Source: Nostoc punctiforme PCC 73102
Lineage (GTDB): Bacteria; Cyanobacteriota; Cyanobacteriia; Cyanobacteriales; Nostocaceae
Direction of reading: 5' to 3'
Length of the DNA stretch: 32,000 nucleotides
NCBI RefSeq assembly: GCF_000020025.1
Contig: NC_010628.1
Location: 2,550,001-2,582,000, forward strand
Shown here: positions 1 to 32,000 of the stretch, one piece after another
Position numbering within the stretch: the stretch's first letter is position 1
Layout: the number at the start of each line of letters is the position of its first letter
Translations under genes and position numbers: made by a program
Notes under the pieces: model-generated
The model's input: the letters and a program-made list of their open reading frames with translations, nothing else
What the model was told of the DNA's origin: nothing
The model's database searches: none

Positions 1-56
1 GTCAAACCAGACGGTCCGCCGCCAACAATGCACACATCAGTATCAATCGTTCTCAT
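1..56 (-). CDS. FAD/NAD(P)-binding oxidoreductase, first 18 codons only (gene continues past the left edge)
   Basis: Not in the ORF track because no stop lies in the window. The reverse complement of 1..56 reads ATG then MRTIDTDVCIVGGGPSGL. This is a GxGxxG dinucleotide-binding fingerprint at the extreme N-terminus, as in flavin monooxygenases and reductases. Same strand as the acyltransferase gene and 93 nt downstream of it. Confidence 0.45.
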   Translation of the reverse strand, partial: MRTIDTDVCIVGGGPSGL

Positions 57-149
57 GATAATTACTCTTTTGGTGAAATTTGCAATTAAATCCGTTTGTA
101 ACTTCTTCTTTCTACCTTTGCGCCTTTGCGTGAGATTTCCTCACCCAAT

Positions 150-911
150 TCATTCGCAAAACTTTTCCAGCGATTCTCTAATATCGCTCAAAATATCTGC
201 CGCCATCGCACCATCAATTACCCGATGGTCAAAAGTCATACTCAAACGCATCACAGGAGCAATTTTAATTTCCTCCTTTTGTACAACAGCCTGCGATTGA
301 ATTTGTCCCAATCCAAAAGTGAGTGTAGTTCCTCCTACCGAAAAAAAGCTGTTAATTGATTTGTGGCCGAGTGAAGAAACCGAGAATGTACCCAGGCGGC
401 TTCTCCGTCTTTTTAAATCGGCAAGAATCAAACCAAATATCAATTCTGCTAAGAACAAAGGAAGTTTTTGTAACTTTTTCAGAGCAGCGTATTCCTGAAT
501 ATTATCAAAATCATTTAATTTGTAATAATCAATGGTGTTTTGAATTCCTTGTAAAGAAATTTGGTTAGCATGAGGAATTAAACCAGGAAGAACTACACGC
601 TGCTCACCTATTTTTTTGTCCAAAGCAAACTTTGCGCTTACAGTATCAGACTGCGCTAACTTCGGTAATAATCCCCCTAAAAGACTGCTATTAGCTTCTG
701 GATATTTAGAGAGAACTCGTGCAGCCGCATAGATAAAATAAGTGATGATGCTCAATTTAGTTTGTGCCAGTGTAGCCGAACCTTCTCGTAAATTGAGAAT
801 TTTCGTCATGTCTACATCTGTATCTATAAAAACAGGACTGCAAGCTCTGGCATAGTTTAAAAAAGCAAAGGTATGTTTCCGTTCATTGGGAAAAGGCAGA
901 ATGTTAATCAT
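150..911 (-). CDS. 2-oxoacid dehydrogenase E2-type acyltransferase catalytic domain protein (stand-alone, no lipoyl domain)
   Basis: The C-terminal motif SMTFDHRVIDGAMAADIL matches the DHRxxDG catalytic His motif of E2 and chloramphenicol-acetyltransferase-fold acyltransferases. I place the start at the ATG at 911 (MINILPFP...), because the longer track ORF (to 1016) would overlap the upstream ACP gene. Confidence 0.75.
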   Translation of the reverse strand: MINILPFPNERKHTFAFLNYARACSPVFIDTDVDMTKILNLREGSATLAQTKLSIITYFIYAAARVLSKYPEANSSLLGGLLPKLAQSDTVSAKFALDKKIGEQRVVLPGLIPHANQISLQGIQNTIDYYKLNDFDNIQEYAALKKLQKLPLFLAELIFGLILADLKRRRSRLGTFSVSSLGHKSINSFFSVGGTTLTFGLGQIQSQAVVQKEEIKIAPVMRLSMTFDHRVIDGAMAADILSDIRESLEKFCE

Positions 912-930
912 AAAGGTTGAATATTCTTGC

Positions 931-1152
931 TTACTGAATAGACTCGTAAATGTCTTTGATATTACGTGCTTGCAGCATAGATAAAACAGAGACTTTCTTA
1001 CCTGTGCGGATTTCAATCGAAGTAATCAAACGCAATAGACCAAGAGAATCCCAGCCTCCTAATTGATCAAAAGGAGTATTAATATCTTGTTCGGCAATCG
1101 GTAATTCTAGTACGTCTTGAATGAGATAAACCAAATCTGTAACGTTATTCAC
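931..1152 (-). CDS. acyl carrier protein (73 aa)
   Basis: GGWDSLGLLRLI carries the DSL phosphopantetheine-attachment serine, and the size is ACP-like. A GTG start at 1152 follows ACAGGAG and overlaps the FkbH stop (GTGAATAA), suggesting translational coupling. The track start at 1206 would lie inside fkbH. Confidence 0.75.
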   Translation of the reverse strand: MNNVTDLVYLIQDVLELPIAEQDINTPFDQLGGWDSLGLLRLITSIEIRTGKKVSVLSMLQARNIKDIYESIQ

Positions 1153-3061
1153 GAGTAAAACTCCTGTAGTCAGAAGATAAATTGATATGCTTAACAGAAA
1201 GAGCAATATTGTCTGTCAATGAGCGAAGATAAAGTACTCTCTGAGGAGTTTCTTCAACAAGTTCAAAGCCTTGCTTTTTATAAAAATCATGGACTTTCTG
1301 ATTTTTGGAAGATGGAATATACTCTGCGTAAACCTTTTCAATTTTTGCTTCTTTAGCCTGCTGTAAAATATGTTCTAGGCTAATTGTTTCAATCCCTCGT
1401 GAGAAAACCCGACAACTCAGTAGAAAATTATCTATGTAAAGTTCGCGTTCCTTGTCGATAGGTTGGCGAGTAAAGATACAGCCAACAATTCCATTGTCTC
1501 CAAACCGGTCTTGAGACTCAATTCCAATAATTGTGATAGATGAATCATCAAGAAGTTGATTAATTTCTCCCTCTTGATAGCGCTTAGTAGTCATATTGAA
1601 CTGATTGGTGCGTAAAGTGAGTTGAGAAATTCGCACAATATCTGCTTGTTGGGGTGCGAACAACTTCACTTTCAGTTCCAGTTCATTCAAGTAATCATCT
1701 ATGGAATCAAAATTTCCGAGAAATTCTTGGCGTTTAACCTCAGTTTTATATTTTTGAGTCCGGCTGTAATCTTCTTTGGTGATTTCAAGAGTATTGAACC
1801 AACCTCCTGTAAGCAAAGTTTTGGTGTAGCTTGCTGGGTCTTCTTCAAGTTCCAGCACCGTAACATTTGGCTGTTTGGAACGTACAAGATTGCGTTCAAA
1901 TTCACTATCATCAACAAAGACAAAACTATCTAAACCCAAGTTCAGCGATTGAGAAATTTCTTTCAGGTTTTCATGTTTTGGAGACCAGTTGGCGCAGATG
2001 TTGACAAAATCATCTTCTCGTAAAACCATTTTAGGATGATTCTGCAAAACATCTTTAACTTTTTCTATGTCATTTTTACTATTAATGGCAAGAACTATAC
2101 CTTGGTCTGCAAGTTGTTTGATAACAAGTTGAAATTGATGATATGCTTCTCCAACTAAGGTATCGCTAACTTCAATTCCTTCATTACCATCATCGCCAAG
2201 AATACCTTTCCAGAGAGTATTATCTAAGTCAAGAACCAAACATTTTCGGGTTTTTCCTTTGATAACTCGACTAATTTTACTAATCTCAAAAGCATAATTG
2301 GATAATAACGATTCCGTCATGTATATCTTGGCATATTGACTTAGACGGTCATCTGATAGTCCGGTAGCATTTGCTAAAAAAGGCTCAATATCTAGAACAA
2401 TTAAACTTTTGAATTGATTAGATAACTTGAGGAGACTAGCGTTAAATTCTTTCCAGAGACTACTTAAATATGCTTTCGATTTGTAATCTAGAAGTTGGTT
2501 AGTTCGGTTGAGTGAGAGAGGAATTGTGTTTAAAATCAACAATCCTGAACTTGTATTAACATATTGATTTACAAGCTTTTCTAGATGTTGCAACTTCTCT
2601 TGTAAAATATGCTGAATATCTAATAATCGCCAGGGAGTCACTAATTCATTAAATATCAAATGTTCGTCAAGTAGACAAACTGTGATTTCTGGTTGGTGTT
2701 CATACAGCGCGCTATTAACATCAATAATTTCATAGACATATTGCCCATAGTCTGCAATATAAGTATTAGGGAATATATTGTCACGCAGGTGAAAGTAATT
2801 CAAAAAAGGTTGGATAGGATTGAGAACAAAATTACCAGTCAAAGCAATATTGACTTTTTTAACGTCAGGATATCTGGTTGCAATTTCCGAGTAGTCAAGA
2901 TTTTTCAAAATCTGACCTACTTGTGCTATTTCTTCAGTTGTTTCTACATCCTTGAGAAGATGAGATACTCTAGAAAATTCAGCTTCTATTTGCTTTGAGC
3001 GTTTGAGTTCACGAATTTCTTGGATAACATTATTAATGGTATTTGAATTGATAGTAACCAT
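1145..3061 (-). CDS. FkbH-like HAD-superfamily (subfamily IIIC) phosphatase / glyceryl-S-ACP synthase
   Basis: LVLDLDNTLWKGILGDDG is the signature DxDxT HAD motif I in the FkbH context. The 638-aa length is typical of full-length FkbH-like proteins with an N-terminal domain and a C-terminal acyltransferase-like domain. An ACP gene lies immediately downstream. Confidence 0.85.
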   Translation of the reverse strand: MVTINSNTINNVIQEIRELKRSKQIEAEFSRVSHLLKDVETTEEIAQVGQILKNLDYSEIATRYPDVKKVNIALTGNFVLNPIQPFLNYFHLRDNIFPNTYIADYGQYVYEIIDVNSALYEHQPEITVCLLDEHLIFNELVTPWRLLDIQHILQEKLQHLEKLVNQYVNTSSGLLILNTIPLSLNRTNQLLDYKSKAYLSSLWKEFNASLLKLSNQFKSLIVLDIEPFLANATGLSDDRLSQYAKIYMTESLLSNYAFEISKISRVIKGKTRKCLVLDLDNTLWKGILGDDGNEGIEVSDTLVGEAYHQFQLVIKQLADQGIVLAINSKNDIEKVKDVLQNHPKMVLREDDFVNICANWSPKHENLKEISQSLNLGLDSFVFVDDSEFERNLVRSKQPNVTVLELEEDPASYTKTLLTGGWFNTLEITKEDYSRTQKYKTEVKRQEFLGNFDSIDDYLNELELKVKLFAPQQADIVRISQLTLRTNQFNMTTKRYQEGEINQLLDDSSITIIGIESQDRFGDNGIVGCIFTRQPIDKERELYIDNFLLSCRVFSRGIETISLEHILQQAKEAKIEKVYAEYIPSSKNQKVHDFYKKQGFELVEETPQRVLYLRSLTDNIALSVKHINLSSDYRSFTRE

Positions 3062-3071
3062 GATTGATTCC

Positions 3072-4106
3072 TTACACTCTTGATAGTGCTAAACCACCTT
3101 TAATCCATTTGGATGATTCGACTGTAATGCAAAAAGCTCGTTGCCCTTGATGCATAATTGACTCCAAATTTTGCAGCTGAATGAAAGGTAAAGCATTAGC
3201 TACATTTCCGGTTTCTGTAACGCAATGTACTGCTTTCTCTACAGGAATATCCATGAACTCAACAATGCGTTTGCTCATATTTCCTGAAAGTTGAGGAGGC
3301 AATATAAAATCAATATCATGTAACTCCCATTCCACTGCATCCATGAGAGATTCCAATATTTCTTTCGCCAAAACCGGGACTGCCTTTTCTATAGCTTTAT
3401 AGTCTTCTTTAACAGCTTGTGGAAGTTTTGTATCACCTGCTGGAGGTACAGCAAACCAATTGAGTATTTGACCTGGTTCTTTGTCTAAACCTGTTAGTTG
3501 GTTCAGCACGTATTCGATTGTAAAACCTGTTTTGTTCTCTTCGCTTGTCAAAACTGCTGCACCAGCACCATCACCAAACAAAACATAATTTACTAGTTCA
3601 CCTGACGGCATATTATTAAAGTCACGGTTAAAATCTGCAAATCTAGAGCAAATATCACCGCCAATTACTAAACCAACTTTGTAGCTACCACTAAGTAAAA
3701 ATTGCTGGGCGACATCTAAGCACTGAACTGCGCCACTGCATCCAGATTGTAGCTGATATGTTGGGACTAAGTTGATTCCTAGTTTTTCTGCAACCAAGTT
3801 CACTGTAGCAGGCATGAGAAAATCTGGAGTGCCTGTTGCCATAACTATAAATTCAATATCTTGGATTGAATAACCAGAATTTTGAATTGCCTCTTTAGCA
3901 GCATGAGCGCATATTTCTGCTAATGTATGGGTTGTTTCTTGGGTAACAAGGTCAACGGCAAAATACCGTCTTTTACTACCAATAAAGACCTCAATCCAAT
4001 CTTTATTTATATTGAATATTTCTGCAAGTTGTTTGTTTTCAACTGGTTTACCTGGTAAAAAAGTGCCTAGCCCAGCGATAGTAACTGTGCATTTTGCGTC
4101 TGTCAT
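3072..4106 (-). CDS. KASIII (FabH)-like thiolase-fold enzyme, atypical active site
   Basis: Aligns by eye to E. coli FabH. QSGCSGAV matches AAACAGF (nucleophilic Cys present), VLFGDGAGAAVL matches IIFGDGAGAAVL, and ETGNVANALP matches RHGNTSAASVP (Asn present). The HQAN block is replaced by LPPQLSGNM, so His becomes Pro. The stop lies 10 nt before the fkbH ATG, with an AGGAA in between. Confidence 0.85.
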   Translation of the reverse strand: MTDAKCTVTIAGLGTFLPGKPVENKQLAEIFNINKDWIEVFIGSKRRYFAVDLVTQETTHTLAEICAHAAKEAIQNSGYSIQDIEFIVMATGTPDFLMPATVNLVAEKLGINLVPTYQLQSGCSGAVQCLDVAQQFLLSGSYKVGLVIGGDICSRFADFNRDFNNMPSGELVNYVLFGDGAGAAVLTSEENKTGFTIEYVLNQLTGLDKEPGQILNWFAVPPAGDTKLPQAVKEDYKAIEKAVPVLAKEILESLMDAVEWELHDIDFILPPQLSGNMSKRIVEFMDIPVEKAVHCVTETGNVANALPFIQLQNLESIMHQGQRAFCITVESSKWIKGGLALSRV

Positions 4107-4367
4107 AATCTACTCTAATTGGTGATAAAGTTGAAAGTCTGTTTTTTACTTTCTTATCTCATACATAGGTGCAGAGAAAGAAAAGAGAGCGAACTAAGTA
4201 AGATTGTGTTGCGATATGTAGAAATGTAAAGGATGTGAGATTTAGATACAAGGGAAAATCTTTCGCTAATTAGGGATGTATATAAGGTTTTAGAAGTTGG
4301 GAGTTGGGAATTAGGAGTTAGTTATCCTATTCTCCGTGTCCCCGCGTCTTTGCGTCCCCATGTCCCT

Positions 4368-5123
4368 TTACTCCCATTGCCAGCATTTAAGATGCCAATC
4401 ACGTCCTTCTACAGCCAGGGCACCTACATAGCTCAAAGCAGGGATAAATGCTTGGAGAGACCAACGGATGACAGTGGAGCGATCGCCATTAATGCTGTAA
4501 AGTTGAACTGGCTCATTCTGTGATAACGAAACATCTAATTGATCCATCGGAAAAACTAGTCCCTGTCCAGTTGCTTTTAGATAAGCTTCTTTCCGAGTCC
4601 AACAGTTAAAAAATGCTCCTAATTTTTCATCCTGAGGCAGTTTACGAAAGACATCTTTTTCTCTATCGGAAAAACAACGTTCAGCAACTTGTTCAAAATC
4701 AGAAATAGGGCGCATATATTCAATATCCACACCAATTTCTCGTTGACGCGTAACGGCATACAAAACAAGTTCATGGGAGTGAGATAGATTAAAGCTCAAT
4801 GTATTCCCACCAGATGTTTCTGCTAAAACTGGTTTACCGTGTGAGCCATAACAAAACTGCAATTGGCTGGCATTAGTGCCTAAGTAAGAGCCTAAAATTG
4901 TCCGAAGTAACCCGCGTCCAACAATGTAACGCTTTTTATCTCGCTCCAAATAAAAACGCTCAGATCGGGTACGTTCGTCTTGTGAAAGTAATTCTGCTAA
5001 GGTCTCAACACGAGATGTTGATTGATTAAGGAAAGTACACCAAACATGAACATCTTCGCCTAAGACTGACCAGTTTGTTGGTGGAGGACGCCACAGACAA
5101 TCAACAGTATCAACAGCGATCAT
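4368..5123 (-). CDS. Sfp/HetI-type 4'-phosphopantetheinyl transferase
   Basis: Contains GVDIEYMR and FNCWTRKEAYLKATGQGL, the two hallmark motifs of Sfp-type PPTases. Length is 251 aa. Confidence 0.9.
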   Translation of the reverse strand: MIAVDTVDCLWRPPPTNWSVLGEDVHVWCTFLNQSTSRVETLAELLSQDERTRSERFYLERDKKRYIVGRGLLRTILGSYLGTNASQLQFCYGSHGKPVLAETSGGNTLSFNLSHSHELVLYAVTRQREIGVDIEYMRPISDFEQVAERCFSDREKDVFRKLPQDEKLGAFFNCWTRKEAYLKATGQGLVFPMDQLDVSLSQNEPVQLYSINGDRSTVIRWSLQAFIPALSYVGALAVEGRDWHLKCWQWE

Positions 5124-5200
5124 AAAAAGTAGCCCTGGTGGTTCTATAGGAATGTAGTTTCAGTCTTTGTCTCATACTGGTCTTAGTTCGCTGAAATAAT

Positions 5201-5641
5201 TTAGCGGACACACTCAACTTCCTGGGCTAAATGTTGGGCTAACACTTGAACTGTAGGATACTCATACACCACCTCTATAGAAAGGCGACAACCAAGCCAA
5301 ACTTCTATGGCATGTATCAGACGTAACGCTTCTAAAGAAGTTATGCCGTAGTATTCAAAAGGCAGATTAATGTTGATTTCGCTATGATTTACTAACAGCA
5401 GTTTAGAAAGATAGAAAACTAACCAGCCTTGAATAACTTCCTCTGTTTGAAATAGTTTATGAAAAGGCAATGCTTGACGATAAGCAGATCCAAGTTGCAC
5501 TTGAGGATTTTTCTTGTATGAAAATTTTTCGCTACTCTTCGTATTACCAAAATTTTGTATCCACTCAAGTAGTGCATTATGATTATCTGTGAAAAATTGC
5601 ATTAATTCAGTATTCCTGAAAGCATTGGTTGTAAATGTCAT
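5201..5641 (-). CDS. stand-alone carrier protein (PP-binding domain) with about 70-aa N-terminal domain of unknown function
   Basis: The C-terminal half, IQGWLVFYLSKLL...PFEYYGITSLEALRLIHAIEVWLGCRLSIEVVYEYPTVQVLAQHLAQ, follows the PCP/ACP pattern (FxxxGxxSLxAxxL...PTxxxLAxxL). The attachment Ser is preceded by Thr rather than Asp or His. Start chosen at the second ATG (MTFTT), which lies 10 nt after AAAGGAG. Confidence 0.6.
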   Translation of the reverse strand: MTFTTNAFRNTELMQFFTDNHNALLEWIQNFGNTKSSEKFSYKKNPQVQLGSAYRQALPFHKLFQTEEVIQGWLVFYLSKLLLVNHSEININLPFEYYGITSLEALRLIHAIEVWLGCRLSIEVVYEYPTVQVLAQHLAQEVECVR

Positions 5642-5804
5642 TTTTGTTTCTACTCCTTTCATAATTGAAAAATATCCTTTTAACTTTCAGATGTTATGGA
5701 TAAAAAAACAATACAGTTGGAATGAATTGTTTTGTTTTATTAGTAATCTACCATCTAGATAGATTTAGATGTTTTAAACTAGCACCAAAATCCTTAATAG
5801 ATAC

Positions 5805-6578
5805 TTATGAGATAGATGCATTTCTCCATTCTTTTGGAGGACGCTTATGAATCTGGCGAAATAAGCGGATGAAATAACCTGCATCTAGATATCCAACTTT
5901 AGTAGCAATTTGATTGATGGATTCATCGCTATTGAGCAGCAAAGAGCGGGCTTGTGTCATCCGGCGCTCAACAATCCAATCGTGTACTGTTCGCTTAGTT
6001 TGACGCTTGACTAAATGTGTCAAGTAAGCATTAGAGTATCCTGCTGCTTGAGCAACATCAGAAAGGCTGATTTGTTGATGATAATTCTCTTCAATAAATT
6101 GGAAGACTCTACTAAGTTTAGAGCTAGTAGGATAAAAATTTGTAGTGTCGGTAGATTCTGATTCTTTAGGTGATTGCCGCTGATTAAGATACCACTGTTT
6201 AAGAATTTTTTGCTTTTCTAATCGAGCAGCGATCGCTCCTACTAATTCTTCTACTGAACAAGGTTTAGTCAGATAATCATCTGCACCTAAATTCATGCCT
6301 TTACGTAGTTCGGCTTTGCTAAGTTTAACAGTCAGAAAAATAAAAGGAATAATCGCTGTCACAGGATTTTGGCGTAGTCTACTCAGAACACCATAACCAT
6401 CAAGTTCTGGCATCGAAACATTGCAAAGTACTAAATCCGGTGAATATTCCTCTGCACGCTGGACACCAACCATGCCATTCTCTGCACCAATAGTATCAAA
6501 ACCTTTAGATTTTAGAGAATTGACAAAAAGGTTGCGGGTTTGTGTCTCATCTTCAATCACTAATATATTGTTCATCAT
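5805..6578 (-). CDS. response regulator with AraC-type HTH output; receiver domain has Asn at the phospho-acceptor position
   Basis: Receiver domain features are ILVIEDE, PDLVLCNVSMPELDG, IIPFIFLTVK and ADDYLTKP. The C-terminal AraC/XylS HTH is shown by SLSDVAQAAGYSNAYLTHLVKRQT...YLDAGYFIRLFRQIHKRPPKEWR. Start placed at the ATG at 6578, preceded by AGGAGAA. Confidence 0.85.
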   Translation of the reverse strand: MMNNILVIEDETQTRNLFVNSLKSKGFDTIGAENGMVGVQRAEEYSPDLVLCNVSMPELDGYGVLSRLRQNPVTAIIPFIFLTVKLSKAELRKGMNLGADDYLTKPCSVEELVGAIAARLEKQKILKQWYLNQRQSPKESESTDTTNFYPTSSKLSRVFQFIEENYHQQISLSDVAQAAGYSNAYLTHLVKRQTKRTVHDWIVERRMTQARSLLLNSDESINQIATKVGYLDAGYFIRLFRQIHKRPPKEWRNASIS

Positions 6579-6951
6579 TTCTCCTGCTAATGATTTACTA
6601 AGATACTTTTCAGTAGTTAGTTGTAAACAAAGCGAATACATCTAGCATCTCTCAATCTTTTTTCAAAAGAGCGATGACGAAGCGTGTAAAAGCTTATCTG
6701 CTACAGCAGCTACATTCATTCGCAAACCTTGTTATTTATAGATTGCCAGCTCTTAAAGATTTACACCAGTAAATATCTAAAATTTAAGGATCAACTTAAT
6801 GATTAACTGTTTTTCTACTAGTTGAAGCTGATTAGATATCCAAATGGCTTAACTTTTAAAGAATGTTAGCCAATAACTTAGCGATCGCAACTTGACTTAA
6901 AGAAGAATTCAGAATCGATTATGGGGATTCTCATTTGAACGAGTTAGACAT

Positions 6952-6977
6952 TAGGGGCGCACAGTTGTGCGCCCCTA
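6952..6977. terminator. GC-rich perfect hairpin (candidate bidirectional terminator)
   Basis: TAGGGGCGCAC-AGTT-GTGCGCCCCTA forms an 11-bp perfect stem with a 4-nt loop. It lies 43 nt beyond the stop of the minus-strand gene 7020..7358. The T-rich tail (GATTTTGTTTATTT) is on the plus strand only. Confidence 0.4.
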
Positions 6978-7019
6978 GAAGGATTTTGTTTATTTGAAAA
7001 TTACTATAACTAAAAACCT

Positions 7020-7358
7020 TTATTCTATAGAACCGCCCATCTCTACCCACTCTGTTATGAGTGCATATAAAACCGATCGCATCGTTACTTGTTTCTGCTT
7101 ACAGAGAACTTTGAACTGATACTTTAGATTTTTTGGGACGTACCCTTTAATCTCTTCTAATTCTTCTATAACCAAGTTATTAGTTATTTCAGGAATTGGT
7201 GCGCCTATTTGTATCCATTGGTGAATTAAAGTTTCTAATATTTCACTCATCTCTACGTTTTTCTGCACGCAGAAAACTTTGAATTGAATTTTTAGTTGTT
7301 TTGGTATATTGCCCTTAACTACTGTAAATTCTTCCATTTCGTCTCGAAGCACTATCAT
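7020..7358 (-). CDS. hypothetical protein with two tandem ribbon-helix-helix (ParG/Arc-like) repeats
   Basis: Internal duplication: GNIPKQLKIQFKVFCVQKNVEMSEILETLIHQWIQIG versus GYVPKNLKYQFKVLCKQKQVTMRSVLYALITEWVEMG. Each unit fits the RHH pattern of a beta strand, then FKxxC, then a helix ending LIxxW, as seen in ParG-type proteins. Confidence 0.5.
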   Translation of the reverse strand: MIVLRDEMEEFTVVKGNIPKQLKIQFKVFCVQKNVEMSEILETLIHQWIQIGAPIPEITNNLVIEELEEIKGYVPKNLKYQFKVLCKQKQVTMRSVLYALITEWVEMGGSIE

Positions 7359-7961
7359 ACAAATTTATAATTTTAATCCCATTTTTATCTAAAAAATGAA
7401 AACTGAGGTTTACTTTTTTTCTTAAAAATATTATATAGTCTGATATTATATTTAAAATATTTTTTCAGTGAATATTAGTATATATTTTGAAAATTTTAAA
7501 TTAAACATTTTTCTTGAAAGCACTGCTTGATTTACTGCTTTTCCACCCAGAAAATCCTTAGACAAAGAACTATATATGTTGAAGAGTAACTAACATTTGA
7601 GTAGGTACGTCAAAGGAATAAGTCATCTTGTCCAGAAAAAATTAATTTATCTAATTATTTTAGAACATTGGAAAAGATTCACAATTATGCAAATTTTAAT
7701 CGGTCATTCAAGGAGACAATTGTAGAAGAGGGTAAACATAGAGATTTAAACAGGCAGTAGACTCTATGAACTGGTGAGAAATCCGGGAGATGTATCTAGT
7801 ACAGCACGGTGTAAATAAACCACCCATTCTAAATCAACGAAATGCTTACGGCGTATTAATTTTGTTAGCGAGTCCGCGAGCGTCATTTTGAATTCCGCCT
7901 TACGGTACTAGGCATCAAGCCAAGTTACGTGCTTCCGTTTTTACGGAATCAAAATAGGGAT

Positions 7962-8228
7962 TTACAATTTAGATGCATTCTCGTGGTGCTGGGCGAGGTA
8001 ACATGAAGCACGAAAACGCAACTCAATCAACTGGTTGTACAGCGGGTTGAGCTTACACAAAGGTGGAATGTACATAATCAGATAGCCAAATAAGTTGATG
8101 TTGCGTTCAAATGGACAAGTAGATGGAATGACTCGGCATAACAATTGCGCCAATGCAGTATTATGAATTTCGATAGTATCTAGCTTTTGTTGTACTATTT
8201 GTAGTATATCCAATTTGTGTACATTCAT
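7962..8228 (-). CDS. small protein resembling the 'Mo-dependent nitrogenase C-terminal' domain family
   Basis: LCRVIPSTCPFERNINLFGYLIMYIPPLCKLNPLYNQLIELRFRASCYLAQ matches my memory of the conserved CPFER...IPPLCKLNPLY...LRFRA core of that cyanobacterial family. Start placed at the ATG at 8228, 7 nt after GAGGGA; the track start is a TTG. Confidence 0.55.
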   Translation of the reverse strand: MNVHKLDILQIVQQKLDTIEIHNTALAQLLCRVIPSTCPFERNINLFGYLIMYIPPLCKLNPLYNQLIELRFRASCYLAQHHENASKL

Positions 8229-8442
8229 AGTGAGTTCCCTCAAATTACAGAGTTCACATCATCCCTGAGCAGTTCCGGTTACCACAGGGGATGCAAGAAG
8301 AGATATATAGATATCAAGTCTGCGATCGCTCTTGCTCTGCTAAACTTTACTCAAACCTGATTACTTGTCAGTTTGCCAATTCTCAAAAATTTTAACCAGT
8401 CAATATCTATAAGTTAAGCAGCAATTTAAAGGTGGATCGGAT

Positions 8443-8491
8443 GTCATTGGTCATTGGTCATTTGCTATTGGTCATTTGTCATTCGTCATTC
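8443..8491. repeat. STRR-type heptamer tandem repeat (7 units)
   Basis: The array reads gtcattg gtcattg gtcattt gctattg gtcattt gtcattc gtcattc. It contains the TTGGTCA heptamer described as a short tandemly repeated repetitive (STRR) sequence in heterocystous cyanobacteria. Confidence 0.8.
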
Positions 8492-9357
8492 AGCAATACC
8501 CCATGCCCCAAATAAATTCCTATTTTTCCGAAATATTTTCCATTGATATTGGGTTAAGCATAGTTTAACATCAGAATAAATAATTGCTCTTCTTAGCCTG
8601 TCATCTCATGTTTTTGTATCGCTAAATCTCACTTTAAATAACCTTATCTTCAATGCCAGCAAGGTTTTTAGAGATTAAAATAACTTATTTTAAGGTAGTG
8701 TAGCTTGCAATTATCTCCACTTTTTTTGCAGGATTACCTTAAGTTGCTGTTTAAGTTAGTGATTTTTAATCGACAAAATTTCGTTAAGTAGCGAAACTGA
8801 ATTTTAGCAAAACGAAAGTTCTCCTGAGTTCCAAGTTCTGAGTAATCAGTAGGGATACTCAATTATTTACTCACAACTGTACACTCATGACTTTTACTGC
8901 TTTGAAGCCTTTTGCTTTGGAGTTTCATACAATTCATAAAAAAAGGTACTTTATGTTAAAATTTGTTAATTTAAGTAATATTTGGTATCTTTACTAGTGG
9001 TTATCGATTAGCTTATGTAAGTAAATACCTCAGCTATATTAATCAAAACTGTGCTATTTTATGGATGTATAACTTTTCATTTTTGTCCTTAATGTTAAGG
9101 TAACTAATTCTTAACCTTGAAGGAAACATTTTTGTAAATTTAGCTTGAGTTAGATAAAATACATTGAGTAGCAAATTATAATGAGCGAAGAAACTTTTTT
9201 GTCAATTGTTCGTGTATAATCTAACCAAGCTGATGGATAATTACATAGTCTTTTAACAAGACAAAACTAAGCTTTTACCTCTACAATTTACTCTTTTTAG
9301 AGTTTTCAGTTTCTACATCAAGACTCGATCTTAGGAAAATCGTCTAACCGACTGTTG

Positions 9358-9397
9358 GCAACTTTAAAATTTCATGTGAGTATACTTTTAAAGTTGC
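9358..9397. repeat. perfect 12-bp inverted repeat with 16-nt spacer in the AT-rich gap
   Basis: GCAACTTTAAAA (9358..9369) and TTTTAAAGTTGC (9386..9397) are exact reverse complements. The site is about 320 nt upstream of the ThDP-enzyme ATG. It could be an operator or an RNA hairpin; function unknown. Confidence 0.3.
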
Positions 9398-9481
9398 AAT
9401 CTAAAACTATGAGTGGCTGATTAAGGTTTTCGGATGGATGTTAAATAAAAAAAGACCTAAGCACTTTTTAATTTTCTCTAT

Positions 9482-9501
9482 AAAAGGACTTGAGTCCTTT
9501 T
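9482..9501. terminator. A/T-flanked hairpin AAAAGGAC-TTGA-GTCCTTTT (terminator-like)
   Basis: An 8-bp stem with a tetraloop, then a T run on the plus strand and an A run before it, so it could act on both strands. The same 16-nt core occurs in reverse-complement orientation at 19286..19301. Confidence 0.35.
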
Positions 9502-9712
9502 TGCCAAATCAGATTCAGTTGATTAATCTATATAAAGTAATAAATAAAACATTTTCTGGAGTGAAAATCCCTATAAAATGATGACGTAAAGCATACGATT
9601 CAACCAGTTGCAAGCATTATTAATCCATTCTTTTGCAGACACTATGACTAGGTCAAATTCATGTTCAGATTTATCCTTAAGTTAATGTAGACACCAAAAT
9701 ATACCCAGTATT

Positions 9713-11581
9713 ATGAGTTCAACACATTGTCCTGTAAATCCTCCCACACATCAATATTTGGAGCAAAATATGTTGGTATTATCAGAGGCAACTACACAAT
9801 TAAAGTATCCATCGAAGGCTTTCGTTTCTTTCCCGGAAAGTAACTCATTGATTGCAGACATCCAAGCAAGTACGTCGTTGGATACATTTGCTTTCAATAA
9901 TCAAGACTCAGAGTCGATTTCAGTTGCTTCTGCAATTGTGAAAATGCTAGAAGACTTGGGAGTGGAATATGCGTTTGGTGTTTCCGGAGGTGCGATCGCT
10001 CCTGTATGGTACAAACTACAACATAGTTCAATTAAGTTACTGCACTTTCGTCACGAAGCCGGAGCAGCCTTTGCAGCCACCGAAGCCTATTTTGCGAGTG
10101 GTCGCCCGGTTGTAGTGTTTACGACATCAGGGCCGGGGATCACCAATGCCCTGACTGGATTATTAGCTGCACGCTGGGAAGATGCCAAAGTAATTTTTCT
10201 GTCGGCTTCTACCTCTGCACCACAGCGAGGACGTTGGGCACTTCAAGAAACCAGCACCTACACCATGCCCAGTGCCGGACTTTTTACCTCGGATTCCCTC
10301 TTCCATTACGCAACTACTCTCGAATGTAGTGAGGAACTTCCAGAAGTCTATCGAAGGCTAGCCAAAGGTTTAGCCCGACCCGATGGCTTTGTAGCACACT
10401 TGAGTATCCCCACTAACATCCAAACCAATTCAGTCGAGAAATCTTTGCCACCAGTCACACTCTCTTTTGCTGCACCAACAGCCAGTGACGAAGCCATCTC
10501 AGAATGTGGACACTTACTTTCGGAAGGGCCATTTGCCATCTGGGTTGGCTTTGGTGCGCGGTTTGCAGCGGCTGAGATTCGCCAGCTAGCTGAGAGGACA
10601 GGGGCAGGGGTGATGTGTTCACCACGTGGGAAAGGTATTTTTCCAGAGGATCATCCTCAATTTGTGGGGATCACGGGTTTTGCTGGACATGAATCAGTTC
10701 TGAGATATATGCAAGAACACCGTCCTCTAAGGACATTAGTACTCGGAACACGTCTTGGTGAATTTACCTCATTTTGGAACCCCGCGATGATCCCTTTGCG
10801 GGGATTTTTGCATGTTGACATCAATCCAGATGTGCCAGGAACCGCTTACCCATCTAGCGAGACGATCGCTATTCAGTCTGACGTGAAAATGTTTGTCAAA
10901 GCCTTACTCAAGCGCTTTCCGAAGCGGCAAAATCGGGCAAAAAAACAGTCTTTGCCTAGACCTGAAAGGAGTGTAATCAATGCCAGCACAAATAGTCCGG
11001 TGCGGCCTGAAGTACTGATGAATCTCATGCAACGAGTGATTGTTGAAGGTAGCGATGCCATCGTCATGGCTGAAGGAGGCAATTCATTTGCTTGGGCAAT
11101 TAACCTACTGCGATTTAGCAAACCGGGACGTTTCCGGGTCAGCACTGGATTTGGGGCTATGGGTCACTTCGTTACTAGCGTTGTGGGTGCAGCTTTAACA
11201 CATCAAGGTAAAGCGATCGCGATCGTTGGAGATGGTGCCATGCTGATGAACAATGAAGTCAGCACAGCCGTGAGGTATCAGATACCTGCGGTTTGGATTG
11301 TCCTCAATGATGCACGCTACAACATGTGCGAACAAGGTTCCCAAATGCAGGGTTACGAGAGCATGGATGTAGAAATACCACAGACAGATTTCGTCATGCT
11401 TGCCCGCAGCATGGGAGCCGACGGCATCCGTGTTGAAAAAGAGTCTGATATCCAAGCAGCATTAGAGATAGCAATGGCTTCTACTAGTCCATTCGTTATT
11501 GATGTACTTATCGACCATACTAGATTGGCACCGATTGGAACTCGTATTTTTAGTTTGATGTCACAAGGCGCTAAAAATTAG
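9713..11581 (+). CDS. thiamine-diphosphate-dependent enzyme of the acetolactate-synthase / acyloin-synthase fold
   Basis: The three-domain ALS layout is visible: GVEYAFGVSGGAIAPVW, FRHEAGAAFAATEAY (catalytic Glu), GPGITNALTGLLAA, and the ThDP-binding motif VGDGAMLMNNEVSTAV...VLNDARYN. About 65 aa of N-terminal sequence has no counterpart in ALS enzymes, so the true start is uncertain. Confidence 0.9.
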   Translation: MSSTHCPVNPPTHQYLEQNMLVLSEATTQLKYPSKAFVSFPESNSLIADIQASTSLDTFAFNNQDSESISVASAIVKMLEDLGVEYAFGVSGGAIAPVWYKLQHSSIKLLHFRHEAGAAFAATEAYFASGRPVVVFTTSGPGITNALTGLLAARWEDAKVIFLSASTSAPQRGRWALQETSTYTMPSAGLFTSDSLFHYATTLECSEELPEVYRRLAKGLARPDGFVAHLSIPTNIQTNSVEKSLPPVTLSFAAPTASDEAISECGHLLSEGPFAIWVGFGARFAAAEIRQLAERTGAGVMCSPRGKGIFPEDHPQFVGITGFAGHESVLRYMQEHRPLRTLVLGTRLGEFTSFWNPAMIPLRGFLHVDINPDVPGTAYPSSETIAIQSDVKMFVKALLKRFPKRQNRAKKQSLPRPERSVINASTNSPVRPEVLMNLMQRVIVEGSDAIVMAEGGNSFAWAINLLRFSKPGRFRVSTGFGAMGHFVTSVVGAALTHQGKAIAIVGDGAMLMNNEVSTAVRYQIPAVWIVLNDARYNMCEQGSQMQGYESMDVEIPQTDFVMLARSMGADGIRVEKESDIQAALEIAMASTSPFVIDVLIDHTRLAPIGTRIFSLMSQGAKN

Positions 11582-11620
11582 AGCATTGCATACTTGCAGA
11601 ATGACTTGAGATTTGTGACT

Positions 11621-11723
11621 AGGACTTACGCCAAATATCTTTCCAACTCTCATTTCTTCGTGTCCTCTGCGCCTCTGCGGTAGCCTGCGGCAAGCCACTT
11701 CTCTACGAGACGCTACGCGAACG
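11621..11723. repeat. composite small dispersed repeat / MITE-like filler between the ThDP and KASIII genes
   Basis: Begins with AGGACTTACGC, which is also part of the terminal repeat of the IS at 25414/27837. It ends with CACTTCTCTACGAGACGCT (11696..11714), which is identical over 19 nt to 18938..18956. Confidence 0.45.
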
Positions 11724-11776
11724 TGTTTACGTTATTCCATATAATCAGCAACCCCAAAATTCAAGGAGATATCATA

Positions 11777-12916
11777 GTGAATTACCCAGTAGGCATTAGA
11801 TCGCTAGCATTGAGCTTGCCAAGCATCAAGCGTACAAACGATTACTATACAAATAAGTATCCCGAAGCGATCGCTCAGTCCGAGCAAAAAAGTTTAGCAA
11901 GATTGTTTTCCCTTGCTGGCTCTACCCCCAGCAACGAGTTTGACTCAGAAATGTTGCCCTATATCAAAGACCCTTTTCGCGGCACTGTCCACCGATGGGT
12001 ACTAGCACCAGATGAATCCTCACTCATGCTGCAAGAGCGTGCAGCTCGTGAAGCTCTGGACGCAGCAAAACTGACTCTCAAAGAAATCGATCTCATGCTC
12101 GTCGCCTCAGTTTGGCCTGAACAAATTGGATTTGGCGATGCTGCTTTTCTCGCTGGTAAACTTGGCTTAGAAGGTGCTGCGTGGAATCTTGATGCAGCCT
12201 GTGGCGTAACCCCAGTTGCACTACAAACTGCCTTTGCCTTAGTCCGAGCCGGAGAGTATCGCAATGTACTAGTGGTCATTTCATGTGCATACTCTCGTTT
12301 TTTCGATGAAGACGATACCCTGTCATGGTTCATGAGTGATGGTGCTGGAGCTTGCGTAGTCAGTTCACTCGCACCAAATCAAGGCATCCTTGGCACAAAG
12401 ACCATTCATACTGCTGCTTTATGTAATAGCTTTTTTGCCAAACTCACCGAGGATGACCAGGGTAATCCACACATACACATGCGGATGGGCAAAGGCGCAA
12501 ATAAAGCCATCCGCGAAACGGCTGTAGGGCAACTGCGTACTTGTTGTGAAGGCGCACTGGCGGCAGCCAATGTCAAACTTGAGGAAATTGACTTTTTTAT
12601 TTTCAATACATCCACTGCTTGGTCAGCAAGCTTCTGCACACGCGTACTAGGCATTGACCCAGAGCGGACAATCAATCTTTACTCTGAGTATGCAAACATT
12701 GGTCCAGTAATCACCATAGCCAATCTGTACTATGCTGCACAACTGGGCAAGATTCACGAAAATGACTTAGTTCTTATTTATGGTTTGGGTGCAGCAGGTG
12801 CCGCCTCTGCAAGTGTCATGCGTTGGGGCGATGTAGCATTAGGTTCTGTTCCAAATCTCCACCAACCTGAAATAATACTGAAAAGTTCCTTAGATCGTAG
12901 CTTAGTTGTTTGCTAA
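11777..12916 (+). CDS. KASIII-like thiolase-fold enzyme, atypical active site (Cys / Asn / Asn)
   Basis: NLDAACGVTPVAL matches the FabH AAACAGFTYAL block (Cys present) and MSDGAGACVV matches FGDGAGAAVL. FIFNTSTAW replaces VPHQANLRI, so His becomes Asn. YANIGPVIT matches HGNTSAASV, so Asn is kept. Start set at the GTG at 11777, 8 nt after AAGGAG; the track start at 11723 lies inside a repeat element. Confidence 0.8.
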   Translation: MNYPVGIRSLALSLPSIKRTNDYYTNKYPEAIAQSEQKSLARLFSLAGSTPSNEFDSEMLPYIKDPFRGTVHRWVLAPDESSLMLQERAAREALDAAKLTLKEIDLMLVASVWPEQIGFGDAAFLAGKLGLEGAAWNLDAACGVTPVALQTAFALVRAGEYRNVLVVISCAYSRFFDEDDTLSWFMSDGAGACVVSSLAPNQGILGTKTIHTAALCNSFFAKLTEDDQGNPHIHMRMGKGANKAIRETAVGQLRTCCEGALAAANVKLEEIDFFIFNTSTAWSASFCTRVLGIDPERTINLYSEYANIGPVITIANLYYAAQLGKIHENDLVLIYGLGAAGAASASVMRWGDVALGSVPNLHQPEIILKSSLDRSLVVC

Positions 12917-13018
12917 ATATAGGACTCATATTTGATTGCGTAAGAAATCCGGTTTACACCTAACGCAAAAGGCAAGAAGCAATTAATACTTTTCCTATTC
13001 CCTATTCCTCATTCCCTT

Positions 13019-13996
13019 ATGAAAAAACAATTTTTGGCGACAGGTTTCTTTTTGTTGTCTTTGATGTTTCCACTCAAAGCTTCGGCACAAAATTATGACG
13101 ATATTTATGTCTTTGGTGACAGCTTATCGGATACGGGTAATGTATTTAATTTCACAAATGGAGCTATTCCCCCAAACCCGACCTACTTTAATGGACGTTT
13201 TTCCAATGGCCCAATTTGGGTGGAATATCTCGCCTCTGAGTTAGGGTTAACTTTCAATCCGAACAACAACTTCGCCTTCGGTGGTGCAACTACAGGAACC
13301 GATAATTTAGGACTAAGTTTCCTACCAGGATTAAAACAAGAAATTAATGATTTTACAACAACAAATAACTCTGCTAATCCGAACGCGCTTTATATCATTT
13401 GGGCTGGTACTAATGATTATTTGGAGTACTTTTATGGTAATACTCCTAACCCAACAGAATCTGTCAGCAATTTATCCTCAGCAATAACCTCCCTGGCTGG
13501 TGTGGGCGCTGAAAATATTTTGGTAGTTAATTTACCAGATTTAGGAAAGTTTCCAGTTACAGGTGACAATAGTCAAACAGCAAGCGCACTAAGCACTTTC
13601 ACAAATGTACATAACTCTGATTTAACGAAGACTATTAATTTGTTAAACCAGGAACTAAGTCCTGAGACTAATATTATTCCTCTCGATGTTAATTCTTTAT
13701 ATAATCGCATCATTGCTACTCCCGAAGAATTCGGTTTTACAAATGTCACCGACTCTTGCATCGGAGATTTATCGGTCGTGCCCATTGAGGTTCTGGTGAA
13801 GCCAGTTGTATGTAATCCAGACCAGTTTTTATTCTGGGATGAAGTGCATCCAACAACTGCTACTCATCAGCTAATTGGAGAATTAGCATTTTTAGCATTG
13901 AAGTCGGCCTCTGTCCCTGAATCTTCTAATGTGTTAGGAGTATTGATATTTGCTGCTTTATGTGTGATTTCGCTACGAAAACGTCATAGCTATTAG
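13019..13996 (+). CDS. secreted GDSL/SGNH esterase-lipase with C-terminal PEP-CTERM sorting signal
   Basis: Signal peptide MKKQFLATGFFLLSLMFPLKASA. GDSL block I is IYVFGDSLSDTGN and block V is FWDEVHPT. The C-terminus VPESSNVLGVLIFAALCVISLRKRHSY has a PE-S motif, a hydrophobic helix and a basic tail, which is the PEP-CTERM architecture. Confidence 0.85.
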   Translation: MKKQFLATGFFLLSLMFPLKASAQNYDDIYVFGDSLSDTGNVFNFTNGAIPPNPTYFNGRFSNGPIWVEYLASELGLTFNPNNNFAFGGATTGTDNLGLSFLPGLKQEINDFTTTNNSANPNALYIIWAGTNDYLEYFYGNTPNPTESVSNLSSAITSLAGVGAENILVVNLPDLGKFPVTGDNSQTASALSTFTNVHNSDLTKTINLLNQELSPETNIIPLDVNSLYNRIIATPEEFGFTNVTDSCIGDLSVVPIEVLVKPVVCNPDQFLFWDEVHPTTATHQLIGELAFLALKSASVPESSNVLGVLIFAALCVISLRKRHSY

Positions 13997-14037
13997 TCAG
14001 TGCAAAACAAACTAATCAAAAACAAAGGAGTATGCGC

Positions 14038-14790
14038 ATGAGTAGCCAATTGTATGGAAAAGTTGCCTTGGTGACTGGCGCTTCATCAGGTATAGGTAAA
14101 GCTACGGCGATCGCATTTGCCCGCGCTGGAGCCAAAGTTGTGGCTGCTAGCCGCCGCACCACCGAGGGAGAAGAAACCGCGCACTACATCCAAGAAATTG
14201 GAGGAGAAGCTATTTTCATCAAAACTGATGTGTCAAAGGCTGCTGATGTAGAGACACTAATTGAGAAAACCATAGATATTTATGGTCGTTTAGACTGTGC
14301 TTGCAACAATGCCGGACTTGGGGGTGCAGCCAGCCCGATCGCGGATATGTCGGAAAAAGACTGGGATCAACTGGTTGACGTAAATTTGAAAGGAACCTGG
14401 CTTTGTTTGAAGTACCAAATCAGGGCAATGCTCAAACAGGGAAGTGGGGCGATCGTCAATATCGCTTCCGCCGCTGGTGTGGTCGGTTTCCCTGGTTTTA
14501 CTGGCTACTGTGCTACTAAAGGTGGGGTCATCGCTTTAAGCAGAGCCGCAGCTATGGAGTATGCCAAAGCAGGTATCCGGATTAATGTTGTCAGTCCTGG
14601 TGCGATCGCCACTGATATGCTAGCTACGTTACCTACAGATGTACTTGCTCAACTCACAGCAATGCATCCCATCGGACGCATTGCCAAGCCTGAAGAGGTG
14701 GCTGAAAGTGTAGTCTGGTTATGTTCGGATGGTTCTTCATTTCTCGTCGGGCACAACATGATGGTTGATGGAGGATATACCGCTCAGTAA
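14038..14790 (+). CDS. short-chain dehydrogenase/reductase (FabG-like)
   Basis: Contains GKVALVTGASSGIGKATA (TGxxxGxG), NNAG, and YCATKGG (YxxxK). Start taken at the ATG at 14038, 8 nt after AAGGAG. Confidence 0.9.
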   Translation: MSSQLYGKVALVTGASSGIGKATAIAFARAGAKVVAASRRTTEGEETAHYIQEIGGEAIFIKTDVSKAADVETLIEKTIDIYGRLDCACNNAGLGGAASPIADMSEKDWDQLVDVNLKGTWLCLKYQIRAMLKQGSGAIVNIASAAGVVGFPGFTGYCATKGGVIALSRAAAMEYAKAGIRINVVSPGAIATDMLATLPTDVLAQLTAMHPIGRIAKPEEVAESVVWLCSDGSSFLVGHNMMVDGGYTAQ

Positions 14791-14902
14791 AGCACCGCAA
14801 CCCACTTCTGGACAGAGCTTTCAGTGCTAGCATTTCCCAGGTGCGATCGCTATTTTCCCTCGCAAACACTAAGGGATCTGCGGGTTAATAGTATCCCAAC
14901 CA

Positions 14903-14990
14903 GACGGGTTTCGACACTTCGACTGCGCTCAGTACATCGCTGCGCTCAACCCTCAGCCATCGAGAGTTGAGCGCAGTCGAAACTCGGTTT
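14903..14990. repeat. imperfect palindromic hairpin repeat downstream of the plus-strand operon
   Basis: GTTGAGCGCAGTCGAAACTCGG (about 14966..14987) is the reverse complement of segments on the left arm (CGGGTTTCGAC, TTCGACTGCGCTCA, GCTGCGCTCAAC). The left arm looks internally duplicated. Confidence 0.5.
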
Positions 14991-15102
14991 ACTGGTACTT
15001 TATTTTCATGCAAGTCCCTAATTGTGACATAACCTTTACTTGATAAAGCAGTTTCTCAAGTTTCCTCTGAGCATAACGTTCCTATTGAGCGCCTGCAAGT
15101 AA

Positions 15103-15170
15103 CCCAATACAGTTCAGATAAGACCCAAACACTTGTAGAGACGGCGATTTATCGCCGTCTCGAAAACCCA
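15103..15170. repeat. dispersed repeat containing the hairpin GAGACGGCGA-TTTA-TCGCCGTCTC (15138..15161)
   Basis: CCCAATACAGTTCAGATAAG..CCCAAA..TGTAGAGACGGCGATTTATCGCCGTCTCGAAAACC recurs at 19568..19660, where the hairpin module is doubled. It sits between the convergent SDR and STAND genes and may serve as a terminator. Confidence 0.5.
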
Positions 15171-15254
15171 AAATTTTTGCCATTAGCCCTTAACCCAAGC
15201 GTATTGCTTTCTACTGGTTAAATTACATGAAAATTGCTCTAATCTGTACGATCG

Positions 15255-18200
15255 CTAAAAATTACACGCCCCTAAAACTTTTAAAGTTGCAATAGTCGCT
15301 TCAGTTAAATCAGTCACGCCAGTAATATTCATTCCTTCATAAGGTCTTTCGCATCTGAGAGTTTTTAGGCACTCACCTGTTTCTATATCCCAAAGTCTAA
15401 TCGTCTCATCTTCGCTACCACTAGCCAAAATCTTACCTTGAGGATTAAACGCAACCGACCAAACCCACTTGTTATGTCCTGACAAAGTTTTTATTTCTTT
15501 ATTGGTGCTTAAATCCCACAGCTTGATTGTTTGATCTCCGCTACCACTGGCTAAAATGCAACCATCTATACTGATGGCAGATGAGTATACGCAATTAGTA
15601 TGCCCCTGCAAGGTTCTCAGACACTTACCTGTGCTGATATCCCACAGTTTCACTGTTTGATCTCCGCTGCTACTTGCTAAAGTCATACCATCAGGACTAA
15701 AAACGACTGACCAGATCCAGTCAGTATGACCTTCCAGAACTTGAATGCAACTACCAATGCAGACATCCCACAACCTTACTGTTTGGTCATGGCAACCACT
15801 GGCTAGTGTCTGACCATCGGGACTGAAAGCAACTGACCAAATCCGCTGAGTGTGCCCTTGCAAGGTTTTCAGACATTTACCTGTGTTGACATCCCACAGT
15901 TTTATACTTTGGTCATCACTGCCAGTTGCTAGGATTTTACCATCAGGACTAAAGGCAACTGAGATAATCCGATTACTATGTCCGCCCAAGGTTTTGAGAC
16001 ACTGACCTGTGTTGGCATTCCACAGTTTCACAGTTTGATCCTCACTGCCACTAGCAAGGAGGTTCCCGTCTTGGCTGAGGGAAACTGATGTGACGCGATT
16101 ACTATGTCCCCGCAAAGTTTTTAAGCAAAGACCAGTGCTAGTATCCCAAAGTTTCACTGTTTGGTCGTTATTGCCACTTGCAAGAATTTGACCATTGGAA
16201 CTGAAGGTCACCGACCAGATGCCATTACAATAACCTTGTAAGGTCTTGAGACATCCACCAGTATTAACATCCCACAGCCTCACTGTTTGGTCATCACTGC
16301 CACTGGCGAGCATTTTACCATCAGGACTAAAGGCAACTGACCATACCCGACTGCCATGCCCCTTGAGAGTTTTGAGACAAAGACCAGTGTTAACATCCCA
16401 TAGTTTTACTGTTTGGTCATCACTGCCACTTGCTAGGCGATCGCCATCTGAACTAAAAGCAACTGAATTCACCAAATCAGTATGACTCTGGAAAGTATAA
16501 AGACATTCACTAGTGTTAATATCCCATAGCCTTACCGTTCGGTCATGACAACCACTAATTAGCTTATCACCATCTGGACTGAAAGCAACTGACTGTACCC
16601 TATGGGTGTGTCCCACCAAAGTTTTGATGCATTGACTAGTACTAATATCCCACAGTCTGATGGAGGAATCATCATTTCCGCTAGCAAGGATTGTACCATC
16701 AGGACTAAAGGCTACTGACCAGACTCGGCTACTGTGTCCCTGGAGAGTCTGAATACATTGCCCAGTGCTAGTATCCCACAATTTCACCGTTGTGTCTTCA
16801 CTACTACTTGCTAGTGTCTGACCATCGGAACTGAAGGAAACTGACCAGATTCCAGCACTATGACCCTGGAAGGTGGCAAGGCATTGCCCAGTGCTAGTAT
16901 CCCACAACTTCACTGTTTGGTCATCACTGCCACTAGCAAGGAGATGACCATCGGGGCTAAAAGTTACAGGCCAGATAAAACCTGTGTGTCCTTTGCAAAT
17001 GAACAGTTGTTTTCCATCAGCAACTTGATACAGGCGAACCTCACCATTAGTATCTCCTGTAGCTAATAGTTTGCCATCAGGACTAAATGCCACTGCATGA
17101 ATACCGCCAATGGTTTCTGCAAAAACACATTTAGCTAAATTAGCATTTACAAAACTAGCATTTTGCAAATTTACATTCCGCAAATCTGCTTGCCAAATAG
17201 TTAGATGAGAAAAATCACTACCACTAAGGTCAGTTCCCAAATAACAAAGCAGATTAATAATATTTCCAGCTGTATAACTTTGTTCTAGAGGTGATGTTTC
17301 TCTTAGGGTTGTGAGAATTTGAATTAGATGATTTTCCAGAGTTCTTTGGCTTCTAAAGATGGCAAAAAGCCCTTCGATGACTGGTTTTAGGATCAGGTGA
17401 ATTTGACTTTCTCTTACATAGTCTTTTGTCGTTGCCTTGACTAAAGCATGGCATCGGAAAATCTCGATATTATGAGTGCTAATTTCTTGACAAACTTGCT
17501 CTACTAAGCGATTAATCACATATTCCATAACTACAGGCTGGAGAGTGAATAGTGCTTCGCTTTTTTCAACTAGAGAGCGCCTCACCAAAGATTCCAAAAC
17601 CTCCAAGAACTTTTGGAATGTTAATGCTGATATAATATCTTTTTGTAATTCCGAAAGTGAAACTGGCTCATGATTAATTGCCAGCCAATACATTATTTCT
17701 TTTTCTAAATTTGATAAACGTTCAAACTGCTGTTCTAAAATATCCCAAATATCACCGAAAACAACTGCATCTTGTTTTAAAAATTCCGAAACATTACCAC
17801 CAAATAAATCTTGAATAGTTGTCGCAACTACTTTTAAAGCTAACGCATTGCCTCCATAACGTGCAACTAATGTTCTTAGTTCATCATCTGAAGCTGATAT
17901 TCCTTTTATTTTTAAAATTTCTTGTCCGTCATTTGCCAAAAGACCTTTGAGCAGAAATGAACGAACACATAAACCACCTCCTTCCATAGATGCAACTTCT
18001 TTCGGTTTTTCCCTACTTGTTAGGATTAAACAGCTTTGTTGTTCCGTTTCTCCTAATCGTTTTAGAAGTTCGCTATATCCTTCGTATCCATCTCGATAAA
18101 GTCCGGCCCGACTACCGCTGCGTAAAATCGACTCCATATTATCTAGTATTAATAAACAGCGATGCTCTCGCAGATAATGTAGCAGTCGTGTTAGTCTTGG

Positions 18201-18782
18201 AGCTGTGCTTTCTGGGAGAATTGCTTCTGTTTCCCGTTCATCAGAAAGAAATTGGATTAAGCTAGCTAAAAGCGTATTGAGTGGAGGAGCATCTTGTAGC
18301 GATCGCCAAATAATGTACTCAAAATTCTCCTTAATTTGTTCTACAAGCTTGACAGAGAGAGAAGTTTTCCCAATCCCCCCCATACCTAAAATTGCCACTA
18401 TCTGACAGCGTTCTTTTAAAATCCATTGCTCTAATGTGGCTATTTCTTCTGTGCGTCCATAAAAAACCGATCCACCAATTGCTTCTCCCCAATCTAAATG
18501 TCGAGATTTGTCTGAATTTGTAAAATCAGCTTTATCTAACTCTAAATTGAAAGCTTGAAAAAAAAGCTCAAGTGTCTTTTTATCAACTCCTTCCCCACGA
18601 GATAATACCTTAGAAACTGTAACAGTATTTACTTTTACGCGTTCACTTAAATCTTCAAGGGTATATCTATTTCCGTAATTTTCTCTGTCTTCAAGGGCAA
18701 TTTTACCAGATTGAAGCTTTTGTAATCCTTCCAGTGTAAGAATAAGACCGCGCTTGCGTTTTTGCTTTTGAACCTGCGTCAT
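15255..18782 (-). CDS. STAND NTPase: N-terminal HTH, NB-ARC, short pentapeptide-repeat linker, 14 WD40 repeats
   Basis: The N-terminus [26 protein letters not shown] is HTH-like. NB-ARC motifs are GMGGIGKTS (Walker A), CLLILDNME (Walker B), LILTSRE and [10 protein letters not shown] (GLPLAL-like). The pentapeptide stretch is [22 protein letters not shown]. Then come 14 units of about 42 aa, of the form GH..-[23 protein letters not shown]. The C-terminal tail is [26 protein letters not shown]. Confidence 0.9.
15339..17117 (-). repeat. 126-nt tandem coding repeats (14 WD40 blades)
   Basis: The plus-strand string ccatcaggactaaa recurs at 15940, 16318, 16696 and 17074, a spacing of 378 nt (3 x 126). 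Other strings such as gtttggtcatcactgccact also recur between blades. Confidence 0.85.
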
Positions 18783-18891
18783 AGCTACTAACCTGATAGA
18801 TGTAAAACAAGTAACTTGTAATTACTGATACATGACTCACTATAAATCTAGCGCTCTTGAGATTTGTAACTGCAAGTGAATTTAACAGAAC

Positions 18892-19126
18892 AGAATTCAG
18901 GAGTCAGGAGTCAGAATTCAGTATGAATTCTGTACGACACTTCTCTACGAGACGCTCCGCGTAGCTTGCTTCCCCGGAGGGGTACGACAGGCTCAGTGCA
19001 TCGCTGGCAGATGAATAAACGGGTTTAAGTCACCTACCAAATTGAAAAATTGGTGGTCAACAAGTTGCGGGTCTAAATCCCCAACTAATTTCATTCTGAC
19101 TCCTGAATTCTGACTCCTGAATTCTT
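18892..19126. mobile_element. MITE-like element (about 235 bp) with terminal inverted repeats, directly upstream of the STAND gene
   Basis: The left end GAATTCAGGAGTCAGGAGTCAGAATTCAG (from 18894) pairs with the right end ATTCTGACTCCTGAATTCTGACTCCTGAATTC (19094..19124). No ORF is present. The interior carries the CACTTCTCTACGAGACGCTCCGCG small repeat. Confidence 0.5.
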
Positions 19127-19567
19127 ATTTAAGGTTCTTTTGCAACGATTGCTTGTCATCATTGACGATAAATGAATAATTTTTGGTTAAGAAAAAGAGG
19201 CCAAAAGGTAAAGGTTTGAATTAAAAGTTTTCCTGGTCAAAACATAGAAACTAAAAGTCTCCGTATGGAGTATAGCAACTGAGGTAAGGACTCAAGTCCT
19301 TTTGTTGTATTGTACAAAAATTATTTAAAAAACTTAAATATTCAATAATTTTTTATATAAATATAAATAGTCTGTCTCACACATGAGGTAAGGGACTTCC
19401 AGAAAATAAATTATCCAATTTATTCAGATTATATTTTTCTTACTCCCCCTGCTCCCTGCTCCCCTGCTTACACAGCGATTGGTTATTTTTTTGTCAGTCC
19501 CTAATGGAGAGTGGGGAGTGGCAGAGAGGAAGTTGCAGTAAGCCTTTTGCAATGCCCAATGCCCCAT

Positions 19568-19880
19568 ACCCAATACAGTTCAGATAAGCCCAAAACCCTC
19601 ATGTAGAAACGCAATTTATCGCTCATGTAGAGACGGTGATTTATCGCGTCTTGAAAGACCAATTATCTACACCAATAACCTTGGGTTAAGGCTAAAACTC
19701 TTTGTCAAAGTCAATTTTTGTAGACCCGGAGCGGCTTGCCGGAGGCTACCACAGAGACGCAGAGAAGCCAGTGCGTTGGGCGGGTTCCCCGACTTGTTCG
19801 CGCAGCGTCTCCCCTTGGGAGAAGCAACTGGCGCGGCACTGAGAGAATAAAGAAATGCTTAACTGAACTGTATTGCCCCA
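19568..19880. repeat. composite MITE-like block with nested small repeats, downstream of the tyrosinase gene
   Basis: Bounded by CAATACAGTTCAGATAAGC (left) and its inverted copy GCTTAACTGAACTGTATTG (about 19858..19876). It contains two GTAGA.ACG..ATTTATCGC hairpin modules and the hairpin element at 19766..19833, which is also found inside IS630. Confidence 0.5.
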
Positions 19881-19888
19881 TACCCAAC

Positions 19889-21223
19889 TTAGAATTTATT
19901 CTCGATCAACGAGTCAAACGACCATATTGGAAGTTTTCGCACATGTCTCAGAGTGTCGTAGGTATAGCCATACTTTCTCAGATTGAGAGTGTCTTTAGGC
20001 GTAACAATGTCATTGGGTGCAAAACTTGGTAGCAGAGATAGTATATCCCCAGGGCCTATTTTTCCTGGTTTGGACTGTCCTCCATCCCAAGGCCACATAG
20101 GATCGTTGAGATTGTGTCCATAAGGCTGATTCGCTTTTGGATAAAAAGCTTTTTTAGGGCGATGATTCTCTTGCCATTGGGCCCAAAGGCGATCGACGTT
20201 GGCATGATGCAGCCAGAAAATGGGATCGTTGGGAGAACCAGGAACGTTACTCATAGTACCTAATCTTTGCAGTAAAGGGGGCGGAAACTGAGTCAAATCA
20301 ACAATAATTCCACCTACCAATCCATGAAGATAGTTATGAGTGAATACTCCAGGAGTTTCATTACCGTTTGAATCGACGCTGATATCTCCTTCTATGGCAG
20401 GGCGAAACTGAAGATAGTCATTGATATTGAGCAAATTATTTATTTCTGTTTGAGGTAGGGGGTAGTTATTGGCAGGAGGTACTTTGAGAAAGCGGATGAG
20501 TGGCGTTCCCAGAGTTTCGTTTGTCACTTGGTCAATATGTAAGTTTTTGTTCAGAACCCAGCCATCAGCTTCAGAAAAATTACCAAATTGAACAGAACCC
20601 CCCAAAAAAGTGTCGGCACCTGGAACGTTAATTGTTGTTCCTGTGCCATTTGTCCCTAAAAAGTCGGGTTTAAAGATAATATCGATCGCTCTAGTATCTG
20701 TCCAATCCCAATAAGGGATAGTTATCTTCGGGTTAACTGACTGTAAAGCTTTTTCAAATCGTCTTAAATATTCACGATGCCAGGGGAGAAATCCAGCATT
20801 TCCATGAGCAGCATCAGTTCCAGATGCTGGCCCAGTTGGATGTGGGATCGTATTTTGCTGATTTGTATTCATCCCTCCCGTATGCATTGATGAGAATCCC
20901 ATCGCTCCTACGTGTACTGCCACAATTTGGTCATAGAGGCTGATGGTGCTGCCTTGAGGGATTGTTTGTTTTAATGTCTTGATAGCATTAACAAAGTCTG
21001 CTTTTTCTCGTGGAGTCAGGTCAAGAACGTTCTTTCTGATTAGGGTGTCATCCATTGCTGAAGTTTTCACCATAGTCATGGCAATAATCATGCCGCCAAC
21101 ACATAACATGATGAATGTTTGAAGGAGAAATTTTAAGGTTTTTTTTCTCTGCTGGAAATGTTGTCTCCACTTTTTAACTTTTCTAGTGTTTGTACGAACA
21201 AAAGTGTCAATTTTAGATTTCAT
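19889..21223 (-). CDS. type-3 copper tyrosinase / polyphenol oxidase family protein with N-terminal membrane anchor
   Basis: CuA site: VAVHVG...AHGNAGFLPWHREYLRRFEKAL (H-x8-H). CuB site: THNYLHGLVGG...PNDPIFWLHHANVDRLWAQWQ. The N-terminal hydrophobic segment is LLQTFIMLCVGGMIIAMTMV. Confidence 0.9.
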   Translation of the reverse strand: MKSKIDTFVRTNTRKVKKWRQHFQQRKKTLKFLLQTFIMLCVGGMIIAMTMVKTSAMDDTLIRKNVLDLTPREKADFVNAIKTLKQTIPQGSTISLYDQIVAVHVGAMGFSSMHTGGMNTNQQNTIPHPTGPASGTDAAHGNAGFLPWHREYLRRFEKALQSVNPKITIPYWDWTDTRAIDIIFKPDFLGTNGTGTTINVPGADTFLGGSVQFGNFSEADGWVLNKNLHIDQVTNETLGTPLIRFLKVPPANNYPLPQTEINNLLNINDYLQFRPAIEGDISVDSNGNETPGVFTHNYLHGLVGGIIVDLTQFPPPLLQRLGTMSNVPGSPNDPIFWLHHANVDRLWAQWQENHRPKKAFYPKANQPYGHNLNDPMWPWDGGQSKPGKIGPGDILSLLPSFAPNDIVTPKDTLNLRKYGYTYDTLRHVRKLPIWSFDSLIENKF

Positions 21224-21499
21224 CTAAGTCAGTCCCTCATTAGAGTAGTTATGCGATCGCTTTTGTATCTATTACATAGGCAGAAGCTGCTGACAGAGGT
21301 TTGACAATGGTAATATCTGTATCAAAGACTTAAATACCAGTCCGGGCTTTAACTAATCGTTTTGAATGCTTACTTGGGGTTTATCAACGGGGTCATTCTG
21401 GCTACTGAATAATCTGCCAACGGGACTTATACCAGACTTCTACCTGTTTTTACAACACATCGCCATTTTCTGCTAACGTGGCTGAAAAAGCAACAAATT

Positions 21500-22090
21500 G
21501 ATGATGGGGCTAAATGATTGTCACCAAGAGAAATAATATTCACCCTAATGTCTCCTACAAATGGCAGTAGTTGCCTGCTGCATAACTCCTGGAATCAAGG
21601 AAGAGATTAACATAGTTAGCCGTAGTTTCAGTACGATAACAGCAGGGCTGCTAGAACTATGCGACTGGCTGCACAGTCAAAACATTCAGCAGTTAGCTTT
21701 TGGATTGTACAGGAGAATATTGGAAGCCTGTATACAACCTGTTGGAATCAGGCTTTGAAGTTTTGGTTGTCAATGCCCAACAAAGAATATCCTCGGACGC
21801 AAGACTGATGTACTAGATGCATAGTGGATAGCTGAACTGCTGCGTCACGGGTTGCTGCGAGGTAGTTTTATTCCACCCTTGCCACAACGAGACTTGCGAG
21901 ATTTAACCTGTCAGCGCACCAACTTGGTGCAGGAAAGAGTGGCCGTAGTCAACCGCTTGCAGAAAACATTGGAGTGAGCAAACATCAACTCACCTGTGTA
22001 GTTACAGATATTACAGGCGTTTCTGCACAGCAAATATTAGCGGCAATTGTCGATGGGCAGGATAATGAAAAAGTGCTAACCACTACCAAC
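21500..22090 (+). pseudogene. IS110-family transposase remnant (N-terminal part, frameshifts and in-frame stop)
   Basis: From 21837 the sequence reads LLRHGLLRGSFIPPLPQRDLRDLTCQRTNLVQERVAVVNRLQKTLE-stop(21975)-ANIN, which is the conserved IS110 core. Upstream pieces (AVVACCITPG...FSTITAGLLELCDWL and EVLVVNAQ) lie in other frames. The C-terminal half is absent. Confidence 0.6.
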
Positions 22091-22111
22091 TGTTTTATTT
22101 TCAAGGCAGGT

Positions 22112-23464
22112 CTATTGATTACGTTGGTCACTTGAAGAGGACGTATAAATAATTATGCTGACACCACTAACTATCAAAACTAAAACTGATGGCACTAGCG
22201 GTATCCAGGCTCCTTGTATCAATGCAGCAAAGGATACACCATATAAAACGCAAACAGTTGCTACTCCTACCAATCCCAATCTTAACCATGACCGAAATTG
22301 CCAAATAATTATGCCTCCAATTAACGACCAACCCCATACCCAAATGAATTCACCCCACTTTGGTAGCATCCATAATAGTGGACGATTATCTAAAACGGCA
22401 CTGAGAATCTGACTCACCATCTGTGCTTGAAGCATTACCCCTGGCATTTGATTATACGACCACTGACTGGCGCTATATGGTGTAGACCAATAATCATGAA
22501 AACTTTCAGCACTTGTACCAATGAGAACGATCCGATTTTTCACTAAATCAGAAGTGAGTTTATTGTTCAAAACATCTGCTAGAGTTACTTGTGTAGCAGC
22601 TTGATGAGAAGAGCGATAATTAAGTAGCACTTGATGACCTAGATTATCGATTCTGTGATAACCGCCGCTATTTGACTCTAAGTTTTTAAAGACAACATTG
22701 CCAAACTGCCAGTTTTTTTCTGTGGTTAGTTTGGACTGAATACCAAGAGCAAGCAAGTAACGATTTGCTAATTGAAAGCTAAAAGATTTATCAACATTGC
22801 AGGGTAATGCAGGAGCCATAGCCAATATTTGACGGCGGATAATGCCATCGGGATCGGGTATAACGTCACTAAAACCTAAGTTTTGTTTGGGAACTTCAGG
22901 AGGTGGCGAAACACCACTGCTTTTGTTTTCCTCACTAACTTCGCAGATTGCAAAAAAGCGATCGCTCTTTTGCATTAGTCTAGATAACTTCTTATACTCT
23001 GCTCCTACGTGATTCTCCCTGTAGATATCTAAGCCAATGACTCGCGGTTGAAACTGCTCTAATTTTTCTACAACTTGAGCTAGGGCGCGGTCTGATAGGG
23101 AAGCTCCACCTCTTTCCTTGGGTGGTTGCGATCGCACATCAGCTTCAGTGACGGTAACGACTAAAATGCGTGGATCTTGTCCTTCATCAGGTCGCGATCG
23201 CATCATTGCATCAAAAGCCATAAGCTCCCATGACTGTAACATGCCAACGGAGCGCATCCCCATTATCAAGGCAGTCGTAACTATACTAACTTTGAAAATT
23301 GTCCCAATAATATTACGTCGAGCGTGCCAGCTAGTAGGTTGAGAGTCTACTTTGTTCGCCAACACCAACGACATCACCGTTGGATTTTGACACATCACTG
23401 GTAGCCAACTAGCACAGGGAAAGCTGCTTTCTAGACCCTGCAACTTTACTATAGCTTCCCGCAT
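22112..23464 (-). CDS. CHASE2 sensor-domain membrane protein without a recognisable output domain
   Basis: An N-terminal TM segment is followed by LQSWELMAFDAMMRSRPDEGQDPRILVVTVTEADV...LSDRALAQVVEKLEQFQPRVIGLDIYRE, which is typical of CHASE2. Three C-terminal hydrophobic helices follow, and the protein stops 14 aa after the last helix. The ATG at 23464 is preferred over the TTG at 23470. Confidence 0.8.
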   Translation of the reverse strand: MREAIVKLQGLESSFPCASWLPVMCQNPTVMSLVLANKVDSQPTSWHARRNIIGTIFKVSIVTTALIMGMRSVGMLQSWELMAFDAMMRSRPDEGQDPRILVVTVTEADVRSQPPKERGGASLSDRALAQVVEKLEQFQPRVIGLDIYRENHVGAEYKKLSRLMQKSDRFFAICEVSEENKSSGVSPPPEVPKQNLGFSDVIPDPDGIIRRQILAMAPALPCNVDKSFSFQLANRYLLALGIQSKLTTEKNWQFGNVVFKNLESNSGGYHRIDNLGHQVLLNYRSSHQAATQVTLADVLNNKLTSDLVKNRIVLIGTSAESFHDYWSTPYSASQWSYNQMPGVMLQAQMVSQILSAVLDNRPLLWMLPKWGEFIWVWGWSLIGGIIIWQFRSWLRLGLVGVATVCVLYGVSFAALIQGAWIPLVPSVLVLIVSGVSIIIYTSSSSDQRNQ

Positions 23465-23722
23465 CGCCAAATGGCAAGATTCTCCATTAGCAAAAGCCTC
23501 TAGTAGTCTGCCAAGCTAACTTTGCTATGTTAAATTTGGATATAAACGCTCCATTTTTCGGCGAGCATCTTTGGTTTGAAAACCCCAATAAACACTAGCT
23601 TTTTGCTGATTACGTTTTTTCTCCCAAGCGGCAATCTCAGAAGTTAATGTTTCTGCATTAGGAATACGCCGTTCTAAACATTGGCGAGATAAAACAGATA
23701 ATTCGATTTCTACCTGATTCAG

Positions 23723-23778
23723 CCCTTCGGGTTCGCCAGTTGCTTCAAGTCGGGGAACCCGCCCAACGCACTGGCTCA
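23723..23778. repeat. 56-nt hairpin-type small repeat inserted in the IS630 transposase gene
   Basis: Between codons ...KHASW and LNQVEIE the minus strand reads TGAGCCAGTGCGTTGGGCGGGTTCCCCGACTTGAAGCAACTGGCGAACCCGAAGGG. The core GCCAGTGCGTTGGGCGGGTTCCCCGACTTG..AAGCAACTGGCG is also present at 19766..19833. Confidence 0.7.
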
Positions 23779-24271
23779 CCAAGAAGCGTGTTTAGGAGTA
23801 TAGTGAAACTCTAACTTTTGAATAATTCGACGTGCTTCTTCTGGTGGAAAAACTTCATATAATGCATTGGGTGTATGAATATTCAAGTTATCAACTACTA
23901 AACGAATAACATCGGCATCTCGGTAGGAAACATCTACTAAATTTTTCATTTGTTTAGCAAAATCGGCTTTAGTTCGACGTTCTGTAACTTCGATATGCCG
24001 CCATCCAGCCAAGGGTTGAAAACATGCGAATAAATTTACTGTCCCGTTACGTTTATACTCAAAATCATAACGTTCAGGTTGCTCTGGCTGTGGTGGCAAA
24101 GGAAGTCTTACTTCTTCTACTAATTGGTATGGACGTTCATCAAAGCAGACTACAGGGCGTTTAGGATCATAAGGCTCATTGTATAAATCCAGCACATCTT
24201 CCATTCGGAAAACATATTCTGCGTTAACTTCAGGAATACACCATTGTTCTTTCAACCAAGGCTTAATTTCA

Positions 24272-24279
24272 TTTTTTTT
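24272..24279 (-). promoter_or_regulatory. candidate -1 programmed ribosomal frameshift site (A AAA AAA A) joining IS630 orfA and orfB
   Basis: The minus strand reads ACT TTA AAA AAA ATG AAA. Slipping back 1 nt gives ..[17 protein letters not shown], the contiguous sequence expected for full-length IS630-type transposases. Confidence 0.55.
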
Positions 24280-24769
24280 AAAGTTTGACGTACTGTTTCA
24301 TCTGAGATTGAATCTATGATACCAACGTTCACTAAATGATCTGCTAATAATTGCATTGTCCAACGCACTCTTCCTTCTGGCGGATTAGAACAAGCTGTTG
24401 CAATCAAAAATGCTTCTTGCTTTTCATCTAATTTTTTATGTTTTGGTGGATGAACTTCATCCTTTAAAGCAAAATCTAACCCTCCAATGACAAATTTTTC
24501 TCGTATTCGTTGCACTGTTGCAACATGCGCTCTAACTATGCTAGCGATCGCTTGATCCGTTTCTCCTTCGGAAGCCATCAAAAGAATGTTTGCACGGCTT
24601 ATGGTTCTTGCCTTATGCTTACCTTTCTTAATTATCGATTGCAGTTGGGAAACTTCATCTTCATTCAAGTCAACAATGTACTTTTTTGCCATGTTACACC
24701 CCGTTTTTGGCTATTTTACCAATTAGAGGTTTTACTTAGCAAAGTTACCTTGGTACACTACTAGAAAGT

Positions 24770-25269
24770 GCTTTAAAAATTCTTGAGCAACCCGATCTGG
24801 TACTACTTCCCGCATGACAATAGCCTCGCTCAACAATATAAGAACTAACTAACATAATCGCTGGATGCGAATCCGAGTTAGGGTTATCATTTTCAATCTG
24901 ATATGAACCCTTGAGGACTTTACCATCTAACCCAACAGTTTCTCCAGTATTTGGTTGTACATTAAAGAATTTGCTCAGACATACGGAATAATCTTCGTAA
25001 TCTACGTGTAATAAGGCACGACGTACAGTGCTATAAGATGGTAGTCTATTTTTTGGCGGTTGAAAAAGTTCAATCCACGGCTCACGGTAGCTTGAAATCC
25101 AGTCTCCAATTGCTAAAAATCCTTTGTTCCCTGCTGCGATGCCTACGGCGGGCTGCGCCTACGCCAATGTGAAAAGTGCCAAAGATAATGGTAGATTATG
25201 TCTCTGTCCGGCGCGGCGACGGGGGTCTTTTAGACCTGCAAAAGCTTTGATAATTTCGATTTCAGACAC
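24770..25269 (-). pseudogene. ISAs1-family transposase N-terminal remnant
   Basis: The minus strand reads VSEIEIIKAFAGLKDPRRRAGQRHNLPLSLALFTLA-stop-...AAGNKGFLAIGDWISSYREPWIELFQPPKNRLPSYSTVRRALLHVDYEDYSVCLSKFFN...LDGKVLKGSY. The LKDPR and RH.L blocks are typical of ISAs1 (H-repeat) transposases. It is interrupted by a 24-nt insert and truncated next to the IS630 end. Confidence 0.6.
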
Positions 25270-26411
25270 GGTAATAGATGCTTGAAGTAGAATTGGCGCT
25301 GCACCTTACCATATCGCGTCTACATTTACAATGAAATAGCCCTGGCTACGACGATGGAGAAAAAATTTTTATCACTAGCTGCATAATATTGATTTGCTCA
25401 CACCCATAGATATCAGGACTTACGCAACTGGCACAATGCGATCGCCAGTTGATAGTACATGAGTATTAATTAAATCTGATTTTGAAAGCCTTGTCTTCGT
25501 AATAGAAGTCGCTGTCTTGGAAGCAAAGCATGAAATATTCATGAGAAAATAGGTAGAAGTTGTATTAGATAAATTTGCTAACGGTAATGAGATTTACTAA
25601 GCTTAGTTACTGCCAATACTTATTAAGTAGTCAAATTAATTATACAATTACCAATTTGGCAGAGCATTTAGAGAGTATTAGTCATGATGCCATTAACTAT
25701 TATTTGAAAAGAGAGAAATTAACACCTCGTTTACTATGGGATAACGTGAAAGACCTAGTTGAACCTGATGACAATGGTTACATAATATTTGATGATAGCG
25801 TTTTAGATAAAAGGTATTCTGAAGAAATAGAAATAGTCAGAAGACAATATAGTGGTAATGAGCATGGTGTCCTTAAAGGCATTGGTGTAGTTAACTGCGT
25901 GTATGTCAACCCTACACTTCAAAGATTTTGGGTCATAGATTATCGAATTTTAATCCTGATGTCGATGGCAAAACTAAGATAGACCATGTGAAAGACATGC
26001 TCCAAAGCCTTATGTATCATAAGTTTTTACCATTTGATACTGTTTTGATGGATACATGGTATGCGGTACACAGTTTAATGCTATATATTGATAGCTTAGA
26101 CAAAATTTATTATTGCCCTTTAAAAAATAATCGTTTAGTTGATGATACTTTTGATAAAAAAATATAAACGGATTGAATTATTAGAATGGAACCAAGAAGA
26201 ATTAGACTGTGGTAAAATCATAAAAATTAAAGGGTTCCCAGCTAATAAAAAAGTGAAACTATTCCGGGTTACTGTTTCTACCAACAGAACGGATTATGTC
26301 GCCACTAACGATTTATCTCAAAGTTCCACGGATGTTGTACAAGAGGTGTGTAAAATTCGTTGGAACATAGAGGAGTTTCACAGGGAAATTAAACAACTAA
26401 CTGGCATTGAA

Positions 26412-27583
26412 TGGGAGCATCCACTTTTGGAAGATATACAAGTTCTGGAAGAATATAACAACAGATAAAACCTGTGGATGACTCACCATGAACCAGGAAA
26501 AACAAGAACGCATCAAAGCCTGTTTACAAGAATTGTCAACACTGCTGTATGAAGAAGCAGATAAAAGTAAGCTGACAGACCTCGAAAGTATAGAAAAAAC
26601 AGTTCGGAGTCAAATATTAGAACTAGTCAGCCCAGAAATAGCCCTTTTTTTATCGAACAAAAAACTGGAACAAAAGTAGGTAAAACCAGGAAGATTAAAA
26701 GCTTAGTGGGGGAACTGAAATTAAAAGCGAAACAGATACACAGACTGGGTTTAAAGCCAAGAAGTCGTTTAAGTCCATTACTTCAAAAGTGCTGTTTGAG
26801 GCTATCAGCAAATGAATCATACCAAAAAGCAGAAATCGAGATTGAGGCATTAACAGGGGTGAAAGTTGGTCACACGACACAACAAAAACTAGTTCTCGAA
26901 CAGGACTTTCAGCTACCATTTGCAAAACAAGCTGTGTCAGAACTGAGTGTGGATGGTGGAAAAGTCCGGCTTACAGGTAAACCCAAAGTAGGCTGTCACT
27001 GGCGAGACTATAAAACCGTTCGTTTGCAAGGGATTTACTATGGTGCGTTTTTTGATGACAACCAATCATTAATCGATTATGTCAATAGCCAATGTTTGGT
27101 GAATCCACTTGTTTGCTTGGGAGATGGTCATGATGGAGTTTGGAATTTAGTTAAAGAGTTTGGAACTGAACAATTTGAACGTTGGGAAATTTCGGATTGG
27201 TATCACCTCAAGGAAAATCTTTATAAAATTGGTGGTTCTCTAAAGCGTCTCAAAGCTGCTGAGAGTTTATTGTGGCAAGGTCAGATAGAGCAAATTCAGG
27301 CTTTATTTAATAATTGCCGAGGTAAACAAATTAAGAAGTTTATCGCTTATCTCGAAAAACATCGCTCTCGCATTATTAACTACAGCTATTACCAAGCTGA
27401 ACAACTGTGTTCTATTGGTTCTGGTTCTGTCGAGTCTGCTATTAAACAGATTGGAGCAAGGATTAAAATTTCCGGCGCACAGTGGAATGTTGAAAGTGTC
27501 AACCAAATCCTTTCCCTTCGTTGTGCTTATCTCAATGGTTTACTTGCTATTTGAGTCTTTCTGCCAAAACTGGATGCTCCCCA
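26412..27583 (+). mobile_element. second IS (ISKra4-like transposase) inserted into the transposase gene of the first
   Basis: The ends TGGGAGCATCCACTTTTGG (from 26412) and CCAAAACTGGATGCTCCCCA (to 27583) are inverted repeats. ATTGAA is present at both junctions. Removing the element restores ...KQLTGIE|SCQCRK... in the host transposase. Confidence 0.75.
26488..27554 (+). pseudogene. transposase of the nested IS, split by a frameshift in a T7 run (26645..26651)
   Basis: The 63-aa ORF and the 282-aa ORF join as ...SPEIALFFIEQKTGTKVGKTRKIKSLVGELKLK if one T is removed. The large part has LVCLGDGHDGVWNL...DWYHLKENLYK...GSGSVESAIKQI...SGAQW. I recall this pattern from ISKra4-type transposases, but the family assignment is tentative. 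Confidence 0.55.
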
Positions 27584-27993
27584 TTGAATCTTGTCAGTGC
27601 CGGAAAGCTAGGCTTCAAAGAAATCATATTGCTTGTGCAATGTTGGTTTGGGTTAGGTTAAAGAATTTAGCCTATAGAACTAGCCAAACTATCTATCAAA
27701 TCAAGCATAACTTGCTTTCTAATTATTTAATTCAGCAACTGAAATGCCCAAGTATTCTTATGTGCTTGGTTTGATTTAAATTGTCGCGTGTCAAGGCTGC
27801 GCCCTGCCCGCTATTTGTGCCAGTTGCGTAAGTCCTGGATATATAGAAGTCAAGTTTCACATCATCAAGATAAACAATATATGTCAACGCAAGCTGTTGG
27901 AGCAATTCGTATTCAGTGGTAAGTGGGGAGATCCTTCGTCGCTAGTGCTGAAGTGATTCTACGCGTTCCTATTATCTATCAAGGAGAAAACAC

Positions 27994-28356
27994 ATGGCGA
28001 CAATTACTACAACTAATCTTGAACAGTTTTACTTTCGTATTATTACCGTTTTCGGTCTGACTTTACTGATAGCGACAGTAGCAAGTCCTGCTTTTGCTCG
28101 TTCTGCTACTTGTAGAAAAAGAGATGGTACAGAAAAGAAAACTGGTATTATATTAAGAGGAATCAATAATCGAAATAGATTGTTGGTAGATGATGGTGGA
28201 AATTCTCCTGCTTCTTTCCAAGCCAGTTGCTATAGCGCGGCGGTTATAGGTGACGAATTATTGGCTAACTGCCTCAAAATTAATCGAACAGAGGCGGTCT
28301 TTAACAAAATAAAAATTCAAGGAATCCGCAACGAAAATGGGAGCTTGAAATATTAG
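27994..28356 (+). CDS. small secreted protein with partial cyanovirin-N homology (CVNH-like) domain
   Basis: AAGGAG lies 8 nt before the ATG, and the signal peptide ends ...ATVASPAFA|RS. The C-terminal half PASFQASCYSAAVIGDELLANCLKINRTEAVFNKIKIQGIRNENGSLKY aligns by eye with cyanovirin-N residues 51-101 (PSNFIETCRNTQLAGSSELAAECKTRAQQFVSTKINLDDHIANIDGTLKYE). ATCRKRDGTEKKTGIILRGINNRN resembles CV-N residues 20-45. Confidence 0.6.
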   Translation: MATITTTNLEQFYFRIITVFGLTLLIATVASPAFARSATCRKRDGTEKKTGIILRGINNRNRLLVDDGGNSPASFQASCYSAAVIGDELLANCLKINRTEAVFNKIKIQGIRNENGSLKY

Positions 28357-28514
28357 AGTCGTTTTAACCAATACCTTTGGTGCGGCTGAACTTAAAGTCA
28401 TACTACTCAAGTTCATCAGTCGGCTGGCGATCGCCATTTTAAATTTGAGCTAACTCATATTCTCACAACTAGCGATTCTTAAATATTTCGCAGGTTTAAA
28501 CAGGAGGTTCATAA

Positions 28515-29473
28515 ATGAAGATTTTTGTTGCAGGCGCAACGGGAGCGATCGGTCGTCCCTTAATCTCGCAACTGCTAGCGCAAGGACATGAAGTAGTTGC
28601 GTTGACACGTTCTCTAGAAAAAGCACAAACTTTAGCTGAACAAGGCGTGGAATTAGCGATTAGGCAGAGCCTACGCTTCGCGATCGCAGATGTGTTCGAT
28701 GCAGATGCTGTTAAAGCTGCCATCACCAGCGTTCAGCCGGAAGTGGTGATTGAACAACTCACTTCCCTGCCGAAAACCTATACTAGGGAGTCGATGAGTG
28801 CAGCATCAGCCCTGAATACTCGCATCGTCGAGAAGGAGGTGCCAATGTGCTGGCAGCAGCGCAAGCGGCTGGCGTGCGCCGTTATCTGAGGCAGTCGATC
28901 GCATTTTGGGCGATTCCCGGCGCAGGCTTGGCAGACGAAGAAACGCCATTAGCTTTTGATGCCTCGCCTGCGGTAGCAGCAGATGCTCACATAGTCACTG
29001 AGATCGAGCGTCACTTACTAGGGAACGCCAACCTAGAAGGAATTGCTCTGCGTTATGGCTTCCTTTACGGGCCCGGTACCTGGTTTGCCCCCGATGGCGA
29101 TGTTGCCCAACAGGTGCGACAGCAACAGTTCCCAATCGTTGGGAATGGGGAAGGTGTATGGTCGTGGATTCATATTGAAGATGCAGCGATCGCCACAGTT
29201 GCAGCAGAACGAGGCAATCCTGGCATTTACCTGATTACGGACGATCGACCCTTAGCAGTGCGCCAGTGGCTTTCTGCTTATGCCCAATGGCTCAATGCTC
29301 CACCACCTCCGCAAGTATCGGTTGAGGATGCTCTGCGAATTAGTGGTGCGGATGCTGTCTATTATGGTACTAAGATGCGAGGTGCATCGAATGCTAAGGC
29401 AAAACGCGAATTAAATTTTCAGCCCCGACCCTTGGAATGGATAGTGGACACCGCCGTGGCTCATGCCAGTTAA
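28515..29473 (+). pseudogene. NAD(P)-binding epimerase/dehydratase (atypical SDR) gene, frameshifted and carrying a 24-nt in-frame insert
   Basis: AGGAGG precedes the ATG, and the N-terminus is MKIFVAGATGAIGRPLISQLLAQGHEVVALTRS (Rossmann fold). The reading frame switches by -1 near 28824..28830: ...ALNTRI in frame 0 continues as RREGGANVLAAAQAAGVRRYL in ORF 28847..29473. An extra RQSLRFAI sits at 28662..28685. Confidence 0.75.
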
Positions 29474-29493
29474 AAATTTAGGGGAGAAGAAAG

Positions 29494-29901
29494 ATGAAGA
29501 TTGCTCAATATGGAACAGCGCTCGTGGTCATCCATGCGATCGTACACGGACTGCATGGTTTAGCGCATGTGGAAATCCCAGTTCCCCTCTCAATACTTCA
29601 GAGTTTATTTGTGGGTATTGTGATTTATGCAATTCCCATCATTGCAGTCGTTTTACTTTGGACACAGTTTTACCGCATTGGTAGCTGGCTCTTGCTGGGT
29701 TCAATGGCAGCATCAGTTCTTTTTGGAATCTACAATCATTTGATCGTAATTACCCCCGATCATGTTTCTCAAGTTTCCTTTGAAGGTTGGGGTCTGCTAT
29801 TCCAAATCACAGCCATTCTGACATTAATTGTGGATGGATTCGGCTGTTGGATTGGCATCTGGGCATTGAAAACCTTTCAGCAACCAGAAAAGATTATATG
29901 A
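29494..29901 (+). CDS. hypothetical small integral membrane protein (about 4 TM helices)
   Basis: GGGGAGAAGAAAG precedes the ATG. The 135-aa protein has four hydrophobic stretches and a His-rich first helix (VVIHAIVHGLHGLAH). No family was recognised. Confidence 0.5.
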   Translation: MKIAQYGTALVVIHAIVHGLHGLAHVEIPVPLSILQSLFVGIVIYAIPIIAVVLLWTQFYRIGSWLLLGSMAASVLFGIYNHLIVITPDHVSQVSFEGWGLLFQITAILTLIVDGFGCWIGIWALKTFQQPEKII

Positions 29902-30026
29902 ATTGTTTCGATAATTTTAACCACCATCATCTGTTATTGTTTACTTGCTTGCTCCCAATTTAGAGAAGTTTTCTTTCATTAGAAATACACACTGAATTAG
30001 CCAATTTCTCATTGTACGGTATCTAA

Positions 30027-30770
30027 ATGAACCACATACTCAAGAATAAACGCGCACTCATTACTGGAGGCAGTCGTGGCATTGGGGCAGCGATCGTCAA
30101 GCGTTTAGCTAGTGTTGGCGCTGATGTCGCCTTCACCTATGCTAGCTCACCCGATCGCGCGAACGAAATCGTCCAGGCAGCACAAGCATTAAATGTCCAG
30201 GCTCTTGCTATCCAAGCTGACAGTGCCGAAGCTAGTGCAGTGGTTGCCGCTGTTGAGGACACTGTAAATAAATTGGGCGGCATTGATATTCTCGTCAACA
30301 ATGCAGGCGTGCTAGCAATCGGCCCAATCGACGATTTCACGCTGGCGGACTTCGATCGAACCTTTGCCATTAACGTGCGTGCCGTGTTTGTGGCGACGCA
30401 AGCCGCAGTCAAGCACATGAAAGAGGGCGGACGCATCATCAACATCGGCAGCACCAACGCCGAACGTATGCCATTTCCTGGTGGCAGCGTATATGCCATG
30501 AGTAAATCTGCTCTGCAAGGGCTTGTGCAAGGACTGTCGCGTGACCTTGGCCCACGCGGAATTACGATCAACAACGTGCAGCCCGGGCCAATCGCTACAG
30601 AGATGAATCCCTCGGAGGGTGAGTTTGCCGAGATGCTCAAAAAGCACATTGCGGTAGCCCGCTACGGCACGGTTGATGAGGTGGCGGGGCTGGTTGCTTA
30701 TCTGGCCGGCCCTGAGTCTGGTTACATCACCGGCGCAAACCTGATGATTGACGGAGGGTTCAGCGCATAA
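30027..30770 (+). CDS. short-chain dehydrogenase/reductase (3-oxoacyl-ACP reductase-like)
   Basis: Contains KRALITGGSRGIGAAIV (TGxxxGxG), NNAG, and YAMSKSAL (YxxxK). Length is 247 aa. Confidence 0.9.
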   Translation: MNHILKNKRALITGGSRGIGAAIVKRLASVGADVAFTYASSPDRANEIVQAAQALNVQALAIQADSAEASAVVAAVEDTVNKLGGIDILVNNAGVLAIGPIDDFTLADFDRTFAINVRAVFVATQAAVKHMKEGGRIINIGSTNAERMPFPGGSVYAMSKSALQGLVQGLSRDLGPRGITINNVQPGPIATEMNPSEGEFAEMLKKHIAVARYGTVDEVAGLVAYLAGPESGYITGANLMIDGGFSA

Positions 30771-30846
30771 CTGCTGTCCGATTGAGCGATGGCACAAAGC
30801 GCCCCCTGGAAGCGATCGCATTTATTTCTCATAGGGTTGATAAGAT

Positions 30847-31494
30847 ATGTTTGATCTTGACCAAACTATTAAAGACCGACACTCAACACGCAAATTCTTA
30901 TCTCAACCAGTACCACGGGCTTTGCTCGATGAAGCCCTGGCTCTAGCGCAGCTAGCACCGTCGAATTCAAACATTCAGCCGTGGCGGTTGGTGTTTGCCC
31001 AAGGCGATCGCCGCGATCGCTTGCAAGAGGCTTTGCTAAACCAAGCCAAGCAGCAGCCCAACGTCTCTCCTCTGCCTTCCGCCTTCCAGTATTACCGCCA
31101 GGAACTGGGAGCGCAAGTCTACGGGGCGATGGGGATTACTCGTGACGATAAAGCGAACAGACAGTTGGCGGTTCTGCGTAATTACGAATTTTTTGGCGCA
31201 CCAATGGTTGCTATTGTCTGTATGCACCAAGATTTGGGCGTTGCTGATGCTTTAAGTGTGGGGATGTATTTACAAACGCTGGTGTTAAGTCTAACCGCTC
31301 GTGGCATTGGCACCTGCGTAGAAGTTTCGCTAGCGACTTATCCCGAAATCATCCGCAACGAATTGAACATCTCACCGGAATTATTAATCATTTGTGGTTT
31401 AGCCGTTGGCTATCCCGATCCTGATTTTCCCGCTAATCATCTGCATATAAGCCGTGAGTCCGTTGAGAAAAACGTCTCGTTTCAGGGCGATTGA
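30847..31494 (+). CDS. nitroreductase-family flavoprotein
   Basis: Contains RHSTRKFLSQPVP and LAPSNSNIQPWRLVF, the characteristic N-terminal nitroreductase motifs. Length is 215 aa. Confidence 0.85.
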   Translation: MFDLDQTIKDRHSTRKFLSQPVPRALLDEALALAQLAPSNSNIQPWRLVFAQGDRRDRLQEALLNQAKQQPNVSPLPSAFQYYRQELGAQVYGAMGITRDDKANRQLAVLRNYEFFGAPMVAIVCMHQDLGVADALSVGMYLQTLVLSLTARGIGTCVEVSLATYPEIIRNELNISPELLIICGLAVGYPDPDFPANHLHISRESVEKNVSFQGD

Positions 31495-31669
31495 CAAAAG
31501 GCTGGATTTTTTTCTACTAGACGCTAAACACAAGTCCAAAAGAGTATCTGCGTTCCTACTGCCATTAATGAACGATCTTTGTTGAAGTTTTTTATTTACA
31601 AGAAATTAAAGATGAAGATTGCTCAATATGGTTTAAAAATTCTTTGATTTGTTTGATTCAGGAGATTTT

Positions 31670-32000
31670 ATGTTTAGCAAGATTCTAGCTGCAATTGACC
31701 GTTCCGCAAATGGTAATGCTGTTTTTGATGAAGCGCTTACTCTAGCAAAGGCAACTAAAGCAAGCCTGATGCTGTTGCATATCCTATCTAGTGAAGAAAA
31801 GGATAGCCCCCAAACACCTACACTGCTTACTCTCGAATACCACCCATTGAATGGAGAACTTCTAGAGAATTATTGGAAGCAGTGGCAAACTTACGAAGAA
31901 GAGGGTTTCAAATTATTGCGATCGTACACAGAGTTAGCAACCAATGCCGGGGTGAGTACTGAATTCACCCAAAATTCTGGCAATCCCAGCCGGAATATCT
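31670..32000 (+). CDS. universal stress protein (UspA family), partial; runs off the right edge
   Basis: Not in the track because no stop lies in the window. AGGAG lies 6 nt before the ATG at 31670. The translation MFSKILAAIDRSANGNAVFDEALTLAKATKASLMLLHILS... is a typical Usp N-terminus. Confidence 0.75.
   Translation, partial: MFSKILAAIDRSANGNAVFDEALTLAKATKASLMLLHILSSEEKDSPQTPTLLTLEYHPLNGELLENYWKQWQTYEEEGFKLLRSYTELATNAGVSTEFTQNSGNPSRNI

Follow-up and report, generated by a model that had tools for sequence, protein, structure and literature searches.

Glycerate-utilisation cassettes of the agglomerin (Agg1-Agg5) and abyssomicin (AbyA1-AbyA5) kind encode five types of protein, namely an FkbH enzyme, an ACP, a FabH-like enzyme, an E2-type acetyltransferase and an alpha/beta-hydrolase eliminase, all of which are also found in the nvl subcluster of the cyanobacterium Nostoc punctiforme PCC 73102. 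In the RK-682 pathway, a fatty-acyl loader and just one KS-AT-ACP module work with RkD, RkE and RkF. The nvl subcluster is part of the pks1 cluster and was assigned to nostovalerolactone by Krumbholz et al. (Angew. Chem. Int. Ed. 2022, PMC9324945), who named NvlD, NvlE and NvlF as homologues of RkD, RkE and RkF, and NvlG and NvlN as homologues of Agg4 and Agg5; NvlH was described as MtmOIV-like, NvlI as FAAL-ACAD, NvlJ-M as four modules and NvlQ as a BVMO. The product, made by four extensions of an octanoate starter, carries a delta-valerolactone with a fused oxepane-like ring, not a tetronate (PMC9324945). The same study established the product structures, followed how acetate label was incorporated and showed that the pathway depends on a regulator.

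The window analysed here, a stretch of 32,000 nucleotides, had been described in an earlier note as harboring at its left end a tetronate-type glycerate-utilisation cassette with its own PPTase in a cyanobacterial host. Open reading frame checks, motif reading and profile searches found all six minus-strand genes described there, with the domains expected of them, at the coordinates given below together with those of the two genes flanking them.

1..56, minus strand (gene continues left of the window): N-terminus of NvlH, FAD-dependent monooxygenase, beginning MRTIDTDVCIVGGGPSGL
150..911, minus strand: NvlG, stand-alone E2-fold O-acetyltransferase (253 aa; PF00198, 85.5 bits; DHRVIDG)
931..1152, minus strand: NvlF, ACP proposed to carry the C3 (glyceryl) unit (73 aa; PF00550; WDSLG serine)
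1145..3061, minus strand: NvlE, predicted FkbH-type glyceryl-S-ACP synthase (638 aa; TIGR01686, 324 bits; LDLDNT motif)
3072..4106, minus strand: NvlD, predicted FabH-like ring-forming KASIII (344 aa; PF08545 and PF08541)
4368..5123, minus strand: Sfp/HetI-type 4'-phosphopantetheinyl transferase (PF01648 and PF22624)
5201..5662, minus strand: extra carrier protein (153 aa; PF00550, 46 bits)
5805..6641, minus strand: response-regulator/AraC-type transcription factor (Response_reg, HTH_18, HTH_AraC)

Each of the profiles proposed earlier as a check (TIGR01686, PF00198, PF08541/PF08545, PF00550 and PF01648) was matched by the expected gene, and the domain scores of the cassette genes lie so far over the curated cutoffs (146.65 bits for TIGR01686) that they are not due to chance. 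The genes are tightly packed, with 10 bp between those for KASIII and FkbH, an overlap of 8 bp between FkbH and ACP, where the GTG start of the latter overlaps the FkbH stop as GTGAATAA, 19 bp between ACP and E2, and 93 bp between E2 and the FAD gene. NvlE further matched the HAD-IIIC model with 70 bits, and NvlG, with its 253 residues, has neither a lipoyl nor a subunit-binding domain. NvlD scored far below the cutoffs of the FabH equivalog models (e.g., 153 bits vs a cutoff of 249) and is thus FabH-like rather than a FabH. It retains the active-site Cys and Asn and carries a Pro in place of the catalytic His of FabH (LPPQLSG), and its top solved homologue in the PDB, 5by7, scored 310 bits, whereas true FabH entries reached no more than 106 bits. 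The best NCBIfam model for the PPTase was HetI (266 bits, under the cutoff of 370); a PPTase also lies within the related clusters L008, L009, L086 and L093. The second carrier protein had been placed at 5201..5641; its identity as a carrier held, whereas its start did not, the reading frame extending to 5662 and position 5641 being an internal ATG. Besides its own orthologues, its nearest relatives in the loci compared were stand-alone loading ACPs (L008 and L009) and the ACP at the C-terminus of the FAAL-ACAD-ACP loader, to which it is 35-39% identical over 70-81 residues. Judging from their positions, the PPTase would be NvlC and the 153-aa carrier protein is a putative NvlB, the letters NvlA-C, NvlO and NvlP all being attributed here on this basis. 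Consistent with a cyanobacterial host, the HIP1 motif (GCGATCGC) occurs 24 times vs ~0.2 expected from base composition.

Exact-sequence look-ups matched five proteins of the window at every residue to entries from N. punctiforme PCC 73102: NvlE (ACC80706/B2J546), NvlD (ACC80707/B2J547), NvlG (ACC80704/B2J544), the regulator (ACC80710) and a ThDP enzyme encoded further to the right (WP_234711072). In addition, a locus from the same genome (L001) is 100% identical to the window along 6.7 kb and runs on into the FAD monooxygenase and a FAAL-ACAD gene. The start of an FAD-binding gene noticed earlier at 1..56 was borne out by this locus, in which the complete nvlH (positions 7770-8990) encodes a 406-aa FAD_binding_3 protein. 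Thus, we are highly confident that 1..5662 together with the regulator gene at 5805..6641 represents the upstream end of nvl within the pks1 cluster. The present data show directly which genes are there, in what order and with which domains, and that the strain is the published one; the published order D-E-F-G-H-I-J-K-L-M-N...Q agrees with that reconstructed, the one departure being that the window breaks off 56 bases into nvlH. The cassette genes are real and correctly identified, but the locus had already been published as nvl in 2022 (PMC9324945) and the finding is not new; the earlier remark, which knew of no characterised cyanobacterial tetronate pathway, is out of date. ACC80710 very probably corresponds to AraC_PKS1 (RS10525), the pathway regulator of that paper, in which expression was found to depend on an adjacent AraC-type regulator; RS10485, referred to there as a core gene, lies eight tags below RS10525 and fits NvlI in the gene order seen.

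Two features that had earlier seemed unusual, namely the missing source of the acyl chain and the missing fifth cassette member, are due to the edge of the window. Seen within the window only, which shows neither a PKS nor an alpha/beta-hydrolase but does contain a PPTase and an additional carrier protein, the cassette could be taken for a self-contained unit making a small 3-acyl-tetronate or butenolide from a beta-ketoacyl group supplied by fatty-acid synthesis or by the 153-aa carrier, with neither PKS nor eliminating hydrolase. The gene content of the left flank, however, already refutes this model, which we consider highly improbable. The FAAL-ACAD-ACP loader NvlI begins on the same strand of the same genome ~1.5 kb left of position 1 (L001), followed by the PKS modules NvlJ-M. 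In Nostoc sp. ChiSLP01 and Nostoc sp. C117, the downstream order reads FAAL-ACAD-ACP, KS-AT-DH-KR-ACP, KS-AT-cMT-KR-ACP, KS-AT-DH-KR-ACP and KS-AT-ACP, and then an AbyA5-like hydrolase, a type II thioesterase, an SRPBCC protein and an FMO. It is from these sister strains (89-94% nucleotide identity to the window over the shared part) that the four PKS genes are described here, N. punctiforme itself having been read at the two cluster ends (L001 and L094, the latter being the cluster tail in this species). The fifth cassette member, the Agg5/AbyA5-type alpha/beta-hydrolase eliminase NvlN, is ACC80697, encoded beyond the PKS genes as the seventh gene downstream of that for the E2 and seven accession numbers below it; its orthologue in L008 matched AbyA5 in the PDB with 246 bits. 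FrsA-like proteins fused to an E2 were found elsewhere (P0297 and P0314). Also at odds with a self-contained cassette, the whole set is co-regulated as pks1 (PMC9324945), and every cyanobacterial relative read has a FAAL and a KS-AT-ACP module beside the cassette. NvlH likewise adjoins the E2 gene in all of these relatives; its PDB matches were 8uiu (159 bits) and the MtmOIV entries 3fmw and 4k5r (~51 bits).

The canonical order proposed for the cassette was found again on a Streptomyces plasmid (L092), where KASIII, FkbH, ACP, E2 and hydrolase genes form an uninterrupted block of the Agg/Aby kind. In nvl, by comparison, the eliminase gene lies ~25 kb from that of the E2 with the PKS genes in between, the E2 gene is followed by an FAD monooxygenase gene instead, and the proteins are only ~36-50% identical to their actinomycete homologues. 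A second Streptomyces plasmid (L086) harbors an RK-682-type block, with the order FAAL, ACAD, ACP, KS-AT-ACP, KASIII, FkbH, ACP, PPTase, which we take to be the RK-682 layout and which recurs in the simpler cyanobacterial relatives L007-L009. Relative to RK-682, nvl has its loader in one fused protein, four modules instead of one, PKS genes downstream of the cassette, and, in addition, an E2, an eliminase and two flavoenzymes.

Since FkbH homologues serve both pathways, NvlE and its ACP might instead make a methoxymalonyl- or hydroxymalonyl-ACP extender unit by an FkbG-K type pathway, with the lactone ring coming from elsewhere. An acyl-CoA dehydrogenase domain, the family of FkbI, does lie nearby, and one distant match (P0119) is named methoxymalonyl-ACP biosynthesis protein FkbH. 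This domain, however, sits fused between FAAL and ACP and resembles VLCAD/ACAD9 (~160 bits), no FkbI entry being present among the 60 PDB matches listed for it, and neither an FkbK-type 3-hydroxyacyl-CoA dehydrogenase nor an FkbG-type O-methyltransferase was found in the cluster in any locus read. The fkbI/fkbK/fkbG-type genes that the earlier note had named as evidence against a tetronate-type cassette are thus not what lies to the left. Moreover, the flanking KASIII and E2 and the distal AbyA5-type hydrolase have no role in extender-unit synthesis, and the 13 best FkbH matches in the plasmid collection all share their record with an NvlD-like KASIII, which they directly abut in 12 cases. We therefore regard the synthesis of an extender unit as exceedingly improbable and retain the reading of the locus as a tetronate-type cassette of the nvl subcluster.

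The published model, each enzymatic step of which is inferred and whose gene anatomy is confirmed here, proposes the following route. Carrier proteins would be converted to their holo form by the cluster PPTase, and NvlE would charge the 73-aa ACP NvlF with a three-carbon glyceryl unit. Just left of the window, octanoate would be activated and desaturated by NvlI, and the chain extended by the four type I PKS modules NvlJ-NvlM, the last of which (KS-AT-ACP) would leave a beta-ketoacyl-ACP. NvlD may then join glyceryl-ACP and beta-ketoacyl-ACP as in tetronate formation, before an oxidative rearrangement, for which the flavoenzymes NvlH and NvlQ are candidates, yields the delta-valerolactone fused to the oxepane-like ring. 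O-acetylation of the hydroxymethyl group by NvlG and elimination of acetate by NvlN would produce the exocyclic methylene of 9-dehydronostovalerolactone, and hydration nostovalerolactone. Neither 13C-glucose nor 13C-glycerol was incorporated (PMC9324945), so that a glyceryl/1,3-bisphosphoglycerate source for the C3 unit is putative in the nvl system, and with it the function of the FkbH enzyme. Because nostovalerolactone is not a tetronate, the chemistry of NvlD may also differ from that of RkD.

The guess of a small acyl-tetronate or butenolide likewise gives way to the bicycle assigned to nvl (PMC9324945). That the true end product is a 3-acyl-5-methylene tetronate with a polyketide tail, agglomerin- or RK-682-like, and nostovalerolactone a shunt product, a downstream derivative or the product of other regulator-induced genes would agree with the complete canonical set of five cassette members and with the terminal KS-AT-ACP module. 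The nvl assignment was based on regulator overexpression, transcriptomics, acetate labelling and homology; many clusters were up-regulated by AraC_PKS1 overexpression, and the text of PMC9324945 reports no gene inactivation linking nvl to the compound, the word 'knockout' being absent from it and 'heterologous' being confined to the general introduction and to the cyanobacterin cluster. Yet the nvl module set agrees with what was found for the isolated compounds, namely their acetate labelling, a chain as long as octanoate extended four times, a C-methyl branch and an exocyclic methylene, the two flavin monooxygenases of the cluster offer a route to ring expansion, and NvlH has been kept beside the E2 in every cyanobacterial relative. 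A tetronate end product thus appears quite unlikely, and nostovalerolactone remains the preferred product of the locus.

To the right of the regulator, the window contains two further genes of biosynthetic interest.

9713..11581, plus strand: ScyA-related ThDP enzyme, CybE-like acyloin-synthase candidate (NF035927, 1077 bits, cutoff 1000)
11723..12916, plus strand: second KASIII-like protein, CybF-like furanolide-synthase candidate (397 aa; PF08545 and PF08541)

A co-localised ThDP enzyme and KASIII-annotated protein are the hallmark of the cyanobacterin/nostoclide furanolide pathway (CybE and CybF, the latter annotated as a 3-oxoacyl-ACP synthase), and the window likewise pairs the two, the likeness to CybE and CybF being one of description only. 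The ThDP enzyme is part of this neighbouring furanolide-type chemistry, not of the tetronate cassette. The 397-aa protein is unrelated to the NvlD type, showing only local similarity (~32% over 94 aa) to the solved NvlD homologue 5BY7 and lacking the PPQLSG motif. A cyanobacterin-like ncl subcluster was placed adjacent to nvl (PMC9324945), but the only ncl gene named in the text of the paper encodes the PAL NclD and is found at the other end of nvl from this pair. The pair bears on furanolide chemistry rather than on the nvl cassette.

The suggestion in the earlier note that the cassette product may be a signalling molecule agrees with the role published for nostovalerolactone, that of mediating other gene clusters in a cell-density-dependent manner (PMC9324945).

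Exact look-up matched five proteins of the window to N. punctiforme PCC 73102 entries without a difference: FkbH to ACC80706, KASIII to ACC80707, E2 to ACC80704, the AraC regulator to ACC80710 and the ThDP enzyme to WP_234711072. The window is the published nvl/pks1 locus itself, and the locus, its product and the signalling role of that product have been known since 2022. As described in the text of that paper (Krumbholz et al. 2022, PMC9324945), pks1 consists of two adjacent subclusters under the control of the AraC-type regulator AraC_PKS1 (RS10525), namely nvl, the nostovalerolactone subcluster, and ncl, which is cyanobacterin-like and assigned to nostoclides. NvlD, NvlE and NvlF are presented there as homologues of RkD, RkE and RkF, NvlG and NvlN as homologues of Agg4 and Agg5, NvlH as an MtmOIV-like oxygenase, NvlQ as a BVMO, NvlI as a FAAL-ACAD loader for octanoate and NvlJ-M as four PKS modules (PMC9324945). 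The Nvl lettering of the paper matched the gene order that we had reconstructed independently. The view that no cyanobacterial tetronate pathway had been characterised, put forward in an earlier note made from the sequence alone, is thus outdated by a locus published in 2022 (PMC9324945). The guess, made in the same place, that the product is a signalling molecule agrees with the published cell-density-dependent induction of other clusters, e.g. ripp4, by nostovalerolactone (PMC9324945).

Six close-packed minus-strand genes had been claimed for the left end of the window, and every detail of their coordinates and domains was borne out. With the regulator and the gene cut by the window edge, they are as follows.

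3072..4106, minus strand: KASIII-like protein of 344 aa (NvlD), PF08545 and PF08541, far under all curated FabH cutoffs
1145..3061, minus strand: FkbH protein of 638 aa (NvlE), TIGR01686 at 324 bits (cutoff 146.65), TIGR01681 at 70 bits, LDLDNT motif
931..1152, minus strand: dedicated ACP of 73 aa (NvlF) immediately 3′ of FkbH, PF00550, DSL serine
150..911, minus strand: E2 acyltransferase of 253 aa (NvlG), PF00198 as sole domain (85.5 bits), DHRVIDG motif, no lipoyl domain
4368..5123, minus strand: Sfp/HetI-type PPTase, PF01648 and PF22624
5201..5662, minus strand: carrier protein of 153 aa, PF00550 at 46 bits
5805..6641: response-regulator/AraC transcription factor, the next gene upstream of the carrier protein
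from 56 off the window, minus strand: FAD-binding gene (NvlH)

The start of the NvlF gene overlaps the FkbH stop as GTGAATAA, and the PDB matches of NvlG were E2 catalytic cores only. Ahead of its ACP part, the 153-aa carrier protein carries ~70 N-terminal aa devoid of any domain match; this ACP part is closest, at 35-39% identity, to the loading ACP within the FAAL-ACAD-ACP protein. HIP1 occurred 24 times, against ~0.2 expected, and neither Rfam nor tRNA scanning of the window gave a hit.

NvlD fell below every FabH equivalog cutoff. Its best PDB match was 5by7 (310 bits, about 45% identity), compared to at most 106 bits for FabH, and all 15 of its 15 plasmid homologues were 42-50% identical to it. 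The 13 best FkbH matches on annotated plasmids were accompanied without exception by an NvlD-like KASIII in the same record, directly abutting in 12 of them. Motifs were compared across the window protein, the proteins of Nostoc sp. ChiSLP01 (L005), of three cyanobacterial relatives (L007-L009) and of a Streptomyces plasmid locus (L086), and 5BY7, with an E. coli FabH sequence as reference. The FkbH-linked KASIIIs have kept the Cys (QSGCSGA) and Asn (ETGN) of FabH, whereas the catalytic His is replaced by Pro (LPPQLSG versus VPHQAN in FabH). Judging from these scores and motifs, NvlD is a FabH-like KASIII of an FkbH-linked subfamily and not a fatty-acid FabH. The 5BY7 entry bears no informative name, and a literature search for papers citing the code found none.

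The reading of the cassette as tetronate-type was upheld by its domains, by two Streptomyces plasmid blocks and by an AbyA5-type hydrolase. One of the plasmid loci (L092) displays the textbook order KASIII-FkbH-ACP-E2-hydrolase; the other (L086) reads FAAL-ACAD-ACP-(KS-AT-ACP)-KASIII-FkbH-ACP-PPTase. FkbH, small ACP, FabH-like KASIII, E2, eliminase and a terminal KS-AT-ACP donor module were all present in the nvl cluster. FkbH, with an ACAD nearby, might also be read as part of a methoxymalonyl-ACP pathway (FkbG/H/I/J/K). Neighbours of the fkbI/fkbK/fkbG type, named by the earlier note as counter-evidence to the cassette type, were looked for, and neither FkbK, an FkbI-type ACAD nor FkbG was found next to FkbH in the window, at the two ends of the N. 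punctiforme cluster (L001 and L094), in L005 or in L087. The sole ACAD, VLCAD-like and part of the FAAL protein, had no FkbI entry among its 60 listed PDB matches, and the sole methyltransferase is a C-MT domain within a PKS module. Lacking FkbK and FkbG, and with an ACAD that is VLCAD-like and FAAL-fused, the methoxymalonyl-ACP reading fails. Compared with the tetronate pathways (Agg/Aby/Rk), the tetronate-type nvl cassette is alike up to ring formation but, by its product, not a strict member. The product class expected from the sequence, an acyl-tetronate or butenolide, was wrong; the published compound is a δ-valerolactone fused to an oxepane-like ring. A spirotetronate reading, built on an exocyclic methylene, a chain diene and an SRPBCC 'cyclase', was likewise dropped in view of the published product structure.

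Exact-sequence look-up of FkbH led to a N. punctiforme locus (L001) that is 100% identical to window 1..6700 and runs on into a 406-aa FAD monooxygenase followed by a large AMP-ligase gene. The whole locus is present in Nostoc sp. C117 (93.5% nucleotide identity) and Nostoc sp. ChiSLP01 (~89%), and the genes following E2 were read in these two sister strains in the following order.

Gene 1: FAD monooxygenase
Gene 2: FAAL-ACAD-ACP, 1263 aa
Gene 3: KS-AT-DH-KR-ACP
Gene 4: KS-AT-cMT-KR-ACP
Gene 5: KS-AT-DH-KR-ACP
Gene 6: KS-AT-ACP
Gene 7: FrsA-like alpha/beta-hydrolase
Gene 8: type II thioesterase
Gene 9: SRPBCC protein
Gene 10: FMO-type monooxygenase

Thus, where no PKS had been in view, L001 and the sister strains place a FAAL-ACAD-ACP loader and four PKS modules beyond the window edge. 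The gene immediately ahead of the eliminase encodes a terminal, non-reducing KS-AT-ACP protein (1114 aa in ChiSLP01, 1080 aa in C117 and 1082 aa in Rhizonema), and the C-terminus of the corresponding N. punctiforme gene is visible in L094.

The fifth cassette member, reported as not being at its expected position, was located beyond the window but within the nvl cluster of N. punctiforme, as an Agg5/AbyA5-type hydrolase (ACC80697; L094 1966-3066). A search with the Rhizonema orthologue of the eliminase retrieved the protein in C117, in ChiSLP01 and, via cluster membership, in N. punctiforme. ACC80697 lies seven accession numbers below E2 (ACC80704), in agreement with the gene count of seven obtained from the sister strains, and the end of the cluster can be seen directly in L094, an assembly of N. 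punctiforme reads. The FrsA-like hydrolase of L008, an orthologue of the eliminase, matched AbyA5 in the PDB (4ywf, 5no5) with 246 bits (E = 6e-72). AbyA5 catalyses acetate elimination. The 259-aa alpha/beta-hydrolase of the relatives had been considered as the Agg5 equivalent and was rejected in favor of the FrsA-like protein, being a RifR/RedJ-like type II (editing) thioesterase. In the published scheme, the Agg5 homologue of the cluster is NvlN (PMC9324945), to which ACC80697 corresponds. Two proteins of ~640 aa (P0297 and P0314) carry an FrsA-like (AbyA5-type) hydrolase domain fused to a PF00198 E2 domain; as a Rosetta-stone link, these fusions support a predicted functional pairing of the acetylating and eliminating enzymes.

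Both the PKS missing from view and the misplaced fifth member were due to where the window was cut. Two of the three points considered unusual in the earlier note were, therefore, products of the window boundary, and the third reflected an out-of-date view of the literature. Having been published in 2022, the locus carries no weight as a discovery; it is a calibration case, in which a tetronate-type cassette was correctly recognised from raw sequence.

The route to nostovalerolactone outlined here takes its steps from the published model, the gene anatomy having been verified in this analysis. The PPTase would activate the carrier proteins, NvlE would put a C3 unit on NvlF, and NvlI would activate and desaturate octanoate, which NvlJ-M would extend by four malonate-derived units and C-methylate once to leave a β-ketoacyl-ACP. 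NvlD would join the two thioesters, and an oxidative rearrangement would lead not to a tetronate but to a δ-valerolactone fused to an oxepane-like ring. Acetylation of the hydroxymethyl group by NvlG and elimination of acetate by NvlN would then generate an exocyclic methylene, the hydration of which would give nostovalerolactone. Regulator dependence, structures and acetate labelling were shown experimentally (PMC9324945), and the text of that paper reports no individual enzyme activity, in vitro assay or gene inactivation. Since neither 13C-glucose nor 13C-glycerol was incorporated upon feeding (PMC9324945), 1,3-bisphosphoglycerate is a putative source of the C3 unit; the authors suggest that this unit comes from the Calvin cycle (PMC9324945).

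Further genes were observed to the right of the cassette.

9713..14790, plus strand: ScyA-related ThDP enzyme (NF035927, 1077 bits; cutoff 1000) adjoining a second, unrelated KASIII-like protein of 397 aa, a PlaA-like GDSL lipase and an SDR
15255..18782, minus strand: protein of 1175 aa with 14 WD40 repeats
19889..21223, minus strand: tyrosinase-domain protein of 444 aa
22112..23470, minus strand: CHASE2 sensor-domain protein
23776..24692, minus strand, and 26139..27554, plus strand: IS630-type transposase as two overlapping ORFs (HTH, DDE_3), probably a frameshift or pseudogene
28515..29473, plus strand: NAD-dependent epimerase/dehydratase divided between overlapping ORFs of 124 aa and 208 aa, a possible pseudogene
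30027..30770: SDR
30847..31494: nitroreductase

A ThDP enzyme paired with a 'KASIII' (CybE/CybF) is a hallmark of furanolide (cyanobacterin/nostoclide) biosynthesis. The stretch at 9713..14790 has a GC content of 0.46-0.50, dipping to 0.39 over the lipase gene, in surroundings of 0.33-0.38, and is conserved beside the cassette in ChiSLP01 (L005 1..3100). Of the ncl genes, the text of the paper names one, NclD, a phenylalanine ammonia-lyase (PMC9324945). The lyase that closes L094 proved to be the PAL of N. punctiforme in PDB 2NYF (495 bits). This places NclD to the left of nvl, beyond its far end, with an ACP, a KS and a third KASIII lying in between (L094 9592..13066), and the CybE/CybF-like pair (window 9713..12916) on the opposite, right side. 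Genes of furanolide type thus appear to flank the ~45-kb nvl subcluster on both sides. Nothing was seen that ties the WD40, tyrosinase-domain or CHASE2 ORFs to the cluster, and weak transposase-like fragments lie further right of the IS630-type transposase.

Compact relatives of nvl were found in the Xenococcaceae MAG MO_167.B27 (L007) and in two metagenome-derived loci, from SRR6869036 (L008) and JGI 3300013013 (L009). All three encode a FAAL, two stand-alone ACADs (580-596 aa), an ACP and a single KS-AT-ACP module, along with KASIII, FkbH, ACP, E2, an FAD monooxygenase, a type II thioesterase and transporter genes; in L008 and L009 a PPTase gene separates E2 from the FAD monooxygenase. The eliminase was present in L007 and L008 and was not seen within the part of L009 that was read. 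L007 further encodes a CylC-type dimetal halogenase and an SRPBCC protein, and the products of these loci may be short, possibly chlorinated, analogues. Orthologues of both FkbH and the eliminase, at 61% identity, also occur in a Microcystis wesenbergii MAG. A literature search found no description of compact relatives of this type.

NvlH orthologues (58-62% identity) follow E2, directly or past one PPTase gene, in all three relatives. The NvlQ-type FMO was found in Nostocales loci only, its absence from the relatives being provisional, as ±10 kb was viewed around each. A literature search on the closest solved homologue of NvlH (8UIU/8URC/8URD) gave no relevant paper. Because NvlH is conserved in all relatives and the NvlQ-type FMO is confined to Nostocales, we tentatively propose, as a possibility more doubtful than probable, that NvlH, and not the NvlQ-type BVMO, channels a tetronate-type intermediate into ring expansion to the valerolactone. 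If true, the NvlH step would be the defining trait of an entire cyanobacterial family that is largely uncharacterised, and loci of the L007-L009 types would yield short lactones resembling nostovalerolactone, some of them chlorinated, and not agglomerin-like tetronates. What the analysis offers is a modest pointer to an NvlH-type flavoenzyme conserved family-wide, and to simpler, partly halogenase-bearing relatives in Pleurocapsales-type genomes.

What the first reader, a model, noticed from the sequence alone, without database searches (positions are those of the whole stretch)
9713..14790. Operon pairing a ThDP acyloin-synthase-fold enzyme with an atypical KASIII-like enzyme, a PEP-CTERM esterase and an SDR
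**Seen in the sequence:** four co-directional plus-strand genes.
- An ALS-fold ThDP enzyme with a roughly 65-aa N-terminal extension.
- A thiolase-fold KASIII homologue with its Cys retained, but with FIFNTSTAW in place of PHQAN (His becomes Asn).
- A secreted GDSL esterase.
- A classical SDR.

No ilvN or ilvC partner is present, so this does not look like branched-chain amino-acid biosynthesis.

**Established knowledge:** ThDP ALS homologues make acyloins in secondary metabolism, for example ScyA in scytonemin and XclA in xenocyloins. In the xenocyloin pathway the acyloin is then acylated by ketosynthase-like enzymes (XclB/XclC). My recollection, which needs checking, is that the cyanobacterin furanolide pathway also couples a ThDP enzyme (CybE) with a dedicated lactone-forming enzyme (CybF).

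**Inference:** this operon may make an O-acylated acyloin or a derived gamma-butyrolactone or furanolide. The SDR would adjust a ketone and the esterase would act outside the cell. It faces a tetronate-type cassette only 4 kb away, so two different five-membered-lactone chemistries may be juxtaposed.
Basis: partly seen in the sequence, partly recalled or inferred. Interest (0 to 1): 0.7.

Follow-up and report, generated by a model that had tools for sequence, protein, structure and literature searches.

The report
Orphan furanolide-type synthase operon in Nostoc
This four-gene operon of Nostoc punctiforme starts with close relatives of CybE and CybF, the enzyme pair that builds furanolide lactones, but it belongs to an unstudied sister branch that lacks the usual precursor genes and instead sits beside a secreted esterase and a large regulator-like protein, so it probably makes an unknown lactone that may be a signal.

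Summary
The window is Nostoc punctiforme PCC 73102: the operon proteins match ACC80713-ACC80715 and ACC80717 exactly.

- **Closest relatives.** The ThDP enzyme (9713-11581) passes NCBIfam's "ScyA-related TPP-binding enzyme" cut-off and is 69% identical to the cyanobacterin acyloin synthase CybE. The KASIII-like protein (11777-12916, GTG start) is 62% identical to the furanolide synthase CybF.
- **Active site.** The Cys-Asn-Asn site (His replaced by Asn) is a signature of the whole CybF family, not a peculiarity of this gene.
- **A second pair.** N. punctiforme already has a canonical furanolide (nostoclide, ncl) cluster about 50 kb away. This operon is a second, orphan pair. It lies just beyond the regulator AraC_PKS1 and the nostovalerolactone (nvl) genes.
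- **A separate branch.** Across 74 related loci, the pairs linked to an ammonia lyase and a CoA ligase separate in an NJ tree from a larger branch that includes this operon. That branch lacks those two genes. It carries a PEP-CTERM GDSL esterase in 46 of 60 loci and a convergent NB-ARC/WD40 STAND gene in 53 of 57.

Most likely the operon makes a furanolide- or butenolide-like lactone. The product and acyl donor are unknown, and a signalling role is possible but unproven. I call it a new variant of a known kind.

The parts
9713..11581 (+). CybE-type ThDP-dependent acyloin synthase (NCBIfam 'ScyA-related TPP-binding enzyme'). N. punctiforme WP_234711072.1 (622 aa); ACC80713.1 uses the alternative start at 9770 (603 aa).
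   Evidence: Pfam TPP_enzyme N/M/C. NF035927 scores 1077 bits against a cut-off of 1000, while the ScyA equivalog scores 952 against a cut-off of 1020. 69% identity over 550 aa to the 623-aa TPP protein of the cyb cluster. Best solved structure is BbmA, 8x3x, E 1e-73; a 2025 paper describes the solved enzymes of that study as CybE homologues (PMC12395478). Exact-sequence match in N. punctiforme.
11777..12916 (+). CybF-type KASIII-fold enzyme (putative furanolide/butenolide synthase), ACC80714.1, 379 aa. GTG start with an AAGGAG ribosome-binding site. Active site Cys142 / Asn277 / Asn307.
   Evidence: Pfam ACP_syn_III and ACP_syn_III_C. Scores far below the FabH cut-offs (112 against 249 bits). 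62% identity over 359 aa to the 376-aa KAS of the cyb cluster, E 2e-169. Motif table, tree, start codon.
13019..13996 (+). Secreted GDSL/SGNH esterase with a signal peptide and a PEP-CTERM-like C-terminal sorting tail, ACC80715.1.
   Evidence: Lipase_GDSL E 1e-30. An orthologue is present in 46 of 60 loci of the branch. Conserved signal peptide and VPEPS-TM-basic tails. TIGR02595 scores 15.4 bits here and 15.6-26.7 bits in orthologues.
14032..14790 (+). Classical SDR oxidoreductase, an optional tailoring gene of the cassette. Some relatives have an O-methyltransferase in its place.
   Evidence: adh_short / adh_short_C2. PRK06172 scores 393 bits against a cut-off of 336. An orthologue follows the cassette in 15 of 60 loci, and a PF00891 O-methyltransferase in 5.
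15255..18782 (-). Convergent STAND protein, ACC80717.1: conserved N-terminal domain (possible HTH), NB-ARC NTPase, pentapeptide repeats and 14 WD40 repeats. Candidate sensor or regulator partner of the cassette.
   Evidence: NB-ARC at residues 113-216, E 2.5e-14; weak LacI-type HTH at 41-77, E 0.022. WD40 repeats. An orthologue lies convergently downstream in 53 of 57 loci with enough sequence. The linked proteins form one clade.
9450..9500 (+). Tandem direct repeat (AAAAGACCTAAGCACTTT, then AAAGGACTTGAGTCCTTT 33 nt further on), about 215-260 nt upstream of the ThDP gene. Candidate operator.
   Evidence: Conserved block in the alignment of upstream regions. Exact-pattern hits lie only at this position, in nine loci (eight distinct sites) of the closest sub-branch. 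Absent upstream of the other sub-branch.
7020..7358 (-). Small protein with two ribbon-helix-helix-like repeats. It accompanies the cassette in 9 loci, including Gloeothece, where it is the first gene of the operon.
   Evidence: Weak 56B_RHH / ParG hits, below cut-off. Synteny.
5805..6641 (-). Response-regulator / AraC-type transcription factor. 100% identical to the N. punctiforme PCC 73102 protein and inferred to be AraC_PKS1 (RS10525).
   Evidence: Pfam Response_reg + HTH_18. 100% identity and coverage to P0232. The gene order of the neighbouring nvlD-I genes matches the paper's description (PMC9324945).
4368..5662 (-). Sfp/HetI-type phosphopantetheinyl transferase (4368-5123) and an unusual 153-aa acyl carrier protein (5201-5662). 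They accompany the AraC and RHH genes next to different gene clusters.
   Evidence: The same module occurs in Nostoc FACHB-973 and Anabaena cylindrica.
150..4106 (-). End of the nostovalerolactone (nvl) cluster: acyltransferase (NvlG-like, 150-1016), small ACP (about 931-1206), FkbH glyceryl-ACP synthase (1145-3061) and FabH-like NvlD (3072-4106).
   Evidence: Naming follows PMC9324945.
19889..21223 (-). Tyrosinase-family copper oxidase. It follows the STAND gene in the closest relatives. Tyrosinases also occur in the cyb and mac furanolide clusters.
   Evidence: Pfam Tyrosinase E 2e-42. Synteny in L001, L008, L055 and L067. Tyrosinase in the cyb cluster and MacK in the mac cluster (PMC13288894).

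Best explanation
The operon is a second, orphan CybE/CybF-type cassette of Nostoc punctiforme PCC 73102.

**Shown**
- The first two proteins are close homologues of the furanolide core enzymes.
- They have the same gene order, and the KAS protein has the same Cys-Asn-Asn active site as CybF.

**Inferred from that homology**
- The ThDP enzyme decarboxylates one 2-oxo acid and adds it to a second, giving an alpha-hydroxy-beta-keto acid (an acyloin).
- The KASIII-fold enzyme O-acylates that tertiary alcohol from an acyl thioester and closes a five-membered lactone. The product would be a furanolide- or butenolide-type compound.
- The SDR then adjusts a carbonyl.
- The signal-peptide, PEP-CTERM esterase acts on the exported product, or on a precursor ester, at the cell surface.

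**Open**
- No ammonia lyase or CoA ligase is present, so the acyl donor is unknown. It could be cinnamoyl-CoA borrowed from the ncl cluster about 50 kb away, or a primary-metabolism acyl/enoyl or malonyl thioester.
- The cassette belongs to a distinct, widespread branch that is inherited together with an NB-ARC/WD40 STAND gene. In the closest relatives it also comes with the AraC_PKS1 / RHH / ACP / PPTase module next to varied gene clusters.
For: **Identity of the window.** Exact protein matches to N. punctiforme ACC80714, ACC80715 and ACC80717, and to WP_234711072 (the 622-aa form of ACC80713), on the 8,234,322-bp chromosome. The AraC protein is 100% identical.

**Homology.**
- NF035927 'ScyA-related TPP-binding enzyme' scores 1077 bits against a cut-off of 1000. 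The same family captures the TPP proteins of the cyb-like and ncl-like clusters (1045 and 1018 bits).
- L081 reproduces the published cyb cluster. It holds DAHP synthase, ammonia lyase, CoA ligase, OMT, a TPP gene of 1872 bp, a KAS gene of 1131 bp, NmrA, Rieske, halogenase, MT and tyrosinase. The gene sizes match PMC8777810 (supplement).
- The window proteins are 69% and 62% identical to that pair, and 64% and 62% identical to the ncl-type pair of a 99.3%-identical genome.

**Active site.** Cys-Asn-Asn is shared by both branches.

**Operon structure.** The pair is adjacent and in the same order in every locus that retains both genes.

**Branch structure.** The NJ tree separates the PAL/4CL-linked pairs from the STAND/GDSL-linked pairs. 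Counts:
- STAND/GDSL-linked branch: STAND gene in 53 of 57 loci, GDSL in 46 of 60, PAL nearby in 1 of 60.
- PAL/4CL-linked branch: PAL and 4CL in 12 of 14 loci, GDSL in 0, STAND in 1.

**Hints of an aromatic, furanolide-like product.** A phenol-type O-methyltransferase replaces the SDR in 5 loci, and a tyrosinase follows in the closest relatives.

**Precedent for pairs without CybB/CybC.** Myxobacterial enhygrolide producers encode only co-located cybE/cybF homologues (PMC8777810).
Against: - No product has been assigned, and nothing here measures chemistry.
- Two of the four 'signature' furanolide genes (ammonia lyase, CoA ligase) are missing from the operon and from nearly all loci of its branch.
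- The KAS protein is in a sister branch, not inside the characterised clade. Eight clade-discriminating residues include Gly143 and Thr145, beside the catalytic Cys142. The acyl donor or even the ring chemistry may therefore differ.
- The published CybF mechanism needs an alpha,beta-unsaturated acyl group, and no source for one is encoded here.
- The SDR is present in only 15 of 60 loci, so it is not core.
- The primary paper on CybF (D'Agostino 2022) could not be read. Its catalytic residues were taken only from alignment to FabH.
Confidence: 0.6

Rival explanations
1. Hormone circuit. The cassette is a signal synthase whose furanolide- or butenolide-like product is sensed by the convergent STAND protein and/or by AraC_PKS1 and the RHH protein. 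The PEP-CTERM esterase would process or degrade the signal outside the cell. This may be the unidentified mediator that switches on AraC_PKS1. This reading is compatible with the best explanation and adds a biological role to it.
For: - The STAND gene is convergent in 53 of 57 loci, across Nostocales and Gloeothece and in different genomic contexts.
- The linked STAND proteins form one clade that excludes all the more distant homologues.
- Identity to the window of the KAS and STAND proteins co-varies (r = 0.87, n = 25). One genome with two cassettes has a matching pair of STAND genes (L008 and L047).
- In the closest sub-branch, the cassette plus RHH, AraC, ACP and PPTase lies next to three different kinds of gene cluster.
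- A conserved tandem repeat lies upstream of the ThDP gene.
- Krumbholz 2022 shows that furanolides (nostoclides) act as mediators in this strain. It also reports an unidentified compound that activates AraC_PKS1 (PMC9324945).
Against: - The evidence is all genomic context.
- The reverse linkage is imperfect. Of six informative contigs carrying a STAND protein of that clade, three lack the cassette. In L090 the same syntenic site has lost it.
- The closest relative, Nostoc sp. C117, lacks the STAND gene downstream.
- The HTH assignment of the STAND N-terminus is not significant (E 0.02-0.3), and the AF2 model failed.
- Much of the adjacency within Nostoc could be inherited synteny.
Confidence: 0.2
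2. Auxiliary nostoclide enzymes. The pair simply uses cinnamoyl-CoA from NclD/NclE of the ncl cluster and makes nostoclide congeners with different 2-oxo-acid building blocks.
For: - The ncl-type cluster (ACP, KS, FabH, PAL, CoA ligase, TPP, KAS) lies about 50 kb away in a 99.3%-identical genome.
- Cassettes of the closest sub-branch often sit near a canonical furanolide cluster (L087, L010, L008/L061, L007/L055).
- CybE and CybF are substrate-promiscuous (PMC12395478).
Against: - About 50 loci of the same branch have no PAL or CoA ligase within 10 kb.
- The pair has diverged to 62-64% identity from the ncl pair, with changes beside the catalytic Cys.
- It has its own esterase, SDR and regulator-like partners.
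- The main text of the 2022 paper discusses only the ncl sub-cluster's similarity to the cyanobacterin cluster and its ammonia lyase NclD. It never mentions a ThDP enzyme.
Confidence: 0.12
3. Xenocyloin-like chemistry. The KASIII-fold enzyme only O-acylates the acyloin and no lactone ring forms. The esterase would reverse or trim the ester.
For: - No source of an unsaturated acyl donor is encoded.
- A dedicated esterase is conserved in 46 of 60 loci.
- From my own knowledge, not tested here: KS-like acyltransferases acylate acyloins in the xenocyloin pathway.
Against: - The closest characterised homologue, at 62% identity, is a ring-forming furanolide synthase with the same Cys-Asn-Asn site.
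- No Xcl sequences could be compared.
Confidence: 0.06
4. Primary metabolism or scytonemin. The ThDP protein is an acetohydroxy-acid synthase or ScyA, and the KAS protein is a FabH.
For: The general fold matches, and older database names say so (acetolactate synthase large subunit; 3-oxoacyl-ACP synthase III).
Against: - Acetolactate synthase models score 190-217 bits against cut-offs of 510-976.
- The ScyA equivalog scores 952 bits, below its cut-off of 1020.
- FabH models score 107-113 bits against cut-offs of 249-292 (all).
- The catalytic His is replaced by Asn.
- No Pfam or NCBIfam scan of the window's ORFs returned an IlvN/IlvC or a scytonemin-family hit.
Confidence: 0.02

Closest known systems
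CybE/CybF of the cyanobacterin (cyb) cluster of Tolypothrix sp. PCC 9009, and the homologous pairs of the ncl (nostoclide) and mac (maculalactone) clusters
   Same: - Same two families in the same order and of almost the same sizes (622/379 aa here, 623/376 aa in cyb).
- 69% and 62% identity.
- Same NCBIfam family for the ThDP enzyme.
- Same Cys-Asn-Asn active site in the KASIII-fold enzyme.
- Tyrosinase and NAD(P)-dependent tailoring genes nearby.
   Different: - No ammonia lyase (CybB) and no CoA ligase (CybC).
- Placed in a sister branch of the tree, with discriminating residues next to the catalytic Cys.
- Carries a PEP-CTERM GDSL esterase and a convergent NB-ARC/WD40 gene, which the canonical clusters lack.
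- The product is unknown.
Co-located cybE/cybF homologues of the myxobacteria Plesiocystis pacifica and Enhygromyxa salina (proposed deoxyenhygrolide/enhygrolide genes)
   Same: A bare ThDP + KASIII-like pair without a dedicated ammonia lyase or CoA ligase, proposed to draw cinnamoyl-CoA from elsewhere in the cell.
   Different: - They are much more distant. The paper reports 39-44% identity between the myxobacterial proteins and CybE/CybF, and the one myxobacterial KAS locus found here is 44% identical to the window KAS.
- The paper reports no esterase or STAND partner.
- Their role is also only proposed.
ScyA (scytonemin acyloin synthase)
   Same: The closest named NCBIfam relative of the ThDP enzyme (952 bits), with the same N-terminal extension. 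The scytonemin pathway also uses a PEP-CTERM protein (ScyF).
   Different: - The score is below the ScyA equivalog cut-off of 1020 bits.
- No scytonemin-family protein was found among the neighbours scanned.
- ScyA is not paired with a KASIII-fold enzyme (from my own knowledge).
FabH (KASIII) of fatty-acid synthesis
   Same: Thiolase/KASIII fold. The catalytic Cys and the second Asn are conserved. The best solved-structure hits are FabH proteins (4dfe, E 7e-23).
   Different: His244 is replaced by Asn. Scores are less than half the family cut-offs. There is an extra N-terminal region of about 85 aa before the FabH-alignable core.
Streptomyces gamma-butyrolactone/butenolide autoregulator systems (AfsA-type synthase plus receptor, embedded in antibiotic clusters)
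   Same: An analogy of logic only: a small lactone synthase and regulator genes sitting beside variable biosynthetic gene clusters.
   Different: No AfsA homologue and no TetR-type receptor are present. The enzymes and the candidate receptor (STAND, AraC-RR, RHH) are unrelated. No signalling has been shown.

Membership tests
CybE-type / 'ScyA-related' ThDP acyloin synthases (NCBIfam NF035927) | Whole-protein score above the curated cut-off of the family model | tested here: met
   1077 bits against a cut-off of 1000. The cyb-cluster TPP protein scores 1045 in the same model.
CybE-type / 'ScyA-related' ThDP acyloin synthases (NCBIfam NF035927) | Three-domain ThDP architecture with the catalytic Glu and the GDG...N(N/D) cofactor motif | tested here: met
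   Pfam N/M/C domains. Glu115 and GDG506...ND532 are read directly from the sequence.
CybE-type / 'ScyA-related' ThDP acyloin synthases (NCBIfam NF035927) | Acyloin condensation of two 2-oxo acids to an alpha-hydroxy-beta-keto acid | not testable with these tools
   This is a biochemical activity. It is known for CybE from the literature (PMC13288894, PMC12395478).
CybF-type furanolide synthases | KASIII fold with a Cys-Asn-Asn active site (FabH His replaced by Asn) | tested here: met
   Cys142, Asn277 and Asn307. The same motifs occur in the cyb-cluster protein (alignment) and in the PAL/4CL-linked proteins.
CybF-type furanolide synthases | Encoded immediately downstream of the CybE-type gene | tested here: met
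   The gap is 195 nt here and about 12-15 nt in relatives. The order is conserved in every locus that retains both genes.
CybF-type furanolide synthases | Placement inside the clade of characterised enzymes (cyb/ncl/mac type) | tested here: not met
   The NJ tree places it in the sister, STAND/GDSL-linked branch. This is a distance tree only, without bootstrap support.
CybF-type furanolide synthases | O-acylation, Morita-Baylis-Hillman-type cyclisation and 1,4-hydride shift with an enoyl-CoA | not testable with these tools
   The mechanism is known only from the literature (PMC13288894, PMC8777810).
Canonical furanolide gene cluster (cyb/ncl/mac) | All four signature genes present together: ammonia lyase, CoA ligase, ThDP enzyme and furanolide synthase (CybBCEF) | tested here: not met
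   No Lyase_aromatic or AMP-binding gene was found among the window ORFs scanned. They are present in 12 of 14 loci of the other branch and in 1 of 60 loci of this branch. An ncl-type set lies about 50 kb away.
FabH / KASIII of fatty-acid synthesis | Cys-His-Asn triad and a score above the family cut-off | tested here: not met
   His is replaced by Asn. Scores are 112.6 against 249 bits and 107 against 292 bits.
Biosynthetic acetohydroxy-acid synthase (IlvB/G/I) | Score above the equivalog cut-off, with a small regulatory subunit or ilvC nearby | tested here: not met
   TIGR00118 scores 217.5 against 538 bits. No IlvN or IlvC family hit came up in the ORFs scanned. Whether another ilvB exists elsewhere in the genome was not tested.
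ScyA (scytonemin) | Score above the ScyA equivalog cut-off, with scytonemin-pathway (Scy) neighbours | tested here: not met
   952.5 bits against a cut-off of 1020. The neighbours are KAS, GDSL and SDR.
PEP-CTERM sorted proteins | C-terminal PEP motif, transmembrane helix and basic cluster recognised by TIGR02595 | tested here: inconclusive
   The window tail (VPESS...RKRH) scores 15.4 bits against a cut-off of 16. Orthologue tails score 15.6, 17.5, 20.6 and 26.7 bits. The motif is conserved across 48 orthologues. The presence of an exosortase was not tested.
STAND-type signal-sensing transcription regulators | NB-ARC/NACHT NTPase, a repeat sensor domain and a DNA-binding output domain | tested here: inconclusive
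   NB-ARC E 2.5e-14 and 14 WD40 repeats are clear. The conserved N-terminal 90 aa gives only weak HTH hits (LacI E 0.022; profile against PDB E 0.1-0.3), and the AF2 model was unusable.
Xenocyloin XclA / XclB / XclC system | Sequence relationship to XclA (ThDP) and to the XclB/C acyltransferases | not tested

The most novel reading that the evidence does not exclude
The cassette is the synthase arm of a cyanobacterial small-lactone hormone system that is widespread in Nostocales.
- The CybE/CybF-like pair makes a furanolide- or butenolide-type signal.
- The cell-surface PEP-CTERM esterase matures or quenches that signal.
- The co-inherited NB-ARC/WD40 STAND protein is its receptor. In N. punctiforme, AraC_PKS1 and the tandem-RHH protein would act with it.
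- The product is the still-unidentified mediator that switches on AraC_PKS1, and thereby the nostoclide/nostovalerolactone cascade that governs much of the strain's specialised metabolism.
Probability: 0.2. Interest if true: 0.85.

Novelty: new variant of a known kind. Interest (0 to 1): 0.6.

Why it matters
- **Untapped enzymes.** Furanolide chemistry (CybE/CybF) was worked out only in 2022, and genome mining for it has used the four-gene signature CybBCEF. This operon shows that the model strain N. punctiforme carries a second pair outside that definition. The pair represents a larger, uncharacterised branch found in dozens of cyanobacterial species. That branch is a pool of enzymes, and probably of lactone products, for a biocatalytic platform that is already in use.
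- **A testable link to an open question.** The operon sits directly beside AraC_PKS1, whose activating signal is explicitly unknown. It is also co-inherited with regulator-like genes. That gives a concrete candidate for the top of the cell-density signalling cascade in a genetically tractable cyanobacterium.

Tried and rejected
- **Papers that could not be read.** The primary CybF paper (D'Agostino 2022) and the BbmA/CsmA structure paper are not held. The catalytic residues of CybF were therefore inferred only from alignment to FabH.
- **Supplements.** The supplements of Krumbholz 2022 (gene table, RNA-seq) are not held. I could not check whether the operon was drawn inside pks1 or whether it responds to AraC_PKS1. 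The CybF alignments in the PMC8777810 supplement are images, so only gene sizes were usable.
- **Literature searches that found nothing relevant.** Guessed Npun locus tags, AraC_PKS1 follow-up work, and ScyA + WD40.
- **Structure of the STAND N-terminus.** The single-sequence AF2 model of the first 100 aa was useless (pLDDT 46.6). The profile search against PDB gave only non-significant HTH hits.
- **Upstream motif in the larger sub-branch.** No conserved block or shared k-mer resembling the 9450-9500 repeat was found there. The repeat is also absent in Gloeothece and only weakly matched in L077.
- **BbmA Gly484.** The residue mutated in one deposited BbmA structure aligns to an Asn here and in CybE alike, so it gives no specificity inference.
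- **Reverse linkage test for the STAND gene.** The result was mixed, not clean, and I lowered the signalling hypothesis accordingly.
- **Other scans.** Promoter/terminator scans were no better than shuffled sequence. Rfam and tRNA scans of the window found nothing.
- **Readings rejected.** A housekeeping AHAS/FabH reading and a ScyA reading were rejected on curated cut-offs.

Full report
**1. What is in the sequence.**

The region holds four co-directional plus-strand ORFs.
- 9713-11581 encodes a 622-aa protein with the three ThDP-enzyme domains.
- The next ORF runs from 11723. Gene callers and homologues agree on a 379-aa product that starts at GTG 11777, seven bases after an AAGGAG ribosome-binding site. 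It carries both KASIII domains.
- 13019-13996 is a GDSL hydrolase.
- 14032-14790 is a classical SDR.

Alignment to solved FabH structures shows three things. The catalytic Cys is kept (Cys142). The His of the PHQAN motif is Asn277, within FIFNTSTAW. The final Asn is kept (Asn307).

The GDSL protein has a cleavable-looking signal peptide. Its C-terminal tail is VPESS, then a hydrophobic stretch, then RKRH. This tail scores 15.4 bits against the PEP-CTERM model (cut-off 16). Of four orthologue tails carrying the canonical VPEPS, three score 17.5-26.7 bits and one scores 15.6.

The KAS start is 11777. The length of the ThDP N-terminal extension depends on the start chosen: about 65 aa from 9713, or about 46 aa from the GenBank start at 9770.

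**2. Where the window comes from.**

Exact-sequence look-up places the proteins in Nostoc punctiforme PCC 73102, on its 8,234,322-bp chromosome. The KAS, GDSL and STAND proteins are ACC80714, ACC80715 and ACC80717. The 622-aa ThDP protein is WP_234711072, and ACC80713 is the shorter 603-aa model of the same gene.

The response-regulator/AraC protein at 5805-6641 is 100% identical to the N. punctiforme protein. To its left lie a 153-aa ACP and a PPTase, then a FabH-like gene, FkbH, a small ACP and an acyltransferase. In a 99.3%-identical genome these are followed by a FAD monooxygenase and a FAAL-ACAD megasynthase. That order matches NvlD-NvlI of the nostovalerolactone cluster described by Krumbholz et al. 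2022 (PMC9324945).

I therefore infer that 5805-6641 is AraC_PKS1 (RS10525), and that the operon lies just outside the AraC end of 'pks1'. The main text of that paper never mentions a ThDP enzyme, and its supplements were not available.

**3. What the two core enzymes are.**

*The ThDP protein.* It passes the curated cut-off of NCBIfam NF035927, 'ScyA-related TPP-binding enzyme' (1077 bits against 1000). It fails the ScyA equivalog (952 against 1020) and every acetolactate synthase model (at most 217 bits against cut-offs of 510-976).

*The KAS protein.* It reaches less than half the FabH cut-offs.

*What the literature says.* Furanolide cores are built by CybE, a ThDP acyloin synthase acting on two 2-oxo acids, and CybF. 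CybF is annotated as a 3-oxoacyl-ACP synthase. It O-acylates the acyloin with coumaroyl-CoA and then performs a Morita-Baylis-Hillman-type ring closure and a 1,4-hydride shift. The ammonia lyase CybB and the CoA ligase CybC supply the acyl donor (PMC13288894, PMC8777810, PMC12395478).

*Recovering the cyb cluster.* A search with a relative of the window KAS recovered a locus (L081) whose gene content reproduces the published cyb cluster. It holds DAHP synthase, ammonia lyase, CoA ligase, OMT, a 1872-bp TPP gene, a 1131-bp KAS gene, NmrA, Rieske, halogenase, MT and tyrosinase.

*Identities.* The window proteins are 69% (ThDP) and 62% (KAS) identical to that pair. They are 64% and 62% identical to the pair of an ncl-type cluster (ACP, KS, FabH, PAL, CoA ligase, TPP, KAS) that lies about 50 kb away in the 99.3%-identical genome. 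The cyb-like and ncl-like TPP proteins also fall in NF035927.

*Active site.* Cys-Asn-Asn is found in both the PAL/4CL-linked proteins and the window's relatives. The 'atypical' site is therefore the family signature.

**4. A distinct branch with its own partners.**

A scan of species-representative genomes gave 75 loci. Adding loci from contig look-ups, I compared neighbourhoods and built an NJ tree of the KAS proteins.

Pairs preceded by an ammonia lyase and a CoA ligase fall outside one large branch that contains the window. These include the cyb-like and ncl-like loci.

| Feature | PAL/4CL-linked branch (14 loci) | Branch containing the window (60 loci) |
|---|---|---|
| Ammonia lyase and CoA ligase | 12 | ammonia lyase nearby in 1 |
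| GDSL esterase orthologue | 0 | 46 |
| SDR orthologue | not counted | 15 |
| Phenol-type O-methyltransferase in place of the SDR | not counted | 5 |
| NB-ARC/WD40 gene | 1 | 53 of the 57 loci with enough downstream sequence (convergent in all but one, L008) |

The arrangement holds in Nostoc, Anabaena, Scytonema, Fischerella, Westiellopsis and the unicellular Gloeothece, with different flanking genes.

Eight alignment positions cleanly separate the two branches. Two of them (Gly143 versus Ser, Thr145 versus Ala) flank the catalytic Cys. This argues for a changed acyl pocket.

Several genomes hold two or three pairs from different branches. N. punctiforme itself has this pair in addition to the ncl pair.

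**5. The regulator-like neighbours.**

*The convergent STAND protein.* This 1175-aa protein has an NB-ARC NTPase (E 2.5e-14), pentapeptide repeats and 14 WD40 repeats. Its first 90 residues or so are strongly conserved among the linked proteins. They give only weak HTH matches, and a single-sequence structure model failed.

*Evidence for a functional link.*
- A tree of the N-terminal 520 aa puts the cassette-linked proteins in one clade. That clade excludes all the more distant homologues, none of which is linked.
- Identity of the KAS and STAND proteins to the window co-varies (r = 0.87).

*Evidence against a strict link.*
- In the reverse test, three of six informative contigs carrying a member of that clade lack the cassette. 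One of them is the same syntenic site with the cassette deleted.
- The closest relative, Nostoc sp. C117, has no STAND gene downstream.

I therefore treat the link as strong context evidence, not proof.

*The closest sub-branch.* Here the cassette is preceded, divergently, by a tandem-RHH protein, the AraC-type response regulator, a roughly 150-aa ACP and a PPTase. This module sits beside an nvl-type PKS (this window, C117, ChiSLP01), a different FAAL-PKS (Anabaena cylindrica) or a canonical furanolide cluster (Nostoc FACHB-973).

*A candidate operator.* A tandem direct repeat at 9450-9500 is conserved upstream of the ThDP gene in exactly these loci and nowhere else.

**6. Most likely function.**

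*Shown:* homology, active-site conservation, operon order and conserved partners.

*Inferred:*
- The ThDP enzyme makes an alpha-hydroxy-beta-keto acid.
- The KASIII-fold enzyme acylates it and closes a five-membered lactone.
- The SDR tailors the product.
- The esterase acts outside the cell.

The occasional O-methyltransferase and the nearby tyrosinase hint at a phenolic, furanolide-like product.

*Unknown:* the acyl donor. Candidates are cinnamoyl-CoA from the ncl cluster, an enoyl or malonyl thioester from primary metabolism, or an acyl group carried on the neighbouring ACP.

I give the furanolide/butenolide-type reading a confidence of 0.6. Rivals:
- An auxiliary role in nostoclide synthesis (0.12).
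- O-acylation without ring closure (0.06).
- Primary metabolism or scytonemin (0.02), which the curated cut-offs reject.

A signalling role (0.2) is compatible with the main reading. Krumbholz et al. showed that nostoclides act as mediators in this strain, and that an unidentified compound activates AraC_PKS1. This operon is the nearest biosynthetic unit to that regulator.

**7. Novelty and verdict.**

The enzyme families and their chemistry are known. The ThDP protein is already named 'ScyA-related' by NCBI. What I did not find in the literature available here is:
- the recognition of this second pair in N. punctiforme;
- the existence of a large STAND/GDSL-linked branch without CybB/CybC;
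- its association with the AraC_PKS1 module.

I classify it as a new variant of a known kind, with interest 0.6. Its product-level claims remain untested, and in this strain the 'tetronate' neighbour is the nostovalerolactone cassette.

Noticed in passing
window 9450-9500: A tandem direct repeat (AAAAGACCTAAGCACTTT, then AAAGGACTTGAGTCCTTT 33 nt further on) lies about 215-260 nt upstream of the ThDP gene. It is conserved at the same position in nine loci (eight distinct sites) of the closest sub-branch and is absent elsewhere. It is a candidate operator for AraC_PKS1, the RHH protein or the STAND protein.
   Followed up: partly
window 4368-7358; L086, L087: The module of tandem-RHH protein, RR/AraC regulator, a roughly 150-aa ACP with an N-terminal extension, and a PPTase accompanies the cassette next to three different kinds of gene cluster. 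These are the nvl PKS, another FAAL-PKS in Anabaena cylindrica, and a furanolide cluster in Nostoc FACHB-973. The role of the long ACP is unknown.
   Followed up: partly
window 7962-8243 (-): An 88-93-aa protein consisting of a 'Mo-dependent nitrogenase C-terminus' domain (PF06967, E 1e-33) lies between the RHH gene and the ThDP gene. It is also present in Nostoc FACHB-973.
   Followed up: no
window 11582-11776: The ThDP and KAS genes are separated by 195 nt here but by only about 12-15 nt in relatives. The spacer contains a GC-rich element (GTGTCCTCTGCGCCTCTGCGGTAGCCTGCGG...) that looks like a Nostoc short dispersed repeat insertion.
   Followed up: no
L023, L028, L031, L034, L045, L077 (KAS genes): A few members of the branch have reverted or varied the active site. 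Four have His at the Asn277 position (FLFHTTSAW). Two have Cys142 replaced by Ser together with His. These are natural variants that could inform the mechanism.
   Followed up: no
L090 1237-10121: This metagenomic contig has the same syntenic site (STAND gene, HAD hydrolase, DUF5895, MltA). The ThDP-KAS-GDSL cassette is missing and is replaced by a 277-aa ORF with no Pfam match. It is a natural loss of the cassette that left an orphan STAND gene.
   Followed up: partly
window 19889-21223 (-): A tyrosinase gene follows the STAND gene here and in L001, L008, L055 and L067. Tyrosinases are also part of the cyb (CybK) and mac (MacK) furanolide clusters.
   Followed up: partly
window 22112-23470 (-): An ORF whose only detected domain is a CHASE2 extracellular sensor domain, followed by predicted membrane segments. 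No recognisable output domain was found within the ORF.
   Followed up: no
window 23776-24692 (-), 26139-27554 (+), 28515-29473 (+): Signs of gene decay to the right of the cluster: a split IS630-like transposase (DDE_3 plus HTH_32 in two ORFs), weak hits to transposase-related families, and an NAD-dependent epimerase broken into two overlapping ORFs.
   Followed up: no
L055 and L007 (Atlanticothrix CENA357, one scaffold); L010: In Atlanticothrix, the STAND and tyrosinase orthologues sit beside the canonical PAL/4CL-linked pair, while the window-type pair lies about 20-30 kb away without them. In L010, PAL and CoA ligase genes follow the STAND gene. The two kinds of pair often share one supercluster.
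   Followed up: partly
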